Below are positions 1-64,000 of a DNA stretch of 64,000 nt, one piece after another. The notes under the pieces were generated by a model that had not been told where the DNA came from, made no database searches, and was given only the letters and a program-made list of their open reading frames with translations. Both the position numbers and the translations under genes were made by a program. Positions within the stretch are counted from its first letter, which is position 1; each line of letters opens with the position of its first letter. The DNA lies in the UHGV virus genome UHGV-1351982; one strand, written 5' to 3'. Source of the DNA: a virus.

Positions 1-68
1 GTCACTCAGAATTGAACTGAGTTCCACTGCTTGCAAGGCAGTAAGTTTAACCAAATAACCTATGACCC
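1..68 (-). tRNA. tRNA, 3' end truncated by window start; anticodon not securely resolved
   Basis: Reverse complement shows T-arm ctcag-ttcaatt-ctgag, anticodon-arm-like hairpin actgc/gcagt, acceptor gggtcat pairing with the window edge. Confidence 0.4.
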
Positions 69-77
69 CGAATTTGG

Positions 78-152
78 TGGAGAAAGAGGGAGTTGAACCC
101 TCGTCTTCTGCGTGCAAAGCAGATGTTCTACCATTAAACTATATCCCCAAAA
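78..152 (-). tRNA. tRNA-Ala (anticodon UGC)
   Basis: Cloverleaf on reverse complement: acceptor ggggata with G3:U70, anticodon stem tctgc/gcaga, loop tttgcac, T-arm gaggg-ttcaact-ccctc, CCA encoded. Confidence 0.6.
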
Positions 153-410
153 TCTTTAAGTTTACTAAGGCTATTAGCTCGGTGTGCGTAATACCCTCGG
201 CAATTAGCCATGCGAGGATACCCGCTCTCCACAAACCCGATACACTATTCAGTTGCCGCTGAATCTAGTGGACTAATCTAGAACTTCTTGCAAAGTATCC
301 CCCGCCATTAGGGGTCTAATTGCAACCGTGCTTTTTGGCAGCCAGTCCTAGGTCGAGCTAATACCTTAGTGAACTTTGATGAGGATTTCTCCTCATCAAT
401 TTATATAAAT

Positions 411-440
411 ATTATAACAAGAAATTAAGCATCAAGCAAG
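411..440 (-). promoter_or_regulatory. sigma70-like early promoter (TTGCTT, spacer, TATAAT) feeding the tRNA/ncRNA block at 1-400
   Basis: Minus-strand reading gives ttgctt ... gttataat followed by the conserved leader ttatataaattgatgaggag; no ORF follows, only RNA genes. Confidence 0.5.
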
Positions 441-791
441 TACATTTTTGCAGATTTCTTGTATTTCCTTAACGTCACTAACGAAAAGGTAATCAGAGCT
501 TCCAGAGTGCATACTCTGCATAACCACACCACCATCCGGTGCATCATCTTTCAGAGTAATTCCTAACCAGAACTCGGCAAAACTAGGTGTTACCTCACCT
601 TGACTTGCCTTGAACACATCGCCTTCTGTGATCTCTTGACCAGTAGAGAGTCCTATGTACGGTACATTCAGATCAATATCTTTGTAGAATTCAGCTAGAT
701 CTTGTTCGAAGTCCCAACCTTTAGAGATAGCGAACTCCATTGTTACATGCCCGAAATAGCCTTGAACCTTGCTTGATAATTGCATTTGCAA
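432..791 (-). CDS. hypothetical protein (119 aa)
   Basis: ORF with AAGGA RBS 6 nt upstream of the ATG; no recognisable motif. Confidence 0.55.
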   Translation of the reverse strand: MQMQLSSKVQGYFGHVTMEFAISKGWDFEQDLAEFYKDIDLNVPYIGLSTGQEITEGDVFKASQGEVTPSFAEFWLGITLKDDAPDGGVVMQSMHSGSSDYLFVSDVKEIQEICKNVLA

Positions 792-810
792 TTCCTTATT
801 TTGAGTTAAT

Positions 811-884
811 TGGTACTCGGTGATAGAATCGAACTATCGCAACCGCCGTGTAAAGACGGGGTTCTCCCATTAAACTAACCGAGC
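811..884 (-). tRNA. tRNA-Val (anticodon UAC)
   Basis: Acceptor gctcggt/accgagt, anticodon stem ccgtc/ggcgg, loop tttacac, T-arm gatag-ttcgatt-ctatc, CCA encoded. Confidence 0.6.
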
Positions 885-1017
885 AAAAGACTTCCTATGA
901 TGTAGGCTTCAAACAGAAACTCACATAATCCCGCTAAGAACATTCCAATAGTAAAATCAGCAGAAAATACGTTGTACTGCTTGACTTTTTGTTTCATTAA
1001 GTAAAACCAGATTATCA

Positions 1018-1335
1018 TCAAAATCTCTCCATTCTAAAACCAATGAAGTAAGGAGCGTTACAGGGAACATGTTTAAGATCTTTAAGAGTAATTTTACGTC
1101 CTAAACGTCGTTCCATACAAGTAAAACATAGAACAATATCTTTGGATTGTTCTTTTCTTATCTGATCCCAGACCCAATCTTCAACCACACACATTTCATG
1201 GTATTGTTCACAGTCTCGACAATAATGACATTGATGTTCTGGTACTTTTTGATTTTTAATACATAATTCAGTGAAGCGTTTTCCAGCTCTACCAGACATT
1301 TCTGATATTGTTCCTAGAACTTTGTTAATATTCAT
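1018..1335 (-). CDS. hypothetical Cys/His-rich protein (possible zinc-binding), 105 aa
   Basis: ORF; CxxC and HxxC clusters (HQCHYCRDCEQYHEMC, CFTCMERR). Confidence 0.5.
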   Translation of the reverse strand: MNINKVLGTISEMSGRAGKRFTELCIKNQKVPEHQCHYCRDCEQYHEMCVVEDWVWDQIRKEQSKDIVLCFTCMERRLGRKITLKDLKHVPCNAPYFIGFRMERF

Positions 1336-1352
1336 AACAAATTCCTTTAAAT

Positions 1353-1430
1353 TGGTTGACCGTCTGGGATTCGAACCCAGAACCTACGAGGTAAAAGCTC
1401 GGTACTCTTATCCAGTTGAGTTAACGGTCA
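1353..1430 (-). tRNA. tRNA-Lys (anticodon UUU)
   Basis: Acceptor tgaccgt/acggtca, anticodon loop cttttac, T-arm ctggg-ttcgaat-cccag, CCA encoded. Confidence 0.55.
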
Positions 1431-1432
1431 AT

Positions 1433-1597
1433 TTAATACATGTATACTTCTTTAATAGAGTGGACTTTCAAGTAAGGATGATTAATACCAAATTCCGCCA
1501 TCACTTCATTTTCATCTTTACCGTAATGGGCTAGTGGATACTTCTTACGATCTTTGCTAGAACGTAGATCACTTACTTTTAAACGAAATAATTTCAT
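1433..1597 (-). CDS. small hypothetical protein (about 54 aa) between two tRNA genes
   Basis: ATG preceded by GAAGGA RBS; below the ORF-track length cutoff. Confidence 0.3.
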   Translation of the reverse strand: MKLFRLKVSDLRSSKDRKKYPLAHYGKDENEVMAEFGINHPYLKVHSIKEVYMY

Positions 1598-1618
1598 TTC
1601 GAAATCCTTCTATTAAAT

Positions 1619-1696
1619 TGGAAGCGGGTGTAGGAATCGAACCTACCTCTTTCTAGCTTATGAAACTAGCGATCTCTACCAGAGATCTAACCCGCA
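1619..1696 (-). tRNA. tRNA with CAU anticodon (Met or Ile-lysidine)
   Basis: Anticodon stem ctagt/gctag, loop ttcataa, T-arm gtagg-ttcgatt-cctac, acceptor gcgggt/acccgc; possible 1:72 mismatch. Confidence 0.5.
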
Positions 1697-1702
1697 ATTG
1701 TT

Positions 1703-1778
1703 TGGTCTCCGTGGGAGGATTTGAACCCCCGACCCTACCGCCCCAAACGGTGTACTCTAGCCAATTGAGCTAATCGGA
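1703..1778 (-). tRNA. tRNA-Pro (anticodon UGG), tentative
   Basis: Anticodon loop tttgggg on accg/cggt stem, T-arm ggggg-ttcaaat-cctcc, acceptor tctccg/cggaga. Confidence 0.45.
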
Positions 1779-1811
1779 GAATATTCTTTGTTAACTCACT
1801 TTATAAAATAT

Positions 1812-1840
1812 ATTATACAGACATTTAAGTATAATAGCAA
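1812..1840 (-). promoter_or_regulatory. sigma70-like early promoter for the tRNA block at 1353-1778
   Basis: Minus strand: ttgcta, 17 nt, tataat. Confidence 0.5.
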
Positions 1841-2099
1841 ATGAGTTTTTAATAAATTTACTTATTGCGTAGGCCACCTGGAGGGTTCAAGCCCCACGGC
1901 TGACAAAGAAGTTTGCGAGACTTCTCTTAAATGCCAGAATAGACCCGCCGATCTATCGGAACCTACTCAATAAGTAAACTTCCGTTTACTTACACCTACC
2001 TGGTCGGGAGGATTTTCAGCGACTAGAACCGGCCGGAAACTCATCGCCTTGTTTATCTTGTAGTCCCACCATAGGTGACGCGACCTACAAAGATTTGGT

Positions 2100-2474
2100 T
2101 TATTCTTTTAAATAGTGAAGTTCTCTATGACAATTAGCGCAGAGTATAATACACTTTTGCAATTCAGTATGTAATTTAGCTCTAGAAATATTTGAAGACC
2201 TAAATACGCTTATATTATAATCTTTTGAGTCACTTTCTACGTGATGAAATTCTAATGCAGCTTTGCATTTATCATATCCGCATTTAGAACATTTTAATTC
2301 AGGGAAATATAAAGATATTATATCATCTACTGATTGTCTACGCTTGTTATTTTCACTTATCTTACACGTGGGTTTCCATTTCTGTTTTCCTGAAGGATGC
2401 AGTCCATTAGTGTAAAAATACTCTGTTGTCAGTGGATGTTCAACTCCACAACTTTTACAAAACTTATATTCCAT
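2100..2474 (-). CDS. HNH endonuclease (likely homing endonuclease) within the tRNA cluster
   Basis: Zinc-ribbon CxxC pairs plus HNH core (EFHHVESD ... CANCHRELH) in the translation. Confidence 0.65.
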   Translation of the reverse strand: MEYKFCKSCGVEHPLTTEYFYTNGLHPSGKQKWKPTCKISENNKRRQSVDDIISLYFPELKCSKCGYDKCKAALEFHHVESDSKDYNISVFRSSNISRAKLHTELQKCIILCANCHRELHYLKE

Positions 2475-2490
2475 TATAATACCTTAGATT

Positions 2491-2616
2491 TGGCGTTCTA
2501 GGGAGGACTTGAACCTCCTATCACTTGTGCGGAATTACGAGCAAACCATTTATCTACGGAATCGAACCGTATCTCAACCCTCGGCAAGCTGGCTTCCCCA
2601 CTCAGCCACGCTAGAA
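2491..2616 (-). tRNA. atypical tRNA-like element of about 126 nt with two T-arm-like hairpins; may be one unusual RNA or two overlapping degenerate tRNAs
   Basis: 3' end has T-arm ggagg-ttcaagt-cctcc, acceptor ctagaac and CCA; the complementary acceptor strand ttctag lies about 120 nt upstream; a second hairpin tacgg-ttcgatt-ccgta sits inside. Confidence 0.3.
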
Positions 2617-2699
2617 TGATAATTAGTGCCTGCTCCTTTGAATCAAGAAGTCCACCCTGGACTTTGGGTCTTTGCAGTACATCACGCTGCTCTGATGTT

Positions 2700-2775
2700 T
2701 GGTACACCCACTAGGACTTGAACCTAGAACCCTCCGCTTAAGAGGCGGTAGCTCTAACCATTGAGCTATGGATGT
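2700..2775 (-). tRNA. tRNA with apparent CUU anticodon (Lys), tentative
   Basis: 76-nt cloverleaf: acceptor acatcca/tgggtgt, D-stem gctc/gagc, anticodon loop ctcttaa, T-arm ctagg-ttcaagt-cctag, CCA. Confidence 0.5.
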
Positions 2776-2851
2776 ATTATTATGTTTTGCAGTGCTCTAA
2801 ATATAGACACTTCCCACGCGGTGGTTATCTATACCAGCGTCCTGCAAAAAT

Positions 2852-2928
2852 TGGCGCGACCGATGGGATTCGAACCCACATTTTCTCCCGTGACAGGGGA
2901 GTACCATTACCAAGCCAGCCCCGATCGC
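2852..2928 (-). tRNA. tRNA-Asp (anticodon GUC)
   Basis: Acceptor gcgatcg/cggtcgc, anticodon stem ctccc/gggag, loop ctgtcac, T-arm gtggg-ttcgaat-cccat, CCA. Confidence 0.6.
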
Positions 2929-2937
2929 ATAATTTAT

Positions 2938-3123
2938 TTACTCAGTTTTGAGTTTTTCGATAGCTTCCTCAACCTCTTTTAGAGCTTCACGACGGACATT
3001 CTGTTGCTGCATATCTTGAATTAATGTCAGTTTTTGGTTTTCAATTTCTTGATCCCAAACCTTAATATTATTAATCAGACTATCACGATCAGCTTCTAGT
3101 CGAGCAATTGCACGAGTTGTCAT
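2938..3123 (-). CDS. hypothetical coiled-coil protein (61 aa)
   Basis: ORF only; charged, helical-looking sequence. Confidence 0.4.
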   Translation of the reverse strand: MTTRAIARLEADRDSLINNIKVWDQEIENQKLTLIQDMQQQNVRREALKEVEEAIEKLKTE

Positions 3124-3225
3124 ATCTATTTCCTCAGTTATTAATGAAAATGGTATCTGTGACTGAATTCAATATCAGTAATGATAGCTGGTTGGCTACC
3201 GGTTTACTTAACTCTACACAGAATA

Positions 3226-3312
3226 TGGCGGGCCGTGTAGGAGTCGAACCTACTTTATCCTTGCGGATACGGATTAACAGTCCGGCGCTTAAACCGTTCA
3301 GCCAACGACCCT
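3226..3312 (-). tRNA. type II (long variable arm) tRNA with apparent GUU anticodon; identity uncertain
   Basis: 87 nt: acceptor gggtcgt/acggccc, 3-bp D-stem, anticodon loop ctgttaa, variable hairpin tatcc-gcaa-ggata, T-arm gtagg-ttcgact-cctac, CCA. Confidence 0.45.
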
Positions 3313-3317
3313 AAATT

Positions 3318-3393
3318 TGGACGACCGCATGAGATTCGAACTCACATAAGGAGGTTTTGCAGGCCTCCGCCTAAGCCATTCAGCCAACGGTCG
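3318..3393 (-). tRNA. tRNA-Cys (anticodon GCA)
   Basis: Acceptor cgaccgt/gcggtcg, anticodon stem ggagg/cctcc, loop ctgcaaa, T-arm gtgag-ttcgaat-ctcat, CCA. Confidence 0.55.
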
Positions 3394-3571
3394 ATTTATC
3401 TTGTTTTTCGAGATTAGTAAATTCTAGGTCTTTGGAATGCCCTATAGATCTAGCATAATAACCATCTCCAGCATCGTAGCCTGATTTACCACACTCACAC
3501 ATCTTAAACTCCCGATAACGAGTGAATGTATGCTCAGAACCACAACACTTAAATTTAACTAACATTTTCAT
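3380..3571 (-). CDS. small zinc-ribbon-like protein (63 aa)
   Basis: ORF with CCGSEH ... CECGKSG cysteine pairs. Confidence 0.45.
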   Translation of the reverse strand: MKMLVKFKCCGSEHTFTRYREFKMCECGKSGYDAGDGYYARSIGHSKDLEFTNLEKQDKSTVG

Positions 3572-3810
3572 GAAACACGCTCCGGTAGATCTTCTAATTT
3601 ATATTCAGTAGCTACATTAGCAGCGTCTAGTAATAAACCCATATGTTTAAGGATTTTAGTAATAGATTCGCCTTCAGCTTCTTCTACAAAGGTGCGTAGT
3701 TGAATGAAGTCAATACCACCATCCATACCAGAGAAAATGTTTAGTAAGCGAAGCATTACCAGCTTACGTTCTTTTAATTCTTGTTCTGTCATGTTGCTTC
3801 TCCAGTTCAA
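3568..3810 (-). CDS. hypothetical protein (80 aa)
   Basis: ORF, start/stop overlap with the downstream gene. Confidence 0.5.
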   Translation of the reverse strand: MNWRSNMTEQELKERKLVMLRLLNIFSGMDGGIDFIQLRTFVEEAEGESITKILKHMGLLLDAANVATEYKLEDLPERVS

Positions 3811-3842
3811 TTTATGTAATAATTATACGGAACTTTAAGGAT

Positions 3843-4130
3843 TTAAGCAACTACATTTTTCAGAAATTTGATGCCTTTCTTTTTCTTCTTATATTTCCAC
3901 GTTAATGGATTCTGTCGATTATGAACGCTTGAGATCTTTGTCTCGTCAAAGTTCTTCAAGACCATGTAATCACATGCCAACTGCTCTAGTGGAATGGTTT
4001 CTCCATCAAAAGCATAAACATAAGGCTGTTGACTAACACGATAATGATAGACTTTGTTAATTCTACGTTTCAGCGACTTATCCGCGCAGTAAATAAAGAA
4101 GTTTTCAGGATGCATCAGCATCTCCTTCAA
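3843..4130 (-). CDS. hypothetical protein (95 aa)
   Basis: ORF. Confidence 0.5.
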   Translation of the reverse strand: MKEMLMHPENFFIYCADKSLKRRINKVYHYRVSQQPYVYAFDGETIPLEQLACDYMVLKNFDETKISSVHNRQNPLTWKYKKKKKGIKFLKNVVA

Positions 4131-4132
4131 AT

Positions 4133-4207
4133 TGGTGCAACCTGTACGTAACGATCGTACCTCTTCTCCTTTTCAGGGAGACGCTAATCCATCTCAGCTA
4201 AAGTCGC
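4133..4207 (-). tRNA. tRNA-Phe (anticodon GAA)
   Basis: Acceptor gcgactt/aggttgc, anticodon stem tctcc/ggaga, loop ctgaaaa, T-arm gtacg-atcgtta-cgtac (non-canonical loop), CCA. Confidence 0.5.
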
Positions 4208-4213
4208 AAATAT

Positions 4214-4290
4214 TGGCAAACCTACTAGGACTCGAACCTAGACCGTACGGTTTTGGAGACCGACATGCTGTCCAGTAACACTCTAGGAAT
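4214..4290 (-). tRNA. tRNA-like, apparent CCA anticodon (Trp); acceptor stem poorly paired
   Basis: T-arm ctagg-ttcgagt-cctag and anticodon loop ctccaaa present, CCA end; only 4 of 7 acceptor pairs. Confidence 0.3.
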
Positions 4291-4298
4291 GCAGAAAT

Positions 4299-4376
4299 TG
4301 GCGTCCTGTGCGGGGATCGAACCCGCAAACCCTACCTTGAAAGGGTAGTGACTTTACCAGTTTGTCTAACAGGACT
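4299..4376 (-). tRNA. tRNA-Glu (anticodon UUC)
   Basis: Perfect acceptor gtcctgt/acaggac, anticodon stem ctacc/ggtag, loop ctttcaa, T-arm gcggg-ttcgatc-cccgc, CCA. Confidence 0.65.
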
Positions 4377-4382
4377 TAAATT

Positions 4383-4473
4383 TGGTGTTGGATGATGGAG
4401 TCGAACCACCCGAGACCCTTCCGAGTCGGCAGATTTACAGTCTGCTTCGCTACCTCTACGATACTAATCCAAC
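4383..4473 (-). tRNA. tRNA-Tyr (anticodon GUA), type II
   Basis: 91 nt; acceptor gttggat/atccaac, anticodon stem gcaga/tctgc, loop ctgtaaa, long variable arm, T-arm ggtgg-ttcgact-ccatc, CCA. Confidence 0.6.
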
Positions 4474-4537
4474 ATATTTAGAAATATTCAAATACTAGTT
4501 TAAACACTTTTAAATATGTTTTCCAAATTAGATAACT

Positions 4538-4566
4538 ATTATATCAAGTTTTGAAGGACTGAGCAA
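4538..4566 (-). promoter_or_regulatory. sigma70-like early promoter for the tRNA block at 4133-4473
   Basis: Minus strand: ttgctc, 17 nt, tataat. Confidence 0.45.
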
Positions 4567-4602
4567 GTCAAATTTTAAAGAACTTGCTCAGTGCTATATC
4601 AG

Positions 4603-4878
4603 TTACTCGAAGCTAGGAGTGACACTCAGTTTGAATGGAAGCTCGAACACTTCTTCATAATCATCATTGAGCGTAATTACACGACCTTCTAGCTTAGTTA
4701 TGGTGATTTCGATATCAGCCTTTGCATCCGGAGCCATACCAGCTTCCACACATTTAGCTTTGACTTCCGGCAGAAGTTCTACATCGTAGAAATAAAGCCA
4801 TTCAATCTCACCTTCCCAGCCACCCCAGGATTTACAAACAGCACTTTCAACACCAGTTGCAGAAACACGTTTTGACAT
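4603..4878 (-). CDS. hypothetical protein (91 aa)
   Basis: ORF downstream of promoter at 4908-4938. Confidence 0.5.
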   Translation of the reverse strand: MSKRVSATGVESAVCKSWGGWEGEIEWLYFYDVELLPEVKAKCVEAGMAPDAKADIEITITKLEGRVITLNDDYEEVFELPFKLSVTPSFE

Positions 4879-4968
4879 TCGTTAACTCCTTCATCAATTT
4901 ATATAACTATTATAGCAGAAATCTTAAGTAAAAAGCAAGTACATTTTTAAAATTTCTGCTTGGAGGAG

Positions 4969-5241
4969 TTAAACTCCTGATTCTTCAGCCAGATCAAGCC
5001 CAACCAATGTGATTGCCATAATAGCCGCGCCATGTTCTTTCTCTCCTAGCTCTTTGGCTTGAGTGAGAATATTGAGGAATTGCTTTTGAAAATCTGCAAC
5101 TTCTTCTGTCATGCCTGCTTCAGCAATAATTCCTTTCAGCATAAAGCGTTGTGCCGTAATTTCAGGATTATCCATTTGTTTTCTCCAGTTGTTTAGAGTG
5201 TAAGCCAAACTTAGGCTCATAGCGATCGTAAGTCGTACCAT
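4969..5241 (-). CDS. hypothetical protein; start uncertain (internal ATG at 5175 has a GGAG RBS)
   Basis: ORF; an alternative short upstream ORF in another frame would be translationally coupled. Confidence 0.4.
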   Translation of the reverse strand: MVRLTIAMSLSLAYTLNNWRKQMDNPEITAQRFMLKGIIAEAGMTEEVADFQKQFLNILTQAKELGEKEHGAAIMAITLVGLDLAEESGV

Positions 5242-5326
5242 TAGTTGAAGCCTTGATGCTATGAAAACGACAGTACATAAATTTACGCAGTGCTTTCTTA
5301 ATAGCTTTCATTTTATTTCCTTAATT

Positions 5327-5404
5327 TGGTAGGGGTGGTGGGATTCGAACCCACAAAACCTGAATTTTAAGTCCAGTACCTATGCCAATTCGATTACACC
5401 CCCA
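5327..5404 (-). tRNA. type I tRNA with apparent UAA anticodon (Leu-like decoding of UUA)
   Basis: Acceptor gggggtg/cacccct, anticodon stem ctgga/ttcag, loop cttaaaa, T-arm gtggg-ttcgaat-cccac, CCA. Confidence 0.5.
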
Positions 5405-5495
5405 TGTAATCAGTTTATCAGTTGATACAAGTTGTAGCCCAGTGAAAATCCTACTATTAGTCCTACAAACCAACCAATATAATAATCTTTTAATT

Positions 5496-5843
5496 TCATA
5501 GTTCGTAACCTTGAATGTATCGAGCAAAGCCAGTAATTTCGAACTGGATAGCCCAGGCTACTTCCATGTGTTCAATCTTCTCAAACCGAGCGTCGGACTG
5601 CTCTAGGAAATAACGAGAGATTATAGGGAACTCAATGTCAAAGTCTTCCTTATCCATGCCATAATAGAAGTTCTCAGAGATATTACGCACTTCACAGAAG
5701 AAGTCCTCAATCTGAAAATCCATCAGAGGATAGGTATACTCCTCTTTGCTATCATCCGTTTGGAAGAAGCGGAAATGCACAAGGCAAGAGCCAATCAGGT
5801 TTACTGCTGGTGTAGTGTAGATATCCATCTTAACCTCGCTCAA
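5496..5843 (-). CDS. hypothetical protein (115 aa)
   Basis: ORF. Confidence 0.5.
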   Translation of the reverse strand: MSEVKMDIYTTPAVNLIGSCLVHFRFFQTDDSKEEYTYPLMDFQIEDFFCEVRNISENFYYGMDKEDFDIEFPIISRYFLEQSDARFEKIEHMEVAWAIQFEITGFARYIQGYEL

Positions 5844-6015
5844 TATCTAGAGAAATACCGCATTCAGGATTAATACCAGAACCATTACAATGTGTACAAA
5901 CGTATGTATTATACCATGTATCACCAGGTTCAGCATCGTTCCATTCACCTGCTCCGAAGCATTTTGGGCAGGCACACTCTTCTAGTTCCTGCTTCAATTC
6001 CTGAAACTTAGACAT
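5830..6015 (-). CDS. small Cys-rich zinc-ribbon-like protein (61 aa)
   Basis: ORF with CACPKCFGAG ... CTHCNGSG. Confidence 0.45.
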   Translation of the reverse strand: MSKFQELKQELEECACPKCFGAGEWNDAEPGDTWYNTYVCTHCNGSGINPECGISLDIERG

Positions 6016-6032
6016 ATCGTCTCCTAGTTAAT

Positions 6033-6110
6033 TGGTGGCTCCCGGAGGATTCGAACCTACCTACCTTTCGCTTATGAGGCGACGGCTCATACCAAATGAG
6101 CTTGAGAACC
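6033..6110 (-). tRNA. tRNA with CAU anticodon (second copy; Met or Ile-lysidine)
   Basis: Acceptor ggttctc/gggagcc, anticodon loop ctcataa, T-arm gtagg-ttcgaat-cctcc, CCA. Confidence 0.5.
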
Positions 6111-6115
6111 AAATT

Positions 6116-6209
6116 TGGAGGAAGATGCCAGACTCGAACTGGCACACCGTGTTTCCACAGCTACTAGCTGTTTAGCAAACAGCTCCCTTACCTTTAGGGT
6201 TAATCTTCC
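6116..6209 (-). tRNA. tRNA-Ser (anticodon GCU), type II
   Basis: 94 nt; acceptor ggaagat/atcttcc, 3-bp D-stem, anticodon stem gctgt/acagc, loop ttgctaa, long variable arm, T-arm gccag-ttcgagt-ctggc, CCA. Confidence 0.55.
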
Positions 6210-6223
6210 GAATTTATGAATAT

Positions 6224-6252
6224 ATTATACAGAAAATTTCGGCATTAAGCAA
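6224..6252 (-). promoter_or_regulatory. sigma70-like early promoter for the tRNA block at 6033-6209
   Basis: Minus strand: ttgctt, 17 nt, tataat, leader ataaattc. Confidence 0.5.
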
Positions 6253-6260
6253 GTGAAATT

Positions 6261-6557
6261 TTACTGAACATTGCACTGATATACTTGTTTGATACGTGTC
6301 ACTGACTTCTTAGTTGGGTTGATAGAAGAACCCTGCCACCAACGTGACTCTGAGCTAAGAACAGCACCAGGAACAGCTTGTTCTTTTGGCAGAACAATAT
6401 CAAAACACTGTTCACCCATATTATCTTTAATATGTGACCAAATGTCTAGAGTAAATCGTTCTAGCTTATTACAAACTTGAACTTGACAAAGTTCCTGTTG
6501 TGGAGCAGCAAATACAGAAGTAGATACTAGAGTCAATGCAAGTACAATGCGTTTCAT
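6261..6557 (-). CDS. secreted or periplasmic hypothetical protein with signal peptide (about 99 aa)
   Basis: Start MKRIVLALTLVSTSVFA after GAGAGAGG RBS; the longer ORF-track start translates the promoter leader. Confidence 0.55.
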   Translation of the reverse strand: MKRIVLALTLVSTSVFAAPQQELCQVQVCNKLERFTLDIWSHIKDNMGEQCFDIVLPKEQAVPGAVLSSESRWWQGSSINPTKKSVTRIKQVYQCNVQ

Positions 6558-6587
6558 GTTTGATTCCTCTCTCAAATTTATAAATAT

Positions 6588-6616
6588 ATTATACAGAAAT
6601 TTTCTATATTAAGCAA
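6588..6616 (-). promoter_or_regulatory. sigma70-like early promoter
   Basis: Minus strand: ttgctt, 17 nt, tataat, then leader ataaatttgagagagg. Confidence 0.5.
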
Positions 6617-6663
6617 GTGAAAATTTCTGTATAATAGCCCTCGCTTAGAGGGCTATAACTACT

Positions 6664-7341
6664 TTATTTGTTAATGCGTACAAAGTATCCTTTATAAGTT
6701 CCAATAATAGAGTTACCTAAGAATACTAGCCACATTGCTAGGATTGCGTAAGATGCACCCGTAGATTGAGCAGTTACAAGCCAAATGTACACAGTACCAA
6801 TGTTAATAGCAATCCAAATCAGCCATTGTTCAGCATATTGTTTGACCATAAGCCACATAGCAATCACACTACCAACCGCAGTAAATGCGTCAAGCATTGG
6901 GAATGGATCAGCGGTAGTAGCAAGGAAGCTGCCATATCCTAAAGTAGCTACTGCTAGAACCCCTAGAGTCAGCAAAGCTTGAGCTTTGGTCAGAATCTTA
7001 GTTGGAACATCTGGCAGATTACTTGGCTTATTTTTATGCCATAAGTACATTCCATAAAACTGCATAGGAACGTAGTATAGCAGGTTTAGTGCAGCGTTAC
7101 CATAAAGATCTGCATTTAAAGCCGTAATACCATAGGTAAGAACACCAACTAAGCCCCAAATATAGTTGGAAACACGTCCTTTTGCAACCAGAATAACACA
7201 AACCACGTTGGTTATTGCAGTAGCCCAATCTAGAGCCGTACCATTATAGTTTGCTAAACTAATAAAGGCGACTGCTATAAACAGCCACAGATATTCCAAA
7301 GGTTTCCAGTTTTTAAAATCATTTACAAGATAGTTAGTCAT
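6664..7341 (-). CDS. pnuC: nicotinamide riboside transporter PnuC family
   Basis: About 225 aa multi-pass membrane protein with PnuC-like W/Y-rich helices (YIWGLVGV, WLIWIAINIGTVYIW); GGAGAG RBS before the MTNYL start; stop of upstream gene abuts. Confidence 0.6.
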   Translation of the reverse strand: MTNYLVNDFKNWKPLEYLWLFIAVAFISLANYNGTALDWATAITNVVCVILVAKGRVSNYIWGLVGVLTYGITALNADLYGNAALNLLYYVPMQFYGMYLWHKNKPSNLPDVPTKILTKAQALLTLGVLAVATLGYGSFLATTADPFPMLDAFTAVGSVIAMWLMVKQYAEQWLIWIAINIGTVYIWLVTAQSTGASYAILAMWLVFLGNSIIGTYKGYFVRINK

Positions 7342-7342
7342 A

Positions 7343-16078: not shown

Positions 16079-16132
16079 TATTTGCTTCCTTATATGAAGT
16101 TTGAGATTTGAATTTGTTTTAAAAACGGTCTA

Positions 16133-16315
16133 TTACAGACCGATTGCCAGCATAGTGCGCAGAACAGTATCAGAACTGTTATCAATATTCGGATTGGCGC
16201 GATTCAGCACGTTAAAGATTTTCTGGATGCCGGACTGACGCTCAGCCATACGACGCAGACCCAGGTTACGTTTTGCTACTTTACCATTTTTACGGACGTT
16301 TTTAGATACTGGCAT
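16133..16315 (-). CDS. small basic protein (60 aa)
   Basis: AAAGGAAAA RBS; K/R-rich. Confidence 0.5.
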   Translation of the reverse strand: MPVSKNVRKNGKVAKRNLGLRRMAERQSGIQKIFNVLNRANPNIDNSSDTVLRTMLAIGL

Positions 16316-16385
16316 AATTGTTTTCCTTTTGTTGTTCTCTCAAATTTATGAATATATTATACAGAATTTTGGAGCTGAAAGCAAA

Positions 16386-17087
16386 TCAAATTTTGATTTT
16401 TTCGATCATGATGGCTACACAATAACTTTCAACTAAAGCATCGAATGCGGGATCATGTTTCACTGGATAGATTCCATAACGAATGGTATCCATCTTTTCC
16501 ATTTTAGCTTTTGCCCAGCTAGCGCCTTCGGCTTCTAGATCTTTATAATTATAACCAGCTTGCATCCACTGATTACGGAAAGATCGAACGTTACCTAAGT
16601 TCCAGAATTTCCACGGAACTATTTCTTCATTGGTTCCGGCATGGAATGTATTTGCAGAGTAGATAGTCATATCAAACTCTGGGCCATTGCCGTAATACAG
16701 AGCATTATCTCCTAGAGACAATTCCATAATGTTCTGAGCCATAGAGAAGGCAGCGTAATTAGAACCTACATCATTAGTACAGTGATGCTTACCATCACGG
16801 AAGGCAATCAGTTTTGGATTGCGACCATTCAGAGCCTCCATAATATGGAGCGCAGATGGACTGTTTTTAGCTTGATCCATCCAGAAAGCTAGGGTAGACG
16901 CTGTAACTTTAGCGCCTGCATTAAGCTGATCTTGAACGTCTAGAGTAACGAATACCAGATCAGGATCTTTGTCAATTCCGTGCATCGCTACAAAAGCGAA
17001 AGAAGGCATTGCGATATGAGTAGTACCGCAATTTCCTGGAGTACCTAGAGATTCAATGTCCAGCATACCAAAGGGCTTGAATTTCAT
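16386..17087 (-). CDS. putative DEDD-type 3'-5' exonuclease
   Basis: 233 aa; LDIESLG (Exo I D-x-E) near the N-terminus and H-x4-D (HDPAFDAL) near the C-terminus. Confidence 0.45.
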   Translation of the reverse strand: MKFKPFGMLDIESLGTPGNCGTTHIAMPSFAFVAMHGIDKDPDLVFVTLDVQDQLNAGAKVTASTLAFWMDQAKNSPSALHIMEALNGRNPKLIAFRDGKHHCTNDVGSNYAAFSMAQNIMELSLGDNALYYGNGPEFDMTIYSANTFHAGTNEEIVPWKFWNLGNVRSFRNQWMQAGYNYKDLEAEGASWAKAKMEKMDTIRYGIYPVKHDPAFDALVESYCVAIMIEKIKI

Positions 17088-17117
17088 AATTATGTCCTTT
17101 ATTGTTGTAGAAAACTA

Positions 17118-17330
17118 TTAAAGAGCTGTCTCTTTAATAGACTCCCACTGTTTGGGGTCTTTCAGAGGAAGTTCCTCTTCTTCAAACAGGTCTGTTCCAT
17201 TTTCATTAACATCCCAGTTTTCTTCCATGATCTCTTCTAGAAGCTCATGTTTAGAAAGACGAGTGTAGTCTCTAGCAGATTTATGAGTGCTAGCACGGTT
17301 AAAATCATTCTTTGCAACGAAGTTACGCAT
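17118..17330 (-). CDS. hypothetical protein (70 aa)
   Basis: ORF with GGAGA RBS. Confidence 0.45.
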   Translation of the reverse strand: MRNFVAKNDFNRASTHKSARDYTRLSKHELLEEIMEENWDVNENGTDLFEEEELPLKDPKQWESIKETAL

Positions 17331-17371
17331 AGTTTCTCCAAATAAGAGGGGCTTTCGCCCCCTGATTTAAA

Positions 17372-17587
17372 TTACTTGCCCAGCAGTTTAAGGATATTTT
17401 CCTTAATAGTTTGAGCAGATTTTTCACTCTTATTGGTTTCAGCCAGTTTCAGAGCGAGTTCTTCCTGCTGTTTCTGAATATCAGCAGCAGTTTTCTGATC
17501 AGCTTCAATACGAGCTTGAAGTTCGTCAGTAATAGTGGTAAAGGAAGCAACGATTTCAGTAACGGAACGTGGTTTCTTAGAGAACAT
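17372..17587 (-). CDS. hypothetical protein (about 71 aa)
   Basis: Internal ATG with AAGGAT RBS chosen over the longer ORF-track start. Confidence 0.45.
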   Translation of the reverse strand: MFSKKPRSVTEIVASFTTITDELQARIEADQKTAADIQKQQEELALKLAETNKSEKSAQTIKENILKLLGK

Positions 17588-17647
17588 AAAATATCCTTGA
17601 TTAGTCAGAGAAAGAGTTAGTATATGAGGCTTTCGCCTCATCAATCA

Positions 17648-18163
17648 TTACTTCGCTTTACGCTTACGAGCAGGTTTAGCGGATTTACGATCAGAAGCAC
17701 CGGTAAACTTAATACCGATACCATAGCACAGAGCGCGAACGTTGTCACGGCTGTACTCTACACCGAAGATATTCGGTTTAACGGAGCCAAACTGTCCACG
17801 GGATTCACGCATTACGTCAGCCATTGGCTTACGCTTCTGATTGACTGCTTTTTCGTAGTCTTTCAGAGCCATACCGTTGCGGGCAAACATCTCAGCACCG
17901 CCGTTAAAGCTCAGAGTTACCGGTACAGACTTATGACCTTCACCCTTGATGAACACAACCTGCTTAGCAGTTGCGCGAGTGGAGTTCTTAGCCTTCGGCT
18001 TCTGACGAATTGGAGCCGGACGACCAAGAGCTTGTGCAGCCTGAACATCTTCAGGATGCTTACGCAGATGACGTTCCAGACGAGCCTTACGATTGGCTTC
18101 GGTCTGAGCGAAAGTTTTAACTGCCGGAGCTGCCTGAGTTTTTGCGTTTTTCTGCTTAGCCAT
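17648..18163 (-). CDS. hypothetical basic protein (171 aa), possibly nucleic-acid binding
   Basis: AAAGGAAAA RBS; K/R-rich termini; host-optimal codons. Confidence 0.55.
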   Translation of the reverse strand: MAKQKNAKTQAAPAVKTFAQTEANRKARLERHLRKHPEDVQAAQALGRPAPIRQKPKAKNSTRATAKQVVFIKGEGHKSVPVTLSFNGGAEMFARNGMALKDYEKAVNQKRKPMADVMRESRGQFGSVKPNIFGVEYSRDNVRALCYGIGIKFTGASDRKSAKPARKRKAK

Positions 18164-18201
18164 TATTTGTTTTCCTTTTTGTTAATCAATTTATGAGATA
18201 T

Positions 18202-18230
18202 ATTATACGAAATTTTGAAGCGTTTAGCAA
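18202..18230 (-). promoter_or_regulatory. sigma70-like early promoter
   Basis: Minus strand: ttgcta, 17 nt, tataat. Confidence 0.5.
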
Positions 18231-18246
18231 ATGAATTTTTTAAAAA

Positions 18247-18525
18247 TTATCTGCCGATCATCTTAGCTTGTTCCTCACTGGAAACGTATTGATAACCACC
18301 CTTATTATATGCAGGAGCAGTACATAGTTTCTTGCGCTCAATTTCTTCTTGAGCTTTGCGTTCCCTTTCGGCTAATTCTTCATCTAGGTAAACTAGACGT
18401 TGCTCCGGAGGTGGTGGAAGCCTAGTTTCTGGCTCACCAATATTTGCCTTTCTGATCTGACGCGGAGATTGTGCGCGTTTTCTCAAAGGTTTAAATCCTA
18501 ATGAATTTGAGTTGTAAATTCGCAT
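18247..18525 (-). CDS. hypothetical protein (92 aa)
   Basis: GAGGAGG RBS. Confidence 0.5.
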   Translation of the reverse strand: MRIYNSNSLGFKPLRKRAQSPRQIRKANIGEPETRLPPPPEQRLVYLDEELAERERKAQEEIERKKLCTAPAYNKGGYQYVSSEEQAKMIGR

Positions 18526-18601
18526 AAAGCCCTCCTCACTTTCAATACGAATATTATACTAAATTCGAGGGCTTTAAGCAAGTGAATTTTTAAATTATTT
18601 A

Positions 18602-19078
18602 TTACATCTCAGCAAGTTCTTGCTCAGTAATTATAGTATTGCATAGAGCATCAACTTCTTCATTACCACGAATACCTGAGTGACCTTTAACCTTAACAAA
18701 GGTTGGATTGGTATCATGGAAATTAATATACTGTTGAGTTAGTTTAAATGCTTCTTGCCAGAGTTCTAGATTAAGAGGAGTTTCACCATCTCCCTTCTTC
18801 CAGCCTTTCTTCTGCCAAGACCACATCCAGCTTTCCATACCATTTTTACAGTAAGCAGAATCAGTATAGATAATTACTGGACGATTATCTTTCTTAGTAG
18901 ACCAACGAAGAACTTCTACAATTGCAGTGAGTTCCATTTCGTTGTTAGTAGTTTTAGGGCTAAAGCCGGATTTAGATCCTATACGATCATCATTATCATT
19001 ATAGACAACGAATCCCCATGCACCTAACCCAGGATTGCCTTTACATGCACCATCTGTATATATGTGGAAAACCGACAT
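18602..19078 (-). CDS. rnhA: ribonuclease H (RNase HI-like)
   Basis: MSVFHIYTDGACKGNPG start plus downstream E and D/H catalytic residues; TAATG overlap with upstream gene. Confidence 0.65.
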   Translation of the reverse strand: MSVFHIYTDGACKGNPGLGAWGFVVYNDNDDRIGSKSGFSPKTTNNEMELTAIVEVLRWSTKKDNRPVIIYTDSAYCKNGMESWMWSWQKKGWKKGDGETPLNLELWQEAFKLTQQYINFHDTNPTFVKVKGHSGIRGNEEVDALCNTIITEQELAEM

Positions 19079-19347
19079 TATTTGCTCCAATCAATTTCAA
19101 GCCAAAAACCTTCACGCTGTTCATACTTAGCTTCCACAACATAACCTAGTTTGCTAAGTTTTTGCATAACGCTATTTCTAGCGTTTTCTGAGTATTCAGT
19201 CAGTCCCTGGATGTGGCAATTAAATTCTTTATCTTTGATGGCTTTGTCAATCTCTACGGCAATAAGTGACTCTAAGTCAATTACTTCCTTTTTAATACTA
19301 GCAATAGTATTTTGTTTTGCTTCTAAAGCAGATAAAAGAATAGACAT
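19078..19347 (-). CDS. hypothetical protein (89 aa)
   Basis: ORF. Confidence 0.5.
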   Translation of the reverse strand: MSILLSALEAKQNTIASIKKEVIDLESLIAVEIDKAIKDKEFNCHIQGLTEYSENARNSVMQKLSKLGYVVEAKYEQREGFWLEIDWSK

Positions 19348-19349
19348 AT

Positions 19350-19928
19350 TTATTCTCCAATTACTAAAACATCATGTTGGGAAGATACACCACACATATA
19401 ATCTGCACAATGCGTAAAAGCCAGATCAATGATTTCAAATATATCATCTACATCTAAATCTGTGGCTCGACAATCCGCAATAGCTAAACCTGTACGAATA
19501 CTGGAAAGTACATCTTCTCCTCCACAGCCTACACCGGCATATTCAACTTCTAGAATAGAAGCATTAGATTGGAAAATAAAGATTCTTCCTTTGTAGATCA
19601 TAATAAATTGTCCCAGATTAGGTTCAGCATATTTTTCATTTTTCTTTTCGCCAAAGTCTTTCTGGTTAAACATATCACGTAATTTAGGTACTATTTCCGT
19701 ATATAAATATTTATCATCGGAAATATCTGCTAAACGTGGTGGTACAGTAAAGCTATGCTCTAGTAATTGTCCCATGTAGAAGGAACTAGTGTATCCGAAG
19801 TACAAATCATCAGAGATTTTGAATACTTTCGGATTTTTAACCAGCAGTTTCGTATAGCCATTAGAACCCATACGATCACCAGCTAAGTATACTTTATCTT
19901 TATATTTAAATGCTACTATGGCTGTCAT
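19350..19928 (-). CDS. HslV/proteasome-like Ntn-hydrolase peptidase
   Basis: N-terminus MTAIVAFKYKDKVYLAGD resembles HslV (Thr right after Met, AGD); C-terminal GVGCGG resembles the HslV GSGG motif. Confidence 0.45.
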   Translation of the reverse strand: MTAIVAFKYKDKVYLAGDRMGSNGYTKLLVKNPKVFKISDDLYFGYTSSFYMGQLLEHSFTVPPRLADISDDKYLYTEIVPKLRDMFNQKDFGEKKNEKYAEPNLGQFIMIYKGRIFIFQSNASILEVEYAGVGCGGEDVLSSIRTGLAIADCRATDLDVDDIFEIIDLAFTHCADYMCGVSSQHDVLVIGE

Positions 19929-20026
19929 TATTAAATCCTTCTGTCAAATTAGAAGTATATTATATTTTAATTTCACTCAGTAAGCAAATGAAATTTAAAT
20001 ATAATAGCCCCGAAGGGCTATTTGAA

Positions 20027-20881
20027 TTAGACTGTGAATGGGTATGCAATAGCAGGATGGTGCTCATAGCCACGAACAGTAAAATCATCCTTATTTACCC
20101 ACGTTAATACATCATCCAAAGTTTGGATATTTGGATTGATTTCTAAAGTAGGAGATGCAAAAGGTTCACGATCGAATTGCTTGTGTTCCATCAGAACATT
20201 ATACTGATCTTCATAGATATGAAGATTGATAATCTTTTGACGAGCAATACCTGGCTTAAGACCTGTAATCTGTGCCATAATAGCTAGAAGTGCATAGCAT
20301 TGCACCATATTAAATACTTGGCCCAGCAAGAAATCATTAGACCTCTGGAAAGAGTTTAGGTATAGTGTATCACCTAAAATAGAGAATTGATGGGTATGCA
20401 TACACGGACGTAGGCATCCTTTACGAAATTCCCCAGGGTTCCAAAAAGTTAAAATTTCTCCACGATCGTCAATCCCTCTTTTCAAATTATGATAGACTTT
20501 GGCTAACTGATCAAATACCATACCATCAGAATTAGTCCAATGACGTCCTTGAACACCATAGACTCGTCCCATATCATCCTCGCCTTTACGGAATGGATTA
20601 CCTAGCCAGGCAATATTTTCATTTGCATTAGCATTCCATGTATTAACACCAATAGCGCGGAATTGTGCTGCTGAGTCGTACCCACGGAGATATCCGATCA
20701 TTTCCATTATTGCTTGTTTAGCAAATGCTTTACGAGTAGTTACTAGCGGCAGTTCTCCTGCTCCTACGTTAAAGGTAAAGTCTGCATCAATAATGGTTAG
20801 GCAACGAACCCCTGTTCTAGGATTCGTTACCCATACACCCTCTTCAAGAATACGTTTTCCAGTTTCAATATATTGCTTCAT
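20027..20881 (-). CDS. thyA: thymidylate synthase family (ThyA-like)
   Basis: 284 aa; RPCMHTHQF active-site Cys region and other ThyA-like blocks; lies beside DHFR. Confidence 0.6.
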
Positions 20882-21408
20882 TTAAATATCACCAATTCTT
20901 GTAAGAATGAAAGTGTTTTATCTACATTCTGTCCTGCTACATAATCCATTCTAGTTGCCATTGAATTAGTTAAAGTAATATGATGATGCAGATGTACATC
21001 AGCAGATAATGGTGTGACTGAAGTAATAGTAGAGATATACGCCATATCTAGATGATTTTTGACATACATTTCAAGAAGCAGAGTTGCTCCTCCTAATACT
21101 ACAGTTACTTCTTCCTTGAGGAAATCAGGCAGACTGTATCCAATATTACTTATGCGTGTGGCTGATCCTACAGAGTTAGGTAGTGGTCTATTTGCATAAA
21201 TAAATAGGTCAGAATCTCCTAGTATTCTTTTTTGCAGAGTCTCAGGGAATGCTAACCAAGTTCCTGCTCCTACAATAATATTGTCAGGTGCTAGAGAATC
21301 CAAAGTAGCATAGAAGATATCTAGTTCTTCTTTGAAAGAACCCCAAGGGAGTTTACCATTGAGGCCGAACTCCCCATTCGGCCCAGTTGCATAGATTGCT
21401 GCTATCAT
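20878..21408 (-). CDS. dihydrofolate reductase
   Basis: 176 aa; N-terminus [22 protein letters not shown]; overlaps thyA and nrdB ends. Confidence 0.6.
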
Positions 21409-22553
21409 TAGAACATACCCTCAAATTCGTTGCCAAGATCTTTCAGAGTATCAGCAGAGGTTTCAGTTACCTGACCTACACGATATGCTGCACCAATCTG
21501 AATCTCTTGCGGAGCAGGTTGTAAAGATGTAGTATCCAACCAGTTCATAATCCACGGAATAGGGTTCTTAGTAATTACAGGTAAGTGGCTTGGCCATTCT
21601 ACACCAATGTGCATAAATGCGTTACGTCCTACAAAGTAAAGATATTCTTCAAGCAGTTCTGCGTTCAAACCAATCAGACTACGGCCTTTAAAGATAAAGT
21701 GACCCCATTCAATCTCAGTTTTCAGAGTTTTTAGGAGTTGTGCTGGTGCTTTAGCTAATGCTTCATCTACCAGATCTTTATCAAACTGCTGAAACATAAT
21801 CTGGATGATAGCTTTAGACATTTGAGTGTGCAGAGCTTCATCTTTAGCAATTAGTTGCAGGTTCTTGGCAATACCTTGCAGAATATCGTTCTCTGCTAGA
21901 GCAAAGGTACATGCAAAAGATGCGTAGAACTGCATTGCTTCCAGACCGTAGATTGCAAAGTAAGCATCTAACAGCTTAGCCTGAGTTTCACGTTTAACTT
22001 CAGGGAACTCAGTTTCTGGATAAGTATTATCACCCTGATGATCACGTACTGCAAGGAAATACTGACCTAACAGATACAATTCATCAAACAGTTCAACAGA
22101 ATCTGCGATACGTGCAAATGCTTCTTGGTTTTTAGTTACAGAATCAATAAATTCTGCTGGGTCAGTCAGAACGTTACGAATAATGTTACTATACGCACGG
22201 CTATGTAGATCTTCGAAGTAGCTCCACTGCTTGAGCATACCTTCCAATTCAGGACGGCTTACAAGTGGCATAATAGCTGCCTCAGGAGCACGACTAATGA
22301 AAGAATCTGTTTGAACCTGCCAAGCTAAGTTCAGCAGAGTGATTTCTTGTATTTCTCTTGGAAGATTAGGCCATTGCTTTTTGTCACTTTCTAGACTGAT
22401 TTCAGTTTCAGTCCAAAACTGGCTCCTCTGTAATAGTGCGAGTCGTTCTAGCTCTGGATGAGCAACACGAACATAGTCTGCTACTCCCAGGGTATCTCCG
22501 AGAAATAGCTCTTCAGAATCAGGATTCCAGTTCAGATTTAGTAAGGTTGTCAT
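21408..22553 (-). CDS. nrdB: ribonucleotide reductase class I small subunit
   Basis: 381 aa ferritin-like protein immediately downstream of NrdA. Confidence 0.65.
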   Translation of the reverse strand: MTTLLNLNWNPDSEELFLGDTLGVADYVRVAHPELERLALLQRSQFWTETEISLESDKKQWPNLPREIQEITLLNLAWQVQTDSFISRAPEAAIMPLVSRPELEGMLKQWSYFEDLHSRAYSNIIRNVLTDPAEFIDSVTKNQEAFARIADSVELFDELYLLGQYFLAVRDHQGDNTYPETEFPEVKRETQAKLLDAYFAIYGLEAMQFYASFACTFALAENDILQGIAKNLQLIAKDEALHTQMSKAIIQIMFQQFDKDLVDEALAKAPAQLLKTLKTEIEWGHFIFKGRSLIGLNAELLEEYLYFVGRNAFMHIGVEWPSHLPVITKNPIPWIMNWLDTTSLQPAPQEIQIGAAYRVGQVTETSADTLKDLGNEFEGMF

Positions 22554-22556
22554 TAA

Positions 22557-23078
22557 TTATTCTCCATTATTAGCGTATTCGCCATGAAATTCTTTAAGTT
22601 TAATATCTCTATGTTCTAGAGCTTTTTCTAGAGGCATTGCGGAAGATCTGTAAACAGTACCGTTGTGTGTTATCCTAACCCTCCAGTTTCCTGAACTAAG
22701 AGGCTCTAGGTTTTTATGTCCATGGGTATTGTTTTTACCGGCTCCCCTATTTTGGGCATTACCAGCATCGGTTGATTCTCGTAGATTTAAAGGATGGTTA
22801 TTAAGTTTATTTGTATCTTTATGGTCTACTGTCTTAGTTGGGTAATATCCATAATAGAGACAGAAGATTACTACATGATTTCTTAATTCCCATCTATAAC
22901 CTTCCACGTTAAGTCGGAAGCATAGGTAGCCATTTCCATTGACGGCTCCTACAGGTTTTCCAGCAAATCTAGTATTAAATCCACCTTTATTAGTCTCTCT
23001 TGGCTTCCAATAGAGAGTATCTTCTCTGAGTTCTAGGTATTTCTCTAGAAATTCTTTTGTTAGTTGAGGTTTCACAGT
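22557..23078 (-). CDS. HNH homing endonuclease inserted between nrdA and nrdB
   Basis: GTG start after AAGGAG RBS and own promoter; HNH-like His/Asn core (DHKDTNKLNNHPLNL). Confidence 0.55.
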   Translation of the reverse strand, partial: TVKPQLTKEFLEKYLELREDTLYWKPRETNKGGFNTRFAGKPVGAVNGNGYLCFRLNVEGYRWELRNHVVIFCLYYGYYPTKTVDHKDTNKLNNHPLNLRESTDAGNAQNRGAGKNNTHGHKNLEPLSSGNWRVRITHNGTVYRSSAMPLEKALEHRDIKLKEFHGEYANNGE

Positions 23079-23099
23079 ATATCTCCTTAATATAGAGAT

Positions 23100-23128
23100 A
23101 TTATAGCAAATCTGGTAGCGATTAGCAA
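23100..23128 (-). promoter_or_regulatory. sigma70-like promoter for the HNH endonuclease
   Basis: Minus strand: ttgcta, 17 nt, tataat. Confidence 0.45.
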
Positions 23129-23140
23129 GTAAAATTTCAA

Positions 23141-23170
23141 AGAAAAAAGGAGACCCGAAGATCTCCTTGT
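23141..23170 (-). terminator. rho-independent terminator after nrdA
   Basis: Hairpin aggagatc-ttcg-ggtctcct with U-run on the minus transcript. Confidence 0.5.
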
Positions 23171-23175
23171 TTTTA

Positions 23176-25506
23176 TTATAGGTTACAACCACCTGATGCA
23201 CAACCTGCTGCTTCTTCACCAGCTCCACCACCATTTTCAGTGTTGAAGTTAGCGTAGTACCAAGTTTTCCAACCGTACTTAACAGCAGTCATAAAGTCAC
23301 GAACTACTACTGGGCCGGGAATGATTTCATTCTCGAACTTGGTGTAGTCATAGTACATATTCGTACTGATAGACTGGCTGAAGAATTTCTGCATGGTTGC
23401 TACCCATTTGATCCACTCGATACGATCTACATCATAAGCCAGTTTATAGCTCATTAATGTATCCCAATCAGTTGCACCTGGAGCAATTGCAATTACTTTA
23501 TTCACTGCACTACCCTTGATAGATACGATCTTACGGGGCGGTTCGATAGAGTTAGTAACACCTAGCAGTACAGAGGAACTTTCACCTGGCATCTGAGCAG
23601 TCAGAACGGAGTTACGCATACCATATTTCAGGATATCTGCACGCAGAGATTCCCAATCCATTTCTAGACCTACAGTTACCAGTTCATCAACAGTTTTCTT
23701 GTACGTGTCGATTACCAGAATTCCTTGCGACGGCTTAGTACGATTAAACCAGTCACATGCACCTTGTTCTTTAGCCAGACGTACAGAGGCTTTATGCAGG
23801 AAGTAGGACAGCTTTTCAGCTTCACGGTGAATCCAGTTACGAGCTTCAACACCTTCGTAAGCCAAACCTTCTGCTGCCATTGCGCCTGCTGCGTTCATCA
23901 GACCAATACCAACGTTACGACGTTTCTTAGCCGTGTACTCCATAGTTGGGAATGGGTAATCCTGAATCTCGATGATTGTATCAACGAATTTCAGAAGAAT
24001 GTAGCAAGTTTTCTCCCATTCAGCCAGAGATTCCATACGACCTAGTACAACACCACCTAAGTTACACAGAGATACTTCACCAATATCTTCGGGACGCATA
24101 TCGTCTAACTGATCTTGGGTCTTATACAGCTCCGTAATGTGATGGAATGGACGGGTTGGCTGAGTAATTTCAACACAAAGGTTGGTCATACGAATCGGGT
24201 CAAGGAAGTTACCATGACGGTTAGATTCACCAATGTGATGAGCATACATACGCCCTGTTTCCATACGGATACGTAACCAAGTATCTAGGATTTCTTTTGC
24301 AGAGATTCTAGGAGCTGCTGGAATTGTTTTTCCTTCGTGGTCGATCTTTGTAAGAGAAGCCACACGTTTCTCCGCTGCCACGTAGATTTCTTCAAACTTA
24401 GCCTCATCTTCGCCATAAAACGCTTCATGAACTTCTGGTGCGTAGAAGTAGGACATTAGCGTAATATCTTCGTTTTTCAGGTAACGTTTTAATAGAAGGT
24501 TGTTAAAGCTCAGAGAGTAATCCATCTTATCGATTTTATTCTCGTCTGTAGCACGTTGCTGCTTAACCTGCATCAACTGAATGATTTCAGGATCGAAGTA
24601 TGGATAAGACACAGTAGCAGAACCGCCACGGGTTTGCTGAGTGTTAGCTTTTACTGATCGGTCAATGTGTCGATAATATGGCAGTTTTCCGGAATGCGGG
24701 AATGCCCCATTTCGCACCGGATCAGCAATTGATCGGCTTTCAAGATGATACCCGATTCCCGCTCTGGCTGCGACCATTTTGAAGACGATGTGCTCGGCTG
24801 TGTCGATTGAATCCAGCGTGTCAGTGGAATCCACGAGACAGCAACTAGCAAATCCACGGTCACTAGAGCGCAGGCCAACCAGTGGCGGCGTAGGAACGTT
24901 GATTTTGTGGAGCGACATTGCATTGTAGAGGTCGATTGCATCTAGGATTGTCCAGTTAGGTTGAGATAACATCGCCATTGCCATACCCATGTAGGCAAAC
25001 TGCGGGGTTTCATAAATTTCACCAGTTGCAATATTACGACGAGAATACTTGTCGAAGAACTGTTTCAGTCCACCACTGGTGAATAAACGATCGCGATCAT
25101 GATCAATAACTTGGTTCAGAGCGTCAAACTGATCATCGCTAATCCATGCACTCATGTCTTCCCAAGCGCCAACACGAATCATATGATCGTGGAAGAAACG
25201 CAGAGAAGGTGGTTCGAAGGAATCATATAGGCGTTTACGCATCTGCGCAAGACGTAATTCCTTTGCTACAGTATCATATGCTGGGTTGTCTTTGATAAGA
25301 CCTTCAGCGGCTTTAATTAACACATCTTGGAGTGTATCGGAGTCTACAACACCTTTGGGTAGATTTTTCAGGGCAGCCATAACTACGGCAGACCAACTTA
25401 CGTCAGTATCTTTACATGCCCATGCAGCCCAATCATTGAGTTTTTCAGGAGCAAAGTCCTGAACAGTACCGTCACGTTTAATTACTTTTTCGATGCGATG
25501 GCTCAT
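23176..25506 (-). CDS. nrdA: ribonucleotide reductase class I large subunit
   Basis: About 777 aa; NLCVEI active-site segment; start MSHRIEKVIKRDG after AAAGGAAAG RBS. Confidence 0.7.
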   Translation of the reverse strand: MSHRIEKVIKRDGTVQDFAPEKLNDWAAWACKDTDVSWSAVVMAALKNLPKGVVDSDTLQDVLIKAAEGLIKDNPAYDTVAKELRLAQMRKRLYDSFEPPSLRFFHDHMIRVGAWEDMSAWISDDQFDALNQVIDHDRDRLFTSGGLKQFFDKYSRRNIATGEIYETPQFAYMGMAMAMLSQPNWTILDAIDLYNAMSLHKINVPTPPLVGLRSSDRGFASCCLVDSTDTLDSIDTAEHIVFKMVAARAGIGYHLESRSIADPVRNGAFPHSGKLPYYRHIDRSVKANTQQTRGGSATVSYPYFDPEIIQLMQVKQQRATDENKIDKMDYSLSFNNLLLKRYLKNEDITLMSYFYAPEVHEAFYGEDEAKFEEIYVAAEKRVASLTKIDHEGKTIPAAPRISAKEILDTWLRIRMETGRMYAHHIGESNRHGNFLDPIRMTNLCVEITQPTRPFHHITELYKTQDQLDDMRPEDIGEVSLCNLGGVVLGRMESLAEWEKTCYILLKFVDTIIEIQDYPFPTMEYTAKKRRNVGIGLMNAAGAMAAEGLAYEGVEARNWIHREAEKLSYFLHKASVRLAKEQGACDWFNRTKPSQGILVIDTYKKTVDELVTVGLEMDWESLRADILKYGMRNSVLTAQMPGESSSVLLGVTNSIEPPRKIVSIKGSAVNKVIAIAPGATDWDTLMSYKLAYDVDRIEWIKWVATMQKFFSQSISTNMYYDYTKFENEIIPGPVVVRDFMTAVKYGWKTWYYANFNTENGGGAGEEAAGCASGGCNL

Positions 25507-25629
25507 TTGGCTTTCCTTTTTGTAGTTATCAGGATTTAGGAAATATTCTACTTTGTTTTGGGTCATTTTGCAAGTACAATTTTACAGATAAAAAGAGCCC
25601 GGATATTTTCATACCCAGGCTCGTCTGTC

Positions 25630-25872
25630 TTACCATTTAAGTTTATCGGCTTGATCAAGTAACTGCTGTCGTATTTCTCGGTTAAAGAGAATATCTACAG
25701 AAGTACTTAGTTCATTATAGTTGAAAGGCCGATTTGGATTAGAGGCTACAATTTTCCACGCTAGGGTAGTCTTAGGACTTTCTTCCCCTTCCTTACGTGT
25801 AATCATATTAGCAGCACTCAATGAAGTACGGTGGATCTTAGTTTTGCGGTGCAGATGTACGACGTTTCCCAT
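25630..25872 (-). CDS. hypothetical protein (80 aa)
   Basis: ORF. Confidence 0.45.
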   Translation of the reverse strand: MGNVVHLHRKTKIHRTSLSAANMITRKEGEESPKTTLAWKIVASNPNRPFNYNELSTSVDILFNREIRQQLLDQADKLKW

Positions 25873-25873
25873 A

Positions 25874-26626
25874 TTACACCTTCCCCATATCCTTAAAGAT
25901 ATCGTAGAATGCTTTAGACTCTGGTGAGCGAACGTTGTCGATCAGTTCGATCATAGAGAAAGGAGAGTTTTCGTACTTCTCATAGACTTCCATAAGAAGT
26001 GCTAGACCTGAATCACCCTTGATGTCTTTCTGAGCTATATCCCCACAGATAATTAAACGACAATCTTGTCCTACACGAGTCAAGAGACAGATCATTGCTT
26101 CAACGGAGATATTCTGAGCTTCATCGACAATAACATAGGAGTTGTTGAAAGTTCGGCCACGGGCATGTTCGATGGCCAGGAATTTGATTTTCTGACGTTC
26201 GACATATCCTTTGTAGGCGTGATCACCGATTGCCCATTTCATGCCATCGGCTATTGGTTCCAACCAAGGCTCTAGCTTTTCTGCTAGATCACCTGGGAGC
26301 ATACCAAGAGATTTACCTAGAGGTTCGTTCGGACGCACGAGGATCACTTGCTCAATATCTGAGTGAATGTCTACGAGTTCCTGAGCTGCAAGAACGGACG
26401 GGATAAAGGTTTTACCAGTACCTGGTTCACCGATACCCACAGTCACTGTGTTGTTCTTGATCATATTGATATATGATTTTTGCTCACGGTTTTTACCAAC
26501 TAGGGATTTAGCAACTGGATTGGCGTAATCACCAGAGAAATCTGCTTGAATTACGTTACTCTCGTACTTGTTGCCACGCTTTCTTGAACCATTGCGGTTC
26601 TCTCTTTTTTGACGTGCTTTTCCCAT
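25874..26626 (-). CDS. phoH: PhoH-like ATPase
   Basis: Walker A GEPGTGKT; start MGKARQ after AGGAG RBS. Confidence 0.65.
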   Translation of the reverse strand: MGKARQKRENRNGSRKRGNKYESNVIQADFSGDYANPVAKSLVGKNREQKSYINMIKNNTVTVGIGEPGTGKTFIPSVLAAQELVDIHSDIEQVILVRPNEPLGKSLGMLPGDLAEKLEPWLEPIADGMKWAIGDHAYKGYVERQKIKFLAIEHARGRTFNNSYVIVDEAQNISVEAMICLLTRVGQDCRLIICGDIAQKDIKGDSGLALLMEVYEKYENSPFSMIELIDNVRSPESKAFYDIFKDMGKV

Positions 26627-26920
26627 AAATAACACTCCTATAGTGTACTTCGCTAACAGAGGATCAACAAAAAGATCTTGTTTATCAACTTACAAATATA
26701 TTATACCAATATATACGGGAGAAAGCAACTACAATTTTAAATAAGCCTATGATATTGCATTTAAATAAAAAATTTGCTTGCTTTTATTGGGAGATGTATG
26801 GTACTAGATAATCATTTTATATCGCGTACACGGGTGCGTGATTATACTATTTTTAGTAGAGGTTGGCAAATAAAATTTTTTGACTCAGATCATGTTACAG
26901 AACTTTATAGTAAAATATTG

Positions 26921-26949
26921 TTGACATCCGCCTTCGAATGAGTTATAAT
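26921..26949 (+). promoter_or_regulatory. consensus sigma70 promoter for nrdD
   Basis: ttgaca, 17 nt, tataat; a second ttgact/tatagt pair lies about 40 nt upstream. Confidence 0.6.
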
Positions 26950-26978
26950 AGTAGTCTTAGTTAGAGAAGGAGGGTATA

Positions 26979-28853
26979 ATGAATCGTAATGAAGAACTAA
27001 AGTATAAAGGAATGCAGTCCTTGATTCGAAACTGCAAAGAAATTATCGAAGGTTCAGCAGATGAAGAGCTGCTGTTTAATAATGCCAATAAGCCCTCAGA
27101 ACGTTTCCCTACACAAAGGGATATGCTTGCAGGGGAATTGAGTAAATATCTGATTCTGGAAGAAATGCCAATCCAGATTCGAAATGCTCACATGATTGGT
27201 GATATTCACTTCCATGATGCTGATTACGCTGCGTTAGGTATGACTAACTGTTGCCTGGTTGCTTTGGAAGATATGTTGAAGAATGGCATGAAGGTTGGTA
27301 ATGCTGAAATCAGTACGCCAAACTCCATTACTACTGCGGCTGCTATTACGGCTCAGATTATTACTCAGGTTAGCTCACATCAATATGGTGGTACTTCTGT
27401 AGACCGATTAGATGAAGTATTAGCTCCTTATGTTCGTAAGTCTTATGATAAGAATCATGCGTTTGCAAAACGTTGGACTAAGGATGAAGCTAAAGCATCT
27501 GTAATGGCTACGGAAATGACTGAGAAAGAAGTTTACGATGCCTGCCAGGGTCTAGAATACGAAATCAATACGATGTTCAACTCTAATGGTCAGAGTCCAT
27601 TTATTACCTTTGGTTTTGGTCTAGGAACTTCTTGGGAAGCACGTCTTGTACAGAAAGCAATACTAGAAGTACGTATGGATGGTTTGGGTATCAATAAACG
27701 TACAGCTATTTTCCCTAAACTGGTATTTGTTCTGCGTGACGGCGTAAACATGAAACCTGGCGATGTTAACTACGATATCAAGAAGTTAGCTATGAAATGT
27801 ACTGCTGAACGTATGTACCCTGACTATATCAGTTATGATAAGGTTGTAGAAGTTACTGGAGATTATAAAGTCTCTATGGGTTGTCGTTCATTCCTGGCTG
27901 CTGCGGAAGATGGAGAAACTTCTGGTCGAAACAACTTAGGCGTTGTTTCTGTGAACCTTCCTCGAATCGCTATCGAAGCGGAAGGAAATATTGATCTATT
28001 CTTCGATCTGCTTGAGCTGCGTGTTGATACCGCGTTAAAAGCGTTGGAATGGAGGGTTGATCGCTTAAAATACATTCAAGCTAAAGCCGCGCCCATCCTC
28101 TATATGTCAGGAGCCTTTGGATTACGTCTGGGGCCAGATGAATATGTATTTGATCATTTCTACAAGCGTGCTTCTGTATCTCTAGGATATATTGGCTGCC
28201 ACGAAATGTTACAGTTCATGTTTGGTAAAGATGTAGATACAATGTCTGAGTCTTGTATCAAGTTCGTTCAACGTGTGCTACAATACATGCGTGATCGTGC
28301 TGATCAGAAGAAGGAAGAGACTCAATTAGGGTATAGTCTATATGCTACACCATCTGAATCTCTATGTGATCGCTTCTGTCGCCTAGACCGTGAGTATTTC
28401 CCAGAGCATGAAGATATTCTGACTAAAGGATATTACACTAATTCCCACCACCTTGATGTAGAACGTAAGGTTGCTCCAAACGTGAAGTTTGATTATGAGT
28501 CTAACTTTACCCCAATTGCTTCAGGTGGGTGCATTTCCTACGTGGAATTGCCGGATATGAAACGATTCCCAGATGCACTGGAATGGGTTATTAACTATGC
28601 CGCAAGTAAAGTTCATTACTTCGGTATTAATACTCCAGTAGACTCTTGTGGGGAATGTGGATTCTTGGGTGAGACTATAGCTTCTGAGGATGGTTTCAAA
28701 TGCCCTATCTGTGGCAACCATGATCCTGAGACTCTTGAGGTAACTCGTCGAGTTTGTGGATATCTCGGAAATCCGGGTGCTCGTCCATTTAATCCAGGCA
28801 AACAGCATGAGGTTATGGGTCGAGTGAAACATCAGGACATTCGCGCTAAATAA
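26979..28853 (+). CDS. nrdD: anaerobic ribonucleoside-triphosphate reductase
   Basis: 624 aa; C-terminal zinc ribbon (CGECG ... CPICG) and glycyl-radical motif RVCGYLG; GAAGGAGGG RBS. Confidence 0.7.
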   Translation: MNRNEELKYKGMQSLIRNCKEIIEGSADEELLFNNANKPSERFPTQRDMLAGELSKYLILEEMPIQIRNAHMIGDIHFHDADYAALGMTNCCLVALEDMLKNGMKVGNAEISTPNSITTAAAITAQIITQVSSHQYGGTSVDRLDEVLAPYVRKSYDKNHAFAKRWTKDEAKASVMATEMTEKEVYDACQGLEYEINTMFNSNGQSPFITFGFGLGTSWEARLVQKAILEVRMDGLGINKRTAIFPKLVFVLRDGVNMKPGDVNYDIKKLAMKCTAERMYPDYISYDKVVEVTGDYKVSMGCRSFLAAAEDGETSGRNNLGVVSVNLPRIAIEAEGNIDLFFDLLELRVDTALKALEWRVDRLKYIQAKAAPILYMSGAFGLRLGPDEYVFDHFYKRASVSLGYIGCHEMLQFMFGKDVDTMSESCIKFVQRVLQYMRDRADQKKEETQLGYSLYATPSESLCDRFCRLDREYFPEHEDILTKGYYTNSHHLDVERKVAPNVKFDYESNFTPIASGGCISYVELPDMKRFPDALEWVINYAASKVHYFGINTPVDSCGECGFLGETIASEDGFKCPICGNHDPETLEVTRRVCGYLGNPGARPFNPGKQHEVMGRVKHQDIRAK

Positions 28854-28860
28854 TGAATCA

Positions 28861-28895
28861 GCCAGGTTGCTAGTCGACCTGGCTTTTATTTTATT
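28861..28895 (+). terminator. rho-independent terminator after nrdD
   Basis: Hairpin gccaggt ... acctggc followed by a T-run. Confidence 0.55.
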
Positions 28896-28923
28896 TGCTT
28901 TCGAGCTAAAACTTATGTATAAT
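28895..28923 (+). promoter_or_regulatory. sigma70-like early promoter
   Basis: ttgctt, 17 nt, tataat, leader ataaatttgagaggag. Confidence 0.55.
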
Positions 28924-28951
28924 TGATTTATAAATTTGAGAGGAGAAAGCT

Positions 28952-29191
28952 ATGAGCGAATTGCTTCCGAAAGTAGATGTTTCCCATCTTGGAGAGCCTA
29001 GTGAAGAACGTAAGGCTCTCGATTGGTTAGGTTACTTTGATGAACGTGTTGTATTACGTTCTGTCATGAAAGGTAAGGCCAAACATTTTAGAATCCGCTA
29101 TATTCGTAAGGATTTTGGCCATGTAACAATTGACTATATTGAAAAAGCTGGTAGTATTTCTACAGAAACAATTTACAAGGTTAAACAATGA
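28952..29191 (+). CDS. hypothetical protein (79 aa)
   Basis: ORF after GAGAGGAG RBS. Confidence 0.5.
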   Translation: MSELLPKVDVSHLGEPSEERKALDWLGYFDERVVLRSVMKGKAKHFRIRYIRKDFGHVTIDYIEKAGSISTETIYKVKQ

Positions 29192-29391
29192 AAAACGTAA
29201 AACATCTTAAATATCGCTTAATTTACAACGGACGTATGGAAACAGAAGATCTAGCTCAGCTAGCGATCAATTCAGATGAAGTTACAGTTCGTGCTTTGTC
29301 CATCGAGAAGCTGCGTGCTTCTTACGAAAATCGTATTATGGAATTAGAGGATAAACTTTATGGCATTCTCGAGTCAGAAGCTACCAAGTGA
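29188..29391 (+). CDS. hypothetical protein (67 aa)
   Basis: ORF; ATGA overlap with the upstream gene. Confidence 0.45.
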   Translation: MKNVKHLKYRLIYNGRMETEDLAQLAINSDEVTVRALSIEKLRASYENRIMELEDKLYGILESEATK

Positions 29392-29597
29392 AACTGTTAG
29401 TCTTATTAGCCTGAGTAAACTCAACGAAGAGTTTCAGGGAGTCTTAATGAAGCACTGGGAAACTGGGTATAAAGATGGTGTTGAATCCTGTGCTACTATG
29501 CTAGAAGTTCTTGCTGATAACCTAGTAGAGAAAGGCAATAAAGAATTAGCTGAGCTGTTAGAAGGTATTGGACAAAACTTCAGAGAACAGGTGAAAA

Positions 29598-30428
29598 ATG
29601 CGTAGACTAATTGTTGTTAGTGGTGCAGGTTTGAGCGTAGATAGTGGTGTTTGTGCATTCCGTACAGATACTGCTAGTGGTAAAGCCATGTGGGATGAGT
29701 ACGATCTAGAGGAAGTATGTAACATTAGTGCTTTCCAACGTGGGTATCGTTGCTACACTGGTGAGTTTGGCGTATGGGGTACTGATGAAGATGGTAAGGA
29801 CTTCTACACCAAGACTCATGAGTTCTACAATATGCGTCGTCAAGAACTTGAGAATGTAGAACCTAACATTGCCCATTTGCGTACTGCGGAATGGTTTCAA
29901 CGCTACGGTGCTGATTCTGTAAAGAACTTTACAACTAACGTTGATGACTTGCTCGAACGTGCTGGTATTCCTCGTGAGGAAATCTTACACGTGCACGGCT
30001 ACCTGAAAGAGATTATTTATCGTCGTGATCGTGATATGGTTATTGATGATATTGGGTATAGTGCTGTTGATATTAGTCAGTTTGAGTGGGTAAAGCCAAA
30101 CGTGGTGTTCTTTGGTGAGACAGCTCCGTGGTACATGGGCCAAATCAATCTGTTTGATACTCTTACTAGCAATGACATGGTTATTGTGGTGGGTTGTAGC
30201 AACCAAGTGATCAACTTCAACTGGGAATTATTCCCTGCTGTATGTCGTGGTACTAAGATGATGGTTGTTAACCCTCAAGTTCGCTATGACGAGCAGCTTG
30301 AGTACGAGAAACGTGGTGTTACTGTATGGCGTGCTGGAGCTGCCGAAGTTTTTGGTAACAAGCACTTCATTGGTCAAGTTGAAGCTTTTATGGAAGGAGC
30401 TATTTATGTCCCCGAAAAGACATCCTGA
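29598..30428 (+). CDS. SIR2-family (NAD-dependent deacylase-like) protein
   Basis: VVSGAGLSVDSGVCAFR Rossmann motif, catalytic-His region LHVHGY, VVFFGE and VIVVGCS blocks; no clear zinc-binding CxxC pairs. Confidence 0.55.
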   Translation: MRRLIVVSGAGLSVDSGVCAFRTDTASGKAMWDEYDLEEVCNISAFQRGYRCYTGEFGVWGTDEDGKDFYTKTHEFYNMRRQELENVEPNIAHLRTAEWFQRYGADSVKNFTTNVDDLLERAGIPREEILHVHGYLKEIIYRRDRDMVIDDIGYSAVDISQFEWVKPNVVFFGETAPWYMGQINLFDTLTSNDMVIVVGCSNQVINFNWELFPAVCRGTKMMVVNPQVRYDEQLEYEKRGVTVWRAGAAEVFGNKHFIGQVEAFMEGAIYVPEKTS

Positions 30429-30560
30429 TGATATAATTGTATGGCCAGATAAAACATGGTGCTATCGTGAAGAGTTGTGGGAAATGGATTATATGTCAGA
30501 TGATTTCTGTGTAATCTATATCGACACACCGGAACATAAAGCGTTCCTAGAGGAGAACGA

Positions 30561-30746
30561 ATGATAAAGAAGATTTTTAAGGGTATTTGGAAAGGTCTAG
30601 TATGGTTTGTCAACCTAATCGGTATGATTACCATTTATTCTCTGTTCATATCTGTTATGTGGGGTAAAGGTGAGCTGAAGGTTCCGGTTCCTTTTACTGA
30701 TGAAGTTAAAGTCTGGACATGGGATGCTACTGGTGGAAATAAGTAA
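30561..30746 (+). CDS. small membrane protein (61 aa)
   Basis: Hydrophobic helix WFVNLIGMITIYSLFISVMW. Confidence 0.4.
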   Translation: MIKKIFKGIWKGLVWFVNLIGMITIYSLFISVMWGKGELKVPVPFTDEVKVWTWDATGGNK

Positions 30747-31239
30747 TACTCCTGTGATTTTCCTGGATATTGATGGGGTGCTCAATTCGAGCATCTCTCA
30801 CCATCATGCTCCAGATAGTGAAAAGCTATTCTTTGGTGGTGATTGGGTTTATAAGCCATTACTCCAGGCTTTTCAGAACTTCCTTAAACCTTCTTCAATA
30901 ATGATTGTTGGGGTATCTTCATGGTTTTCTGTACGAAATGAAATGGAGAACGTTCAGATTATGACCGGACTCGGTTTGATCGATCGTTTTCTTGGTACAA
31001 CAGATTTTACTGGAGGTGGTTTATCTCGGGGTAATTCTGTTTTACGTTTTGTCGAAAAATATAAGCTCAAGCATTGGTGTGTCCTAGATGATGCTGGTGC
31101 TATGATGTATCAATTTCCTACTGTTATTGTAAACGGCAGGACTGGAATAAACCTTCAAGATTTAAACGCTATCAGCTATATGCTGGAGTTTAGTCCAGAT
31201 CTTGAAATGTGTAAGGCTCTTCAGAAACTCAAGGTGTAA
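30724..31239 (+). CDS. HAD-superfamily phosphatase (deoxyribonucleotidase-like); start uncertain
   Basis: FLDIDGVLN motif I near the N-terminus. Confidence 0.5.
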   Translation: MLLVEISNTPVIFLDIDGVLNSSISHHHAPDSEKLFFGGDWVYKPLLQAFQNFLKPSSIMIVGVSSWFSVRNEMENVQIMTGLGLIDRFLGTTDFTGGGLSRGNSVLRFVEKYKLKHWCVLDDAGAMMYQFPTVIVNGRTGINLQDLNAISYMLEFSPDLEMCKALQKLKV

Positions 31240-31241
31240 AT

Positions 31242-31670
31242 ATGTTCGATAATCTTTTCATGAAAGAGGTAAACCCTATGCTTCTCAACTTCTGGCGTTC
31301 TCTCCCTAATGGTATGTACAATGAAACCATCAATCTCCTTAAGATTTGGTGTGAGAATAACGATATCTTCCTGTCTTTTAAAGGCCCGCTAGAGGAAGCT
31401 CCGTGTATTGGAGTTAGTGTGGATTTAGGTGAGGGAGTAGAAGAGATTGTGGACTGGAAAGAACTCGATGAAATGGGTCTGGTTTTTGCCTTGAACCATA
31501 AGCTGTTTATGCCTGCAAATCACCGTCTTATTGTAAATTATCGTACTGGTGAAGCTCCTGCTTTCCAGGTAAATGAACGTGAGGGCTGGTCATATTCGCC
31601 CGAGGAAGTAAATGAGGGGATTCAGAAACTTCGTCGTTTCGGGTATATGATCCCAGGTTTAACTGCTTAA
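31242..31670 (+). CDS. hypothetical protein, paralog 1 (142 aa)
   Basis: AAGGTG RBS; shares WxELxxMGLxxALN ... TGExP ... PGL with the next gene. Confidence 0.5.
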   Translation: MFDNLFMKEVNPMLLNFWRSLPNGMYNETINLLKIWCENNDIFLSFKGPLEEAPCIGVSVDLGEGVEEIVDWKELDEMGLVFALNHKLFMPANHRLIVNYRTGEAPAFQVNEREGWSYSPEEVNEGIQKLRRFGYMIPGLTA

Positions 31671-31679
31671 GGAGGCAGA

Positions 31680-32075
31680 ATGGAACAAGTATTTTGGCGT
31701 CAGATAGATCCTAGTTTGGTAGAGCGTGCTGAGGGGCTCCTTGCACGTTGGTTGGGGGTTGACAAGGTTAGTGTAACATTTCCGTTTACTTCTGTAACAG
31801 ACCCTAGTGTAGGTGTCTTTGTGGACGAAGATGAAGATGATGGTTGGGAAGCTGACTGGAATGAATTGTCCAGCATGGGCTTGATTGTTGCCCTCAACTT
31901 CTCTATATTCCATCCATGTGGCTTAGCCATTACACGTGACCCCGAAACTGGTGAATCCCCTTATCTTTTGCAAGTAGAAGATGATATTTGGGAGTACACC
32001 GAAGATATTCTCGAAGAAGCTAAAGGTCAATTAAATCGCATTGGGATCTATGTTCCAGGCCTAAATGATGATTGA
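31680..32075 (+). CDS. hypothetical protein, paralog 2 (131 aa)
   Basis: TAAGGAGG RBS; similar to 31242-31670. Confidence 0.5.
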   Translation: MEQVFWRQIDPSLVERAEGLLARWLGVDKVSVTFPFTSVTDPSVGVFVDEDEDDGWEADWNELSSMGLIVALNFSIFHPCGLAITRDPETGESPYLLQVEDDIWEYTEDILEEAKGQLNRIGIYVPGLNDD

Positions 32076-32691
32076 TTTTCATTAGCCCAATCCTGATTAC
32101 CGAGTCATTTTGGCTCGGTTTTCTCTGTGCTCAAAGACACTGATAGCACCTTCGGAAAAATTTTACTTGCAGGATGCTCAAAATCTTGATATAATATTTA
32201 TATTGAATTGAGAGACATTAGTAAAAATTGATTTTGCTAATTTTTCTTGTTTACAATCCGCAATACGGAACAGTTAGGCTGCCCCATTAAGGGTTGTTTT
32301 AACTATTACTAGTGTTTATACTGCATTAGTTAATTATCAATTAAGTGATCTGCGTACCCTGAATTCGGAAAGGTAAATCCAAACCGTGCATATTTAGCTC
32401 GTTATATAGGCAGAGCTTTATATGGGGGTGCGAACGAAAAGAGCAGCGAATGGTGACACGTCCAGTAGCCACCTACCAATAGGATAGTGAGGGCAATCAG
32501 AATCGGCTTAGCGGCCAATGACCTAGGTTCTGATCTGGATAAGAGTTAAGAGAGCGCAGCACTGAGGTATGATAACTTATTCATACTGCTTGATGATGAT
32601 TAATGTTTGTGTAAATGGTAGTAATAGTTGTTCTATTCTTTTGAATAGTCCTAAAGAAAGATATCCGAATAACCAACATAGGAGTATTGTT

Positions 32692-35481
32692 GTGTTCTCA
32701 ATCCTACAAGGTCACGCAGGATTTTCCAGAGATAAAGCCACTGGCATCTGGAAAGAGATCAAAGTGGAAGATTACACCTTTGCAAAGCGATTCTCTAAAG
32801 AGCATCCAGAAGGTAAACCAGCTTCCATGCCCTTCAAATTTGATGTACTTGAAGAACTTGACCCGCAAAACCTTGCTGAAATGTTACCTATCATGCGTCG
32901 TCTTACCAAAGACCCGCATATTGTAGCTATTCGTGGTAAATGTTTAGCTCCAAAAGATAATGTGCGTCGTACCAGGGGAAACTTTAACGTATCCAATCCT
33001 AGTCATATTATTGCTATGGACGTGGATGGTATTGTAGATACTGGTGGCTATGACAAGTTTAATCTTGTTGGCATGGCACGTCATATTATTAAGATGTTGA
33101 ATAGTATTAGTGAGGATATGTTTCCTCTTGATGCAGGGTTTATTGCCCATGCATCGTCTTCGGCTGGATTAAAACCAGGTATCCGAATGCACTTAATGCT
33201 AGAATCTAATGTCAAGGTAACGCAGGGACAGTTAAAGTTCTTATTTACATCTATCAATGACAGTAGTAAGCAAAAGTATGGCTTTGATATTGCTGACTTA
33301 GCTTATTATTCTTCTGTTCAGCTTCACTATTTTGCAGATCCCTTATTTGATGATGGTATAGTCGATCCGTTTAAAGCGGAGAATAAACCACGTCTTGTGT
33401 ATGTTAAGGGTTCGAAGGTGAATCTACCTAATAACCTAGTTGACTTTGAAACAACTAGAGGTGAGTTTAAAGAAGAGTTCTACTCCTTACTTGACCAAAT
33501 TAAAGGCAAGAAGGCTGCATCTGATAAAGTGGAAGAAACCATCAGCGAACTAGAAGAAGCTGAGGATGGAGTGTACCTGCGTATTATCCCAAAACTTTAT
33601 CACAGAGCGTTAGAAGATGGTGTTGACTTTACGTGGTTAGAACGTGAGATTAAACCAGCTTTATCTGAATATATTGCAACTAAAGATAATAGTCGTAATA
33701 TTCAGGATTACTTTAATAACGGTCGTAAGCAGGCTCTCAAAGCCTTTGTAAATAACTCCAAACGTGAGATTCCACCAAACTTAAAAGGTGTACCATTAAA
33801 ACGTCTAGACACAGATTCTCCACCAGAAGTTCCGTACCTGAAAATTAACATTGTACCCCCAAAAGGACATTTAACATTTGTTAAGGCAAGTCTTGGTACG
33901 GGTAAAACTACAGCAGTAACTAAGTGGCTAGATGCAGGTGTTCTTCCAGGAAACTTTATTGCAATCACAAATACTAGGGCACTTGTATCTTCTAACGCGA
34001 AGAAATTCGGTGCTGGTCAGTATGATAAGTCAGTTGATATGCTGAACTTCAAACGTGGTGCCATTGATCGTATGTCTTCAACTATTCACTCTATCCATAA
34101 GTTCAAGAGCTTTGTGGGTCAGATTGATACGATCTTTATTGATGAATGTGATGCAGTAATGAACGATCTGTTATTCGCTCCGGTTGTTAAAAACCGTCGT
34201 GAATGTATTCAGGTTCTTCGCGATATTCTTATTACTGCTAAAACTGTTATCTTATCTGATGGTGATATCAGTGCAGAAACGATTGAAGCCTATGGTTCTT
34301 TGATTGATTTTGATAAACCGGTTGCGTTCTATAATCATCACCGTAAAATGCTGGCGAAAGCTCACGCTTATGAATTCCCTGACGAATCCAGTATTTGGGT
34401 TGCACTTCAAACATCTCTAGAGATGGGTGAGAAGTCAATCCTAGTATCTGACTGTGGACCAGATGAACTGAATGAAAAGGGAATGGCATTACGTCGTAAT
34501 ACTGGTGCGTTAGTTAAAGAAATTCACTCAAACTCTACGTCTGATGTAGATATCCGACGTATTCTGGATTATACAACTAATGAGCTAATTGATCAACAGA
34601 TTGATTGTTTGTTATGTAGTCCATCTGTAACGAGTGGTGTTGACTTTAACTATTTTGATAATGTATTCGTAATCACTAGAACCTCAAACCAAGCGCCAAA
34701 CATGCGTTTCCAAGCAATCAGGCGCGACCGTGGTGCTCAGAACATTTATTATTTTATTGATAAATCTACGAGTGGATTTTCTGCGGGTTCCGAGCAATAT
34801 AATATTGACGAAGGTTGGATTGAGTTAGCCCAACAACTGTACGCACGCCGTCGTGAGCTGGAATCTAGAAACTATACTAGTACTTTGCGTTATTATCTGC
34901 TTGATCAGGGTGCAACTATCGATATTTTCAGCGAAAGCTGGGGAACTATCGAAGGTGCAGGCAAAGAGTATATAGAAGAGCGAATCAAAGCTATTTTGCA
35001 CTCAACTCCTGAATATTGCGCACCACGTCATGCAGACGCATATGAAGCTAAATTGCTTCTGGTTCGCTATTATCATCTGGATTCTATCAAAGATGTAACA
35101 GTGGAACATGTTGAACAGTATATCAAGGATAAACCGAATGATAGAGCTGCATTTTTCCATAAGATGCACGAGATGTTCTGGGAAGATATCAAGAAGTGTT
35201 CAAACGTAACAATCAAACCTTTTATTGAAGCTCTTAAGAATAAGAAGAAGGATTTCTTCCTTAAGACAGGTCAGAGTGCTAACCCAAAATATGCTCGTAT
35301 GTATCTTGGCATGATGGGTATCGGTAAAGATCTGGATACGGAAAAGATTGTGGACTGGTACAGAACTTACTGTAAGATCGAATGTATGCCGATTCCAGTT
35401 AAGTTTATGACAGATGAAGAACGTCAGATGCATGAGGAAGCTCTTGCTGAATTGGGAGCTAGAAATGACAGTGAAGAATAA
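32692..35481 (+). CDS. large Walker A/DExD-box ATPase, putative replication initiation or origin-binding helicase; start uncertain
   Basis: Walker A SLGTGKTT, Walker B/DExD FIDECDAV; in-frame GTG at 32692 after AGGAG RBS. Confidence 0.55.
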   Translation: MFSILQGHAGFSRDKATGIWKEIKVEDYTFAKRFSKEHPEGKPASMPFKFDVLEELDPQNLAEMLPIMRRLTKDPHIVAIRGKCLAPKDNVRRTRGNFNVSNPSHIIAMDVDGIVDTGGYDKFNLVGMARHIIKMLNSISEDMFPLDAGFIAHASSSAGLKPGIRMHLMLESNVKVTQGQLKFLFTSINDSSKQKYGFDIADLAYYSSVQLHYFADPLFDDGIVDPFKAENKPRLVYVKGSKVNLPNNLVDFETTRGEFKEEFYSLLDQIKGKKAASDKVEETISELEEAEDGVYLRIIPKLYHRALEDGVDFTWLEREIKPALSEYIATKDNSRNIQDYFNNGRKQALKAFVNNSKREIPPNLKGVPLKRLDTDSPPEVPYLKINIVPPKGHLTFVKASLGTGKTTAVTKWLDAGVLPGNFIAITNTRALVSSNAKKFGAGQYDKSVDMLNFKRGAIDRMSSTIHSIHKFKSFVGQIDTIFIDECDAVMNDLLFAPVVKNRRECIQVLRDILITAKTVILSDGDISAETIEAYGSLIDFDKPVAFYNHHRKMLAKAHAYEFPDESSIWVALQTSLEMGEKSILVSDCGPDELNEKGMALRRNTGALVKEIHSNSTSDVDIRRILDYTTNELIDQQIDCLLCSPSVTSGVDFNYFDNVFVITRTSNQAPNMRFQAIRRDRGAQNIYYFIDKSTSGFSAGSEQYNIDEGWIELAQQLYARRRELESRNYTSTLRYYLLDQGATIDIFSESWGTIEGAGKEYIEERIKAILHSTPEYCAPRHADAYEAKLLLVRYYHLDSIKDVTVEHVEQYIKDKPNDRAAFFHKMHEMFWEDIKKCSNVTIKPFIEALKNKKKDFFLKTGQSANPKYARMYLGMMGIGKDLDTEKIVDWYRTYCKIECMPIPVKFMTDEERQMHEEALAELGARNDSEE

Positions 35482-35698
35482 AAAGTGGGAGACAAGGAAG
35501 TTTCCCGTAAAAGAACGTAAAACTTCTGTTTACGATACTGCGGAGAAACTATGTAGGGTTGTACCACCTCGTCTCGCTGGTATCCCTAATGTCTCCATAT
35601 GGTTACTTAAACAACGGAAGACTCGTGTGTCTCTTCGCATTGGCTTTGAGTTAGATAAAGTCTATGCTGAACTTGCTTCTTTGCTCAAAGAATCGTAA
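35465..35698 (+). CDS. hypothetical protein (about 77 aa)
   Basis: ATG with GGAG RBS; overlaps the 3' end of the preceding gene. Confidence 0.4.
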   Translation: MTVKNKKWETRKFPVKERKTSVYDTAEKLCRVVPPRLAGIPNVSIWLLKQRKTRVSLRIGFELDKVYAELASLLKES

Positions 35699-35705
35699 AA
35701 ATTTA

Positions 35706-35735
35706 TTTGCTTTCAGGAAAAATTTTCTGTATAAT
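35706..35735 (+). promoter_or_regulatory. sigma70-like early promoter
   Basis: ttgctt, 18 nt, tataat, leader ataaatttgagagaggag. Confidence 0.55.
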
Positions 35736-35766
35736 AGATTCATAAATTTGAGAGAGGAGTTTAAAT

Positions 35767-36471
35767 ATGGCTGGTTCTCGTAGAAAGAAACTTATCCATG
35801 AAATCCCTGATGAAACCTTTAAAAAGGTTATTGAACATCTGGAGAATGGTGGTACTAAGAAAGCAGCATGTGAAATGCTCGGTGTTTCTTCTAACCCAAC
35901 TATGGAACGAATGATCGAAGAATGGAGAGATCGTCAGGTTCAAGTTGCGGAAATGAAAAAGAAGAAGCGCGGAACACTGATTGAGGGTGTTGAGCTTGCA
36001 AACATAATTGAACAGTATCTTTCTGGTGATTCTTTTGAAGAAATTGCTGATCGTAACTATCGTTCTGTAGCGATGATTAAATCTGTTCTGGAACGTTATG
36101 GTGCTCTGCTTCGTTTAAACGATATTGTTGATCCATTGAATCCTCCGCTGATTCCTGATGATGCAATGGCAGAAGAGTTTGAAGTTGGTGAACTTGTTTG
36201 GGTTCCTGGCTATCAGTGTATTGGTGAGATCAAGAAAGCAATGACTAATCCAGTTGGTTGTTATCGTGTTTGGTTGTTATCAGAAGGTAAACAACAGAAC
36301 GTGCACTATATGCACTACGAATTAGCTTCTGTTAAACATCTGGAAAAGCTGGGTGTTGACGTTAAAGCTCTAGGCTTTAAGTGGAGTCGTGAAGAAGTTA
36401 TCACGTTGGTTAATGAAGCTGTTAAAGCTGCCCTGAAACTCGATAAAGAGAAAGGAAAACGCCGTGAGTAA
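35767..36471 (+). CDS. putative DNA-binding (HTH) regulatory protein
   Basis: 234 aa; N-terminal HTH-like segment GGTKKAACEMLGVSSNPTMERMI. Confidence 0.45.
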   Translation: MAGSRRKKLIHEIPDETFKKVIEHLENGGTKKAACEMLGVSSNPTMERMIEEWRDRQVQVAEMKKKKRGTLIEGVELANIIEQYLSGDSFEEIADRNYRSVAMIKSVLERYGALLRLNDIVDPLNPPLIPDDAMAEEFEVGELVWVPGYQCIGEIKKAMTNPVGCYRVWLLSEGKQQNVHYMHYELASVKHLEKLGVDVKALGFKWSREEVITLVNEAVKAALKLDKEKGKRRE

Positions 36472-36718
36472 ACTAACTGATCTGTTAAAAGCTGGAGAGG
36501 TAAAATATCTCCAGCGAGATAGCTGGGAAAACAATACTTATTCTACTACTATTATCAAAGTAGATGTTGATAATAATGACATCGTAGAATTTACATGGTG
36601 GTGGTCTAAAGATGGACGCACTAAACTCACGCTAGACGATGCATCGTGGAAAACCACTGAGCTAACTCTAGACGAAGCTCTGGCCGACGATTGGGAGATC
36701 GTTGAACTAGATGTGTAG
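36464..36718 (+). CDS. hypothetical protein (84 aa)
   Basis: ORF overlapping the upstream stop. Confidence 0.5.
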   Translation: MSKLTDLLKAGEVKYLQRDSWENNTYSTTIIKVDVDNNDIVEFTWWWSKDGRTKLTLDDASWKTTELTLDEALADDWEIVELDV

Positions 36719-36738
36719 CAGTTACTGAAAAATTTCAG

Positions 36739-36767
36739 TTGCTTAATCCTGTAATTCTTGATATAAT
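36739..36767 (+). promoter_or_regulatory. sigma70-like early promoter
   Basis: ttgctt, 17 nt, tataat. Confidence 0.5.
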
Positions 36768-36825
36768 ATTCTCATAGTTTGAAAGAACTATTCTGTTTAA
36801 TTCTTAATTAAGGAAATCGAAAAAT

Positions 36826-37236
36826 ATGACTACTCCAACTCAGTGGACTGATGAACTGTTCGAAAAAATGTCTTCCGACTACGTTGCTCGTATGGAGCAA
36901 TTCCCAGAAGATGAGCGTCCGGGCGTTAGCATGGAAATTGTTAGCGAAATTGCTCAGGAAAATGGTGTAACTCCGAATGGTTTCCGTATGAAGCTGACCA
37001 AAGCAGGTCTGTATATCAAGAAAGCTGCTGGCTCTACTTCTAAATCAAGCGCATCTACTGGAGAAAAAGCTTCTGGTGGTTCTCGTACTTCCAAAGCTCA
37101 GGCTCACTCCGATCTTCGCTCTGCATTCTCTGATGCTGGCTTAGCACCGGACTTCCTGGACGACGCAATCATCGACAAGCTGACCGGTAAAGCAGCTGCT
37201 CATCTGGCAGAAGCTATCCGAGCTATCACTAAGTAA
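36826..37236 (+). CDS. hypothetical protein (136 aa), likely highly expressed
   Basis: AAGGAAA RBS; host-optimal codons. Confidence 0.55.
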   Translation: MTTPTQWTDELFEKMSSDYVARMEQFPEDERPGVSMEIVSEIAQENGVTPNGFRMKLTKAGLYIKKAAGSTSKSSASTGEKASGGSRTSKAQAHSDLRSAFSDAGLAPDFLDDAIIDKLTGKAAAHLAEAIRAITK

Positions 37237-37272
37237 TTCTTAGATAAATCCACCAACACAAGGAATACAGCT

Positions 37273-37569
37273 ATGAATAAAGCTGAAATTATTGCTCAAT
37301 GCGAAAAATTTGGTGAGTTTTATCTTCATTACGAAAAACTTCGTCAGAAAGGAACCACGTACCTTCAGGGTACGATGGAATTTGATCCAGCTCAGGATAA
37401 ATACCTGGCTGAGCGTATTAAACGTGAGCGCATCCGTAAGCCGAAAGAAGATGAAATCCTTGTTTTCTCTCGTACTAATGATAGCTTCCGTTTCATTCCT
37501 GTTGCGAAAGTTCGCCGTGTGACGAGCCTCCAGTCAGAGTTAGATCGTGCTTCTCCAGTAGGCCGATAA
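37273..37569 (+). CDS. hypothetical protein (98 aa)
   Basis: AAGGAA RBS; terminator follows. Confidence 0.55.
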   Translation: MNKAEIIAQCEKFGEFYLHYEKLRQKGTTYLQGTMEFDPAQDKYLAERIKRERIRKPKEDEILVFSRTNDSFRFIPVAKVRRVTSLQSELDRASPVGR

Positions 37570-37578
37570 GAAACCAAT

Positions 37579-37602
37579 TAGCCCCTATATGGGGCTTTTT
37601 GT
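37579..37602 (+). terminator. rho-independent terminator
   Basis: Hairpin agcccc-tatat-ggggct plus T-run. Confidence 0.55.
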
Positions 37603-37619
37603 ATATTTGGGATATGTAA

Positions 37620-37928
37620 ATGAGCGATCAGGTAAATCAAAACTATGAAGGACACGTTGACGACCAGTCCATCATGCTTTGGGAGAAGGAGGGGGAACAA
37701 GTAAGACTAACCGTATCTGAATTTCGTGGGAATCTATACATGGGAATTCGTTACTGGCTCCAAGATATTACTGGAGAGTGGTTTCCAACGAAATCCGGCT
37801 TCTCTTTTCCTTATACCCTAGAAACTACATCACAGCTATTCTACGCTTTTACGCAAATCCTCAGTGAATCCGAGGTCTTGCATGAAGTACAGAAACGAGC
37901 TGAAGAACTCAAAGCCAAGAATGCCTAG
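37620..37928 (+). CDS. hypothetical protein (102 aa)
   Basis: ORF. Confidence 0.5.
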   Translation: MSDQVNQNYEGHVDDQSIMLWEKEGEQVRLTVSEFRGNLYMGIRYWLQDITGEWFPTKSGFSFPYTLETTSQLFYAFTQILSESEVLHEVQKRAEELKAKNA

Positions 37929-37945
37929 TTCTTGGCTTTTTCTTT
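37912..37945 (+). terminator. rho-independent terminator
   Basis: Hairpin gccaagaa ... ttcttggc plus T-run. Confidence 0.5.
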
Positions 37946-37955
37946 ATAAATGTAC

Positions 37956-37984
37956 TTGCTTTCGACTCAGTTTTCATATATAAT
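37956..37984 (+). promoter_or_regulatory. sigma70-like early promoter
   Basis: ttgctt, 17 nt, tataat, leader ataaattgatgagagg. Confidence 0.55.
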
Positions 37985-38013
37985 ATTTATATAAATTGAT
38001 GAGAGGATCAATT

Positions 38014-38214
38014 ATGGCAATGACAATAACACTTCCAAAGATTCAAGCAAAACTTAATTTGCTCTCCATAGCAAGAATCAATTATCAGGATAGTATCGGC
38101 ACTCCAAACCAGAAAGCGTACAAAGATGCGTGGTTGAAAGAGGCTGCTGATTTAGCTGGTATGGCTGCTCAGTATAATAAAGAACTCAAAATGGAAATTG
38201 CAGACGATGAATAA
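38014..38214 (+). CDS. hypothetical protein (about 66 aa)
   Basis: ATG after GAGAGGA RBS. Confidence 0.45.
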   Translation: MAMTITLPKIQAKLNLLSIARINYQDSIGTPNQKAYKDAWLKEAADLAGMAAQYNKELKMEIADDE

Positions 38215-39178
38215 TGTAAAAGACTTTATCAAACGTTGTCAAGAAGCGTACTACCAGGGAATGAGTCTTATTTCCGATGAAGAATATGATCGTCTGATTA
38301 AAAGATTCCCGTTAGAGGAAGAAATCGGGCCGAAAGGTGATATCCCTCATTTGTATCGTATGTATTCTTTACAGAAAGTCTATTACGATCGTGGTGATAA
38401 AGCTCCATTTAACCCATTAGGTCAGGTTGAAACTGATAAGTTAGATGGTTGTGCGATTTCTCTATTATATATTAATGGTGAATTTGTTCAAGCGTTAACT
38501 CGTGGTAACGGTATTCTAGGGAATGATGTAACGCATAACGTTAAGATGCTGAACATTCCTAAAACTATTTCCCAAAGAGTACCAACTCAAATCACTGGTG
38601 AAGTTCTCATTACTAAAGAAGTAGAGAACAAACGTAACTACGCTTCGGGTGCTATTAACCTGAAAGATAGTGATGATTTCATACAACGTATTGGTGAAGG
38701 TGGTTTAATCTTCGTTGCATATGGTATCCAGTGTTCAGCGGAAACAGTCGGTATTACAGAAGCCTATTTAAAAGATATGCTTTGGCTAGAGAATGAGAAC
38801 TTCTTGACAGTTGTTAATGTTCGTTCCTTTTTTAAATGGATTCCGACGGACGGTAAAGTTGTTCGTATTAACGACAACAATAAATTCTTCCGTGAAGGTT
38901 GGACTAATAAATTTCCTCGTGGTGCATTTGCTATTAAAGAGGATGAAGAAGGCGAAATTACCACACTTGTTAAAGTTGAATGGCAAGTAGGGGCTTCTGG
39001 TAAAGTAACTCCAGTTGGTTATTTCGAGCCGGTGATTATTGATGATGCCACAATTGTTAAAGCAACTCTTAATAACGTTGATTATATTAACGCTCTCGAT
39101 TTAGAGATCGGTTGCCAGATTCGAGTGATTCGTGCTGGTGGTGTAATCCCTTGTATAGTAGAGCGAGTATACGACTAA
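38198..39178 (+). CDS. NAD-dependent DNA ligase, N-terminal (adenylation) subunit
   Basis: KxDG adenylation motif (TDKLDGCA) with LigA-like flanking sequence. Confidence 0.6.
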   Translation: MQTMNNVKDFIKRCQEAYYQGMSLISDEEYDRLIKRFPLEEEIGPKGDIPHLYRMYSLQKVYYDRGDKAPFNPLGQVETDKLDGCAISLLYINGEFVQALTRGNGILGNDVTHNVKMLNIPKTISQRVPTQITGEVLITKEVENKRNYASGAINLKDSDDFIQRIGEGGLIFVAYGIQCSAETVGITEAYLKDMLWLENENFLTVVNVRSFFKWIPTDGKVVRINDNNKFFREGWTNKFPRGAFAIKEDEEGEITTLVKVEWQVGASGKVTPVGYFEPVIIDDATIVKATLNNVDYINALDLEIGCQIRVIRAGGVIPCIVERVYD

Positions 39179-39321
39179 TTCGTAACCCTTTGCTACCCGT
39201 TTACCGTGTCGGAATTATAAAGTGGTTATTGACATTTTCGCCGCTTAGGTATATACTATTATCATTCAGTTGAGGGATAGAAAGTTATGGCGAGGGTAAG
39301 CAAAGTTAGTTAAAATTGTAG

Positions 39322-39350
39322 TTGCTAAATGCTTAAATACTTGCTATAAT
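39322..39350 (+). promoter_or_regulatory. sigma70-like promoter between the two ligase parts
   Basis: ttgcta, 17 nt, tataat, leader ataaattgataagg. Confidence 0.5.
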
Positions 39351-39380
39351 ATTTATATAAATTGATAAGGAAGAAATTTG

Positions 39381-40160
39381 ATGAAAATCGAAATTCCAAC
39401 ACAATGTCCCTCTTGTGGTTCTAAGCTAGATCTTGTCAACGGGCAATTATTCTGTAGGAATAAGTCCAACTGTCCAGCGCAATCAAGTAAGTTAATCGAG
39501 AACTTCTGCACAAAAATGAAGTTAAAGGGCTTTGGCCCGAAAACTATTGAGAAGCTGGAGCTGACTAAGATCTCAGAACTGTTTTACCTGACCGAAGAAG
39601 ATTTGGTCGGAGCTGTGGGTAGCAAGGTTGCCGCTAAATTGATTAGCGAGTTAAATACTAAGGTTCGCGGAGACATTGACTTTGGTTCAGTTCTCGGTTC
39701 TTTAGGAATTCCTCTTATTGGAGAGGTTGCAGCAAAGAAACTGTCCCAAAATTGCACTAGCTTCCACGATGTGAAGGCTGACGGCAAGGCTGGAGAAAAT
39801 TACAAAACCTGGCTAAATTCCCCACAAGGCAAGGATGTTATTGAATTACCGTGGAAATTCTCAACAGGTATTCGAGGTGCTAAAGCGGATATCATCATTA
39901 CAGATGATTTAGTTGCCCAGCCAAATGGAATCACGGTCTGTATTACCGGATCTTTGCAAGATTTTGCAAATCGAACGGATGCAACAAACTATTTAGAAAG
40001 TCTAGGATATACGGTTAAGAAGTCCGTTACCAAAGACGTCAAATACCTAATCTGTGAGGATGAATCAAAACGTTCTTCCTCATCTTATAAGAAAGCCGAA
40101 ACGAATGGGATAGAAATCCTGTCGATTAAAGAACTATTGGAGAAAAATAATAATGTCTAA
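39381..40160 (+). CDS. NAD-dependent DNA ligase, C-terminal subunit (zinc finger, helix-hairpin-helix, BRCT-like)
   Basis: CPSCGSKL ... CRNKSNCPAQ Cys4 zinc finger followed by GFGPKTIEKL helix-hairpin-helix-like repeats. Confidence 0.55.
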   Translation: MKIEIPTQCPSCGSKLDLVNGQLFCRNKSNCPAQSSKLIENFCTKMKLKGFGPKTIEKLELTKISELFYLTEEDLVGAVGSKVAAKLISELNTKVRGDIDFGSVLGSLGIPLIGEVAAKKLSQNCTSFHDVKADGKAGENYKTWLNSPQGKDVIELPWKFSTGIRGAKADIIITDDLVAQPNGITVCITGSLQDFANRTDATNYLESLGYTVKKSVTKDVKYLICEDESKRSSSSYKKAETNGIEILSIKELLEKNNNV

Positions 40161-40920
40161 ACTGAACTGGAACGTAGAAGGTGTAACCGAGTCTCTGAAA
40201 GCAAAAGCCACTGCTCTGGGTGTTGCTGTAATCTCTCAAGAACAAGTAGCTGCTATCGCTGCTGAACTGGCTACCGAGACTGGTAAAGACGTTACCGCTC
40301 GCTCTGTTGGCTCTAAGCTGCGTAAAGAAGGTTTCGAAGTACAGAAAGCAAACGAAGTACAGAAATCCCCGTGGACTCCTGAGCAGGAAGCTGAACTGGT
40401 TGATTTCCTGAACGCTCATGCTGGTCAGTATACTTACGCTGAAATCGCTGCTGCTGTAGCTGGTGGTCAGTTCGGTGCTAAGCAGGTACAGGGTAAGATC
40501 CTGAGTCTGGAAATGACTGCTTCTGTTAAGCCAACCGAAAAAGCTGCTGCTGTTCGTTCCTTCACTCCTGACGAAGAAACTGATTTCGTTAATCAGGTTG
40601 TTGCTGGTGCTACTATTGAAGCTATCGCTGCTCACTTCGGTCGCAATATTAAGCAGATCCGTGGTAAAGCTCTGAGTCTGCTTCGTGAAGGTCGTATCGC
40701 TGCTATGCCGGTACAGGAAACTTCAAGTGCTAAAACTCGTGAAGATCTGTTAGAAGGTCTGGATCTGGCTAACATGACTGTTGCTGAGATCGCTGAGAAA
40801 ACTGGTAAGTCTGAGCGCGGTGTTAAATCTATGCTGTCTCGTCGTGGTCTGGTTGCTAAGGACTATGATGGTGCCGCTAAGCGTGCTAAACTGGATGCAA
40901 AAGCTGCGGCTGCTGAATAA
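40153..40920 (+). CDS. hypothetical Ala-rich protein (255 aa), likely abundant
   Basis: Host-optimal codons; internal repeats; strong terminator follows. Confidence 0.55.
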   Translation: MSKLNWNVEGVTESLKAKATALGVAVISQEQVAAIAAELATETGKDVTARSVGSKLRKEGFEVQKANEVQKSPWTPEQEAELVDFLNAHAGQYTYAEIAAAVAGGQFGAKQVQGKILSLEMTASVKPTEKAAAVRSFTPDEETDFVNQVVAGATIEAIAAHFGRNIKQIRGKALSLLREGRIAAMPVQETSSAKTREDLLEGLDLANMTVAEIAEKTGKSERGVKSMLSRRGLVAKDYDGAAKRAKLDAKAAAAE

Positions 40921-40937
40921 TCTGGTAAATTAAACCT

Positions 40938-40970
40938 AAGGGGAGGGGGCTATGCTCCTTCCCCTTTTTG
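40938..40970 (+). terminator. rho-independent terminator
   Basis: Hairpin aggggaggg ... ccttcccct plus T-run. Confidence 0.55.
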
Positions 40971-41002
40971 CATTTAGAAGGCACGAAAGCGTGCAAAGGA
41001 GA

Positions 41003-42475
41003 ATGACCTTGTTTAACGTGCAAGCTGTAGTGTTGAAGATGCTTCTCGCTTCTGAACAGAAGCAAATAGCATTGGAAACATTCTCAAAACTGCATAAAGA
41101 TCATTTTAATGACGCTTTCTCCTCAATTTACCAAGCCGTCCAGAATTATTATAAGAAATATAACGCAATGCCGTCCATTGACGCACTGATGCTTGAGGCC
41201 AATAGGAACGCCCGCCTTTCTCAAGCTCTTGTCGTCTTAGCTAACACTCAAATTCCAGAAGTGAGCATGGAACAGGCGCTTGAAGTCCTAGAAGCCGAAT
41301 ATACACAGGATCTATTCCTGAAACTTCTAGAAACAGACGTGCTTCAAGATTTAACAATGCTGGATCAGGGAGAAATTCTCAACCGAGTTGCCTCCCTTCA
41401 CTTAAAATTAGAAGAGAAAGTAACGAATACTGGAAAGGTATTCAACGCAGACACAATGCGTATTTTCCAGAGAGAAGAAGATACCAAACTGAACTTGATC
41501 GCTCTTGGTATTTGTAATGAGTTCGACGCTCAAATTGGTTTAGCTCGCACAGAAACGTTACTGCTTGGTGGTTGGCGTGGTACTGGTAAATCCATTATCT
41601 GTTCAAACATACAGGTTCAGCAATATTTGAATGGAGACATTGCTCCATATTTCTCAATTGAGATGAAAGAGCACGAAGTGTTTAGACGTAATCTGGCTAT
41701 GTTAGCTGGAGTATCTGCATTAGCAATGCGTAATAACACTCTTGAAGGTGCTGCTCTGTTGAGATTAGCCAGAACTAGGGCTAGAATGTTTAATGGTGGT
41801 GAAGAGCTTTTCGATAACTTCGTTAAGCAATACACTATGGCTAAAATGAGTGACTTCTATGATATGGAAAGTAAACTCCTTGAAGGCTATGAGCTTCACA
41901 CTCCTATGATCATCGTTTACGATCCTGAACTGTCTATTACGACGGTTGACGTAGAATTAAATAAACTAGTTGCTAAATATGGTGATAAGGTTACTGTAGC
42001 TCTTCTAGACTATATTAACCAAACAAGACTTCCAGATTCAAAGACCATTGATATGTATGACTGGAAAGAACAGATGGTTGTTAGTTCATCTTTCAAATCT
42101 ATATGCCAGAAACATAACGTGGCTGGTGTTGCCCCTTACCAGATTGACCAAGATGGTAGAACGCGTATGTCTAAAGGGATTCTTGATTCCGCAGATATGG
42201 CTGCTAATCTTAACGCTGCAAAAGCTGATAATGGTCAAGGTGCTATTATGTTTGATTTCGTTAAGACTCGTTCCTCTGATAGTGTGAAGTTTATGCCTAA
42301 GATGAACTGGGAAACTCTACGAATGGATAACACTACCAACCTAGCAATGGAAGATATTGCGCAAATGGAAGCTGAGTTCGTTATTCCTATTGAAAAGGAT
42401 AAACCAGCTCAACCTAAACGTGCTAAGAAAGACAAAGCTGAAAATTCAACAGGTGAACAGGCCAGCGATATATGA
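41003..42475 (+). CDS. RecA-fold ATPase, putative DnaB-like replicative helicase
   Basis: Walker A GGWRGTGKS; ATG after AAGGAG RBS (the ORF-track start lies inside the terminator). Confidence 0.5.
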   Translation: MTLFNVQAVVLKMLLASEQKQIALETFSKLHKDHFNDAFSSIYQAVQNYYKKYNAMPSIDALMLEANRNARLSQALVVLANTQIPEVSMEQALEVLEAEYTQDLFLKLLETDVLQDLTMLDQGEILNRVASLHLKLEEKVTNTGKVFNADTMRIFQREEDTKLNLIALGICNEFDAQIGLARTETLLLGGWRGTGKSIICSNIQVQQYLNGDIAPYFSIEMKEHEVFRRNLAMLAGVSALAMRNNTLEGAALLRLARTRARMFNGGEELFDNFVKQYTMAKMSDFYDMESKLLEGYELHTPMIIVYDPELSITTVDVELNKLVAKYGDKVTVALLDYINQTRLPDSKTIDMYDWKEQMVVSSSFKSICQKHNVAGVAPYQIDQDGRTRMSKGILDSADMAANLNAAKADNGQGAIMFDFVKTRSSDSVKFMPKMNWETLRMDNTTNLAMEDIAQMEAEFVIPIEKDKPAQPKRAKKDKAENSTGEQASDI

Positions 42476-43362
42476 GTAGAATAACAGAACTACTTGATCT
42501 GAAAGGCATTGAATACAAAGACACAGGTGGGGACATCCTCATCTGTTGTCTCAATCCAGATCATGATGATAAACACCCAAGCTTGCGTATTGACCCTGAA
42601 TCAGGTATTATGCATTGCTTGAGCTGTGGCTTCGGTAGAGGAATACCGAGCATTTACCATTATTTTAATGAGACTCAGTACAGACAGTCACCAAGATTGT
42701 CACAAGTACGTAAAAAGATTTCAGAGATTAGGAATGGATCTACGAATCTTGCAATTCCTGAATCTGCTTACCTTTTCGAAGGTGATTTCCGAGGTATCAG
42801 TTCTAAGACCTTGAAGAAATATTTTGCTTTCCAACATCAAGCAGACTGGGAAGGCAGAATTGTATTCCCAATAACAGATGCTGTTGGACGCAATATCCTA
42901 TTCCTGGGACGTTCTATAAACAGTTCTGCCCCTCCTAAATACTTAGTAAAACCAAAACAAGTTTCACCACCAATTTTCCCTGTACGATATAATACACCAG
43001 TTCTTGTTCTAGTTGAAGGTATCTTTGATATGTTAAATCTAGAAGATAACGGTGTGGATTATGCTTCTTGCTGCTTTGGTACACATCAGTTTACATCTGA
43101 TAACATTGCCGATAAGTTCAGTCCTTACATTATTGCTGGAGTAAGAGTAGTAGTTATCCTATTAGATAATGATGCCTCTGGTAATAAAGCCGCACAAGCA
43201 CTAGCGAAGCTAATTCGTACAAAAACGCGTTTAACACCTGTAGTTGGTAACTTCCTTCTTCCAGAAGGCAAAGACCCAGGTGATTTAAATAAAGAAGAGA
43301 TCGATATGTTGGCTCAACGTATTGAAATTTTAGTTGCCGAATCGCTCAAAGATTTGGTATAA
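42472..43362 (+). CDS. DNA primase (DnaG-like: zinc finger plus TOPRIM)
   Basis: CCLNPDHDDKHPS ... HCLSCG zinc finger; TOPRIM VLVLVEGIFDM and LLDNDASG. Confidence 0.65.
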   Translation: MSRITELLDLKGIEYKDTGGDILICCLNPDHDDKHPSLRIDPESGIMHCLSCGFGRGIPSIYHYFNETQYRQSPRLSQVRKKISEIRNGSTNLAIPESAYLFEGDFRGISSKTLKKYFAFQHQADWEGRIVFPITDAVGRNILFLGRSINSSAPPKYLVKPKQVSPPIFPVRYNTPVLVLVEGIFDMLNLEDNGVDYASCCFGTHQFTSDNIADKFSPYIIAGVRVVVILLDNDASGNKAAQALAKLIRTKTRLTPVVGNFLLPEGKDPGDLNKEEIDMLAQRIEILVAESLKDLV

Positions 43363-43424
43363 TATATTGGTAAGTTAGAGAAGAAACACTGAAGTTATAC
43401 TTACTTACCAAAAGGAGACTAAAT

Positions 43425-45992
43425 TTGAAAATTGCAGTAGTTGATAAAGCTCTAAATAACACTCGTTATGATAAACACTTCCAGCTTTATGGTGAGGAAG
43501 TTGATGTATTCCATATGTGTAACGAGAAGTTATCTGGTCGTTTGCTGAAAAAGCATATTACAATCGGAACTCCAGATAACCCGTTCGATCCGAACGATTA
43601 CGATTTTGTTGTACTAGTTGGTGCTGAACCTTTCCTGTATTTCGCAGGTAAGAAAGGTATCGGTGATTATACTGGTAAACGTGTGGAGCATGGCGGCTAT
43701 GCCAACTGGATTGCAAGTATTAGTCCAGCTCAGCTACACTTTAAACCTGAAATGAAACCAGTTTTCGATGCAACTGTAGAAAGTATTCATGACATTATTA
43801 ATGGTCGTGAGAAGATTGCAAAAGCTGGTGATTATCGTCCTATTACTGATCCAGACGAAGCTGAAGAATACATTAAGATGGTGTATAACATGGTTATCGG
43901 ACCTGTCGCATTCGACTCCGAAACCTCAGCTTTGTACGCTCGTGATGGTTATCTGCTTGGTGTTTCTATGTCTCACCAAGAGTATCAGGGTGTTTATATT
44001 GACTCTGACAGCATCACCGAAGTAGCTGTACATTATCTCCAGAAAATTCTGGATAGCAAGAATCATCAGATCGTTTTTCATAACTTGAAGTTCGATATGC
44101 ACTTTTATTCCTATCATTTAGGACTTTCCTTTGAGAAAGCACATAAAGAGCGTAGACTTCATGATACCATGTTACAACACTATGTTCTCGATGAACGTCG
44201 TGGTACTCACGGCTTGAAATCTCTGGCTATGAAGTATACTGACATGGGCGATTACGACTTTGAACTGGATAAGTTCAAGGATGATTATTGCAAAGCACAT
44301 AAAATCAAGAAAGAAGATTTCAGCTATGATCTGATTCCATTTGATATTATGTGGCCTTATGCTGCAAAAGATACCGATGCTACTCTGCGTCTGCATAACT
44401 TCTTCTTACCGAAAATTGAGAAGAATGAAAAACTTCGCAGTCTATACTATGATGTTCTGATGCCTGGTTGCGTATTCCTGCAACGTGTTGAAGATCGTGG
44501 TGTACCAATTTCTGTTGATCGCTTGAAAGAAGCTCAGTATCAGTTAACTCACAACCTGAACAAGGCTCGTGAAAAGCTGTATACTTATCCAGAAGTCGTT
44601 CAGCTAGAGAAAGATCAGAACAAAGCATTTAACCCGAACTCTGTTAAGCAACTTCGTGTTCTTCTGTTTGATTATGTTGGTCTGACTCCAACTGGTAAAC
44701 TGACAGATACAGGTGCAGATTCTACAAACGCAGAAGCTCTGAATGAATTGGCTACTCAGCACCCGATTGCGAAAACTCTGCTAGAGATTCGTAAGCTGAC
44801 TAAGCTGATCTCTACTTATGTTGAGAAGATTCTTCTGAGCATCGATGCAGATGGTTGCATTCGTACCGGTTTCCACGAACACATGACTACTTCTGGTCGT
44901 CTGAGTTCTTCTGGTAAGCTAAACCTGCAACAGTTACCGCGTGATGAATCTATTATCAAGGGTTGTGTAGTAGCTCCCCCTGGATATCGTGTAATCGCAT
45001 GGGACTTAACAACTGCGGAAGTTTATTACGCTGCTGTACTGTCTGGTGACAGAAACATGCAACAAGTATTTATCAACATGAAGAATGAGCCTGATAAATA
45101 CCCTGACTTCCACTCAAACATCGCACACATGGTATTTAAACTGACCTGTGAACCACGTGATGTTAAGAAGCTGTTCCCAGCTCTGCGTCAGGCTGCTAAG
45201 GCAATTACCTTCGGTATTCTGTATGGTTCTGGCCCAGCTAAAGTAGCTCATTCTGTTAACGAAGCTCTTCTGGAACAGGCTGCTAAGACAGGCGAACCGT
45301 TTGTTGAATGTACCGTTGCAGATGCGAAGGACTATATCGAAACTTACTTCGGTCAGTTCCCTCAGCTTAAGCGTTGGATTGATAAGTGCCACGATCAGAT
45401 CAAGAACTTTGGATTCATCTATAGTCACTTTGGTCGTAAGCGTCGTCTGCACAACATCCATTCCGAAGATCGTGGTGTTCAGGGTGAAGAAATCCGTTCT
45501 GGATTTAACGCAATCATTCAGTCTGCATCTTCTGATAGCCTGCTGTTAGGTGCTATTGATGCTGATGAAGAAATCCTATCCCTGGGTCTAGGAAAAGAGA
45601 TGAAGATCGTCATGTTGGTTCACGACTCCGTGGTTGCTATTGTACGTGAAGATCTGATTGATCAATATAACGAGATTCTGATTCGTAACATCCAGAAGGA
45701 TCGTGGTATTAGTATCCCTGGTTGCCCAATCGGTATTGATTCTGATTCTGAGAAAGGTGGTTCTCGTGACTACTCTTGTGGTAAGATGAAGAAACAGCAC
45801 CCATCAATCGCTTGTATTGATGATGATGAGTATACTCGTTATGTTAAGGGTGTATTACTCGATGCAGATTTCGAGTATAAGAAGTTAGCTGCAATGGATA
45901 AAGAGCATCCAGACCACAGCAAGTACAAGGATGATAAGTTTATTGCTGTATGTAAAGATCTGGATAATGTGAAAAGGATTTTAGGTGCTTGA
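43425..45992 (+). CDS. DNA polymerase, family A, with 3'-5' exonuclease domain
   Basis: Exo I FDSETSAL; polymerase motif VMLVHDSVV; TTG start 8 nt after AAGGAG RBS. Confidence 0.7.
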   Translation: MKIAVVDKALNNTRYDKHFQLYGEEVDVFHMCNEKLSGRLLKKHITIGTPDNPFDPNDYDFVVLVGAEPFLYFAGKKGIGDYTGKRVEHGGYANWIASISPAQLHFKPEMKPVFDATVESIHDIINGREKIAKAGDYRPITDPDEAEEYIKMVYNMVIGPVAFDSETSALYARDGYLLGVSMSHQEYQGVYIDSDSITEVAVHYLQKILDSKNHQIVFHNLKFDMHFYSYHLGLSFEKAHKERRLHDTMLQHYVLDERRGTHGLKSLAMKYTDMGDYDFELDKFKDDYCKAHKIKKEDFSYDLIPFDIMWPYAAKDTDATLRLHNFFLPKIEKNEKLRSLYYDVLMPGCVFLQRVEDRGVPISVDRLKEAQYQLTHNLNKAREKLYTYPEVVQLEKDQNKAFNPNSVKQLRVLLFDYVGLTPTGKLTDTGADSTNAEALNELATQHPIAKTLLEIRKLTKLISTYVEKILLSIDADGCIRTGFHEHMTTSGRLSSSGKLNLQQLPRDESIIKGCVVAPPGYRVIAWDLTTAEVYYAAVLSGDRNMQQVFINMKNEPDKYPDFHSNIAHMVFKLTCEPRDVKKLFPALRQAAKAITFGILYGSGPAKVAHSVNEALLEQAAKTGEPFVECTVADAKDYIETYFGQFPQLKRWIDKCHDQIKNFGFIYSHFGRKRRLHNIHSEDRGVQGEEIRSGFNAIIQSASSDSLLLGAIDADEEILSLGLGKEMKIVMLVHDSVVAIVREDLIDQYNEILIRNIQKDRGISIPGCPIGIDSDSEKGGSRDYSCGKMKKQHPSIACIDDDEYTRYVKGVLLDADFEYKKLAAMDKEHPDHSKYKDDKFIAVCKDLDNVKRILGA

Positions 45993-46482
45993 TTTCAAAT
46001 TGCCCGTATATGCTTTACGGGCGTTTGTATCAATTGAGCAGGAAGGTGATTATTCCGTAATTACAACAAGATATAATAAATATGTGCTGGATAACAGGGA
46101 GTTGCCTGGCACATTCTCTCAACGTAGGTTAGCCTTATTTGAGAAGCGGAAAGAATTACCTTATAAGCTCTATCCTATTCGTGGTAGAATATCAATGTTG
46201 TCCCAATTAGTTGGGTCAAAGCGTAGCCAGTTCATAGATTCTGATGGAAATCTCATTAACTGGAAGAAAACTACGTTCTATGATGTTATCACGTCTAAAG
46301 TTCTGCATTCTGCAAGAATTTATAATGGAAAGTATCAATGCTATGTGGCTAAAGTCCCATATCCATTCGTGCTATCCTATGTTCCAGCTTATATAAGCTA
46401 TATTCTGGTAAATAATAGCCCTGTTATTTATCAAGTCCATCAAGAGGAGCCTGAAATTCCTAGACTTAGAATAAAATTATGA
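45985..46482 (+). CDS. hypothetical protein (165 aa)
   Basis: GTG start after AAAGGA RBS; overlaps polymerase stop. Confidence 0.45.
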   Translation: MLDFKLPVYALRAFVSIEQEGDYSVITTRYNKYVLDNRELPGTFSQRRLALFEKRKELPYKLYPIRGRISMLSQLVGSKRSQFIDSDGNLINWKKTTFYDVITSKVLHSARIYNGKYQCYVAKVPYPFVLSYVPAYISYILVNNSPVIYQVHQEEPEIPRLRIKL

Positions 46483-47831
46483 AGGTTGTTATATCTAATA
46501 AAGCCTATTTCAAGCCCGATGATGAACTCTGGGATTATTGTAGTAAGCAAACCACTTATCACATCGAGACAATGACTAGTAAATACCCTATTATGTATAA
46601 GAATAGTGGTGTTGTTGCTAAAGAGATTAAGTGGATTCCCCTTACGCGCCTGGATTTACTAGATGCTAAGGGAGTAAAATACGAATTAGTTGATAAACGC
46701 ACATTAGCTCCGGTAGAAATACCAGAACCTCAGTTCAAGCTACGTGAAGAAGATCAGCTTCCTATATATGAAGAGTGCGATGATACCTGTATTATTAATG
46801 GTAAGCCTGGATTTGGTAAAACTATCCTAGCTCTAGCTCTTGCATATAAGTTTGGCCAGAAAACTCTGGTAATCTGCACTAACACATCCATTCGTGAAAT
46901 GTGGGCTGCAGAAGTTCGTAAATGGTTTGGATTCGAGCCGGGTATTATAGGTTCTGGAAAGTATAACATTGATCCACCAATCGTGGTCAGTAATATACAA
47001 ACAGTGAACAAACATGCGAATAATCTTTCTAAGGTATTCGGTACTGTTATAGTTGATGAAGTTCACCACTGTGTAGCTACAACTTTCACTAATTTCCTAG
47101 AGATCTCATGTGCTCGCTACAAGATCGGTCTATCAGGTACATTAAAACGTAAAGATGGGCTACAAGTTATATTCAAAGATTTCTTTGGATATAAGATCTT
47201 TAGTCCCCCTGTTAATAACACTGTTCCACCCACAATCCATAGGTACTCCGTACCTGTCGAGTTATCAGGAAACCAGAACGTACCATGGGCACTACGTGCT
47301 AATGATGTATATAATCATCCTGAATATCGGGAAACTATTATAAACCTAGCACATTTATATGTGTCTATGGGGCATAAGGTTCTCTTTGTAAGTGATAGGA
47401 CGGAACTAATCCAAACAATATTAGAAGCTCTCGCACAACGTGGTGTTACAACCTATGAGATTATAGGTGCAACTCCTTTGGATGACCGATTGAGAATCCA
47501 GAAAGATGTAGCGGAGGGCGGACCCTGTGTGCTTGCAGCAGCTCAGAGTATCTTCTCAGAAGGTATTTCTCTTAACGAGCTGTCTTGTTTAATAATGGGA
47601 AGTCTCATTAATAATGAATCTCTCATAGAACAGTTAGCAGGCCGCGTTCAACGTATTGTTGACGGAAAGCTAGATCCGATTGTTGTAGATTTAATTATGA
47701 AAGGAGGTACTGGTTTAAGACAGGCTTCTGGACGTATGGCCGTGTATCGCAATAATGCATGGAAAACTATTACTATGACTCCGGAGAAAGCAGTACAATT
47801 AGCTAAAATTGCATTTGGCAACTGCTCATAA
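46479..47831 (+). CDS. SF2 DNA helicase (T5 D10-like)
   Basis: Walker A GKPGFGKT, DExH box VDEVHH, helicase C-terminal motifs. Confidence 0.6.
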   Translation: MKVVISNKAYFKPDDELWDYCSKQTTYHIETMTSKYPIMYKNSGVVAKEIKWIPLTRLDLLDAKGVKYELVDKRTLAPVEIPEPQFKLREEDQLPIYEECDDTCIINGKPGFGKTILALALAYKFGQKTLVICTNTSIREMWAAEVRKWFGFEPGIIGSGKYNIDPPIVVSNIQTVNKHANNLSKVFGTVIVDEVHHCVATTFTNFLEISCARYKIGLSGTLKRKDGLQVIFKDFFGYKIFSPPVNNTVPPTIHRYSVPVELSGNQNVPWALRANDVYNHPEYRETIINLAHLYVSMGHKVLFVSDRTELIQTILEALAQRGVTTYEIIGATPLDDRLRIQKDVAEGGPCVLAAAQSIFSEGISLNELSCLIMGSLINNESLIEQLAGRVQRIVDGKLDPIVVDLIMKGGTGLRQASGRMAVYRNNAWKTITMTPEKAVQLAKIAFGNCS

Positions 47832-47914
47832 TTATTGTATAATATACACATAAATTTGAGAGAGAAAGTTTCGGATTGATAAGAAAGTCCGAAGCAGAAA
47901 AATAAAAATTGTAC

Positions 47915-47943
47915 TTGTCAAATCCTCCCGATTTAATGTATAA
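47915..47943 (+). promoter_or_regulatory. sigma70-like early promoter
   Basis: ttgtca, 17 nt, tataat, leader ataaattgatgagag. Confidence 0.5.
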
Positions 47944-47971
47944 TATATACATAAATTGATGAGAGACAAAA

Positions 47972-48334
47972 ATGAAATTCTTTGATTACGAGAGAATTTA
48001 CCTCTTAGCTAGAGGAAACTCCGACCTGATTGTCAAGCTATTTAATAGAATGCTTGCAGAGCCTGATGCTCACCAGTTACTGGTCGGTTCTTCATTCATC
48101 TTGAATGAATCAACTATTGTTGATAACCCTTACAAATTGTCTAATAGACAACTGGCAGAATATCTAGGAATTCTAAGTCTACGAAATTATGCCGAATATA
48201 AGTTTACAAACGATCCGAGTTTGGACATGCAATATGTTCCCATATGGATACCACGTTCTGTAATCGACACTAACCCACTAATTGCAATCAATAAATCGAA
48301 GATAATCTTTAAAGAGGAAATAAAATATGGCTAA
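47972..48334 (+). CDS. hypothetical protein (120 aa)
   Basis: ORF with GAGAGA RBS. Confidence 0.5.
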   Translation: MKFFDYERIYLLARGNSDLIVKLFNRMLAEPDAHQLLVGSSFILNESTIVDNPYKLSNRQLAEYLGILSLRNYAEYKFTNDPSLDMQYVPIWIPRSVIDTNPLIAINKSKIIFKEEIKYG

Positions 48335-49100
48335 GTCTTGGGGCGAAACTACTGGCGGTTCTAACGATAAAATCGACTTCCTGAAATTCAACAACGGTGT
48401 AACTCGTGTTCGTATCGTTTCTGGTGTTCTTCCACGTTATGTCTACTGGCTGACTAACAAAGATGGTAATGCAGCTCCGTTTGAGTGCCTGCGTTTCAAC
48501 CGTACTAAAGAGAGCTTCGTTCGCGGTAAAGCTGACCCGATTCACGAAATGGGCTTCTTCGAGAAAGAGCTGGACAAAGATGGTAATCGTGTTCCGCTGA
48601 AACCGAAGAAAAACTACATCGCTTTCGTTATCGACCGTTCTGATAACAAACTGAAAGTTATGGAAGTTAAAGCTACTATCCTGAAAGGCATCCAGTCTAT
48701 CATGAAGCAGCTGAAACTGTCCGACCCGTTCGATATCGATATTTCTATCGAGAAGAAAGGTAAAGGCTTCGATACTGAGTACGATGTACAGCAGATCGCA
48801 GCAATGCAGTTCCAGATGGCTCTGAAAGATCCTACTAGCGCAGAAGCTAAACTGCACGCCGCAGATGCCGATATTCTCGGTGAAGCTATGTGTGATGATA
48901 CTGGTGAGTTCATCAAGTTTGAAAAAGTTCCTTCTCTGGAAGAAACCTACCCGGTTCCGTCCTACGAAGAGCAGAAAGAAGCTATTCTCGCCTTCATGGA
49001 AGGTCGTGAGAAGCAAGACGGCGGTGACGCTAAGTCTGGTGGTGATGCTGGTTCTCAGAAAGGCATCGACGCTGAAGCTGCTAGCGATCTGGACGACTAA
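48327..49100 (+). CDS. putative single-stranded DNA-binding protein
   Basis: 257 aa, host-optimal codons, acidic C-terminal tail (EAASDLDD) typical of SSBs; sits inside the replication module. Confidence 0.45.
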   Translation: MAKSWGETTGGSNDKIDFLKFNNGVTRVRIVSGVLPRYVYWLTNKDGNAAPFECLRFNRTKESFVRGKADPIHEMGFFEKELDKDGNRVPLKPKKNYIAFVIDRSDNKLKVMEVKATILKGIQSIMKQLKLSDPFDIDISIEKKGKGFDTEYDVQQIAAMQFQMALKDPTSAEAKLHAADADILGEAMCDDTGEFIKFEKVPSLEETYPVPSYEEQKEAILAFMEGREKQDGGDAKSGGDAGSQKGIDAEAASDLDD

Positions 49101-49105
49101 TAAAC

Positions 49106-49134
49106 CAAGGGGAGCTACGGCTCCCTTTCTTTTT
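49106..49134 (+). terminator. rho-independent terminator
   Basis: Hairpin gggagc-tac-ggctccc plus T-run. Confidence 0.55.
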
Positions 49135-49139
49135 AACTT

Positions 49140-50117
49140 ATGAGAATACTATTTAGTGCTGATCATCATATCAAATTAGGACAAGATAAAGTTCCAAAGG
49201 AATGGCAGAAGCGTCGCTTCCTGATGCTAGGAGAACGGTTAAATGACATATTCCATAATCATAACTGTGATCTGCATATTGCTGGTGGTGATATTCTTGA
49301 TGTTGCCGACCCATCGTCGGAAGAAATAGAACTTCTTGAACAGTTCATGTCAAGACTTGACCATTCAGGCAAGATCTTCACTGGGAACCATGAAATGTTA
49401 ACTAAAACTATTTCATGTCTGTATCATTATGCAGGAGTTATTAATAAAGTAACAAACGGAAATTGGGAAGTCATTACTAAACCATATCGTTCTCCTGAAT
49501 TTGATATTATCCCTTATGATGAAATCCACAAACCAAAGTGGAAACCATCTGAATCAAAACTATGTTTCACGCATGTTCGTGGTGAAATCCCTCCACATGT
49601 AAAACCAGAGATTGATCTAACGAGGTATAACTGTTATGACACTGTAATTGCTGGCGATTTACATTCTTATACTAATAGTCAAACTGTTGGTTCTACTAGA
49701 CTTCTTTATCCAGGATCTCCATTAACTACATCGTTCCATAGAGAAAGAACAAAAGGTACAAATGGTTGTTTTATCATTGATACCGACACATTAAAAGTAG
49801 AATGGATTGAACTTGGTGACTTACCACAACTGATTCGTAAAACAATCGGAGTTGGTGAGGAAATGGAGCCTAGTGACTATGACCGTGTAATTTATGAAGT
49901 CACTGGTGACGTCGTTCAGTTAAAGTCTATTAAAGATTCCGATCTCTTAGATAAAAAGATTAACCATCGAGTTACTAAAGATGCTAAGTTAAATCTTGTT
50001 GATCTTGATATGTTAGGCGAGCTTGAGCTTTACTTCCGTGAAGTTGAAAAGCTGTCTCAAGACGACATTGATAGAATCTTGGCTAGAGCTGCTAAATATG
50101 TCAAAGATTATAATTAA
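49140..50117 (+). CDS. SbcD/Mre11-like nuclease
   Basis: Calcineurin-like phosphoesterase start MRILFSADHH, later GNHE motif. Confidence 0.6.
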   Translation: MRILFSADHHIKLGQDKVPKEWQKRRFLMLGERLNDIFHNHNCDLHIAGGDILDVADPSSEEIELLEQFMSRLDHSGKIFTGNHEMLTKTISCLYHYAGVINKVTNGNWEVITKPYRSPEFDIIPYDEIHKPKWKPSESKLCFTHVRGEIPPHVKPEIDLTRYNCYDTVIAGDLHSYTNSQTVGSTRLLYPGSPLTTSFHRERTKGTNGCFIIDTDTLKVEWIELGDLPQLIRKTIGVGEEMEPSDYDRVIYEVTGDVVQLKSIKDSDLLDKKINHRVTKDAKLNLVDLDMLGELELYFREVEKLSQDDIDRILARAAKYVKDYN

Positions 50118-51936
50118 GACACTAAAATTCAGCAACGTTATGTCTTACGGTAAGGATATAGTAATTCATTTCGATAAGAATCCAGTTACTCAGTTAATCG
50201 GAGGAAACGGTCTAGGGAAGTCCACTATTGCTACTGTTATCGAGGAATTGTTCTATAACAAGAACTCACGTGGTATCAAGAAGGACGCCCTATTCTCTTG
50301 GGGTTCTCCGAAGAAAGAGTATGATATGCACGCTTACTTCTCGAAAGATGAAGATGAGTATGAGTTGCATAAAGTAGTTAAATCAACTGCTAAGGTTACA
50401 CTGATTAAGAATGGAGAAGATATCAGTGGACACACAGCAACTCAAACGTACAAGATGATTGAAGAGATTATGGGTGGTGACTTCCAAACATTCACTAAAC
50501 TGATCTATCAATCTGTTGGTTCCAATCTAGACTTCCTCAAAGCAACTGATGCAACACGTAAAGCTTTTCTTGTTAATCTGTTCAATCAGGAACAGTATAA
50601 AGAGATGTCAGAAACTATTAAGGCTGATCGTAAAGAAGTGGCAAGTACGTTAAGTAACTTGCAAGGCCAGATGGCCGTAATTACGAAGATCCTCAACGGA
50701 AAAGGCAATCTCGGAAGTTTACAAGAGCCAGTTGAAGTTCCAGAGTTTGATGAAGAACCATTAGCACAAGAACTTACTGAATCGAAAATTAAGGCGGCAT
50801 TAGCCAAGTCACAAGAGGCTAATATTACTAAACTCCGTAATTTGGACAAAGCTGTACAAGTTGCCGAACAATCTTTCGAGCCTTTCAAAAATTTCCCTGC
50901 GCCCACTGACCAATCTGAAGAGATCTCAAGTGTTACGCGTGACCTAACGATTGTTACCTCACGTGCGGGAGAAGTCAAGAAACGTTATCAGAAGTTTAAG
51001 CAAGAGGCTTCAAATACTGAATGTCCTACTTGTGGTACGCATCTTGATACAACTGCTGCTCAAAAAGCAATGGATATGGCTAGAACAGAATATGATCCTC
51101 TGTTTAAAGAGAAACAATCTCTTGAAGCTACATTGGAGCAGTTAAAGAAAGAACAACTCGAGTACACTGCGTATACTAGAGCTAAAGATACTTTGGATAG
51201 GGCAGTAGCAGCTAGAGACGAGTTCAAAAATTCAATGAGTGATGCTTCTTTTGAAGAACTCAATGTGCAAATCCTACAGGTGCAAATCCGACAATTAGAA
51301 CAGGAAATCGCAGATGGACGTTCTAAAGTTGCAATTGCCAAAGAGCATAATGCAAATGTCGAATTAGCCAATGCAAAATATAAGGCGAAATTAGAACAGA
51401 TTGAGAAAGCTGAGGCAGAAATGTCTGAGATAACGTCCAAACTGGATGGAGTATCAGAAGCTGTTGCTGATCTTGATATTCTGATCACTGCATTGAAAAA
51501 TCTGGTAGGATATAAATTAGAGCATAGTGTGAAAGTATTTGAGGAATTGATTAATAAATATCTTTCTATTATGACTGGTGGTAAGTTCGCACTTGGATTT
51601 GAGCTTGATGAAACGAAATTACAAGTAGTAATCTTCAATGATGGGAACCGTACCAGTATGGAGAACTGCTCTACTGGTCAGCAAAGTAGAATTAACCTAG
51701 CAACTCTGTTAGCTATTCGAATGCTGTTAACATCTATTAGTAAAGTTAATATTAATCTTCTGTTCCTTGACGAAGTTATTAGCTTTATTGATACGAAAGG
51801 ACTTGATACTCTCGTTGAATTATTAAATGAGGAAGATAGTCTGAATTCTATCATTGTTTCTCATGGGCATACGCATCCATTAGCCCATAAGATTACTGTC
51901 AAAAAAGATGCAGAAGGATTTTCCTACTTAGAATAA
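50098..51936 (+). CDS. SbcC/Rad50-like ATPase
   Basis: Walker A GGNGLGKST, long central coiled coil, C-terminal signature/Walker B region (LFLDEVISF). Confidence 0.6.
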   Translation: MSKIIIKTLKFSNVMSYGKDIVIHFDKNPVTQLIGGNGLGKSTIATVIEELFYNKNSRGIKKDALFSWGSPKKEYDMHAYFSKDEDEYELHKVVKSTAKVTLIKNGEDISGHTATQTYKMIEEIMGGDFQTFTKLIYQSVGSNLDFLKATDATRKAFLVNLFNQEQYKEMSETIKADRKEVASTLSNLQGQMAVITKILNGKGNLGSLQEPVEVPEFDEEPLAQELTESKIKAALAKSQEANITKLRNLDKAVQVAEQSFEPFKNFPAPTDQSEEISSVTRDLTIVTSRAGEVKKRYQKFKQEASNTECPTCGTHLDTTAAQKAMDMARTEYDPLFKEKQSLEATLEQLKKEQLEYTAYTRAKDTLDRAVAARDEFKNSMSDASFEELNVQILQVQIRQLEQEIADGRSKVAIAKEHNANVELANAKYKAKLEQIEKAEAEMSEITSKLDGVSEAVADLDILITALKNLVGYKLEHSVKVFEELINKYLSIMTGGKFALGFELDETKLQVVIFNDGNRTSMENCSTGQQSRINLATLLAIRMLLTSISKVNINLLFLDEVISFIDTKGLDTLVELLNEEDSLNSIIVSHGHTHPLAHKITVKKDAEGFSYLE

Positions 51937-51939
51937 AAC

Positions 51940-52422
51940 ATGGCCGTAGATAGTAGAGAGAAAGGTAAACGTGGGGAATATCAGGTAAGAGATATACTAC
52001 GTGAACGTACAGGTCTTGAGTGGGAACGTGTTCCAGGCTCTGGTGCTTTTGGCCAGAGCCATGGACTGAAGGGCGACATCTACCTTCCACCACAAAGCGG
52101 ACACATTAGTAAATACTGCTTCGAAGTTAAGTGGTATAAAGATGATAACATATCAAGTAATTTATTTAACGTTGGTGAATCCACTCTAGAGAAGTGGTGG
52201 CAGCAGTGTTCCCGTGAGGGTGAACAGATGAACTCCAAACCAGCCTTAATATTCAAGAAAGACAGAGGACAGTGGTTAATTGCTTTGGATAGCTCAGACC
52301 CGATGGTAGACAACTTAATGAGTCGTACCCATATGGTGTTAAATAAGAAAGACATGGAAATCGTAATCGGGTTATTCGAACCGTGGTTACATCACGCATC
52401 TGTTGAGGACTTAATTAAATAA
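51940..52422 (+). CDS. putative PD-(D/E)xK nuclease / Holliday junction resolvase-like protein
   Basis: 160 aa; GDIYL ... FEVKW matches a D ... E-x-K arrangement. Confidence 0.4.
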   Translation: MAVDSREKGKRGEYQVRDILRERTGLEWERVPGSGAFGQSHGLKGDIYLPPQSGHISKYCFEVKWYKDDNISSNLFNVGESTLEKWWQQCSREGEQMNSKPALIFKKDRGQWLIALDSSDPMVDNLMSRTHMVLNKKDMEIVIGLFEPWLHHASVEDLIK

Positions 52423-53297
52423 TGAGTAAATCCTGGGGAAAATTTATTGAAGAGGAAGAAGCTGAGCTGGCTTCTCGTCGCAACCTAATGATTGTTGATG
52501 GAACTAACTTAGGCTTCCGCTTCAAACATAATAATAGTAAGAAACCATTCGCATCAAGTTATGTTTCTACAATTCAATCTCTGGCAAAATCCTATTCAGC
52601 TAGAACTACAATAGTTCTCGGTGATAAAGGAAAGTCTGTATTCCGTTTAGAGCATCTCCCTGATTATAAAGGGAACCGTGACGAAAAGTATGCACAACGT
52701 ACAGAAGAAGAAAAAGCACTAGATGAACAGTTCTTTGAATATCTTCGTGATGCTTTCGAATTATGTGAAACCACATTCCCGACCTTTACTATTCGTGGTG
52801 TAGAAGCAGACGATATGGCAGCTTATATTGTTAAGCTCATTGGTCATTTATATGATCACGTTTGGCTGATCTCTACTGATGGTGACTGGGATACCCTATT
52901 AACTGATCGAGTTTCTCGCTTCTCCTTCACCACACGTCGTGAGTACCATCTTCGTGATATGTATGAACACCATAACGTTGATGATGTTGATCAGTTTATC
53001 TCCCTGAAAGCAATCATGGGGGATCTCGGTGATAACATTCGCGGCGTTGAAGGCATTGGTGCAAAACGTGGTTATAACATTATCCGTGAATTTGGTAATG
53101 TTCTGGATATTATTGATCAACTCCCTCTGCCTGGGAAACAGAAGTATATACAGAATCTGAACGCATCGGAGGAGTTGCTTTTCCGAAACTTGATTCTGGT
53201 TGATTTACCGACCTATTGTGTAGATGCTATTGCTGCTGTGGGTCAAGACGTATTAGATAAGTTTACGAGAGATATTTTGGAGATCGCAGGACAATGA
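52422..53297 (+). CDS. flap endonuclease / 5'-3' exonuclease
   Basis: N-terminal LMIVDGTNLGFR and acidic metal-binding clusters; H3TH-like C-terminal region. Confidence 0.65.
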   Translation: MSKSWGKFIEEEEAELASRRNLMIVDGTNLGFRFKHNNSKKPFASSYVSTIQSLAKSYSARTTIVLGDKGKSVFRLEHLPDYKGNRDEKYAQRTEEEKALDEQFFEYLRDAFELCETTFPTFTIRGVEADDMAAYIVKLIGHLYDHVWLISTDGDWDTLLTDRVSRFSFTTRREYHLRDMYEHHNVDDVDQFISLKAIMGDLGDNIRGVEGIGAKRGYNIIREFGNVLDIIDQLPLPGKQKYIQNLNASEELLFRNLILVDLPTYCVDAIAAVGQDVLDKFTRDILEIAGQ

Positions 53298-53740
53298 TTA
53301 AAATTAAACTAACTCATCCAGATTGCATGCCAAAGATTGGCTCTGATGATGCCGCAGGTATGGATCTGCGTGCGTTCTTCGGCACTAACCTTGCAGCAGA
53401 TTTACGTGCTATTGCACCAGGCAAATCCCTTATGATTGACACCGGTGTTGCGGTGGAAATTCCGCGAGGTTGGTTTGGTTTGGTAGTTCCTCGCAGCTCT
53501 TTAGGTAAGCGTAAACTGATGATCGCAAATACCGCAGGAGTGATCGACTCAGACTACCGTGGTACTATTAAGATGAACCTTTATAACTACGGTTCTGAAA
53601 TGCAAACTCTGGAGAATTTCGAGAGACTTTGTCAGCTAGTAGTACTACCACACTACTCAACTCATCATTTTGAAATCGTTGACGAACTAGAGGAGACTGA
53701 TCGTGGAGAAGGCGGCTTTGGAAGCTCAGGAAGTAAATAA
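53294..53740 (+). CDS. dut: dUTP pyrophosphatase
   Basis: dUTPase motifs AAGMDLRA, PRSS, GVIDSDYRG. Confidence 0.7.
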   Translation: MIKIKLTHPDCMPKIGSDDAAGMDLRAFFGTNLAADLRAIAPGKSLMIDTGVAVEIPRGWFGLVVPRSSLGKRKLMIANTAGVIDSDYRGTIKMNLYNYGSEMQTLENFERLCQLVVLPHYSTHHFEIVDELEETDRGEGGFGSSGSK

Positions 53741-53972
53741 TTATAACTATTCAGATCCTAATATGGTAGGCAATTTTGAGCAGTCAAATACTTATCATGT
53801 TGCAGTTGCTGAACCTAACCTGAATAATGTAGTTCTTAAGGTAGATCGTGAAGGTAACGTAATCCATTGGGATGAAGAAGCTTTTGTCGAATTATGTAGT
53901 AAGTCTGATGATCCTACACTTAGAACTATGTTGGCAGTGTTTAACTTAGGTATTATTGCTGGAAGCAGATAA
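53703..53972 (+). CDS. hypothetical protein; start uncertain (GTG at 53703 or ATG at 53763)
   Basis: ORF overlapping the dut 3' end. Confidence 0.4.
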   Translation: MEKAALEAQEVNNYNYSDPNMVGNFEQSNTYHVAVAEPNLNNVVLKVDREGNVIHWDEEAFVELCSKSDDPTLRTMLAVFNLGIIAGSR

Positions 53973-53977
53973 TAATA

Positions 53978-54007
53978 AACCCCAGTGGATTTCCACTGGG
54001 GTTTTCT
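53978..54007. terminator. bidirectional rho-independent terminator between convergent early and tail genes
   Basis: Hairpin ccccagtgg-attt-ccactgggg flanked by A-run on one side and T-run on the other. Confidence 0.6.
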
Positions 54008-54008
54008 T

Positions 54009-55223
54009 TTACTTATCAAGTAATTGTTTTACCAATTTCTTAAGTTCATCAATTTCTTGCTGTTGCTTTTCAACAACTTCATTAAGTTCATTAAAAGCAT
54101 TAACTAGGAGAGCGGTAACACCGCTATAACTTACACCTAAATACTCGCTGTTAGAGATTTTATAAACAGCCTCCGGCAAAACTGCCTGTACATCCTGAGC
54201 TATTACACTTGCTTCCTCAGAATAAATAGAGTGTTCATCTTCATCAAGATTATTACGTTTAAAATAAGTATAACCCTTAATAGATTTAACTTTCTCTCTT
54301 GCTGTTTTAATCTCTTTTAAATTGGCTTTTAATCTAATATCAGAAGTGCTAACCCATTGAACGCAAGACGCATATCCAGCATCATTAAATGTGTAGATTG
54401 CACCTTTTATGTTAAAATGAGCCTCACAACCCCCGGCACTATATCTAACAACATCAAGGCCAGCAGCCCAGTCACCACCCCATCTAACTACTTTAAACAC
54501 GTTTGAGGCAGCATCATCACCTGGTAATTCAACAAGAAGGCCACAAGCGCGATCGGCTTCAGCCTTAGCACGATTTGCCTCAGTAGTAGCATCTACAGCC
54601 TTATCTCCTGCTTCTACAGCAGAACCAGCCGCATTAGTTTCTGATTCTTTAGCATTTAATTCTGATTGTTTAGCGGAAGCAGCATGTTCTCCAGCAGTTG
54701 TAGCAGCAGCTTCTGCACCTGCTTTTGCTGTTTCAGCACCAGTCTTAGCAGTTTCTGCAGCTGTCTGAGCTTGTTGAGCCGCAGTTTTAGCTTGTTCGGC
54801 AAGTCTACGACTGGTCTCCGCATTTTGAGCAGCTAATTCAGCAGAATTCCTGAATCCTTTAGATTCTTCCGCCGATGTAGCGGATGCTTCAGCACTCTTT
54901 TGTGACAGACCAGCTTGTCTCTCAGCTTCCGCGGCAGATGCCGCAGATTGAGTTGCAGATGTTTCAGAAGAAGTAGCATAAATTGCAGCTAGGTTCTCCG
55001 AGTCCTTAGCATTTGTTTCAGATTCTTTTGCTGCAATCTCAGAATCTTTTGCTGCCGCAGCAGAAGAAGCAGAGGCTTCTACAGCAGCAGTTAATTCACC
55101 AGCAGTAATAGAACTAATAGAATTACCTAAAACTACTGTATATTTAGGATACTTACTAGCAGTAGTTGTAGTGTCATCTATATTCAGAATCTGCTGTACA
55201 ATAATTTTAGTTTTAAGTGCCAT
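54009..55223 (-). CDS. tail fibre protein with C-terminal intramolecular chaperone (peptidase S74-like) domain
   Basis: Ala-rich coiled-coil body; C-terminus SDIRLKANLKEI ... GYTYF ... ASVIAQDVQAVLPEAV resembles the S74 chaperone domain. Confidence 0.55.
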   Translation of the reverse strand: MALKTKIIVQQILNIDDTTTTASKYPKYTVVLGNSISSITAGELTAAVEASASSAAAAKDSEIAAKESETNAKDSENLAAIYATSSETSATQSAASAAEAERQAGLSQKSAEASATSAEESKGFRNSAELAAQNAETSRRLAEQAKTAAQQAQTAAETAKTGAETAKAGAEAAATTAGEHAASAKQSELNAKESETNAAGSAVEAGDKAVDATTEANRAKAEADRACGLLVELPGDDAASNVFKVVRWGGDWAAGLDVVRYSAGGCEAHFNIKGAIYTFNDAGYASCVQWVSTSDIRLKANLKEIKTAREKVKSIKGYTYFKRNNLDEDEHSIYSEEASVIAQDVQAVLPEAVYKISNSEYLGVSYSGVTALLVNAFNELNEVVEKQQQEIDELKKLVKQLLDK

Positions 55224-55645
55224 TATTGAGTTACTCCATCGCTGATGTATACTTTACCTTCCATAATACGGAAAGAACTGACTTCAGAGCCAATTACATC
55301 ACGAGTCATTAGGATATCATAATAACCAGCAAAACGTTGTCTTGGGTTATACTTATCACGTTCTTTAGATGCTTTTTCACCAATATTAGTAACGTCTGCA
55401 ACGGAAAGACTAATTGCAGCAGCACCTTGAGCAGCATCAATAACACGAGTTTTAAAGTTAGCTAGAACCTCGGCGTTCTCATCTAAACTAGATTTAATAG
55501 TTCCTCGGAGTGAATATCCGGTTAAGTTAACAGGAACTTCTGTTGGTGGATATACACTGTCATCAACATCCATAAACTGCATGATAAGACCATAAGGTAC
55601 TTTCTCATCAACAACAATATCAATAACTCGGTTTTCTGTACTCAT
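55223..55645 (-). CDS. tail structural protein (140 aa)
   Basis: AAGGTA RBS; TAATG coupling to the fibre gene. Confidence 0.45.
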
Positions 55646-55650
55646 TATAA

Positions 55651-57708
55651 TTACCTTATATGGATATACCCACTATTTAGGTCTATCTTCATCTTGTAGT
55701 ATGCTTCAGGGTTCCCTGATAACGCAGCATTTCTATCATAGATTATATTAACACCGATTTGTGATAAGAAGGCATTTCCTGCCACAATCTTATCCGCAGT
55801 AACAGTTCCATTAACAATCATATTGCCATGAAGAACCATTGCAGGGTTAATCCATCCAGCTCCGTTCCATTGACGGGTAAATGCTGTTTGTGGAGCATTA
55901 CTGTTAAATTGTGTTAGAACATCGTATTTAACCGGAGGTTTTCCAAAGTTATTTTGAAAGAATGCGTTAGCTTGTCCATCATCCCAACCGCCTAATCCAG
56001 GAATACCCATGGAGTACATCCCAGGACCACGCTGTCCATCATGTCCTATAGTACCTTCAGTACCACTCCATTGAACTACATCAGACCAGCTAGTACCTTC
56101 AAGAAGTTTGTCAGTAACTGGATCAAGTGTACCTGTAGTCGCATAGATATTTTGTGTCATATCTGTACGGTTAGGTGGAGTTTTTGACCAACCAGGAGGT
56201 GGATAATCTTGTTCTAACGGTTTGGCCGGTAAAGATGTTGCTAACTTATAAACAAATACTATTTGCTTACCTTGTAAACCAGTTCCAATATCTACGTCAC
56301 CATTTGGTGTTCCAATTACTACACCACTAGAAATACGCAGAGTAGTACCATCATAACGTATCCATTGTGTAGCATTACCAATGTCTAACTTAGCTTTGGC
56401 AGAGGTATTATCCATACCCATCCAAATACCAGAGTTATTATCCCCCCAGGATTTACCTTGAGTGTAAATTGCTGGGTTATCTTTACCAGACAAGTTAGTC
56501 ATGATAAAGTTCGCAGCATTAATATCTCTAGTAATTACTTTACCATCAACGTTAACAACACGGTTTATAGGGTCAAAAGAAATAGGTGCTTTACCTTCTT
56601 CATCTAGCAGACCAATGTTAATAGCACCAGTAGCTGCATCAATTAGGAATGTTTGTCTCCAGATTTCCCCATCTTTCATACTACCCTTAATAAAGGCATA
56701 GTTAACATCAATACCCGTCTCATTGACAAAACTATTATCTAGAGGAGTATCTTCATTCAGAATAAATGTTACAGGAGATGACTCTGTTATATCTTGTTTG
56801 TTTGGTCCCCAGGCAATTGATGAAACCTTAAAGGTATGTTCAACTTTCCATGGGAATGATATAATCGTTGCAGCTCTGGCAGCACCCACGTTTATCTTTT
56901 GAGCTTTAGCCCATCCGGTTTTAGCGTATTCCTCGGAGTTTATGTAAGTAACCAAGAATTCACGAACGTTAGCACCAGCACCACGTTCCCAGTCCCACTC
57001 AATTCTAACATCATATCGTTCTTTACCATCAGCAATTCGTGCAGCTTTAAAAACAATATCGATAGGTGCAGTAGGAGGAACAAAATTATAAGCTACAGTT
57101 AGAATATTAGGGAACTCATAGTACCCAGAAGAATCAACTGTAACACCATCAGGCATAGTTACTTGACCAGATATTCTGATCTTATAATCTCCGATAGGAA
57201 CTCCACCAAATTTAATAGTAGAACCTAAAGCCCCAATATAATATTTAGTCCATGGACTGTCTTCAGTGGCTGTACTTTTTAACTCAATAGTACAGTAGCT
57301 TGCTTCACCAGTTGTTTCCACAACAACTATTGGTGCGCCCACCCCAACATCCACAGGTTCTGACTCAGATCTTGCTGCAACAATTATTGGCTTCTCTTTT
57401 GTTTTAAAGTTAGTTTCATTAGAGAGGTTAATACCAATTTTTGCATTTAAAAGTTCTGAGTCAATAATTGAGTCATAAAAAGCTCCCTGAACCTGATAGG
57501 TAGTTGAGGGAGTTAAGTTATTGATCATAACAAAGAAAGTGTCGATTCCAGTGAAATCTCTCCTATCCACTTCTTCGCCAAGTTTAAGCCAGAATGATCT
57601 ACCGATAACATCGTAGTCGGTATAGATAGAATGCTGGATATACGCCATAGTATATCCAGTCATAATACTATTTAAGACCATCTTGGCTGGTGCATTATTC
57701 GAAATCAT
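55651..57708 (-). CDS. tail baseplate protein, T5 pb4-like
   Basis: 685 aa Gly/Thr/Asn-rich structural protein in the pb2-pb9-pb3-pb4 gene order. Confidence 0.5.
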
Positions 57709-60558
57709 TTAAATAGATGCCCAATCCACAGATTGCTCGCCATTATCACCTTCTGCTCTTATACGGAAGCGTAACTTCCTATTAATACCTAGAGCATCCT
57801 CGTTATGAAGAGCATAGTCTGCCTTATTGTATATCAGTAGATAATCGTAGACATACTGATCTTCAATTCGTACACTTCTTAATAAACGATCTAGGTTATC
57901 GTAGATTTCGAGAGTGTAGAAGATTCCATCAATGATATCTTCTTCTGGAATTCTATCCCAGGCCAACTTAACGTCTGGTCCTACAAACTCCGATGCATCT
58001 CCTGAAGCTGTGTTAGTAACCCTGAAATTACTAACGATGCTTAAGTTTTTAGCAGAGTTAAGTTCTACCGATAATGTTACAGGAGAACTTCGTCTACCAT
58101 TAATATCTACAGCTCTAATCTCAAAGACTGCTAAACCAGCAGGTTCTCCAATAATTTCTTGGATCATTCGTAGATTTGGATTAGTTTCTAGTTGCTGTAT
58201 GATATAAGGATCAGCATGCCCTGAATGAACGATGGAGTAATAAACAACGTTATTAGTTAAGCTAGGAAGCCAAGATAACTCACCATTCTTACCAATAGAT
58301 CCTACTTGTCCACCCGGTGTTGGTGTGTACATAAAGTCTCTAGGAGGCAGTACGTTATTACTAACATCAGGGATATCGTTACCACTATTATCAACCTGCT
58401 CGGAGTTAATGAATACATCCTCACCATACTCTTGCAGTGTAATATTAATCTTACCTTCTCTAGAGTTTTCAACTTCATCAACTAGGAAGTATTTCTTATC
58501 CCAACCATAACGACCATATGTAAAAGCAATCGGATCGTTAGGCTCAATGCCTATGAAATGATATGGTAATGAGAATGTGAGAGTTCGTGAGTAACGAGAC
58601 TTTTTCAGTTCTCTATCTGCAAAGCTACGTGCAGTATAGTAGTTAGTGATATTTGCAAAAGAAAGCTGAAGTTTTTTATCTAATCCTTTATCTTGTTCCT
58701 TAAATATAGAGTTAAAGAATGTAATGGAGTTAGTTTTCCAGCTTAATGCGGGATCTAATATAGAGGCTTGTACTGAGTTAAACTTATTTCTACCAGTAGT
58801 ATCTGATAGCTCCAGATCACCATAGGTATCTAAGAAGTCAATCTCTAATGGGGTGTTTGAGAACTTCTCAACAGTTATTCTATACTGTCCAGATAAGTTG
58901 TTGATAGCACCGCCATAAGACTCTATTAATCCCTGCACGTTTTTAAATACTGACTCAGAGGTATCGAGAATAGTATTCATTTGAACTATTTGTCTATTCT
59001 CTCCTACAGCATCAGTCCATCCAACGTATCTCCAGTAGGGTTGCCAAGAAACCTGATAGGATTCATCAATGATATCCAGGATAGCTGCTTCTTGAATAAG
59101 TTGCTGGAGAGGGAACTGATCAATAGTGATATTAGCACCATAGCGATCAGAGGTTAGGTAGTCCAGAGTTTGCCAGATACCATTTAAGCTAGTCTTGTCA
59201 GCAGTTACTCTACCATCTGAATGATAGATCTTAATCTTCTTACCCTGAACTTCAGCACTAACTTCTGGAATTTCTGTTCTGTTTTCATTAATAGTAAAGC
59301 GAACGATAGCATAAGCAGTATCTAACAGTTTATAACGAGAGTCCCAGTATTCCGGGCCATTCTCATTCATGTTCTGTAAATAGAAACCTTTCTCTTTTGC
59401 AATGTTAACTAGAACATCCGCAGCAGATTGATCTGCTTTACCATGATAAGTCCATATACGGATATCGCCATTACCATCATTATACTTATATTCCTGTCCA
59501 TGAACAGAAGGTTCAGAGCTTGGCTGGCCTGAAGCAATACGTTGCATGGTATCACCAGCTACTTTCTTAGTACCAAAGCAAGTACGAGACTTACTATCAT
59601 TAGGATCAATACAGATCATTGGTACATCACCAAAGTAGAAATCTAGGAATCCATCAATCTCACCCTCACAGAAAGCGTATACTACATATACGATATTAGG
59701 GTTATGCAGTTCAGTATCTGCGAATACTGGGATTCCAGGAATTTTCTGAACTCCGTACACTACTGGCAGGAATTTAGCAGCTAAGTTAAAATCAAGATCT
59801 ACTTCCTTAGTTACAGTCTCATAGTATTTCTTTAGGCTATAGCTTCTAGAAAGACCAAATAACTTTTTCTTAGATTGTAACTTATAACGTTCTTCCTGAA
59901 CCTGATACTTAGCAAGAATAGAGATACTCTTGTTAGCGTGGAAGAACCCGTAGTCCTCTTGATATTCAGGTCGCTTAGCACCATTAGACGGAACTAATTG
60001 TCCGGCAACAATCTCAAGCCCTCTATGGTCAGCATCATCTGTGAAACGTCCATTTACTCTATCAAAGTCATAGAATTGGTTTGAACAGTTCCATGTAATA
60101 ACGGATGTACTAACTCCCGAAGTACCAATGTTATCCTTAATACCACCACCAGTGATTTTACCACGGAAGTAAAGTAAAGGACCATTAGTGTCTGGATCTA
60201 CAGGAAGAATGTTACCTTCTTCATCAATAACCGCTTGATGGATTGAGATAGATCTATCTAGGAAGGATACACCATTTTGGACTAGTTTTAATACTTCATC
60301 CTCAGCAGTACCTGTGATAGTAAAAGAAAGGCTACCAATGGAAAGTTTTCTATTTTGTTTATGTGTTGTTATAGACTTAACTTTACCGGATGTGTAAAGA
60401 ATACCATTATAAATTACATCCCTAAAATAGTCTGTAAGATAAATGTATGCAGAACTTGATCCGGTAGAGCTTGGCAATTCAAGAGTAATAAGGCATGCAG
60501 TTTTTATTTTATTATTAGTTCTTAAATACTCTCTTGCACTGTCAAGAATTTTCTTCAT
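57709..60558 (-). CDS. baseplate hub protein, T5 pb3-like
   Basis: 949 aa structural protein between the pb9-like and pb4-like genes. Confidence 0.5.
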   Translation of the reverse strand: MKKILDSAREYLRTNNKIKTACLITLELPSSTGSSSAYIYLTDYFRDVIYNGILYTSGKVKSITTHKQNRKLSIGSLSFTITGTAEDEVLKLVQNGVSFLDRSISIHQAVIDEEGNILPVDPDTNGPLLYFRGKITGGGIKDNIGTSGVSTSVITWNCSNQFYDFDRVNGRFTDDADHRGLEIVAGQLVPSNGAKRPEYQEDYGFFHANKSISILAKYQVQEERYKLQSKKKLFGLSRSYSLKKYYETVTKEVDLDFNLAAKFLPVVYGVQKIPGIPVFADTELHNPNIVYVVYAFCEGEIDGFLDFYFGDVPMICIDPNDSKSRTCFGTKKVAGDTMQRIASGQPSSEPSVHGQEYKYNDGNGDIRIWTYHGKADQSAADVLVNIAKEKGFYLQNMNENGPEYWDSRYKLLDTAYAIVRFTINENRTEIPEVSAEVQGKKIKIYHSDGRVTADKTSLNGIWQTLDYLTSDRYGANITIDQFPLQQLIQEAAILDIIDESYQVSWQPYWRYVGWTDAVGENRQIVQMNTILDTSESVFKNVQGLIESYGGAINNLSGQYRITVEKFSNTPLEIDFLDTYGDLELSDTTGRNKFNSVQASILDPALSWKTNSITFFNSIFKEQDKGLDKKLQLSFANITNYYTARSFADRELKKSRYSRTLTFSLPYHFIGIEPNDPIAFTYGRYGWDKKYFLVDEVENSREGKINITLQEYGEDVFINSEQVDNSGNDIPDVSNNVLPPRDFMYTPTPGGQVGSIGKNGELSWLPSLTNNVVYYSIVHSGHADPYIIQQLETNPNLRMIQEIIGEPAGLAVFEIRAVDINGRRSSPVTLSVELNSAKNLSIVSNFRVTNTASGDASEFVGPDVKLAWDRIPEEDIIDGIFYTLEIYDNLDRLLRSVRIEDQYVYDYLLIYNKADYALHNEDALGINRKLRFRIRAEGDNGEQSVDWASI

Positions 60559-61169
60559 AGACTTTCCCTCAAGGAAAGTGAAATACCAGTATATGTACCA
60601 TTACTATTTAACGTAGAGCCGAAGCTGTCTCCGTTCATTAATTTAGTTCTAAATAGAATACCATTAAATACCGGTTTCTCACTACCCGTAGTAGTAATGA
60701 ATAGATCAGGGTAAACACTTATATTCCAAGTATTTCCTACTGTGTTGATAGAAGTGATTTTGTACACTTTTGGGTGGTTGGACAATTTAAATAAATCGCC
60801 TGGTTTAGGCAGTCCACGAAGTGTACCTTTAGTGTCCATAATAACTGTTGAACCTTTTTGTCCAGCAGGAATATTTACAGCACTAGTATCACCACGAACT
60901 CGGAAAGCTTCATATTGTGGTAATAACACATCAATATAGCTACCTGTTCTTTTGTAATCTAGAATGAATGAATCTAATTTAGCAAATTCATCTGGGAATA
61001 ATTCTGGATAAGAGATATTAATACCCCAATATTGAGCAGACACCTTAACCTCCCTAACTTTACCATTAGGTAATTCATCACGAATCATAGGGTCATTGTC
61101 TACTAAGTTAACGCTTTCAAAACCTAACCCTGATAGCTCTGGGTTCGTGTATGGGTCTGGTAGTCTCAT
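60555..61169 (-). CDS. distal tail protein (Dit), T5 pb9-like
   Basis: 204 aa gene immediately downstream of the tape measure gene; AAGAGGAG RBS. Confidence 0.5.
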   Translation of the reverse strand: MRLPDPYTNPELSGLGFESVNLVDNDPMIRDELPNGKVREVKVSAQYWGINISYPELFPDEFAKLDSFILDYKRTGSYIDVLLPQYEAFRVRGDTSAVNIPAGQKGSTVIMDTKGTLRGLPKPGDLFKLSNHPKVYKITSINTVGNTWNISVYPDLFITTTGSEKPVFNGILFRTKLMNGDSFGSTLNSNGTYTGISLSLRESL

Positions 61170-61195
61170 AGTTAATTTCTCCTCTTAATAACAAT

Positions 61196-61224
61196 ATTAT
61201 AATAGGATTGGAAAATTTTATCAA
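61196..61224 (-). promoter_or_regulatory. sigma70-like promoter upstream of the Dit/hub/pb4 operon
   Basis: Minus strand: ttgata, 17 nt, tataat, then AAGAGGAG RBS. Confidence 0.45.
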
Positions 61225-61244
61225 GAAATTTTTATTTTTCCATA

Positions 61245-61268
61245 AAGAAAAGGAGGACATAAAGTCCT
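61245..61268 (-). terminator. rho-independent terminator after the tape measure gene
   Basis: Hairpin ggaggac-tttat-gtcctcc with U-run on the minus transcript. Confidence 0.5.
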
Positions 61269-61277
61269 CCTCCAGTA

Positions 61278-64000
61278 TTAAGAATTACCAAGTGATTTCA
61301 GGGTGGTTCCATTCTCATTAAGAGCCTGTTCCACGGCATCCCTGAAAGCAGCACTATTGCTCGAAGCAAAATCTCGGAAGCTAGCCGCATCCATCGTACT
61401 GATGTTCAGCACAATAGGTCTACCCGATGTGCCTTTTGAAGATCCTTTGAGTTCATCAGTAGGGGTAGCCTTCATCGGAACCATAGGAGTGATTACTTCG
61501 GTACCATGCTCACCCATCTGGTAACTAACTCCAGGATACATATTACCACCTTCTGCACGAGGTACGAAAGAGTTAGCATTACCAATCCCTTGATCTCCTC
61601 GAATATAAGAAAGTTCACCTGCGTTAGCCGACATAGAAACGTCTACATTCTTCTGGCGCTCTCCAAGAGTTAAGTAACCCGCTGTCTCAGCACCAGAGTC
61701 TCCAATAGAAGACATACCAGATGCAGAGGATGCTTGAGCAAGAGCCATAGCACCTGCTAAACCAGCCGCAACCATCAGAGGAATAGAGAATGGATACGGA
61801 ACAGCTGTTGCTGCTTGCATCACCGCTACTGCCGTCTGGATAATGATTTGCTTCTTAGCTGCATCTTGCTGGATCTTGAGCTTTTCAGCCTCTAACTTCT
61901 TGATCTTAGCTTTGGATTGCTCAGATTTACCATCACGTTTCTGTTCTGCTGCAATAGCTGCATCAATAGCACTTACCTGTTGACCAACACTATACTGAAT
62001 CATTGAAGACACAGTTTGCATACCAGCCGCTACTAGAGAAGTGGTATCCAGAGATCCTTGTGAGAACTGGATCATAGCGTTAGTTAGGTTACCCATGCTT
62101 TGTGCTACAGCGGTTGCTTCGGAGTTCAGTTCAGACAGCTTAGAAATAGCCTGGTCATAGGACGCCATTCTATTCTGCATATCTGCGAAGTTTTTATCTT
62201 CTCCAGTTAATCCAGTAGTAGGAGTATACGTAGCCCCTACAGCCGCACCTACAGAAGACTGCATTTCTGCATCGCGCTGTACTCTTAAAGCTGCGAGCTG
62301 GGCTCTAGTTTCTGCTAGCTTTTTATTATACTCTAACTGAGCAGCAGCATTCCCTAAAGTTTTTTGCTTAAGGTCTTCGAATAGCTGGATTTGCTCCTTG
62401 ATACGTTCCGCAGCTCCCATTAAAGGATTTGCGGTAAATTTCCTTTGTTGCTCCTCTTCCCTGCCAGCAGCCATTTCCCTTTGCTGATCCTGACGGAATT
62501 TCCAGATTTCACGTTCAATTTGTGCCTGAGCACGTCTTGATTGTTCAGCTTCCTTATGCTTATCAACCTGTTTGGAGTACCATTCATACTTTTCTTTCTC
62601 GACAGTCAGTTCAAGGTTCAACTGAGCTAAACGATATTGAGTATCTGTCATAGTACGGTTATTCAGGAGAGCAATTTCACGATCAACACCAAGAATCTTA
62701 TCGGTATAGTCCTTAACCTTCTTCTGGGCTTCCATACCCTGGTTAGTAATCTTGATACGTTCTAACTGAATCTTAGCTATTTCACCTTCGATTGCTTTGT
62801 TACCTTTGTTAGTTTCTAGGACACGCTTAAGAGCTGCTTCCTGTTCTTCTAACTGTTGAATTTCCAAACGTCTACCAGCTTCCTGTGCTTTCTCTTTGTC
62901 CTTAGTCTGGTTATACACTTCGGCAATCTTCTGCTGAACTTCTAACTGATTCTTAGTCTCATTACCAGTTAATTTTACATAACCAGCAAGAGCTTGTGAA
63001 GCAGTCTTCATCTCACTAAGAGTATTATATCCTAAGTTCAGGCTCTTAACATACTCATCAGCATTTTTACCAGTACCAGCAGAAAGAGACTCAATAGTCT
63101 TAATCGTATCTGATAGGGATGCACTAGTTTTAGCCGCAGTATTAGTATTCTGAGCAATGTTCTGGATATCATTAGCTAAGTCGCTAGCAGTTTTCTTAGC
63201 TTGGTCATACGCTTTCTGCTGTTCTGTCAATCCTTTCAGAGTTGCAGAGTTAAAGTCATAAACCGCATCAGGATCATTCATATCCTTCTGCAGATTAATC
63301 TGCTTCTGAAATTCTGGATTAGCCTTAGCAGCCGCAGCACCCGCAGCTTGATATGCAGATTTCCATGCACCTAAATTATCGGTTGAATCAGTAACTTCCT
63401 TATCCAAACGTTCTACTTGGAGTGCCATAGCCGCAGTTTCAGCTACGAACTTCTTGTTTTCCTCAGAAGCACCAAGAGCCGCAGCACTTACCGGAACACC
63501 CTGAGCCACAGAACGAATTGCACCTGCAGTAAAGAAGTCAGCCTGTTCCATACGCTTGTCTAGATCAGCTTTTAACTTATTACGCTTTTCTAGAGATTCT
63601 TTATACATATCAAGAGCTTTATTATACCCTTCCTCAGAAGCGGAAAGACTTAAAGCTACAGCGCCAACGTTAGTTGGGTCAATCTGACGGTTAGTTTCTT
63701 CCTGTGCTCTAGCAGCAGAAGCTGAGATAGATGCTTGAGAAGTATAGAATACTGCGTTAATAGAATCAATTACCGGACCTAAATACTTAGCAGCAGCCTG
63801 TTGAACCTTTCTCAGTGCAGCATCAGCATTAGCAGCAAACTGTTCCCATGGAGTTGCGCGAAGTACATCATCTAGGTAGCCGAAACGTTTAGTAGATTCA
63901 GCGATTACTGCGTTAGCATATGCTTGTTGCTTCTGGAAAGTAGATAGACTATTAACGTTATATGTAATACCTGTGTTAGCAGCATTTAACTGTTTAACAT
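61278..64000 (-). CDS. tail tape measure protein (T5 pb2-like), C-terminal part; gene continues past the window end
   Basis: Coding frame stays open on the minus strand to the window edge; long coiled-coil Ala/Gln/Lys-rich protein with hydrophobic Gly-rich segment. Confidence 0.6.
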   Translation of the reverse strand, partial: VKQLNAANTGITYNVNSLSTFQKQQAYANAVIAESTKRFGYLDDVLRATPWEQFAANADAALRKVQQAAAKYLGPVIDSINAVFYTSQASISASAARAQEETNRQIDPTNVGAVALSLSASEEGYNKALDMYKESLEKRNKLKADLDKRMEQADFFTAGAIRSVAQGVPVSAAALGASEENKKFVAETAAMALQVERLDKEVTDSTDNLGAWKSAYQAAGAAAAKANPEFQKQINLQKDMNDPDAVYDFNSATLKGLTEQQKAYDQAKKTASDLANDIQNIAQNTNTAAKTSASLSDTIKTIESLSAGTGKNADEYVKSLNLGYNTLSEMKTASQALAGYVKLTGNETKNQLEVQQKIAEVYNQTKDKEKAQEAGRRLEIQQLEEQEAALKRVLETNKGNKAIEGEIAKIQLERIKITNQGMEAQKKVKDYTDKILGVDREIALLNNRTMTDTQYRLAQLNLELTVEKEKYEWYSKQVDKHKEAEQSRRAQAQIEREIWKFRQDQQREMAAGREEEQQRKFTANPLMGAAERIKEQIQLFEDLKQKTLGNAAAQLEYNKKLAETRAQLAALRVQRDAEMQSSVGAAVGATYTPTTGLTGEDKNFADMQNRMASYDQAISKLSELNSEATAVAQSMGNLTNAMIQFSQGSLDTTSLVAAGMQTVSSMIQYSVGQQVSAIDAAIAAEQKRDGKSEQSKAKIKKLEAEKLKIQQDAAKKQIIIQTAVAVMQAATAVPYPFSIPLMVAAGLAGAMALAQASSASGMSSIGDSGAETAGYLTLGERQKNVDVSMSANAGELSYIRGDQGIGNANSFVPRAEGGNMYPGVSYQMGEHGTEVITPMVPMKATPTDELKGSSKGTSGRPIVLNISTMDAASFRDFASSNSAAFRDAVEQALNENGTTLKSLGNS

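What the first reader, a model, noticed from the sequence alone, without database searches (positions are those of the whole stretch)
155..400. ORF-free hairpin-rich segment between tRNA-Ala and an early promoter
A promoter at 411-440 points into this region but no ORF and no canonical tRNA is recognisable. It contains inverted repeats such as ctagtggactaatctag and could encode a small stable RNA co-transcribed with the tRNAs.
Basis: seen in the sequence. Interest (0 to 1): 0.45.

Follow-up and report, generated by a model that had tools for sequence, protein, structure and literature searches.

The report
Phage T5 RNA2H-type structured RNA
This stretch is the gene for a tightly folded, roughly 200-nucleotide non-coding RNA, the counterpart of the 'RNA2H' stable RNA annotated in phage T5, which sits in the tRNA gene cluster of nearly all T5-like phages of enterobacteria examined; it was already on record, but its fold is in no RNA catalogue and its function is unknown.

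Summary
Window 160-374 (minus strand) is a 215-nt gene for a structured non-coding RNA. It is the ortholog of 'rna2H/RNA2H', annotated in phages T5 and DT57C as 'stable RNA with unknown functions'. It lies between the T5-type early promoter P13b (-35 at 439-434, -10 at 416-411) and tRNA-Ala. No ORF, tRNA or Rfam family fits.

I collected more than 40 distinct homologs from T5-like phages of Escherichia, Salmonella, Klebsiella, Enterobacter, Pantoea, Pectobacterium, Providencia and Proteus. Two Vibrio T5-like phages have none.

Covariation supports:
- a 21-bp closing helix with an invariant bulged G;
- a 4-bp helix P2 and hairpins P3, H4, H5 and P6;
- two pseudoknots in which one 5' strand pairs with the loops of H4 and H5.

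In the 21-sequence alignment, 92.5% of cells are paired and 50 of 62 pairs show compensatory changes.

T5's annotated RNA ends fit an RNase III-type cut in the closing helix. T5 mutants deleted for this region are viable, and the region is a reported anti-defence island. Function remains unknown; I favour a trans-acting, protein-binding accessory RNA. This is a known entity with a newly resolved fold.

The parts
411..439 (-). Early sigma-70 promoter, ortholog of T5 P13b. -35 TTGCTT at 439-434, 17-nt spacer, -10 TATAAT at 416-411. Inferred start near 404.
   Evidence: Read. Aligns with the annotated T5 promoter P13b and the AKFV33 'T5 promoter consensus' feature. The same promoter directly precedes the RNA in Sugarland, Enterobacter KKP_3711, L174, Eos and My1.
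376..399 (-). 5' leader hairpin (UUGAUGAGGA-GAAA-UCCUCAUCAA) between the inferred start site and the RNA.
   Evidence: 10-bp perfect inverted repeat. A hairpin occupies the same place with a different sequence in the Enterobacter lineage, My1 and L182. It is absent in Sugarland and Eos. Its top is inverted in L166 and L171.
160..374 (-). RNA2H-family structured RNA, full conserved element (215 nt), bounded by helix P1.
   Evidence: Covariance models score it 201.2 bits (R1) and 189.6 bits (R2). Conservation in relatives stops exactly at the P1 ends whatever the flanks are.
169..363 (-). Predicted mature RNA (195 nt), if processed as the T5 annotation implies.
   Evidence: T5 rna2H (172 nt) starts at the first nt of P1b. 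It ends two paired nt plus the bulged G past P1b on the 3' strand. Transferred to the window by alignment. Inference only.
364..374 (-). P1a 5' strand (GUUCACUAAGG); pairs with 160-170.
   Evidence: 11 bp in all 11 representative sequences, with compensatory changes.
160..170 (-). P1a 3' strand (CCUUAGUAAAC).
354..363 (-). P1b 5' strand (UAUUAGCUCG); pairs with 172-181.
   Evidence: 9-11 bp everywhere. The sequence is completely different in My1, PR1, L182 and AAS21, yet stays paired.
172..181 (-). P1b 3' strand (CGAGCUAAUA).
171..171 (-). Invariant bulged G between P1b and P1a on the 3' strand.
   Evidence: Present in all 11 lineage representatives and in Proteus phage Stubb.
344..348 (-). 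PK1 5' strand (GGACU); pairs with 270-274 in the H4 loop.
   Evidence: 100% of cells paired. 4 of 5 pairs show changes on both sides. PK1 is not part of the covariance model, so this test is unbiased.
270..274 (-). PK1 3' strand (AGUCC), inside the H4 loop.
337..340 (-). PK2 5' strand (UGCC); pairs with 254-257 in the H5 loop.
   Evidence: UGCC:GGCA (T5 clade, AAS21), ACC:GGU (Sugarland, Enterobacter, L182), AAUC:GAUU (Eos), UUGC:GCAA (My1), UGCC:GGCG (PR1).
254..257 (-). PK2 3' strand (GGCA), inside the H5 loop.
332..336 (-). A-rich linker (AAAAA) between PK2 and P2.
   Evidence: A-rich in all lineages. A tertiary role is inferred only.
328..331 (-). P2 5' strand (GCAC); pairs with 242-245 (GUGU).
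   Evidence: GCAC:GUGU in most, ACAC:GUGU in Sugarland, AAGA:UCUU in Providencia PR1.
242..245 (-). P2 3' strand (GUGU).
287..326 (-). P3 hairpin, long form (40 nt). T5 has an 18-nt short form.
   Evidence: The base pairs covary. Long and short forms swap among close relatives.
264..282 (-).
   Evidence: The stem covaries: CGGA:UCCG, ACGGA:UCCGU, GCGG:CCGC, UUCCG:CGGAA, CUGGA:UCCAG, GUGAGA:UCUCAC.
248..263 (-). H5 hairpin (UUCAG-CGGCAA-CUGAA).
   Evidence: The stem covaries: ACGC:GCGU, AGGU:ACCU, AAGG:CCUU, AGGG:CCCU, AGAGA:UCUCU, CUGGC:GUCAG.
186..225 (-). P6 hairpin, 'form A', with the invariant form-A loop UGGCUAAU.
   Evidence: All 12 modelled pairs show changes on both sides. Other forms occur in T5, L182, AAS21, My1 and PR1. 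Coordinates.
75..148 (-). tRNA-Ala(UGC), the next gene on the same transcript. Its 5' end is 11 nt after P1.
   Evidence: ARAGORN and Rfam. No promoter lies between the two.

Best explanation
Window 374->160 (minus strand) is the gene for a stable, compactly folded non-coding RNA, the ortholog of phage T5 RNA2H.

Shown:
- It is non-coding and is not a tRNA.
- It is conserved as a self-contained module in T5-like phages of Enterobacterales.
- Its fold is a 21-bp closing helix P1 with an invariant bulged G. P1 encloses a core in which one 5' strand (GGACU-GGC-UGCC) pairs with the loops of two adjacent hairpins, H4 and H5, forming two pseudoknots. A 4-bp helix P2 closes around P3, H4 and H5, and a variable hairpin P6 follows.

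Inferred:
- Host RNA polymerase transcribes it early from its own T5-type promoter, as the first gene of a tRNA operon.
- It is released by RNase P cutting at the 5' end of tRNA-Ala. An RNase III-type staggered cut across P1 at the bulged G probably follows, leaving about 195 nt closed by P1b.
- Its pseudoknotted core makes it nuclease-resistant.

Most likely mode of action (speculative, about 0.4 given that it is an RNA gene): it works in trans through its three-dimensional shape by binding or sequestering a protein. It would serve as an accessory host-takeover or anti-defence factor that is dispensable in laboratory E. coli.
For: Identity:
- T5 and DT57C annotate the orthologous site as misc_RNA rna2H, 'stable RNA with unknown functions', between promoter P13b and tRNA-Ala.
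- The window copy scores 201 bits against the family model and is single-copy.

Structure:
- 41 distinct sequences: 93.8% of cells paired against 84.2% in shuffles.
- 21 diverse sequences: 92.5% against 73.7%. 50 of 62 pairs change on both sides. Slid controls give 31-42% paired.
- PK1 and PK2 were not in the model, yet are 100% and 94.9% paired.
- A manual register shows every helix intact in 11 representatives.

Module behaviour:
- Conservation ends at P1 while the flanks vary: tRNA-Ala, tRNA-Leu, HNH endonuclease or other ORFs.

Transcription and processing:
- A dedicated promoter sits directly upstream in six lineages.
- T5's annotated RNA ends give a 2-nt 3' overhang across P1. P1a is always 11 bp and P1b 9-11 bp.

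Accessory role:
- Viable T5 deletions (29191-32442 and 30661-38625) span RNA2H, which lies at 31808-31979 (PMC11464382).
- The tRNA-rich region is reported as an anti-defence island (preprint 10.1101/2023.03.15.532788).
- The RNA is kept in about 97% of Salmonella, Escherichia and Klebsiella T5-like records: 471 with the RNA against 485 with the polymerase.
Against: - The 'stable RNA' label and the RNA ends come from database annotation whose experimental basis I could not trace.
- No conserved neighbouring protein gene suggests a partner.
- No sequence-level counterpart exists in 5,426 E. coli genomes that would point to a mimicked host RNA.
- Its promoter-proximal position at the head of a tRNA operon fits a cis role equally well.
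- It is absent from the two Vibrio T5-like phages examined.
- Placement in an anti-defence island is guilt by association only.
Confidence: 0.6

Rival explanations
1. A cis-acting leader of the tRNA operon. The folded RNA would act on its own transcript, for example as a processing platform (an RNase III entry site, as upstream of the T4 tRNA cluster), a 5' stabiliser, or a put-like element that makes RNA polymerase resistant to termination through the tRNA cluster. The excised RNA would be a by-product.
For: It lies directly after a dedicated promoter, at the head of a run of tRNA genes, in the T5 clade, Sugarland, Enterobacter lineage, Eos and My1. P1 is a 21-bp duplex suited to RNase III, and the T5 annotated ends fit such a cut. 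There is no conserved protein partner nearby.
Against: In HildyBeyeler-type phages, Spc35, STyj5-1, PR1 and AAS21 the T5-type promoter is not directly upstream, and in L182 none is evident. In several phages the next gene is an ORF or an HNH endonuclease rather than a tRNA, yet the RNA is fully conserved. A double-pseudoknot core with invariant junction bases is far more elaborate than a processing hairpin needs. T5 annotators list it as a stable RNA species.
Confidence: 0.2
2. A new ribozyme (self-cleaving or otherwise catalytic) whose pseudoknotted core forms an active site.
For: It has a compact multi-pseudoknot architecture with a handful of invariant unpaired bases: the G after PK1, the A-run, AG after P3, U before the PK1 3' strand, and A after the PK2 3' strand. 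From general knowledge, small ribozymes are known next to phage tRNA genes.
Against: No match to any ribozyme family of Rfam 15, even at E<=5-10, in the window or in seven diverse homologs. The helix order differs from HDV, glmS and twister topologies. The T5-annotated ends lie in the P1 duplex, as expected for a protein nuclease, not in the conserved core.
Confidence: 0.08
3. A ligand-sensing riboswitch-like aptamer controlling the downstream gene.
For: It has a P1-closed multi-helix junction with pseudoknots and conserved junction nucleotides. In some phages an RBS and start codon follow 10-17 nt after P1.
Against: P1 is 21 bp long, far too stable to switch. No alternative terminator or anti-terminator overlaps its 3' strand. 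The downstream gene is usually a tRNA and otherwise varies. No Rfam riboswitch match.
Confidence: 0.05
4. A degenerate or divergent tRNA or tRNA-like gene, or a small protein-coding gene as some GenBank records annotate.
For: It sits in a tRNA cluster. Other T5 'rna' features (rna2, rna3) are tRNA-like. CDS features overlap it in the Sugarland, Stubb, AAS21 and SmurfNell records.
Against: ARAGORN and the Rfam tRNA and tmRNA models find nothing. The annotated CDSs are on different strands and frames in different phages. Relatives differ by a 22-nt hairpin swap and by compensatory, not synonymous, changes. The longest ORF confined to the element is 32 aa.
Confidence: 0.02

Closest known systems
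Phage T5 RNA2H (misc_RNA rna2H, T5s04, NC_005859 31808-31979; also annotated in AY692264 and in DT57C KM979354)
   Same: Same position (promoter P13b - RNA - tRNA-Ala). About 78-79% nucleotide identity. Same covariance-model family (220.8 bits for T5, 201.2 for the window). Same helices.
   Different: The window copy has the long P3 hairpin (40 nt against 18 nt) and a different P6 hairpin ('form A', loop UGGCUAAU), so it is 215 nt against 192 nt between the P1 ends. In Salmonella phage 1-29, the record identical to the window over 149-410, the region carries no annotation.
Phage T4 stable RNAs 'species 1' and 'species 2' (rnaC, rnaD) in the T4 tRNA cluster (own knowledge, not tested here)
   Same: Phage-encoded, abundant, non-tRNA stable RNAs co-transcribed and co-processed with a tRNA cluster. 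Dispensable in the laboratory. Function unknown for decades.
   Different: No sequence or model relationship was tested or is expected. Those RNAs are shorter and, as far as I know, are not described as double pseudoknots.
Large or complex phage-associated structured RNAs found near tRNA genes (GOLLD, ROOL; Rfam families; own knowledge)
   Same: Orphan, elaborately folded RNAs, often in phage genomes next to tRNAs, with unknown biochemical function.
   Different: Those are 500-800 nt and are in Rfam. The window and seven homologs match no Rfam family. RNA2H is about 175-215 nt and restricted to Demerecviridae in my searches.
HK022 put RNAs and other promoter-proximal processive antitermination RNAs (own knowledge)
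   Same: A structured RNA immediately downstream of an early phage promoter, at the head of a long operon.
   Different: put is about 70 nt, two simple stem-loops, acts only in cis and does not accumulate as a closed stable RNA. RNA2H has a 21-bp closing helix and two pseudoknots, and is conserved even where no promoter is adjacent.
Pseudoknot-rich ribozymes and aptamers (HDV-like, glmS, twister, SAM-II-type H-type pseudoknots)
   Same: Hairpin loops pair with a distant single strand. An A-rich linker is positioned to lie in a helix groove. There are few, invariant unpaired bases.
   Different: The strand order (5' strand -> loops of two consecutive hairpins, all enclosed by P2 and P1) matches none of them. 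No covariance-model match.

Membership tests
T5 RNA2H stable-RNA family (GenBank annotation; no Rfam entry) | Orthologous position: downstream of early promoter P13b, upstream of tRNA-Ala, in the tRNA cluster, same strand as the tRNAs | tested here: met
   Alignment of window, T5, DT57C and AKFV33 with their annotations.
T5 RNA2H stable-RNA family (GenBank annotation; no Rfam entry) | Sequence and structure homology to T5 rna2H | tested here: met
   blastn 79.5% identity over 110 nt of T5 rna2H. Covariance model R1 gives 201.2 bits for the window and 220.8 for T5.
T5 RNA2H stable-RNA family (GenBank annotation; no Rfam entry) | Shared fold: P1 with bulged G, P2, P3, H4, H5, P6 and pseudoknots PK1 and PK2, maintained by compensatory change | tested here: met
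   (92.5% of cells paired; 50 of 62 pairs change on both sides; PK1 100% paired).
T5 RNA2H stable-RNA family (GenBank annotation; no Rfam entry) | Accumulates as a discrete stable RNA in infected cells | not testable with these tools
   Only the database label 'stable RNA with unknown functions'. No paper describing it was found in the library.
tRNA / tmRNA | Cloverleaf (or tRNA-like domain plus tag ORF) detectable by ARAGORN or the Rfam tRNA and tmRNA models | tested here: not met
   No call between 149 and 810. Rfam at E<=10 finds only tRNA-Ala. None over the element in seven homologs.
Any curated Rfam 15 family (riboswitches, ribozymes, 6S, Y RNA-like and others, as far as the library holds them) | Match to the family covariance model | tested here: not met
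   Gathering threshold on the whole window: tRNAs only. E<=10 on 100-500: chance snoRNA hits over the promoter and hairpin only. E<=5 on seven diverse homolog loci: nothing over the element.
RNase III processing site | About two turns (roughly 20-22 bp) of near-perfect duplex | tested here: met
   P1a 11 bp plus P1b 9-11 bp in all 11 representatives.
RNase III processing site | Cleavage leaving a 2-nt 3' overhang, dependent on rnc | not testable with these tools
   The T5 annotated ends correspond to such a stagger, but their experimental basis is unknown to me.
put-like cis antiterminator RNA | Obligatory position directly downstream of the promoter it serves | tested here: inconclusive
   True in six lineages. 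Not in HildyBeyeler-type phages, STyj5-1, PR1 and AAS21, and unclear in L182.
Protein-coding gene | Conserved ORF with substitution and indel patterns that preserve the frame | tested here: not met
   Longest ORF confined to the element is 32 aa. There is a 22-nt indel between relatives. The variation is compensatory in helices.

The most novel reading that the evidence does not exclude
RNA2H is the founding member of a functionally new class: a double-pseudoknotted phage RNA that acts as a decoy or inhibitor of a host immune or RNA-metabolism protein, or is itself a new ribozyme. This would explain why almost every enterobacterial T5-like phage keeps it in the 'anti-defence island', although laboratory T5 can lose it.
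Probability: 0.25. Interest if true: 0.8.

Novelty: already known. Interest (0 to 1): 0.45.

Why it matters
T5 is a classic model phage, and its tRNA-rich region has recently been shown to hold several counter-defence factors: tRNA-Lys against PARIS, tRNA-Tyr and the protein Rad against retrons. RNA2H is a large, highly conserved, elaborately folded RNA in that same region. It has carried the label 'unknown functions' in the T5 reference record, is missing from Rfam, and is left unannotated or overlaid with spurious CDSs in most of the several hundred related genome records.

The covariation-supported fold, the covariance model and the list of lineages given here make it directly testable through deletion, compensatory mutants, pull-downs and rnc dependence. 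They also allow correct annotation. If it proves to be an RNA-based anti-defence factor or a catalytic RNA, it would be a new kind of phage weapon. If it is only a processing module, it would still explain how T5 tRNA operons mature.

Tried and rejected
1. The thermodynamic (MFE and RNAalifold) core helix CUAGGACU:AGUUCUAG and the extension CACUA:UAGUG. Both are broken in Sugarlandvirus and other lineages. They are replaced by PK1 plus H4, which covary.
2. CAAA:UUUG as an extension of P2. L007 changes the A-run without compensation, and UUUG is absent in My1, PR1 and AAS21.
3. A P3-P6 kissing contact (8-nt complement 200-207/316-323). It is not conserved in L021, L037 or Sugarland. P3 and P6 forms occur in all four combinations.
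4. Paralogy with T5 'rna2' (reading 'rna2H' as 'rna2 homolog'). The covariance model finds a single copy in the window and in the T5 tRNA region, and blastn finds no similarity.
5. A conserved downstream or upstream protein partner. The flanking genes differ between lineages, and the window's flanking ORFs belong to PHROGs of unknown function.
6. A host origin or mimic. There is no blastn match in 5,426 complete E. coli genomes.
7. Homologs outside Demerecviridae:
   - Motif scans of IMG/VR returned only the T5-like phage loci already in hand plus matches elsewhere; those run through the model did not match it, and the extra loci were not run.
   - The metagenome scan gave 12 loci, all from the same lineages.
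   - The first scan of 185,579 species genomes found nothing. The relaxed scan gave 120 chance matches, mostly a Nostoc gene, and none of the 100 tested fits the model.
8. Vibrio T5-like phages KIT04 and IW18. There is no homolog in their tRNA regions, even with filters off for KIT04.
9. Literature. No paper in the library mentions RNA2H or describes T5 stable RNAs.
10. The weak Rfam snoRNA hits at 357-445 (E 0.2-8). These are C-box-like UGAUGA in the leader hairpin and are chance matches.

Full report

The window comes from a T5-like phage (Demerecviridae). Bases 1-3000 match 532 phage records, and 149-410 is 100% identical to Salmonella phage 1-29. Eighteen tRNA genes lie on the minus strand, with tRNA-Ala(UGC) at 75-148 and tRNA-Val at 811-884.

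- No ORF: the longest ORF confined to 155-400 is 32 aa.
- No tRNA, tmRNA or Rfam family.
- Strong structure: the minus-strand RNA 410->149 folds at -96.5 kcal/mol against -65.9 +/- 4.6 for shuffles, z = -6.67.
The strongest repeats are 158-170/364-376, 172-181/354-363 and 376-385/390-399.
- Promoter: TTGCTT(439-434)-N17-TATAAT(416-411) on the minus strand.

IDENTITY

The orthologous T5 segment is annotated misc_RNA rna2H (T5s04), 'stable RNA with unknown functions'. It lies between 'promoter P13b' and tRNA-Ala in NC_005859 (31808-31979), in AY692264 and in DT57C. AKFV33 annotates the same promoter by similarity to the T5 consensus. A four-way alignment shows an invariant core and two hairpins replaced by different hairpins. 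Most other records leave the region blank or place a CDS over it.

HOMOLOGS

blastn finds the segment in 507 phage records. Motif scans of IMG/VR and metagenomes added loci. Stepping outwards by blastn and by a covariance model (R1; R2) gave the following hits (R1 scores, except Stubb, scored with R2):

| Lineage | Source | Bits |
|---|---|---|
| Sugarlandvirus (Klebsiella) | several records | 148-154 |
| Enterobacter phage KKP_3711 and metagenome L174 | PP579741, L174 | 154.6, 154.9 |
| Phage Eos | MN478377 | 134.7 |
| IMG/VR contig | L182 | 94.7 |
| Pantoea phage AAS21 | MK770119 | 101.2 |
| Pectobacterium phage My1 (Mccorquodalevirinae) | NC_018837 | 55.9 (E 2.7e-14) |
| Providencia phage PR1 (Priunavirus) | KY363465 | 54.1 (E 5.4e-13) |
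| Proteus phage Stubb (Novosibvirus) | MH830339 | 63.6 |

Two Vibrio phages, KIT04 and IW18 (Thalassavirus), have nothing in their tRNA regions. Nothing was found in species-representative bacterial genomes or in 5,426 E. coli genomes. The element is single-copy in the window and in the T5 tRNA region.

STRUCTURE

Window coordinates are and all lie on the minus strand.

- P1a: 374-364 with 170-160 (11 bp).
- P1b: 363-354 with 181-172 (10 bp).
- An invariant bulged G at 171.
- PK1: GGACU (348-344) with AGUCC (274-270), in the loop of H4.
- PK2: UGCC (340-337) with GGCA (257-254), in the loop of H5.
- A-run: 336-332.
- P2: GCAC (331-328) with GUGU (245-242).
- P3 hairpin: 326-287.
- H4: 282-264.
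- H5: 263-248.
- P6: 225-186.

Pair counts:
- On 41 distinct sequences, 93.8% of cells pair (shuffles 84.2%), and PK1 is 100% paired with 4 of 5 covarying pairs.
- On 21 diverse sequences, 92.5% pair (shuffles 73.7%; slid controls 31-42%), and 50 of 62 pairs change on both sides.
- PK1 and PK2 were not in the covariance model, so their support is independent of the alignment method.

Examples of covariation:
- PK1: GGACU:AGUCC, GAGCC:GGCUC, GAGUC:GACUC, GAACC:GGUUC.
- PK2: UGCC:GGCA, ACC:GGU, AAUC:GAUU, UUGC:GCAA.
- P2: GCAC:GUGU against AAGA:UCUU in PR1.
- P1b: UAUUAGCUCG, UCUCUUAUC, UAUAUGUAUA and UAUAACCUAGG, each with its own perfect partner.

Unpaired positions conserved in all 11 representatives are few:
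- the G after PK1;
- the A-rich linker;
- AG after P3;
- the U before the PK1 3' strand;
- the A after the PK2 3' strand;
- the As flanking the P2 3' strand.

The single-sequence MFE core, and the RNAalifold core derived from the T5-dominated alignment, is wrong. It pairs CUAGGACU with AGUUCUAG, and that helix is broken in other lineages.

TRANSCRIPTION AND MATURATION (INFERRED)

A T5-type promoter directly precedes the RNA in the T5 clade, Sugarland, the Enterobacter lineage, Eos and My1. In Sugarland and Eos the -10 box lies only about 8 nt from P1, so transcription must start at or just before P1. Elsewhere a leader hairpin (window 399-376) intervenes. No promoter separates the RNA from tRNA-Ala, so RNase P cleavage at 148/149 should free its 3' side.

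The T5 annotation starts at the first base of P1b and ends two paired bases (plus the bulged G) beyond P1b. That geometry is a 2-nt 3' overhang across a 21-bp duplex, the signature of RNase III (established enzymology). P1a is 11 bp and P1b 9-11 bp in every lineage. By analogy, the mature window RNA would be 363->169 (195 nt). I could not find how the T5 ends were determined.

BIOLOGY

The module keeps its exact P1 boundaries while its neighbours change: tRNA-Ala, tRNA-Leu, HNH endonucleases, a Cys-rich ORF, or other ORFs. P3 and P6 exist in discrete forms that occur in all four combinations.

It is present in about 97% of Salmonella, Escherichia and Klebsiella T5-like records: 471 with the RNA against 485 with the polymerase.

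T5 mutants with deletions 29191-32442 and 30661-38625 are viable (PMC11464382). Those deletions span 31808-31979, assuming the paper uses reference coordinates, which its tRNA fragment coordinates support. The same roughly 8-kb tRNA-rich region is described as an 'anti-defence island' (preprint 10.1101/2023.03.15.532788).

The RNA is therefore dispensable in the laboratory yet strongly retained in nature.

MECHANISM

I am about 95% confident that this is a functional structured RNA gene orthologous to RNA2H. For how it works I can only rank hypotheses:

| Hypothesis | Probability |
|---|---|
| Trans-acting RNA that binds or sequesters a protein through its shape (accessory host-takeover or anti-defence role) | about 0.4 |
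| Cis-acting leader for processing, stability or antitermination of the tRNA operon | about 0.2 |
| New ribozyme | about 0.08 |
| Riboswitch (P1 is too long to switch) | about 0.05 |
| tRNA-like or coding | about 0.02 |

COMPARISON AND NOVELTY

The thing itself is already known as an annotated T5 stable RNA. What this analysis adds:
- a covariation-proven double-pseudoknot fold;
- the RNase III-compatible P1;
- the spread across at least five genera or subfamilies of Demerecviridae that infect Enterobacterales;
- its absence from the Vibrio branch examined;
- its absence from Rfam 15.

It resembles T4's orphan stable RNAs and other orphan phage RNAs in concept only.

LIMITS

- There is no expression or biochemical data.
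- Covariance searches could only be run on sequences I had fetched.
- E-values from the shortened calibration are rough.
- The literature library lacks the original T5 papers.

Noticed in passing
window 376-399 (minus strand): A 10-bp leader hairpin lies between the inferred transcription start and the RNA. A hairpin occupies the same place with unrelated sequence in the Enterobacter lineage, My1 and L182, and is absent in Sugarland and Eos. In metagenome loci L166 and L171 its top is exactly inverted (GAGGATTTCTCCTC against GAGGAGAAATCCTC). On the + strand it looks like a terminator followed by a T-rich run.
   Followed up: partly
window 1866-1966 (minus strand): Ortholog (94% identity) of T5 misc_RNA rnaIV, another annotated non-tRNA RNA of the T5 tRNA region. 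It matches no Rfam family at gathering threshold.
   Followed up: partly
window 2498-2618 (minus strand): Ortholog (79% identity) of T5 misc_RNA 'rna2'. Its 3' part is what ARAGORN calls tRNA-Arg(ccg) at 2547-2616, but the Rfam tRNA model did not reach threshold there. It may be a tRNA-like RNA with a 5' extension.
   Followed up: partly
window 3151-3223 (minus strand): Ortholog (94.5% identity) of DT57C 'rna3' (putative stable RNA). It is 73 nt and ends in ACCA, yet neither ARAGORN nor Rfam calls it a tRNA.
   Followed up: no
window 12919-12990 (minus strand): A borderline Rfam tRNA hit (29.3 bits against a threshold of 29) that ARAGORN does not report, about 500 nt from tRNA-Arg(tct) at 12319-12393.
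   Followed up: no
window 287-326 and 186-225; loci L003, L007, L025, L021: Hairpins P3 (short or long) and P6 (form A or form B) occur as discrete cassettes in all four combinations among closely related T5-like phages. This implies recombination inside the RNA gene at helix boundaries.
   Followed up: partly
L004 1545-1733 (+), L308 598-741, L304 17952-18074, SmurfNell record: Several GenBank records place 'hypothetical protein' CDSs, on either strand, over the RNA2H homolog. These are very probably annotation artefacts.
   Followed up: partly
L012, L028, L304 (AAS21), just 3' of the RNA: An HNH endonuclease ORF begins 1-17 nt after the 3' end of P1 in three phages. A Cys-rich small ORF sits in the same place in STyj5-1 and Enterobacter KKP_3711. 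The 3' edge of the RNA module looks like a preferred insertion or recombination point.
   Followed up: no
window 200-207 and 316-323: There is an 8-nt perfect complement between the P6 loop region and P3 (CUAAUUGC/GCAAUUAG). It is not conserved in relatives with other P3 or P6 sequences, so it is probably chance.
   Followed up: yes
window 6667-7356 (minus strand): A 230-aa ORF within the tRNA-rich region matches a PnuC-like nicotinamide mononucleotide transporter PHROG (E 5.7e-74). The ORFs flanking the RNA (435-791, 1021-1335) belong to PHROGs of unknown function.
   Followed up: no

What the first reader, a model, noticed from the sequence alone, without database searches (positions are those of the whole stretch)
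2491..2616. 126-nt tRNA-like element with two T-arm hairpins
A CCA-ended T-arm and acceptor 3' strand pair with an acceptor 5' strand about 120 nt upstream, and a second near-canonical T-arm hairpin lies in between. This fits neither a type I nor a type II tRNA. It may be a tRNA with an inserted element, two overlapping degenerate tRNAs, or a tRNA-like stable RNA.
Basis: seen in the sequence. Interest (0 to 1): 0.55.

Follow-up and report, generated by a model that had tools for sequence, protein, structure and literature searches.

The report
Phage T5 "RNA2"-type tRNA-like RNA
This is the counterpart of phage T5's long-annotated but never explained "RNA2": a tRNA-shaped RNA that cannot decode because a conserved 57-nt module with a second tRNA-like elbow replaces its anticodon loop, and the same design recurs in many unrelated large phages.

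Summary
On the minus strand, 2617->2491 (127 nt) has a 7-position acceptor stem (6 pairs plus an A1.C72 mismatch), a D arm, a 5-bp anticodon-type stem, a 4-nt variable loop, a T arm, G73 and an encoded CCA. A second T-arm-like hairpin lies inside. It is not two tRNAs. ARAGORN's "tRNA-Arg(ccg)" at 2547-2616 is a miscall.

The window is a T5-like phage. The element is the ortholog of T5 gene rna2, annotated "tRNA-like stable RNA with unknown functions".

Related sequences show a wider family in T5-like, Acinetobacter T4-like and uncultivated 160-360 kb phages, always in tRNA clusters. Rfam has no family for it.

All six helices covary: 92.6% of cells pair, against 62.5% in shuffles. The 57-nt insert is the conserved part. 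It is a bulged helix (GGGY/RUCC, GUAA bulge) carrying a UUCGAUU hairpin and an AUGGU mini-hairpin. I read this as a permuted mini-tRNA core without an acceptor arm.

It cannot decode. The likeliest role is a stable tRNA mimic or decoy that binds a tRNA-recognising factor. That role is inferred, not shown.

It is an already known object of unknown function, with a family-level architecture I found described nowhere.

The parts
2491..2617 (-). Whole RNA (127 nt including the encoded CCA). Ortholog of phage T5 rna2 (RNA2).
   Evidence: 78.7% identity to T5 rna2 over 122 nt. T5 annotation. Covariance model R1 gives 86.3 bits at 2494-2617.
2611..2617 (-). Acceptor stem, 5' strand AUUCUAG. A2617 faces C2495 as a mismatch.
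   Evidence: Pairs with 2495-2501. All 7 pairs show changes on both sides across the family. Position 1 is G (G-C) in phage KKP_3711 and A-U in T5.
2590..2610 (-). Linker CG, then the D arm: UGGC / loop UGAGUGGGGAA / GCCA.
   Evidence: The 4-bp D stem pairs in 91.7% of cells, and all 4 pairs show double changes.
2585..2589 (-). Anticodon-type stem, 5' strand GCUUG.
   Evidence: Pairs with CAAGU at 2523-2527. The helix pairs in 96.1% of cells, with 5 pairs showing double changes.
2528..2584 (-). 57-nt conserved module that replaces the 7-nt anticodon loop.
   Evidence: It is the only DNA shared between otherwise unrelated phages. Segmentation.
2577..2583 (-). 5' side of the module helix: C (pairs with G2530), a GA bulge, then GGGU.
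   Evidence: C-G 22 and U.G 6 of 30. GGG/UCC is invariant. The fourth pair Y-R is UA 14 and CG 9 (U.U in this window).
2572..2576 (-). J1 UGAGA. G2575 and A2574 are proposed to pair with C2539 and U2540 (helix P5).
   Evidence: G-C in 30 of 31. The second pair is AU 15, UA 7, GC 5, UG 1, with 3 exceptions.
2555..2571 (-). Inner T-arm-like hairpin UACGG-UUCGAUU-CCGUA.
   Evidence: Three stem pairs each show 4 pair types. The loop is UUCGAUU or UUCAAUU even in members found without requiring it.
2540..2554 (-). J2: GA, then a mini-hairpin UAA-AUGGU-UUG (a D-loop-like GG pentaloop), then CU.
   Evidence: The bases flanking AUGGU pair as AU 17, UA 8, GU 2, CG 1, with 3 exceptions.
2528..2539 (-). 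3' side of the module helix: C, then GUAA (4-nt bulge), UUCC, G, and CA.
   Evidence: CGUAA, UCC and A are invariant and GC nearly so. The GCA part was not imposed by the search patterns.
2523..2527 (-). Anticodon-type stem, 3' strand CAAGU.
2519..2522 (-). Variable loop GAUA (4 nt, type I length).
   Evidence: Segmentation.
2502..2518 (-). Outer T arm GGAGG-UUCAAGU-CCUCC.
   Evidence: 95.3% of cells paired, with 4 pairs showing double changes.
2491..2501 (-). Acceptor 3' strand CUAGAAC, discriminator G, and encoded CCA.
   Evidence: CCA is also encoded in the KKP_3711, Klebsiella and Erwinia versions, but is ACA in T5 and absent in most distant members.

Best explanation
The element is the ortholog of phage T5 RNA2, a roughly 125-nt non-decoding, tRNA-shaped stable RNA made from the phage's tRNA gene cluster.

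Shown here:
- The outer part has every helix of a type I tRNA.
- The anticodon loop is replaced by a conserved 57-nt module. The module is a bulged helix (a C-G pair, a 1-3-nt bulge, GGGY/RUCC, then a 2-bp helix that leaves GUAA bulged). That helix carries a T-arm-like hairpin (loop UUCGAUU) and a tiny hairpin with an AUGGU loop.
- In strand order (helix strand, 5-nt joiner, T arm, linker, GG-loop hairpin, helix strand) the module is a circularly permuted tRNA core without an acceptor arm. The RNA therefore carries two tRNA 'elbows' joined through their anticodon-side helices.

Inferred:
- It is co-transcribed with the neighbouring tRNAs.
- It is cut out by RNase P and the tRNA 3'-end machinery, and stabilised because its outer half looks like a tRNA. 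The outer half acts as a natural 'tRNA scaffold'.
- The conserved inner module is the working part.
- Because it has no anticodon loop and no conserved aminoacylation identity, it most likely acts by binding. It would be a tRNA mimic, decoy or adaptor for a factor that recognises tRNA shape.
- The most attractive candidate partner is a host tRNA-targeting defence nuclease. A tRNA-processing or modification enzyme, or the ribosome, are alternatives.
For: Identity:
- The window is 99% identical to Salmonella phage vB_SalS-SIY1lw, a T5-like phage.
- The T5 ortholog is annotated as misc_RNA rna2, 'tRNA-like stable RNA with unknown functions'.
- The same neighbours occur: tRNA-Asp upstream and RNAIV downstream.

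Structure:
- 31 pairs in six helices pair in 92.6% of cells, against 62.5% in shuffles (0 of 500 reach it) and 43% or less when partners are slid.
- 25 of 31 pairs show changes on both sides.
- The extra helices P5 and P7 pair in 91.5% of cells against 65.3% (0 of 500).
- The thermodynamic rod-like fold is not conserved. Its specific helices pair in only 30-60% of cells.

Family:
- Members occur in T5-like phages of Escherichia, Salmonella, Klebsiella, Erwinia and Providencia, in Acinetobacter T4-like phage 133, and in uncultivated phage contigs of 164-364 kb.
- Model R1 separates members (42-90 bits, including the untrained L062 at 82 bits) from tRNAs (29 bits or less). There is one copy per locus.
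- The module, not the tRNA body, is the conserved sequence.

Non-decoding:
- The loop is 57 nt.
- No splice junction gives a loop with U33 and a purine at 37 (read from the sequences).
- The discriminator varies (G, U, A, C) and CCA is encoded in only a minority.

Processing context:
- The element lies inside a same-strand tRNA array, with no promoter-like site between it and the upstream tRNA-Lys.
- The Acinetobacter phage 133 copy exactly fills the gap between tRNA-Gly and tRNA-Cys.

Permuted-core reading:
- L063 and L064 carry an extra arm of about 48 nt exactly where the acceptor-like arm of a permuted tRNA would sit.
Against: - That T5 RNA2 accumulates as a stable RNA rests on the GenBank note.
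- No binding partner is identified and no co-occurring protein gene was found.
- Deletions within the T5 tRNA gene region are described as non-essential (PMC11464382, citing Glukhov 2018). I did not establish that any of them removes rna2, so this says little about RNA2 itself.
- My own parser built the family alignment and chose the best register for the acceptor, D and anticodon stems. That inflates pairing.
- The search patterns themselves imposed conservation of GUUCGAUUC, AUGGU and CGUAA-N-UCC.
- Nearest-neighbour energies favour another fold for this sequence: -38.2 against -21.5 kcal/mol, z = -0.8.
- The P7 mini-hairpin is broken in KKP_3711 and the Klebsiella phages.
- Several members (Acj133, L046, L047, L049, L050, L052, L061) lack a convincing acceptor stem.
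- In this window pair 1-72 is A.C and the fourth GGGY/RUCC pair is U.U.
Confidence: 0.6

Rival explanations
1. It is a real tRNA gene interrupted by a short intron or mobile insert in the anticodon loop. The insert is removed to give a decoding tRNA, for example Arg-CCG.
For: The insert sits exactly between the two strands of a 5-bp anticodon stem. Rfam's tRNA model accepts one member, L057, at 40.9 bits with the module treated as an insertion. The invariant UCCGCA resembles the anticodon loop CUCCGGA of E. coli tRNA-Arg(CCG) (recalled from memory). The module is far more conserved than the tRNA bodies, as a mobile element would be.
Against: Known bacterial and phage tRNA introns are group I introns of more than 200 nt, and protein-spliced bulge-helix-bulge introns are archaeal or eukaryal (established knowledge). 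Any junction that yields 7 nt puts C at position 37, which is always a purine, and C or U at 33 (sequences). T5 annotates the unspliced 125 nt as the stable RNA. The T4-like members lack an acceptor stem, so they could not be tRNAs even after splicing.
Confidence: 0.05
2. It is the debris of two tRNA genes fused by deletion, or a decayed tRNA, with no function. ARAGORN's tRNA-Arg(ccg) call stands for the 5' one.
For: ARAGORN calls tRNA-Arg(ccg) at 2547-2616, and one GenBank record (KKP_3711) carries that annotation. Two T arms in 127 nt are what a fusion would leave.
Against: The called tRNA has 4 of 7 acceptor pairs and G rather than U before the anticodon (read from the sequence). The outer acceptor stem spanning 120 nt covaries. 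The inner part is conserved from T5-like to T4-like to jumbo phages at 42-90 bits. That is incompatible with neutral decay.
Confidence: 0.03
3. It is charged with an amino acid and works on or near the ribosome, or as an aminoacyl donor. It would be a tmRNA-like or non-ribosomal transfer role.
For: It has a complete acceptor stem with a discriminator and encoded CCA in this phage, KKP_3711, the Klebsiella phages and Erwinia KEY. The inner T-loop plus GG-loop arrangement recalls the tRNA-like domain of tmRNA (from memory).
Against: The discriminator and acceptor sequence are not conserved. No G3.U70, no long variable arm and no anticodon are present, so no known identity set is kept. CCA is not encoded in most members. 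Some members have no acceptor stem. There is no tag reading frame, ARAGORN finds no tmRNA, and Rfam gives no tmRNA hit.
Confidence: 0.07
4. The conserved 55 bp acts at the DNA level, for example as a homing-endonuclease target or recombination site that moves tRNA clusters between phages. The RNA would be incidental.
For: An HNH endonuclease gene lies 17 bp downstream in this window (annotated as HNH in phage OSY-STA). Similarity to most relatives breaks at the element's 3' end. The core is the only DNA shared with unrelated phages. T4 SegB cuts in the tRNA region (PMC2330249, from its abstract).
Against: Compensatory changes in the inner hairpin and flanking helices are RNA-level constraints. 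The HNH gene is absent from nearly all other members. T5 records the product as a stable RNA.
Confidence: 0.05

Closest known systems
Phage T5 RNA2 (gene rna2, locus T5s06, NC_005859 32959-33083)
   Same: It is the ortholog. It shows 78.7% identity over 122 nt, the same position in the tRNA cluster, the same helices with compensatory changes, and the same inner module.
   Different: This window has the 'Epseptimavirus-type' joiners: J1 is UGAGA against AGAA, and J2 is GAUAA-AUGGU-UUGCU against GAAAGA-AUGGU-UCU. It has an encoded CCA where T5 has ACA. Pair 1-72 is A.C where T5 has A-U. An HNH gene is inserted between it and RNAIV. The function of T5 RNA2 is itself unknown.
Canonical type I tRNA
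   Same: A 7-position acceptor stem, a 4-bp D stem with a GG-containing loop, a 5-bp anticodon stem, a 4-5-nt variable loop, a 5-bp T stem with a UUCRANY loop, and a discriminator plus CCA.
   Different: It has no 7-nt anticodon loop and no U33, anticodon or purine 37. C8 replaces U8 in the T5-like members. The Rfam tRNA score is 15.4 bits against a threshold of 29.
Bacterial Y RNAs of the YrlA type (Chen et al. 2014, PMC4201824)
   Same: The inner module has the same strand order as YrlA's tRNA-like domain: helix strand, variable region, T arm, (acceptor-like arm), D element, helix strand. In both, this is attached to a bulged helix (one search compared). Both are non-decoding tRNA mimics, and some YrlA RNAs are phage-encoded.
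   Different: The Ro-binding motif GNCGAAN0-1G is not conserved. Rfam gives no YrlA or Y RNA hit at E up to 10. In the members examined the neighbours are tRNA genes; adjacency to rsr/TROVE genes was not examined. The ends of this RNA are at a real acceptor stem, not at the bulged helix. The D stem and acceptor-like arm of the inner domain are reduced or absent.
Phage T4 RNAC and RNAD (species 1 and 2 RNAs)
   Same: They are small stable RNAs encoded at the end of a phage tRNA cluster, with a tRNA-like 3' part (T arm) and unknown function (PMC3014915 and PMC9697503).
   Different: There is no detectable homology. Model R1 gives only 21.3 bits on the tRNA-like part of rnaC. The conserved module is absent.
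tRNA-like domain of tmRNA
   Same: An acceptor and T arm, a stemless GG-containing D-loop analogue, and a long helix in place of the anticodon arm (from memory).
   Different: It has no tag reading frame or pseudoknot series and no G3.U70. ARAGORN and Rfam do not detect a tmRNA. The likeness of GCCGAGGG...GCUCGUAAUUCCGCA to E. coli tmRNA PK1 is not conserved in the family.
Engineered 'tRNA scaffolds' for expressing recombinant RNA (Ponchon and Dardel 2007, from memory)
   Same: A cargo RNA replaces the anticodon loop of a tRNA, so that the chimera is processed and protected like a tRNA. That is exactly the layout seen here.
   Different: That system is man-made. Here the layout is natural and the cargo is itself a mini-tRNA core.

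Membership tests
T5 RNA2 family (tRNA-like stable RNA of T5-like phages) | Sequence homology to T5 rna2 | tested here: met
   78.7% identity over 122 nt. 471 phage records match, and T5's match lies under the rna2 feature.
T5 RNA2 family (tRNA-like stable RNA of T5-like phages) | Same place in the tRNA cluster | tested here: met
   The window order is tRNA-Asp, tRNA-Lys(ctt), RNA2, [HNH gene], RNAIV ortholog. The T5 order is tRNA-Asp, ORF T5.067, RNA2, RNAIV.
T5 RNA2 family (tRNA-like stable RNA of T5-like phages) | Shared secondary structure kept by compensatory changes | tested here: met
   Model R1 gives 86.3 bits.
T5 RNA2 family (tRNA-like stable RNA of T5-like phages) | Accumulates as a stable transcript of about 125 nt | not testable with these tools
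   Only the T5 GenBank note says so. No RNA data are available for this phage.
Canonical tRNA | Acceptor, D, anticodon and T stems of standard size | tested here: met
Canonical tRNA | 7-nt anticodon loop with U33 and purine 37 | tested here: not met
   There are 57 nt between the stem strands (2584-2528). No 7-nt loop can be derived.
Canonical tRNA | Reaches Rfam RF00005 gathering score | tested here: not met
   15.4 bits against 29. It is absent from the gathering-threshold scan.
tRNA with intron | Intron of a known bacterial class (group I), or exons that join to give a valid anticodon loop | tested here: not met
   Rfam finds no intron family. The insert is 50 nt. The joined loop would have C37.
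tmRNA | Tag reading frame, pseudoknots and alanine identity G3.U70 | tested here: not met
   ARAGORN finds no tmRNA and Rfam gives no hit. Pair 3-70 is U-A here.
YrlA / bacterial Y RNA | Permuted tRNA-like domain (T arm followed by a D element) attached to a bulged helix | tested here: inconclusive
   The inner module has this strand order and GG/T loops. However, the D stem is only 1-3 bp and the acceptor-like arm is missing except in L063/L064.
YrlA / bacterial Y RNA | Ro-binding motif GNCGAAN0-1G and a match to the YrlA model | tested here: not met
   The motif is not conserved; the equivalent stretch varies (CGA, CUA, CUU, AUA and others). Rfam gives no hit at E up to 10.
YrlA / bacterial Y RNA | Encoded next to an rsr (Ro60/TROVE) gene | not tested
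   The window's proteins were not scanned for TROVE. The immediate neighbours are tRNAs and an HNH gene.
T4 RNAC/RNAD | Sequence or structure homology | tested here: not met
   R1 gives 21.3 bits on the tRNA-like part of rnaC only. Sequences.

The most novel reading that the evidence does not exclude
RNA2-type RNAs form a widespread, previously unclassified class of phage non-coding RNA. Each is a natural tRNA scaffold that displays a permuted, acceptor-less mini-tRNA 'second elbow' in place of the anticodon. They act as uncleavable tRNA decoys that disarm host tRNA-targeting immune nucleases, or that tether two tRNA-binding factors as Y RNAs do. This would finally give a function to the 'stable RNAs' of phage tRNA clusters.
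Probability: 0.25. Interest if true: 0.8.

Novelty: already known. Interest (0 to 1): 0.48.

Why it matters
Small stable RNAs encoded in phage tRNA clusters have been known for decades without any assigned function. Examples are T4 RNAC and RNAD and T5 RNA1, RNA2, RNA3 and RNAIV.

This locus belongs to a family kept from T5-like to T4-like to jumbo phages. It has a sharply conserved 57-nt core and a freely covarying tRNA shell. That defines what to mutate and what to use as bait. The invariant GGG, the AUGGU loop, the GUAA bulge and the inner T-loop are the targets.

It also corrects annotation. In public records this RNA is mostly unannotated, called tRNA-Arg(CCG), or covered by a spurious ORF.

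If the decoy idea is right, it adds an RNA-based counter-defence to the known role of phage tRNAs against PARIS, retron and Septu nucleases.

Tried and rejected
- **Single-sequence folding.** It gives a rod-like fold with z = -0.8. That fold is rejected because its specific helices pair in only 30-60% of family cells.
- **ARAGORN's tRNA-Arg(ccg).** Rejected because the acceptor is poor and there is no U33.
- **A CGAG/CUCG helix inside the insert, and a likeness to tmRNA pseudoknot PK1.** CGAG is not conserved (CUUG, C-UG, CUAG in relatives), so both are dropped.
- **An anticodon-like reading of CUCGUAA (Thr CGU).** The 'U33' is the variable base (U, A or C) and no flanking stem is conserved.
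- **Intron hypothesis.** Rejected (see rival explanations).
- **Homology to T4 rnaC/rnaD.** None found.
- **YrlA Ro-binding motif.** Not conserved.
- **Plain MAFFT alignments.** These misaligned the inner hairpin (A5) or the 5' halves (A4). I replaced them with a segment-wise parse padded with N.
- **Genome-collection hits L059 and L060.** These are chance matches. They have no GGG, no outer T arm, and at most 20.6 bits.
- **Literature searches.** They found no paper in the held library that describes T5 RNA2 or this family. The primary T5 papers are not held.
- **Pairing between J1 and J2b beyond 2 bp.** The register shifts between lineages and is not convincing.
Full report
**What is there**

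The window is a T5-like phage. The stretch 2300-2800 is 99% identical to Salmonella phage vB_SalS-SIY1lw and related Demerecviridae. Bases 1-6200 carry a dense tRNA gene array on the minus strand (17 of ARAGORN's 18 tRNA calls; 19 Rfam tRNA hits window-wide).

Read on the minus strand, 2617->2491 is:
AUUCUAG CG UGGC-UGAGUGGGGAA-GCCA GCUUG [57 nt] CAAGU GAUA GGAGG-UUCAAGU-CCUCC CUAGAAC G CCA.

The internal 'second T arm' UACGG-UUCGAUU-CCGUA (2571-2555) is real too. The first base is probably A2617, which faces C2495.

Standard tools do not explain the element:
- ARAGORN calls a 70-nt tRNA-Arg(ccg) at 2547-2616. Its acceptor has 4 of 7 pairs, and G rather than U precedes the 'anticodon'.
- Rfam's tRNA model reaches only 15.4 bits (threshold 29), by spanning the whole element with a 68-nt insertion.
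- No other Rfam family matches at E up to 10.

**Identity**

BLAST of the 151-nt region finds 471 phage records, and 417 of them cover at least 80% of the query. In most records nothing is annotated. A few carry a 'hypothetical protein' or, in KKP_3711, 'tRNA-Arg(ccg)'.

In the reference T5 genome the match lies under misc_RNA rna2, 'RNA2: tRNA-like stable RNA with unknown functions', 125 nt. Identity to the window is 78.7% over 122 nt. The T5 record annotates further RNAs of unknown function in the same cluster: RNA1, RNA3, RNAIV, RNA2H and RNAI.

Synteny holds. The window also has orthologs of RNA3 (3151-3223), RNAIV (1866-1966) and RNA2H (232-363), all on the minus strand. In T5, RNA2 and RNAIV are 18 nt apart. 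Here a 124-aa HNH endonuclease ORF (2100-2474, minus strand) sits between them. This explains why similarity to most relatives stops at the 3' end of the element.

**Structure**

Comparing the window with T5, KKP_3711, a Klebsiella Sugarlandvirus, Erwinia phage KEY and Shivani already shows compensatory changes in every helix:
- Acceptor: AUUCUAG/CUAGAAC, UACGGGG/UCCCGUA, AGACAAU/AUUGUCU.
- D stem: UGGC/GCCA, UGGU/ACCA, UGAC/GUCA.
- Anticodon-type stem: GCUUG/CAAGU, GCCUG/CAGGU.
- Inner hairpin: UACGG/CCGUA, GCUCG/CGAGU.
- Outer T stem.

Position 1 is G (G1-C72) in KKP_3711 and A1-U72 in T5. The A.C in this window is therefore a lineage peculiarity.

I segmented 36 distinct family sequences and made an N-padded alignment (A6). 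On it, the six-helix structure pairs in 92.6% of 930 cells. Shuffles give 62.5% (0 of 500 reach the observed value) and slid partners give 43% or less. 25 of 31 pairs change on both sides, and the covariation score is 0.783 against 0.200.

The minimum-free-energy fold of the single sequence is a rod (-38.2 kcal/mol, z = -0.8). The comparative fold scores -21.5 kcal/mol. However, the rod's own helices pair in only 30-60% of cells across the family, so I discard the rod.

One caveat applies to the alignment. My parser picked the best register for three stems, which favours pairing.

**The insert**

The 57 nt sit exactly between the two strands of the 5-bp anticodon-type stem. The family consensus is:
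5'-N, C (or U), a 1-3-nt bulge, GGG-Y, J1 (usually A-G-N-A), a 4-5-bp hairpin with loop UUCGAUU or UUCAAUU, J2 (often U-GAAAG-N), AUGGU, 0-5 nt, CGUAA, R-UCC, G-C-A-3'.

The pairs within it behave as follows:
- C pairs with G (CG 22, UG 6).
- GGG/UCC never varies.
- Y-R covaries (UA 14, CG 9; U.U in this window).

A scan for further covariation, checked with the tool's controls, supports two small helices:
- **P5.** J1 positions 2-3 pair with the two bases N'-C that begin the CGUAA block. The pairs are G-C in 30 of 31, then AU 15, UA 7, GC 5, UG 1. This leaves GUAA as a four-base bulge.
- **P7.** The bases flanking AUGGU pair (AU 17, UA 8, GU 2, CG 1). This gives a 1-3-bp hairpin with an AUGGU loop.
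- Together these pair in 91.5% of cells against 65.3% in shuffles (0 of 500).

The order along the strand is: helix strand, 5-nt joiner, T arm, short linker, GG-loop hairpin, helix strand. That is the order in a tRNA opened at its anticodon loop and closed at (here, lacking) its acceptor stem.

Two uncultivated members (L063 and L064) carry an extra arm of about 48 nt just where the acceptor-like arm would be. I therefore read the module as a permuted, acceptor-less mini-tRNA core. Its T loop and GG loop could form a second 'elbow'. This tertiary contact is inferred, not tested.

**Family range**

Pattern scans and BLAST found the same design in these phages:
- T5-like phages of Escherichia, Salmonella, Klebsiella, Erwinia and Providencia.
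- T4-like Acinetobacter phage 133. There the element exactly fills the 105-nt gap between tRNA-Gly and tRNA-Cys and is unannotated.
- A 170-kb contig (L047).
- Uncultivated viral contigs of 164, 204, 251, 311 and 364 kb, and several shorter ones.

Wherever flanks were examined, the element lies among tRNA genes.

A covariance model built from the alignment (R1) scores members at 42-90 bits and ordinary tRNAs at 29 bits or less. It finds one copy per locus. L062, which was not used to build it, scores 82 bits. For L062 the only DNA similar to any isolate phage is the roughly 80-110-nt core of this RNA.

Many distant members have perfect 7-bp acceptor stems of unrelated sequence (L042, L045, L051, L056, L062). 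The T4-like ones and a few others have none.

Part of the apparent invariance is imposed by my search patterns (GUUCGAUUC, AUGGU, CGUAA-N-UCC). The GGG, and (for the members found by the patterns) the GCA, as well as the tRNA body and the helices, were not imposed.

Rfam has no family for any member. One member (L057) passes as 'tRNA' at 40.9 bits with the module treated as an insertion.

**How it probably works**

Shown:
- It has a tRNA-shaped shell.
- It has no anticodon loop.
- It has a conserved inner module.
- It is located inside same-strand tRNA arrays.
- No promoter-like site lies between it and the upstream tRNA-Lys.

Inferred:
- It is transcribed with the tRNAs.
- It is released by RNase P and tRNA 3'-end processing. 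In the members without an acceptor stem, it would instead be released by processing of the two flanking tRNAs.
- It carries CCA, either encoded (here) or added.
- It is stable because it looks like a tRNA.

It cannot decode. The discriminator varies (G, U, A, C), there is no G3.U70, and there is no long variable arm. I therefore see no conserved aminoacylation identity.

The sequence-conserved part is the module, so the module should be the working part and the tRNA body its carrier. Engineered 'tRNA scaffolds' use the same layout (from memory).

A tRNA-shaped RNA that lacks the cleavable loop and carries an extra elbow is best suited to bind something that recognises tRNA shape. Phage tRNA regions are now known to counter tRNA-cleaving defences. 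Examples are T5 tRNA-Lys against PARIS (PMC11464382) and T5 tRNA-Tyr against retron Eco7 (as cited in PMC10644984). Given that, a decoy for such nucleases is my leading specific guess, at about 0.25. Sponging of a tRNA-processing or modification enzyme, ribosome binding, or Y-RNA-like tethering remain open.

Deletions within the T5 tRNA gene region are non-essential in the laboratory, which would fit an accessory, host-dependent role. I did not check whether any of those deletions covers rna2.

**Comparison with known families**

- It is a member of the T5 RNA2 family by homology, synteny and structure.
- It is not a tRNA, because the loop test and the Rfam threshold fail.
- It is not a tmRNA.
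- It is not an intron-containing tRNA.
- It is not detectably related to T4 RNAC or RNAD, whose functions are also unknown.
- The inner module shares its topology with the tRNA-like domain of bacterial YrlA Y RNAs. It lacks their Ro-binding motif, gives no Rfam match, and in the members examined sits among tRNA genes. So it 'works like' a tRNA mimic of that kind, but membership is not supported.

**Verdict**

As an object it is already known (T5 rna2), so novelty is low.

The new points are these:
- The evidence for covariation.
- The breadth of the family beyond T5-like phages.
- The common mis-annotation or non-annotation of the locus.

Function remains unknown. The mechanism given is an inference.

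Noticed in passing
window 2547-2616 (-); L001 1549-1618: ARAGORN calls the 5' part of the element tRNA-Arg(ccg). The same call is deposited in the GenBank record of Enterobacter phage KKP_3711. In most other records the locus is unannotated or covered by a 'hypothetical protein'. Here the spurious ORF is 2498-2707 (-), 69 aa.
   Followed up: yes
window 2100-2474 (-): A 124-aa HNH-type endonuclease ORF starts 17 nt after the RNA's 3' end. It lies between RNA2 and the RNAIV ortholog, which are only 18 nt apart in T5. It looks like a homing-endonuclease insertion, and similarity to most relatives breaks at this point.
   Followed up: partly
window 3151-3223 (-), 1866-1966 (-), 232-363 (-): These are orthologs of three more T5 RNAs of unknown function: RNA3 (94.5% identity), RNAIV (94%) and RNA2H (80%, partial). 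No tool annotates them. No RNA1 ortholog was found in the first 14 kb.
   Followed up: partly
window 2618-2699 (-): The 82-nt spacer between tRNA-Lys(ctt) and RNA2 is conserved at about 92% among many Epseptimavirus-type phages along with its flanks. It holds no called gene. Its role (leader, processing site or another small RNA) is unknown.
   Followed up: no
L002 4943-5086 (T5 RNA1): T5 RNA1, another 'tRNA-like stable RNA', has a Leu-type D arm and a hairpin GAGAU-AAAUGGUCU-AUCUC just before its T arm. The sequence UUGAGAUAAAUGGU resembles J1 plus J2 of this window's RNA2 with the inner T hairpin removed. It may be a paralog of the module.
   Followed up: no
L063 7918-8084 (-) and L064 11919-12085 (+): A variant of the family carries an extra arm of about 48 nt between the inner T hairpin and AUGGU. 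The contigs are 112 kb and 251 kb uncultivated phage sequences. Model R1 scores it 42 bits.
   Followed up: partly
L018 1482-1586 (Acinetobacter phage 133, NC_015250 about 69551-69655): An unannotated family member exactly fills the gap between tRNA-Gly and tRNA-Cys in a T4-like phage. It keeps the module and the outer T arm but has no clear acceptor stem or D arm.
   Followed up: partly
L056 652-1136 (-): A GOLLD RNA (Rfam RF02032, 176 bits) lies on the same uncultivated phage contig as a family member and overlaps one of the contig's tRNA genes (998-1070).
   Followed up: no
window 12919-12990 (-) and 1-69 (-): Rfam finds two tRNA-like hits that ARAGORN does not report. One sits just at threshold (29.3 bits). 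The other is cut by the window edge.
   Followed up: no
window 2702-2775 (+): There is a sub-threshold Rfam hit to 'Plastid-ycf2 5'UTR' (35.9 bits against 65.7) on the antisense strand of tRNA-Lys(ctt). It is evidently an artefact of tRNA-like sequence in that model.
   Followed up: no

What the first reader, a model, noticed from the sequence alone, without database searches (positions are those of the whole stretch)
3226..3312. Type II tRNA carrying a GUU anticodon
Long-variable-arm architecture is normally reserved for Leu, Ser and Tyr, yet the anticodon loop reads ctgttaa (GUU, Asn). It differs by one base from the tRNA-Tyr loop (ctgtaaa) at 4383-4473, which suggests a duplicated tRNA-Tyr with an anticodon switch.
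Basis: seen in the sequence. Interest (0 to 1): 0.45.

Follow-up and report, generated by a model that had tools for sequence, protein, structure and literature searches.

The report
Phage asparagine tRNA with extra arm
This T5-like phage encodes an asparagine tRNA that carries the long extra arm normally found only on leucine, serine and tyrosine tRNAs, and the same design recurs in roughly one in eight sampled viral asparagine tRNA genes, possibly to evade host enzymes that cut tRNAs.

Summary
Window 3226-3311 (minus strand) is an 86-nt tRNA with anticodon GUU and a 15-nt variable arm (4-bp stem, GCAA loop, AAA). ARAGORN, the Rfam tRNA model and a hand fold agree.

The "duplicated tRNA-Tyr" idea is not supported. 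The phage's own tRNA-Tyr is among the least similar tRNAs (31/60 comparable positions) and has discriminator A, not G.

The gene is a conserved phage tRNA-Asn. Homologues match in 617 phage records across unrelated groups. Compensatory changes support the arm. G34-U35-U36 and G73, the E. coli Asn identity set, are invariant. A looser IMG/VR scan found 89 distinct long-arm GUU tRNAs, about 13% of sampled viral tRNA-Asn genes. None occurs in 5,426 E. coli genomes.

Phage T5 carries a different, short allele at this locus. T5's short Asn and Thr(UGU) alleles alter the site cut by the PARIS nuclease AriB. The long-arm Asn and Thr alleles keep the host site and add the arm. Phage Bas33, which carries both long-arm alleles, needed only extra tRNA-Lys to escape PARIS.

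Best reading: a functional Asn tRNA whose arm is selected, possibly as a nuclease shield. That role is inferred, not shown. I found no prior description of the arm.

The parts
3226..3311 (-). Complete tRNA-Asn(GUU) gene, 86 nt, class II-shaped, CCA encoded
   Evidence: ARAGORN; Rfam RF00005 at 54.8 bits; hand cloverleaf; 100% identical copies in Salmonella phages JNwz02, EH3, SIY1lw and INF11
3276..3278 (-). Anticodon G34-U35-U36, inside loop CUGUUAA (window 3274-3280)
   Evidence: ARAGORN gives the anticodon at position 34; Rfam alignment; invariant in 13 homologues and 88 of 89 broad-set members have loop CUGUUAA
3254..3268 (-). Long variable arm, nt 44-58: stem AUCC/GGAU, GCAA tetraloop, 3 unpaired A
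   Evidence: Sequence; MFE fold; 3 of its 4 pairs show double-sided compensatory changes and 100% of cells pair; Rfam treats it as an insertion in the variable region
3269..3285 (-). Anticodon stem-loop, nt 27-43; nt 28-43 are identical to E. coli tRNA-Asn, including the AriB cleavage site U36-A-A-U-C|C41
   Evidence: Side-by-side comparison with asnT from E. coli K-12; cleavage site taken from PMC12409363
3287..3302 (-). D-arm, nt 10-25: 3-bp stem, G13.A22 unpaired, one nucleotide between A15 and G18G19, 4-nt stretch after G19 (class II-like)
   Evidence: Sequence; D-arm statistics for long versus short viral Asn, Ser and Tyr
3237..3253 (-). T arm GUAGG-UUCGACU-CCUAC
   Evidence: Sequence; pair counts
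3226..3229 (-). Discriminator G73 (3229) and encoded CCA (3226-3228)
   Evidence: Sequence; G73 invariant in 13 homologues and present in 85 of 89 broad-set members
3318..3393 (-). Neighbouring tRNA-Cys(GCA), 6 nt upstream in the same minus-strand tRNA array; marks the locus where T5 carries a homing-endonuclease ORF plus a short Asn allele instead
   Evidence: ARAGORN; T5 annotation; T5 sequence

Best explanation
This is a functional phage-encoded asparagine tRNA built on a class II-like body.

Shown by sequence and comparison:
- It is a well-formed tRNA with anticodon GUU, discriminator G73 and an encoded CCA.
- Its extra arm (a 3-4-bp stem, usually a GNRA tetraloop, then 3-4 unpaired nucleotides) and a class II-type D-arm are conserved by structure, not sequence, across many unrelated phages.
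- It is the only tRNA-Asn in this phage's cluster within the window.

Inferred:
- Host AsnRS charges it, because E. coli AsnRS identity rests on G34, U35, U36 and G73, and all four are conserved here.
- It then reads AAC and AAU, which are about 52 per 1000 codons in this phage's ORFs.
- The most likely reason for the arm is that it changes the shape of the tRNA next to the 3' strand of the anticodon stem. Host tRNA-cutting defence nucleases would then no longer fit, while the host-identical anticodon stem-loop that AsnRS and the Q34/t6A37 modification enzymes need is kept. The known example of such a nuclease is PARIS AriB, which cuts host tRNA-Asn between nucleotides 40 and 41 and also contacts D-loop positions 16-17.

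My probabilities: functional Asn-accepting tRNA about 0.85; arm under selection about 0.9; arm acts as a nuclease shield about 0.3-0.35. The confidence below is for the statement as a whole.
For: Gene and fold.

Conservation: 617 phage records hold a match (613 over at least 80% of its length). They include T5-like Tequintavirus, Epseptimavirus-like and Priunavirus, T4-like Winklervirus and Karamvirus and Klebsiella phages, Marfavirus and Phapecoctavirus. ARAGORN calls Asn(gtt) in all 12 loci fetched.

Covariation: 98.2% of cells paired, and 3 of 4 arm pairs have double-sided changes.

Identity: G34, U35, U36, G73 and CCA are invariant while the acceptor stem covaries. The E. coli Asn identity set is the anticodon plus G73 (PMC9976931).

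Broad set: 89 unique long-arm GUU tRNAs from IMG/VR have G73 in 85, and 1-72 is U-A (51) or G-C (38), like the 109 short viral Asn genes. About 13% of viral Asn genes are long-armed in a length-unbiased sample (12 vs 82). The arms fold at mean -2.9 vs -0.5 kcal/mol for shuffles and use 51 distinct stems. The D-arm co-varies with the arm.

Absence from hosts: no blastn match in 5,426 complete E. coli genomes, and no enterobacterial hit in 185,579 species genomes with the family pattern.

Shield idea:
- AriB cuts E. coli tRNA-Lys(UUU), Thr(UGU) and Asn(GUU) at 40|41, and U39 and U16 matter for cleavage (PMC12409363).
- T5's short Asn and Thr alleles change U39, while the long-arm Asn and Thr(UGU) alleles keep the host site exactly.
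- Bas33 (HildyBeyeler) carries an intact long-arm Asn one base different from the window's, plus a long-arm Thr(UGU). It was rescued from PARIS by tRNA-Lys alone.
- Bas34 (SelmaRatti) needed T5 tRNA-Asn supplied, and its long-arm Asn copy has a broken acceptor stem.
Against: - No aminoacylation, expression or cleavage data exist for the long-arm allele itself. The tRNA-Asn tested against PARIS was T5's short allele, which is a different gene.
- The Bas33/Bas34 comparison is indirect. T4 and T7 did not need extra tRNA-Asn at all, so Asn depletion may matter little.
- The long-arm D-loop also differs from the host's (one nucleotide where the host has U16-N17), so the D-loop rather than the arm could explain any resistance.
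- From general knowledge, class II synthetases such as AsnRS approach tRNA from the variable-loop side, so tolerance of a long arm is not guaranteed.
- GNRA-capped arms are also common on viral Ser and Leu tRNAs, so the loop type is not special to this family.
- Long arms also appear on Cys, Met/Ile, Trp and His tRNAs, for which no matching nuclease is known.
Confidence: 0.55

Rival explanations
1. Ordinary codon-supply tRNA-Asn whose extra arm is merely tolerated. It would be a lineage quirk kept only because a stable hairpin is less harmful than a floppy insertion, with no role in defence evasion.
For: - The phage is AT-rich (40.3% GC) and uses Asn codons at about 52 per 1000. From memory, E. 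coli uses about 39 per 1000.
- The identity elements are standard.
- Long arms also occur on several other phage isoacceptors with no known nuclease link.
- T5 and about 134 relatives manage with a short allele.
- Decayed or chimeric long-arm copies exist in Bas34 and Kenya-K38.
Against: - The arm persists with compensatory changes across unrelated phage families and in 89 divergent sequences with 51 different stems.
- It comes with a coordinated class II-type D-arm.
- It is absent from the hosts' own tRNA-Asn.
- Its pairing with a host-identical AriB site, in both Asn and Thr(UGU), looks non-random.
Confidence: 0.27
2. The arm is a handle for some other partner: a phage or host processing, modification or repair factor, or a tertiary contact. 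The aim would be to mark the phage tRNA as self, or to tune its maturation in the polycistronic tRNA cluster.
For: - The design is conserved: a short stem, a GNRA loop in 63%, and 3-4 unpaired nucleotides.
- Class-swapped tRNAs co-occur. Another non-canonical long-arm tRNA is present in 36 of 110 long-Asn loci against 9 of 87 short-only loci, and short-armed Leu in 27 of 53 against 7 of 26.
Against: - No candidate partner protein was identified.
- The phage groups that carry the arm are unrelated and, from general knowledge, share few genes.
- Loci with long-arm Asn also hold more tRNAs overall (10.8 vs 6.8), which confounds the co-occurrence.
Confidence: 0.1
3. Serine-accepting tRNA with an Asn anticodon. 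SerRS ignores the anticodon and reads a long arm plus G73, so the tRNA would insert Ser at AAC/AAU, giving mistranslation or recoding.
For: - The window's copy has a long arm, G73, G1-C72, G2-C71 and C11-G24.
- Serine identity relies mainly on the variable arm and G73 (PMC9976931; PMC7609411).
Against: [quoted passage not shown] 1-72 is U-A in 51 of 89.
- 2-71 is C-G in 32 of 89, and C2-G71 is listed as an antideterminant against SerRS.
- The arm is short: mean 15.4 nt with 3-4 bp, against 18.3 nt with mostly 5-7 bp for viral tRNA-Ser.
- GUU and G73 are conserved just as in ordinary viral tRNA-Asn.
- In most of these phage clusters it is the only Asn tRNA.
Confidence: 0.05
4. One reading: a duplicated tRNA-Tyr whose anticodon mutated from GUA to GUU. 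It could still be charged with Tyr, or be a decaying copy.
For: - The anticodon loops differ by one base.
- Both tRNAs have long arms.
- The arm stem GUC/GAC of many homologues resembles the E. coli tRNA-Tyr arm CGUCAUCGACUUC.
Against: - It matches the phage's own Tyr at 31 of 60 positions, which is background level.
- The discriminator is G, not A, and TyrRS needs A73.
- The gene is conserved as GUU in hundreds of phages rather than being a recent mutation.
- Viral Tyr arms rarely carry GNRA loops (5% vs 63%).
Confidence: 0.02

Closest known systems
Ordinary bacterial and phage tRNA-Asn(GUU), e.g. E. coli asnT and the 78-nt T5 tRNA-Asn (T5t17)
   Same: - Anticodon loop CUGUUAA, G73, and the U-A or G-C 1-72 pair seen in viral Asn genes.
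- Nucleotides 28-43 are identical to E. coli asnT.
- Same genomic slot as the T5 gene, between tRNA-Cys and tRNA-Asp, with the same downstream flank.
   Different: - A 15-nt structured variable arm instead of a 5-nt loop.
- A 3-bp class II-type D-arm.
- Only 34 of 60 comparable positions match E. coli asnT and 37 of 60 match T5's allele.
- T5's allele has an altered anticodon stem (UAAGUU) and is linked to a homing-endonuclease ORF.
Canonical class II tRNAs of bacteria (Leu, Ser, Tyr, Sec)
   Same: - A long variable stem-loop.
- A 3-bp D-stem with 13.22 unpaired and a long stretch after G19.
- Arm size and GNRA frequency are closest to viral tRNA-Leu arms.
   Different: - The anticodon belongs to a class I family.
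- G73 excludes Leu and Tyr identity.
- The arm is too short, and the acceptor pairs too variable, for Ser identity.
- No sequence affinity to the phage's own Tyr or Ser genes.
Anti-defence phage tRNAs: the T5 tRNA-Lys(UUU), Thr(UGU) and Asn(GUU) variants that neutralise PARIS (PMC11464382 listed; PMC12409363), and phage tRNA-Tyr against retron-Eco7 (PMC11555353)
   Same: - A phage copy of a tRNA that a host nuclease depletes.
- It lies in the same tRNA cluster of a T5-like phage.
- A natural carrier of this allele, Bas33, escapes PARIS once tRNA-Lys is supplied.
   Different: - The known resistant variants escape through base substitutions at or near the cleavage site, such as U39 and A41. This one keeps the host site unchanged and differs in overall architecture.
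- Its resistance has not been measured.
Class II tRNAs with unexpected anticodons: nematode nev-tRNAs (Gly and Ile anticodons, charged with Leu; recalled from memory, Hamashima et al. 2012) and allo-tRNAs (PMC5389517, PMC7609411)
   Same: A long-arm body combined with an anticodon outside Leu, Ser and Tyr.
   Different: - Those tRNAs are charged according to their body (Leu, Ser or Ala), which gives codon ambiguity.
- Allo-tRNAs have 8/4 or 9/3 acceptor/T stems.
- Here the acceptor/T configuration is the standard 7/5, and the identity elements fit the anticodon's own amino acid.
Type I tRNA-Leu of Streptomyces coelicolor (PMC6614811)
   Same: This is the mirror image of the present case: a tRNA family found in the other structural class and still charged by its own synthetase. 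The window itself holds a 77-nt short-armed tRNA-Leu(UAA).
   Different: - The change goes the other way (class II to class I).
- It is in a cellular genome.
- It has been verified biochemically.

Membership tests
tRNA (Rfam RF00005) | Cloverleaf that scores above the curated threshold, with G18G19 and a T-loop UUCRANY | tested here: met
   54.8 bits against a gathering score of 29, full model 1-71; ARAGORN; GG in the D-loop and UUCGACU in the T-loop
tRNA-Asn (E. coli-type identity) | G34, U35, U36 and discriminator G73 | tested here: met
   Present in the window's gene; invariant in 13 homologues; G73 in 85 of 89 broad-set members; rule taken from PMC9976931
tRNA-Asn (E. coli-type identity) | Aminoacylation with asparagine by AsnRS | not testable with these tools
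   No biochemical data exist for the long-arm allele. Only T5's short allele has been tested in vivo (PMC12409363).
tRNA-Asn (usual architecture) | Class I body: a 4-5-nt variable loop | tested here: not met
   15-nt variable region with a 4-bp stem. E. coli asnT has 5 nt.
Class II tRNA architecture | Variable region of 10 nt or more that forms a stem-loop | tested here: met
   15 nt; stem supported by covariation; definition from PMC7609411
Class II tRNA architecture | Anticodon for Leu, Ser or Tyr (or Sec) | tested here: not met
   The anticodon is GUU, which is Asn
Bacterial tRNA-Tyr | A73, U35 and anticodon GUA; here also sequence affinity to the phage's tRNA-Tyr | tested here: not met
   G73 and U36; 31 of 60 positions match the window's Tyr; rule from PMC9976931
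Bacterial tRNA-Ser | G1-C72 and G2-C71 conserved, and a long arm of Ser type | tested here: not met
   The window's copy has G1-C72 and G2-C71, but the family does not conserve them: U1-A72 in 51 of 89 and C2-G71 in 32 of 89. The arm averages 15.4 nt with 3-4 bp, against 18.3 nt with mostly 5-7 bp in viral Ser.
Allo-tRNA | 8/4 or 9/3 acceptor/T-stem configuration | tested here: not met
   Standard 7-bp acceptor and 5-bp T stem
Nuclease-resistant anti-defence phage tRNA (PARIS type) | Base substitutions at or around the AriB site (positions 39-41) | tested here: not met
   Positions 36-41, UAAUCC, are identical to E. coli tRNA-Asn
Nuclease-resistant anti-defence phage tRNA (PARIS type) | Resists cleavage and restores translation under the defence system | not testable with these tools
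   Only indirect evidence. Bas33 carries this allele and needed only tRNA-Lys, whereas Bas34 has a broken copy and needed tRNA-Asn supplied.

The most novel reading that the evidence does not exclude
Switching structural class is a general phage counter-defence strategy. Phages would graft a short GNRA-capped arm and a class II D-arm onto tRNAs that host nucleases target (Asn(GUU), Thr(UGU) and perhaps Cys, Lys and Met/Ile), and strip the arm from tRNA-Leu. This would let them keep the host-identical anticodon stem-loops that synthetases and modification enzymes need, while escaping nucleases that read tRNA shape, such as PARIS AriB. The window's tRNA-Asn would be one such shielded tRNA. AsnRS and ThrRS would then have to tolerate a class II body, which is itself a new fact about tRNA recognition.
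Probability: 0.3. Interest if true: 0.85.

Novelty: new variant of a known kind. Interest (0 to 1): 0.62.

Why it matters
Textbooks and current reviews restrict long variable arms to the Leu, Ser, Tyr and Sec tRNAs. Here a conserved, apparently Asn-specific tRNA breaks that rule. It does so in some of the most studied coliphage groups (T5-like and T4-like), and in about one in eight sampled viral tRNA-Asn genes.

If the tRNA is charged by AsnRS, then a class II synthetase that faces the variable side of the tRNA accepts a class II body. That is useful to know for tRNA engineering.

The finding also bears on why phages carry tRNAs. Two of the three known PARIS targets, Asn(GUU) and Thr(UGU), exist in phages in two forms. 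One has a mutated cleavage site. The other keeps the host site and adds an extra arm. The idea that the arm is a steric shield can be tested directly with existing AriB assays and existing phages (Bas33, Bas34, T5Mos).

On the practical side, annotation of this gene is inconsistent. Records label it tRNA-Asn, tRNA-Asx, tRNA-Cys or "hypothetical protein", or leave it unannotated. Bas34's annotated tRNA-Asn is probably a dead gene, which explains a puzzle left open in the PARIS paper.

Tried and rejected
- blastn of the 86-nt gene against 5,426 complete E. coli genomes found nothing, even at E<=1. There is therefore no host or prophage source.
Six were chance matches inside other sequence. Seven were partial or tRNA-Asn-derived copies in Saprospiraceae and other Bacteroidota, with a palindromic insert; they are not intact tRNAs. 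One, from a Nanoarchaeia MAG, is a real long-arm Asn on a contig with an XPD-type helicase, so it may be cellular. The pattern required this family's anticodon stem, so long-arm Asn genes with other stems in cellular genomes remain untested.
- A plain MAFFT alignment with the phage's Tyr, Ser and Leu genes was uninformative. I replaced it with a domain-by-domain comparison.
- I first assumed that the T5 tRNA-Asn used in the PARIS study was this gene. Reading the T5 sequence showed it is a different, short allele, so that experiment cannot count as direct evidence.
- The T5 GenBank note that anticodon replacement does not make its tRNA-Asn an amber suppressor also refers to the short allele. 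I use it only as context.
- I expected GNRA capping to be special to this family. It is equally common on viral Leu and Ser arms.
- Eight literature searches found no description of a long-arm tRNA-Asn. The library lacks most subscription-journal papers, so older T5 or BF23 work cannot be excluded.
Full report
**1. What is in the window**

The window is a T5-like phage. Region 2500-6300 is 97% identical to Escherichia phage SmurfNell and 93-96% identical to EPS7, Stitch and many Salmonella phages. Its first 13 kb hold a minus-strand array of 18 ARAGORN tRNAs. Rfam supports 17 of them and adds two more hits.

The flagged gene is at 3226-3311 (minus strand) and is 86 nt long. ARAGORN calls it tRNA-Asn(gtt). 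Rfam RF00005 scores it at 54.8 bits over the whole model. That alignment puts GUU at the anticodon and places 12 extra nucleotides as an insertion in the variable region.

By hand, the cloverleaf has these parts:
- a 7-bp acceptor stem;
- a 3-bp D-stem with G13.A22 unpaired;
- the loop CUGUUAA;
- a 15-nt variable region, AUCC-GCAA-GGAU-AAA;
- a normal T arm;
- discriminator G;
- an encoded CCA.

**2. The gene is conserved and the arm is selected**

blastn finds the gene in 617 phage records, 613 of them over at least 80% of its length. I fetched twelve diverse loci:
- T5-like: Spc35, Kenya-K38, KKP_3822 and Providencia PR1;
- T4-like: Serratia CHI14, Erwinia Vettismorki, Enterobacter AS6 and the Klebsiella phages Roth01 and AM_K4;
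- Marfavirus EI;
- Phapecoctavirus ESCO5 and ZCKP1.

ARAGORN calls an 83-88-nt Asn(gtt) in every one. In the alignment, G34-U35-U36, G73, CCA, G10, C11, G24 and C25 are invariant, while the acceptor stem changes in a compensatory way.

Counting pairs gives 98.2% of cells paired. Eleven pairs change on both sides, against 5.3 expected from shuffles (0 of 500 shuffles reach 11). Almost nothing remains when the partners are slid. Within the variable arm, three of the four pairs covary (A-U/G-C, C-G/U-A/U-G, C-G/A-U) and 100% of cells pair. The last variable nucleotide also covaries with position 15 (G15-C48 or A15-U48), as a Levitt pair would.

**3. It is not a copy of tRNA-Tyr**

I split every tRNA into domains and compared 60 positions of fixed register.

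| Compared with the window's long-arm Asn | Matches out of 60 |
|---|---|
| Other long-arm Asn genes | 47-54 |
| T5 tRNA-Lys(UUU) | 43 |
| Phage tRNA-Cys | 39-41 |
| E. coli tRNA-Tyr | 37 |
| E. coli tRNA-Asn | 34 (anticodon stem 9/10) |
| The window's own tRNA-Tyr | 31 |
| The window's own tRNA-Ser | 31 |

The Tyr gene has discriminator A. According to PMC9976931, A73 and U35 define Tyr identity in E. coli, and G73 works against TyrRS and LeuRS. The one-base difference between the loops is simply GUU versus GUA.

**4. Which amino acid**

In E. coli, Asn identity rests on the three anticodon bases and G73 (PMC9976931). All four are invariant here.

Ser identity would need the long arm plus G73 and conserved G1-C72 and G2-C71. 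The window's copy has those pairs, but the family does not keep them (ESCO5 has A2-U71, and others have U1-A72). So Asn is the best-supported identity. This is an inference from sequence, not a measurement.

**5. The phenomenon is much wider than this phage group**

After ARAGORN and stem-quality filters, the pooled viral loci gave 89 distinct long-arm GUU tRNAs, 79-91 nt long. Their acceptor and anticodon stems are very different, and they come from contigs of 5-412 kb from many samples.

| Feature | 89 long-arm GUU tRNAs | 109 short viral tRNA-Asn |
|---|---|---|
| Discriminator G | 85 | 104 |
| 1-72 pair U-A | 51 | 70 |
| 1-72 pair G-C | 38 | 36 |

In the long-arm set, 2-71 is C-G in 32, and C2-G71 is listed as an antideterminant against SerRS. 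The loop is CUGUUAA in 88.

The arm is 11-20 nt long, most often 15. Its stem has 3-4 bp in 69 of 89, and it carries a GNRA tetraloop in 56 of 89. There are 0-1 unpaired nucleotides 5' of the stem, and 3-4 unpaired 3' of it in 68 of the 83 that fold. The arms fold at a mean of -2.9 kcal/mol, against -0.5 for shuffled versions, and use 51 different stem sequences.

The D-arm changes along with the arm. A 4-nt stretch after G19 occurs in 39% of long Asn genes and 4% of short ones, and in about 39% of both Ser and Tyr.

In a scan that accepted both lengths, 12 of 94 validated unique GUU tRNAs were long-armed, or about 13%.

The hosts lack this gene. There is no match in 5,426 complete E. coli genomes, and no enterobacterial hit among 185,579 species genomes with the family-specific pattern.

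**6. Other class-swapped tRNAs in the same phages**

Among unique, well-formed tRNAs in the viral loci available at that point:

| tRNA | Long-armed | Total |
|---|---|---|
| Cys | 8 | 31 |
| Thr(UGU) | 8 | 38 |
| CAU anticodon (Met/Ile) | 8 | 68 |
| Ile | 6 | 62 |
| Lys | 6 | 79 |
| Arg | 0 | 71 |
| Val | 0 | 31 |
| Gly | 0 | 59 |
| Phe | 0 | 28 |

In the other direction, 35 of 80 Leu genes have a short variable loop. One of them is the window's own 77-nt tRNA-Leu(UAA) at 5327-5403. It keeps A73, A15-U48 and the GGCA motif. That fits the report that E. coli LeuRS does not need the arm.

**7. Two alleles at one locus**

Phage T5 itself has a different gene in the same slot, between tRNA-Cys and tRNA-Asp, with the same downstream flank. 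It is a 78-nt short-loop tRNA-Asn with anticodon stem-loop GCAUC-UUGUUAA-GUUGA.

About 134 T5-like records carry that allele. It overlaps an ORF that depositors annotate as a GIY-YIG, T5orf172 or homing endonuclease. Kenya-K38 is a chimera, with a long-arm 5' part and a T5-type 3' end. The short allele therefore looks like a homing-endonuclease-linked replacement of the long-arm allele. This is an inference.

**8. Link to a known defence system**

PMC12409363 reports the following:
- U39->A abolishes cleavage and U16->C impairs it.
- An AlphaFold 3 model places one AriB monomer on positions 40-41 and the other on D-loop positions 16-17.
- T5's Lys, Thr and Asn tRNAs together neutralise PARIS.

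That paper never mentions a variable arm. The Asn it tested is T5's short allele.

| tRNA | Positions 36-41 |
|---|---|
| E. coli Asn | UAAUC\|C |
| T5 short Asn | UAAGU\|U |
| Window and Bas33 long-arm Asn | UAAUC\|C (nt 28-43 identical to host) |
| E. coli Thr(UGU) | UAAUC\|A |
| T5 short Thr | UAAGC\|A |
| Bas33 long-arm Thr | UAAUC\|A |

So, for two AriB targets, phages show two alternative solutions. One changes U39. The other keeps the host site and adds an arm, together with a D-loop that has one nucleotide where the host has U16-N17.

**9. A natural experiment**

Bas33 is HildyBeyeler and Bas34 is SelmaRatti (PMC11619597).

Bas33 carries an intact long-arm Asn that differs from the window's by one T-loop base. 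It also carries an 87-nt long-arm tRNA-Thr(UGU), and no tRNA-Lys(UUU) in the region fetched. In the PARIS paper, tRNA-Lys alone rescued it.

Bas34's annotated tRNA-Asn is a decayed long-arm copy. Its 3' acceptor strand, ACCCGCU, cannot pair with GGGUCGU, C32 has become U, and ARAGORN does not call it. Bas34 needed T5's tRNA-Asn supplied, which the authors left unexplained.

Together, these observations fit a long-arm Asn and a long-arm Thr that work and survive AriB in vivo. The evidence is indirect, because T4 and T7 did not need extra tRNA-Asn at all.

**10. Verdict**

The gene is real and is already annotated as tRNA-Asn in many records, though inconsistently. Other records call it tRNA-Asx, tRNA-Cys or a hypothetical protein, or leave it unannotated.

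I found three things described in none of the papers I could search:
- the gene belongs to a structurally coherent, widespread, virus-associated class of class II-shaped tRNA-Asn;
- the same design recurs on Thr(UGU) and other tRNAs;
- the arm alternates with cleavage-site mutation at PARIS target tRNAs.

The literature search consisted of eight queries. The review of non-canonical tRNAs, PMC7609411, does not mention this class.

I rate it a new variant of a known kind. Function as an Asn tRNA is likely (about 0.85). Selection on the arm is very likely. A nuclease-shield role is plausible (about 0.3) and directly testable.

Noticed in passing
window 5327-5403 (-); also L066 4053-4129 and 9015-9091, and 17 other T5-like loci: A 77-nt tRNA-Leu(UAA) with only a 5-nt variable loop (GUUUU), so it is class I-shaped. 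It keeps A73, A15-U48 and GGCA in the D-loop. A matching short tRNA-Leu(UAG) occurs in relatives. Across the viral loci, 35 of 80 unique Leu genes are short-armed.
   Followed up: partly
L066 11225-11311 (Bas33/HildyBeyeler); L016 4406-4492; L030 8998-9084; six further IMG/VR loci: An 87-nt tRNA-Thr(UGU) with a long variable arm (AGGA-GUAA-UCC-CGUU), a class II-type D-arm and a host-identical AriB site UAAUC|A. Nine unique long-arm Thr(UGU) genes were found, and all have 13.22 unpaired. The window ends before the position where this gene would lie.
   Followed up: partly
L013 7953-8525 (phage T5, NC_005859 33952-34524), compared with window 3226-3393: T5 and about 134 relatives carry a short 78-nt tRNA-Asn allele that overlaps an ORF annotated as a GIY-YIG, T5orf172 or homing endonuclease (T5.069). 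In the window, tRNA-Cys and the long-arm Asn are only 6 nt apart. Kenya-K38 (L009 301-383) is a chimera of the two alleles with a mismatched acceptor stem.
   Followed up: partly
L065 12605-12681 (Bas34/SelmaRatti, MZ501103 72604-72680): The annotated tRNA-Asn is a decayed long-arm copy. Its acceptor stem is broken, C32 has become U, and ARAGORN does not call it. This probably explains why Bas34 needed T5 tRNA-Asn for rescue from PARIS in PMC12409363. The same phage has a 91-nt tRNA-His with a 19-nt variable region (L065 14522-14612), which I did not examine.
   Followed up: partly
window 3148-3225 (-): The 78 nt just downstream of the tRNA-Asn are conserved in T5, which annotates the stretch as misc_RNA rna3, a 'putative tRNA-like RNA'. 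The region folds at -16.6 kcal/mol (z = -2.4, 1 of 200 shuffles as good). Neither ARAGORN nor Rfam calls it a tRNA.
   Followed up: partly
window 2547-2616 (-), 12919-12990 (-) and 1-69 (-): ARAGORN's 70-nt tRNA-Arg(ccg) at 2547-2616 has no Rfam hit and no CCA, so it may be a tRNA-like remnant. Conversely, Rfam reports a borderline tRNA (29.3 bits) at 12919-12990 that ARAGORN misses, and a tRNA-Ala cut off by the window start at 1-69.
   Followed up: no
L045, L047, L048, L049 (5501-5796, three copies at a 128-nt period), L052, L053, L058: Saprospiraceae and other Bacteroidota MAGs hold partial or tRNA-Asn-derived copies with a 16-nt palindrome (CCCGATAGCTATCGGG or GCCGATAGCTATCGGC) inserted where the variable loop would be. 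Several lie next to a normal 75-nt tRNA-Asn. They lack a complete acceptor stem. They may be integration-site remnants or a small mobile repeat.
   Followed up: no
L046 1524-1607 (-), Nanoarchaeia MAG contig JBAZPJ010000062: The only intact long-arm tRNA-Asn found in the cellular-genome collection (arm GUC-GUGCA-GAC-AAA, no encoded CCA). It lies on a 7-kb contig that encodes an XPD/Rad3-type helicase and shows no phage hallmark, so a cellular (DPANN archaeal) example cannot be excluded.
   Followed up: partly
IMG/VR loci L067-L286: Long variable arms also occur on some viral Cys(GCA) (8 of 31), CAU-anticodon (8 of 68), Ile, Lys, Trp, His, Glu, Asp and Pro tRNAs, but on none of 189 Arg, Val, Gly and Phe genes. 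Twenty of 110 loci with a long-arm Asn also hold an ordinary short Asn. Class-swapped tRNAs tend to co-occur, although loci with a long-arm Asn also hold more tRNAs overall.
   Followed up: partly
GenBank records listed: Annotation of this gene is inconsistent: tRNA-Asn in most records, tRNA-Asx in OSY-STA, tRNA-Cys in KpnM6E1, 'hypothetical protein' in KM16, SE18 and ECOP18, and no annotation in many others (e.g. JNwz02, INF11, SP_Thor).
   Followed up: no

What the first reader, a model, noticed from the sequence alone, without database searches (positions are those of the whole stretch)
29598..30428. SIR2-family protein in a genome that also carries NAD salvage genes
The Rossmann GAGxSxxSG motif and catalytic His region are present but no zinc-binding Cys pairs are evident. 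SIR2 domains consume NAD, and in bacteria often act as defence effectors. A phage copy alongside a PnuC/NadR-like module suggests deliberate manipulation of host NAD pools or protein acylation.
Basis: partly seen in the sequence, partly recalled or inferred. Interest (0 to 1): 0.55.

Follow-up and report, generated by a model that had tools for sequence, protein, structure and literature searches.

The report
Zinc-less phage sirtuin paired with phosphatase
This T5-like phage gene is a real sirtuin with an apparently intact active site. It belongs to an already described phage-specific sirtuin group that travels with a small phosphatase, and nobody has yet tested what it does.

Summary
ORF 29598-30428 (+) encodes a 276-aa SIR2 protein (Pfam PF02146, 69.9 bits against a cut-off of 24). 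All sirtuin catalytic motifs are present and there is no zinc-binding Cys4 site.

The window comes from a T5-like phage (Demerecviridae). The gene is annotated "Sir2-like" in many phage records, and 978 of 50,697 records encode a homologue.

By sequence and predicted fold it is a canonical class III sirtuin (CobB/Sir2Af1/SIRT5-like), not a defence-type SIR2 NADase. Close relatives keep four Cys, so zinc was lost secondarily.

The PnuC/NadR genes 21 kb away are NARP3, a published counter-defence NAD+ rebuilding pathway. They are not specifically tied to SIR2.

The tied partner is a HAD_SAK_2 phosphatase 270 bp downstream. The pair survives gene-order inversion and was deleted together in phage DT57C. 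In other phage lineages the same sirtuin clade sits beside RNA ligase, polynucleotide kinase, cREC, 2H and Nudix genes.

The best reading was already proposed by Iyer et al. 2022: an NAD+-dependent, KptA/Tpt1-like removal of RNA 2'-phosphate. Protein desuccinylation remains a strong rival. Neither has been tested experimentally.

The family is already known, and interest is modest.

The parts
29598..30428 (+). Zinc-less class III-type sirtuin (SIR2), 276 aa. The N-terminal two thirds belong to a divergent allele and the C-terminal third to the common allele.
30184..30184 (.). Approximate recombination junction inside the SIR2 gene, near codon 196. Nucleotide identity to phage atrejo is 32-83% upstream (28967-30183) and 95-100% downstream.
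30700..31239 (+). HAD_SAK_2 phosphatase, 179 aa. Most homologues start near the second Met at 30724. Motifs FLDIDGVLN, GVSSW, R110-G111 and VLDD are invariant or nearly so. This is the conserved partner of SIR2.
30406..30564 (+). Small ORF (52 aa) that overlaps the SIR2 stop. Function unknown.
30561..30746 (+). Small hydrophobic ORF (61 aa) between SIR2 and HAD. It is present in only some T5-like relatives.
28952..29605 (+). Three small overlapping ORFs (79, 67 and 81 aa; PHROGs 7953, 5236 and 5827; function unknown) directly upstream of SIR2. The last one is translationally coupled to SIR2.
31242..32075 (+). Two tandem DUF7415 paralogues (31242-31670 and 31680-32075), very acidic. They share the block with SIR2 and HAD but are not part of the conserved pair: L070 and L072 lack them, and DT57C keeps them.
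26921..26949 (+). Perfect sigma-70 consensus promoter (12/12) upstream of nrdD. It is the likely source of transcripts entering the block.
28860..28884 (+). Terminator-like hairpin after nrdD. It marks the upstream edge of the SIR2-HAD block.
32099..32119 (+). Terminator-like hairpin after the second DUF7415 gene. It marks the downstream edge of the block.
6664..8449 (-). PnuC (6664-7356) plus NadR-like NMNAT/RNK (7343-8449), which together form the NARP3 NAD+ reconstitution pathway. This is the 'NAD salvage module' named in the finding. It is a separate unit and not part of the SIR2 module.
   Evidence: PMC13464706

Best explanation
The gene encodes a sirtuin with an apparently intact active site. 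It belongs to a phage-specific, secondarily zinc-less offshoot of class III (CobB/SIRT5-like) sirtuins.

Proposed mechanism:
- It binds NAD+, expels nicotinamide and transfers ADP-ribose onto an oxyanion of its substrate.
- The catalytic His then promotes attack by the ribose 2''-OH.
- The substrate most likely is a 2'-phosphate (or similar phosphate) on damaged RNA such as tRNA, as in the KptA/Tpt1 reaction.
- That reaction would free the RNA 2'-OH and release ADP-ribose 1'',2''-cyclic phosphate.
- The co-transcribed capless HAD_SAK_2 phosphatase (cREC, 2H or calcineurin-like esterases in other phages) would then clear the remaining RNA-end phosphate or the phosphorylated ADP-ribose by-product.

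The pair would be a dispensable accessory module that heals RNA cut by host nucleases.

Shown here: fold, motif conservation, clade placement, and gene linkage.
Inferred: NAD+ cleavage.
Hypothesis only, first made by Iyer et al. 2022: an RNA phosphate as acceptor.
For: Catalytic residues and placement:
- All catalytic residues are invariant in 20 homologues.
- The AF2 model (pLDDT 86.7) matches Sir2Af1 and CobB best.

Linkage to phosphate- and RNA-end-processing genes in independent lineages:
- In about 35 T5-like loci HAD_SAK_2 lies 0.8-1.3 kb downstream of SIR2.
- In L070 and L072 the order is inverted (HAD, small ORF, SIR2) and DUF7415 is absent.
- In L059, whose SIR2 is only 41% identical, a HAD_SAK_2 gene lies 3 kb downstream.
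- In rV5- and Mydo-like phages the cluster is RNA ligase, cREC, polynucleotide kinase in some, and SIR2, with a phosphoesterase nearby.
- In jumbo phages the order is 2H, SIR2, one ORF, Nudix, cREC, with NAMPT upstream.

Other support:
- DT57C lost SIR2 and HAD in one deletion, leaving a fused remnant, and the phage is viable.
- No Macro-domain gene was seen next to SIR2 in the loci examined.
- 2H, cREC and HAD enzymes have an obvious role in processing ADP-ribose cyclic phosphate or 1''-phosphate. They have none in deacylation (inference from the established Tpt1/Cpd1/Poa1 pathway).
- The window carries 18 tRNA genes.
- The same proposal, covering the T5-like phage SP15, is published in PMC9503650 section 3.7.3. 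SP15 carries the homologous HAD gene (H122).
Against: - There is no biochemical evidence for any member of the clade.
- The acyl-lysine pocket residues of CobB/SIRT5 are conserved: CobB A76, Y92, R95, I131 and V187 correspond to C41, Y77, R80, V115 and V169. That is what a desuccinylase would keep.
- No new conserved basic patch is evident relative to CobB.
- T5-like phages show no RNA ligase or polynucleotide kinase in this window, so ligation would have to be done by the host.
- Several lineages lack RNA-repair neighbours: L012-type, KVP40-like, L009, L010 and L016.
- The HAD_SAK_2 and cREC names are themselves predictions from the same research group.
- The HAD model resembles capless HAD phosphatases only weakly: MDP-1 at E = 5e-3 and T4 Pnkp at E = 0.1.
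- KptA-encoding phages did not show matching neighbourhoods.
Confidence: 0.4

Rival explanations
1. It is a conventional NAD+-dependent protein lysine deacylase. Like CobB and SIRT5 it would prefer acidic acyl groups (succinyl, malonyl, glutaryl) or acetyl. The phage would use it to reset acylation of host or phage proteins during infection, for example to reactivate acyl-CoA synthetases or other enzymes, as Skliros et al. 2016 proposed for KVP40-like phages.
For: - The class III Y-x-x-R signature (Y77, R80) and the small residue at the CobB A76 position (C41) are invariant. FGE and the catalytic His, Asn and Asp are intact.
- Every experimentally characterised class III sirtuin known to me is a deacylase (established knowledge).
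- The idea is published in PMC5107563.
Against: - It does not explain the recurrent linkage to HAD, cREC, 2H, RNA ligase and polynucleotide kinase genes.
- The zinc module, which forms half of the peptide-binding cleft, is remodelled, with a clade-specific D-[IV]-G-Y motif.
- The CobB 'VYP' substrate loop is replaced by 'VIN' and is modelled with low confidence.
- Scores against NCBIfam CobB equivalog models are far below cut-off: 73-88 bits against 243-320.
- The host already has CobB.
Confidence: 0.3
2. It is an anti-defence enzyme acting on small nucleotides rather than on RNA or protein. Using NAD+, or working in reverse by base exchange, it would modify, destroy or recycle NAD+-derived or cyclic-phosphate-bearing immune signalling or by-product nucleotides. 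It would work together with the neighbouring phosphoesterases and NAD+ salvage enzymes.
For: - In jumbo phages the gene directly upstream is an Acb1-family (anti-CBASS) 2H phosphodiesterase. Downstream lie a Nudix and a cREC gene, and NAMPT is nearby.
- NAMPT and PRPP-synthetase genes flank the sirtuin in Mydo and L071.
- The same genome carries NARP3.
- The SIR2 gene is a recombination and divergence hot spot within otherwise conserved flanks, a pattern common for conflict genes.
Against: - No precedent exists for a sirtuin acting on free nucleotides other than NAD+ itself.
- The acyl-pocket residues are conserved.
- The RNA ligase and kinase linkage in rV5-like phages points to polymeric RNA.
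- The idea is purely contextual.
Confidence: 0.12
3. It is a plain NADase, or a protein mono-ADP-ribosyltransferase, that the phage uses to lower host NAD+ or to inactivate host proteins.
For: - SIR2 domains can hydrolyse NAD+.
- The catalytic Asn and His required by ThsA-type NADases are present.
- The phage has its own NAD+ supply route.
Against: - It is structurally and by profile unlike defence NADase SIR2s.
- The SirTM hallmarks (catalytic His replaced by Gln, a Macro-domain partner) are absent.
- The phage needs NAD+ for its own NAD-dependent DNA ligase.
- The phage also carries a pathway whose published role is to restore NAD+ (PMC13464706), so depleting NAD+ would work against itself.
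Confidence: 0.06

Closest known systems
Phage 'RNA-repair' sirtuin clade, neighbourhood type 3 (Escherichia phage SP15 type), described computationally by Iyer, Burroughs, Anantharaman and Aravind 2022 (PMC9503650, section 3.7.3)
   Same: - Same gene family, and the same pairing with a 'Swiss-army-knife' HAD phosphatase in T5-like phages.
- SP15 carries a HAD gene 88.7% identical to the window's.
- No Macro-domain partner.
- Related alleles sit beside RNA ligase and cREC (rV5, Mydo) or 2H, Nudix and cREC (jumbo phages), as that paper states and as confirmed here.
   Different: - Nothing essential differs.
- This window carries a mosaic allele, only 53% identical in protein to the T5-type allele (T5 and the other T5-type loci). 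Its first two thirds were exchanged.
- The proposed activity has never been tested.
E. coli CobB, Sir2Af1 and SIRT5 (class III sirtuins, lysine deacetylase/desuccinylase)
   Same: - About 25% sequence identity.
- All NAD+-binding and catalytic motifs are shared.
- The Y-x-x-R acidic-acyl signature and a small residue at the CobB A76 position are shared.
   Different: - No Cys4 zinc site.
- A clade-specific D-[IV]-G-Y hairpin.
- TQNID becomes TTNVDD.
- The VYP loop becomes VIN.
- A 4-residue insert in the cofactor loop and a variable 0-26-residue insert before the YxxR helix.
- Scores are far below the CobB equivalog cut-offs.
- The genomic partners are phosphoesterases, not acetyltransferase or acyl-CoA synthetase genes.
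KptA/Tpt1 RNA 2'-phosphotransferase
   Same: This is a proposed functional analogy only. Both use NAD+, release nicotinamide and use a two-step ADP-ribosyl transfer chemistry with the ribose 2''-OH as second nucleophile. Both are linked to RNA-end healing genes in phages.
   Different: - The fold is unrelated and there is no sequence homology.
- KptA homologues occur in 98 phage records, mostly jumbo phages.
- The three KptA contexts inspected share no neighbours with the SIR2 loci.
Defence-associated SIR2 NADases (ThsA, DSR1/2, SIR2-HerA, SPARSA, KomC, Avs5)
   Same: The SIR2 Rossmann core and the catalytic Asn and His.
   Different: - No PADLOC hit.
- SIR2_2 is below threshold.
- No sensor domain or partner.
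- It is phage-encoded, in an early-gene block.
NARP3 (PnuC plus NadR-like, phage TrudiRoth Bas30_87/86; Yan et al. 2026, PMC13464706)
   Same: It is present in the same genome. The window region is 95.5% identical in nucleotide sequence to TrudiRoth, and the NadR and PnuC models score above their cut-offs. Both concern NAD+.
   Different: - A separate locus (6664-8449, minus strand) with a separate published function: rebuilding NAD+ against NAD+-depleting defences.
- Found in only about half of the T5-type phages that carry SIR2 and HAD.
- SIR2 is not a component.

Membership tests
Sirtuin / SIR2 superfamily (Pfam PF02146) | Profile match above the curated threshold | tested here: met
   69.9 bits against a gathering score of 24, E = 3.4e-19. 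PHROG 2162, E = 2e-105.
Sirtuin / SIR2 superfamily (Pfam PF02146) | NAD+-binding and catalytic motifs: GAGxS, (T/Q)N(I/V)D, catalytic HG, FGE, G(T/C)S, N | tested here: met
   All are present and invariant in 20 homologues.
Sirtuin / SIR2 superfamily (Pfam PF02146) | Rossmann domain plus small-domain fold | tested here: met
   [not shown]
Sirtuin / SIR2 superfamily (Pfam PF02146) | NAD+-dependent catalysis | not testable with these tools
   Needs an enzyme assay.
Class III sirtuins (CobB / SIRT5 type deacylases) | Y-x-x-R acidic-acyl signature and a small residue at the SIRT5 A86 / CobB A76 position | tested here: met
   Y77, R80 and C41 are invariant and align with CobB Y92, R95 and A76.
Class III sirtuins (CobB / SIRT5 type deacylases) | Cys4 zinc-binding ribbon between the catalytic His and the FGE strand | tested here: not met
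   There is no Cys in residues 134-165. Sister sequences carry four Cys.
Class III sirtuins (CobB / SIRT5 type deacylases) | Scores above the NCBIfam CobB deacylase model cut-offs | tested here: not met
   87.8 bits against 243, 73.4 against 320 and 69.7 against 318.
Class III sirtuins (CobB / SIRT5 type deacylases) | Lysine deacylase activity | not testable with these tools
   Needs peptide assays.
Defence-associated SIR2 NADase effectors | Match to SIR2_2 or PADLOC defence SIR2 profiles | tested here: not met
   SIR2_2 scores 13.3 bits against 24.5. PADLOC gives no hit.
Defence-associated SIR2 NADase effectors | A fused or adjacent sensor or partner (SLOG, HerA, pAgo, STAND, TIR) | tested here: not met
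   It is a single-domain protein. Its neighbours are small ORFs, HAD_SAK_2 and DUF7415.
SirTM-type ADP-ribosylating sirtuins | Catalytic His replaced, and an operonic Macro-domain partner | tested here: not met
   [not shown]
Phage RNA-repair-associated sirtuin clade (Iyer et al. 2022), type 3 | A sirtuin of the phage clade adjacent to a SAK-type HAD phosphatase, with no Macro partner | tested here: met
   HAD_SAK_2 (PF18143, E = 5.5e-18) starts 272 nt after the SIR2 stop. The pairing is kept in about 35 T5-like loci and in inverted order in L070 and L072. The SP15 locus is homologous.
Phage RNA-repair-associated sirtuin clade (Iyer et al. 2022), type 3 | RNA 2'-phosphate removal using NAD+ | not testable with these tools
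   This is a prediction only. The held literature contains no assay.
KptA/Tpt1 2'-phosphotransferases | Homology to the KptA/Tpt1 fold or family | tested here: not met
   The only Pfam hits are SIR2 and SIR2_2, and the fold is Rossmann-type sirtuin. Any resemblance is functional analogy, not membership.
NARP3 (the PnuC plus NadR module named in the finding) | A PnuC-type nicotinamide riboside transporter next to a NadR-like NMNAT/RNK enzyme that lacks the HTH domain | tested here: met
   TIGR01528 scores 120 bits against 42.45. PRK08099 scores 260 bits against 201, matching profile positions 54-407 of 411, so the N-terminal HTH part is missing. The region is syntenic with and 95.5% identical to TrudiRoth Bas30_86/87. 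SIR2 is not part of this system.

The most novel reading that the evidence does not exclude
The phage sirtuin does not act on proteins. Together with its HAD partner it would be an NAD+-fuelled module that strips phosphate from nucleic acid or nucleotide substrates. It would then be the first sirtuin shown to act on RNA, a convergent analogue of Tpt1/KptA that repairs tRNA cut by host defences. Alternatively it might act on phosphate-bearing immune signalling nucleotides. The class III Tyr/Arg 'acidic acyl' pocket would have been re-used to hold a phosphate.
Probability: 0.4. Interest if true: 0.7.

Novelty: already known. Interest (0 to 1): 0.33.

Why it matters
About 2% of sequenced phage genomes (978 of 50,697 records) carry this sirtuin clade, including T5-like, rV5-like, KVP40-like and jumbo phages, yet no member has been assayed.

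If it removes RNA phosphates using NAD+, it would extend sirtuin chemistry beyond proteins. It would also add an RNA-healing route to the phage counter-defence repertoire, fuelled by the NAD+ that pathways such as NARP2 and NARP3 rebuild.

If it is simply a desuccinylase, it would show that phages reset host protein acylation.

Either result is reachable with simple assays. The gene, its lack of zinc, its link to NAD+ salvage and the RNA-repair idea are all already published, so this window adds supporting detail rather than a discovery.

Tried and rejected
1. Defence-type SIR2 effector. Rejected on profiles, on structure ranking and on the absence of any partner.

2. SirTM-like ADP-ribosyltransferase. 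Rejected because the catalytic His is kept and there is no Macro-domain neighbour.

3. Isoelectric point as a discriminator of RNA binding. Dropped because SIR2 has pI 4.85 and CobB itself has pI 5.4.

4. Non-homologous displacement test, asking whether KptA-encoding phages place KptA in the same neighbourhoods as SIR2. KptA occurs in 98 records. The three contexts examined (L067-L069) share no neighbours with SIR2 loci by tblastn or Pfam. The test is inconclusive.

5. Extra domains in longer cellular relatives (P0141, P0195, P0227, P0267 and others). Only WG-repeat and LRR domains were found, which say nothing about function.

6. Predicted structure of the HAD partner, to decide between a protein and an RNA substrate. 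The model is good (pLDDT 92) but gives only weak matches to capless HAD phosphatases: MDP-1, T4 Pnkp and Scp1. Not decisive.

7. The DUF7277/DUF7275 protein found upstream of SIR2 in about-150-kb phages and in a KVP40-like phage. It has no solved relative and no functional annotation.

8. Literature search for any biochemical characterisation of a phage sirtuin. None was found.

9. Residue-level mapping on the AF2 model (electrostatics, cleft geometry). This could not be done because model coordinates are not exposed to the scripting tool.
Full report
**What is there**

The window comes from a T5-like phage (Demerecviridae, Epseptimavirus-like). Its first 25 kb match Salmonella and Escherichia T5-like phages at 94-97% nucleotide identity.

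ORF 29598-30428 on the plus strand encodes 276 aa. An AGGTGA ribosome-binding site precedes it, and its start overlaps the stop of the upstream small ORF. It matches Pfam SIR2 at 69.9 bits against a cut-off of 24, and PHROG 2162 'Sir2' at E = 2e-105.

The translation shows these motifs:
- GAGLSVDSG, then F21-R22
- TTNVDD (N114, D116)
- HVHG (H133)
- KPNVVFFGE
- GCS
- VVN (N225)

All of these positions are invariant in an alignment with 19 phage homologues of 54-82% identity. The five cysteines are at 19, 41, 52, 200 and 216. None lies between the catalytic His and the FGE strand, so there is no Cys4 zinc site.

**How common and how well known**

- By nucleotide search, 200 phage records share the gene.
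- By protein search, 978 of 50,697 phage records encode a homologue. They include T5-like, rV5- and Mydo-like, roughly 150-kb, KVP40-like and jumbo phages.
- It is routinely annotated 'Sir2-like protein' or 'NAD-dependent deacetylase'. The Mydo record cites T5.102.
- Skliros et al. 2016 already noted that phage Sir2/CobB proteins lack the zinc ligands, listed T5 among the carriers, and linked them to phage NAD+ synthesis genes (PMC5107563).
- Iyer et al. 2022 defined 'a distinct clade' of phage sirtuins and predicted a KptA-like role in RNA repair. [quoted passage not shown]
- I found no biochemical study of any phage sirtuin in the held literature.

**What kind of sirtuin**

Sequence:
- A profile of the phage family finds E. 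coli CobB as the best solved relative (E = 7.5e-24), followed by Sir2Af1/Af2 and SIRT5.
- Scores against NCBIfam CobB models are far below their cut-offs, for example 88 against 243 bits. It is therefore not a CobB orthologue.

Structure:
- An AlphaFold2 model has mean pLDDT 86.7 and pTM 0.84.
- Foldseek matches CobB at E = 1e-15, with TM 0.82 on the target.
- The defence SIR2s PsSIR2, KomC, SIR2-HerA, ThsA and Avs5 score only 8.7-13.3.
- PADLOC has no hit, and Pfam SIR2_2 is below threshold.

Residues aligned with CobB:
- The class III acidic-acyl signature is kept: CobB Y92 and R95 correspond to Y77 and R80.
- The pocket residue A76 corresponds to the clade-invariant C41.
- I131 and V187 correspond to V115 and V169.

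Clade-specific differences from CobB:
- TQNID is TTNVDD.
- The VYP loop after GTS is VIN, and this loop is the low-confidence part of the model.
- The cofactor loop has a 4-residue insert.
- A variable 0-26-residue insert precedes the YxxR helix.

**Zinc loss is secondary**

A full HMMER scan of 1.84 billion representative proteins found 96 with E < 1e-30 and 1214 with E < 1e-10.

- Among the best 150, the top-scoring group has no Cys in the segment between HG and the FGE strand. It does keep a D-[IV]-G-Y motif there.
- The next group carries the same I-G-Y motif inside a classical C-x2-C ... C-x2-C ribbon.
- A neighbour-joining tree rooted on CobB places the Cys-less phage sequences as sister to the four-Cys group.
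- The model still predicts the two-strand hairpin at 134-151.

**Surroundings and transcription**

The layout is as follows (for regulatory sites):
- A perfect sigma-70 consensus promoter (26921-26949) precedes nrdD (26979-28853).
- Terminator-like hairpins at 28860-28884 and 32099-32119 bracket a tightly packed plus-strand block.
- The block holds three small ORFs, SIR2, two small ORFs, a 179-aa gene at 30700-31239, and two DUF7415 paralogues.

The 179-aa protein is HAD_SAK_2 (PF18143, E = 5.5e-18). All four HAD motifs are invariant or nearly so in 26 homologues. Its model (pLDDT 92) resembles capless HAD phosphatases only weakly: MDP-1 at E = 5e-3 and T4 Pnkp at E = 0.1.

**Is the HAD linkage meaningful?**

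Within T5-like phages simple synteny proves little, so I looked for independent arrangements.
- In about 35 T5-like loci HAD lies 0.8-1.3 kb downstream of SIR2.
- In two metagenomic T5-like contigs (L070, L072) the order is inverted to HAD, small ORF, SIR2. DUF7415 is absent there, and in L070 nrdD is absent too.
- In L059, whose SIR2 is only 41% identical, a HAD_SAK_2 gene lies 3 kb downstream.
- In phage DT57C the CDS labelled 'sir2 (defective)' is a fusion. It joins a SIR2 remnant (residues about 190-243) to a HAD remnant (residues 143-179). Both genes were removed by one deletion, the DUF7415 genes remain, and the phage is viable.
- Counter-examples exist. L009, L010 and L016 keep SIR2 without a detectable HAD.

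**Other lineages**

- rV5-like phages have RNA ligase, cREC_REC (PF20274) and SIR2 in a row, with polynucleotide kinase and a phosphoesterase transcribed divergently.
- Mydo-like phages have phosphoesterase, RNA ligase, cREC, kinase, one ORF, SIR2 and DNA ligase, with NAMPT and PRPP synthetase about 5 kb upstream.
- The jumbo phages SE_PL and pEa_SNUABM_49 have NAMPT further upstream, then a 2H enzyme (best Pfam hit Acb1), SIR2, one ORF, a Nudt16-like Nudix and cREC.
- The roughly 150-kb L012-type phages and a KVP40-like phage instead have a DUF7277/DUF7275 protein upstream and no obvious RNA genes.

The recurring theme is phosphate-ester-processing enzymes and, in one large group, genuine RNA ligase and kinase genes.

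**Mechanism**

Sirtuin chemistry and Tpt1/KptA chemistry are formally parallel. This paragraph rests on established knowledge and inference. In both, an oxygen nucleophile of the substrate attacks C1'' of NAD+ and expels nicotinamide. The ribose 2''-OH then attacks the activated carbon or phosphorus. For a 2'-phosphate substrate the by-product is ADP-ribose 1'',2''-cyclic phosphate. In yeast a 2H cyclic phosphodiesterase and then a phosphatase clear that by-product. 2H, cREC, HAD and Nudix neighbours have a natural role in such a pathway and none in deacylation.

This is why I rank the Iyer et al. proposal first, at 0.40. The weight on the other side is real:
- The acyl pocket is conserved exactly as in desuccinylases.
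- There is no new basic surface motif relative to CobB.
- T5-like phages have no RNA ligase or kinase of their own in this window.
- Some lineages lack the RNA context altogether.

I therefore give conventional lysine deacylation 0.30. A small-nucleotide anti-defence role gets 0.12; it is prompted by the Acb1-family, Nudix and NAMPT neighbours and by the hot-spot behaviour of the gene. Plain NADase or protein ADP-ribosylation gets 0.06.

**The NAD+ salvage link**

- PnuC (6664-7356) and the NadR-like NMNAT/RNK (7343-8449) pass the NCBIfam cut-offs.
- They correspond to Bas30_87/86 of phage TrudiRoth, whose region is 95.5% identical.
- Yan et al. 2026 showed that this pair, NARP3, imports nicotinamide riboside and rebuilds NAD+ to defeat Sir2-HerA (PMC13464706).
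- It lies 21 kb from SIR2 on the opposite strand.
- NadR at 90% identity or more is found in about 207 phage records, whereas the HAD partner at 80% or more is in about 437. At least half of the T5-type phages with the HAD partner of SIR2 therefore lack NARP3.
- The phage also encodes a split NAD-dependent DNA ligase (38207-39175 and 39381-40157), another NAD+ consumer.

The specific pairing is not supported.

**Allele mosaicism**

- Against phage atrejo, nucleotide identity is 93-100% in the flanks, falls to 32-83% from 28967 to 30183, and returns to 95-100% from 30184 onward. That is a junction near codon 196 of SIR2.
- Against T5-type relatives, SIR2 is 52-53% identical in protein. In T5 itself NrdD is 89%, HAD 90% and the origin-binding protein 94% identical; across T5-type loci these mostly range 86-98%.
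- In the tree, T5-like alleles are interleaved with rV5-like, Mydo-like and 150-kb-phage alleles.
- The sirtuin has therefore been exchanged between phage families independently of its HAD partner. That argues against an obligate co-evolving complex. It fits an accessory, conflict-exposed gene.

**Verdict**

The feature is real and correctly described. It belongs to an already annotated and already discussed phage sirtuin clade, and the function of that clade remains untested. This analysis adds four points:
- The zinc loss is secondary.
- The SIRT5-like pocket triad is invariant.
- The SIR2-HAD pair persists through inversion and co-deletion.
- The gene is a recombination hot spot.

Noticed in passing
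window 7930-9305 (copies at 7930-8585 and 8650-9305): A perfect 656-nt direct duplication at an offset of 720 nt. It creates a truncated second copy of the nadR NMNAT domain (ORF 8534-9169, residues 1-173 100% identical to NadR 7343-8449). TrudiRoth and Klebsiella phage 150049 have no such duplication. It is either a very recent tandem duplication or an assembly artefact.
   Followed up: partly
window 8531-8585, 8596-8650, 9251-9305: A 55-nt element present three times and identical in each copy. It contains a C/G-rich hairpin and a TTGACA box. It sits at the edges of the duplicated segment and may have mediated the duplication.
   Followed up: no
window 30700-31239; PHROG 18062; RefSeq records such as atrejo gp071: The HAD_SAK_2 gene is widely mis-annotated as 'Sir2 (NAD-dependent deacetylase)'. 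PHROG 18062, labelled Sir2, actually matches the C-terminal half of the HAD protein. A likely source, by inference only, is labels carried by fusion remnants such as the DT57C 'sir2 (defective)' CDS.
   Followed up: yes
L061 (phage DT57C) 4468-4740; also Shigella phage SHSML-45 (H125): The DT57C 'sir2 (defective)' CDS is a fusion of SIR2 residues about 190-243 with HAD residues 143-179. This natural deletion removes both genes in a viable phage. SHSML-45 shows a truncated HAD (residues 75-179) under a CDS labelled Sir2, which I did not examine further.
   Followed up: partly
window 28967-30183 against 30184 onward: A mosaic boundary lies inside the SIR2 gene. The upstream small ORFs and the first two thirds of SIR2 belong to a divergent allele (32-83% nucleotide identity to atrejo), whereas the rest of the block is 95-100% identical.
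   Followed up: yes
window 31242-31670 and 31680-32075: Two tandem DUF7415 paralogues, very acidic (pI 4.67 and 4.05), of unknown function. They are conserved in most T5-like phages and retained in DT57C, but absent from L070 and L072. They could be nucleic-acid mimics or inhibitors.
   Followed up: no
L063 3510-3956 and L064 3281-3727 (jumbo phages SE_PL and pEa_SNUABM_49): The gene immediately upstream of the jumbo-phage sirtuin is a 2H phosphoesterase whose best Pfam match is the anti-CBASS nuclease family Acb1 (about 60 bits against a cut-off of 27). A Nudt16-like Nudix and a cREC gene lie downstream, and NAMPT lies upstream.
   Followed up: partly
L012 4981-5910, L004 3099-3860, L047 4461-5387: A DUF7277 plus DUF7275 protein (PHROG 2141) lies 2-3 kb upstream of the sirtuin in the L012-type 150-kb phage and in a KVP40-like phage. 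The L047 ORF looks alike by sequence but was not scanned. The N-terminus reads G-S...D-x-D, which recalls a nucleotidyltransferase, but I did not test that. No solved relative exists.
   Followed up: partly
window 75-12393, minus strand: Eighteen tRNA genes, including two tRNA-Lys, two tRNA-Met and two tRNA-Arg, are interspersed with small ORFs and the NARP3 genes.
   Followed up: no
window 26841-26949: Back-to-back near-perfect sigma-70 promoters (12/12 on the plus strand, 11/12 on the minus strand) lie between the divergently transcribed PhoH-like gene (25874-26635, by synteny with atrejo) and nrdD.
   Followed up: no
window 38207-39175 and 39381-40157: An NAD-dependent DNA ligase encoded as two separate genes (A and B subunits), 99% identical to the atrejo proteins. 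It is a second NAD+-consuming enzyme in the same early region.
   Followed up: partly
window 9375-10815, plus strand: Two plus-strand ORFs (333 and 138 aa) with no Pfam hit sit in a stretch of higher G+C (0.46) between nadR and the SPFH gene. They are present in 396 T5-like records but absent from TrudiRoth. One record labels part of the region a 'cAMP-dependent protein kinase catalytic subunit'.
   Followed up: no
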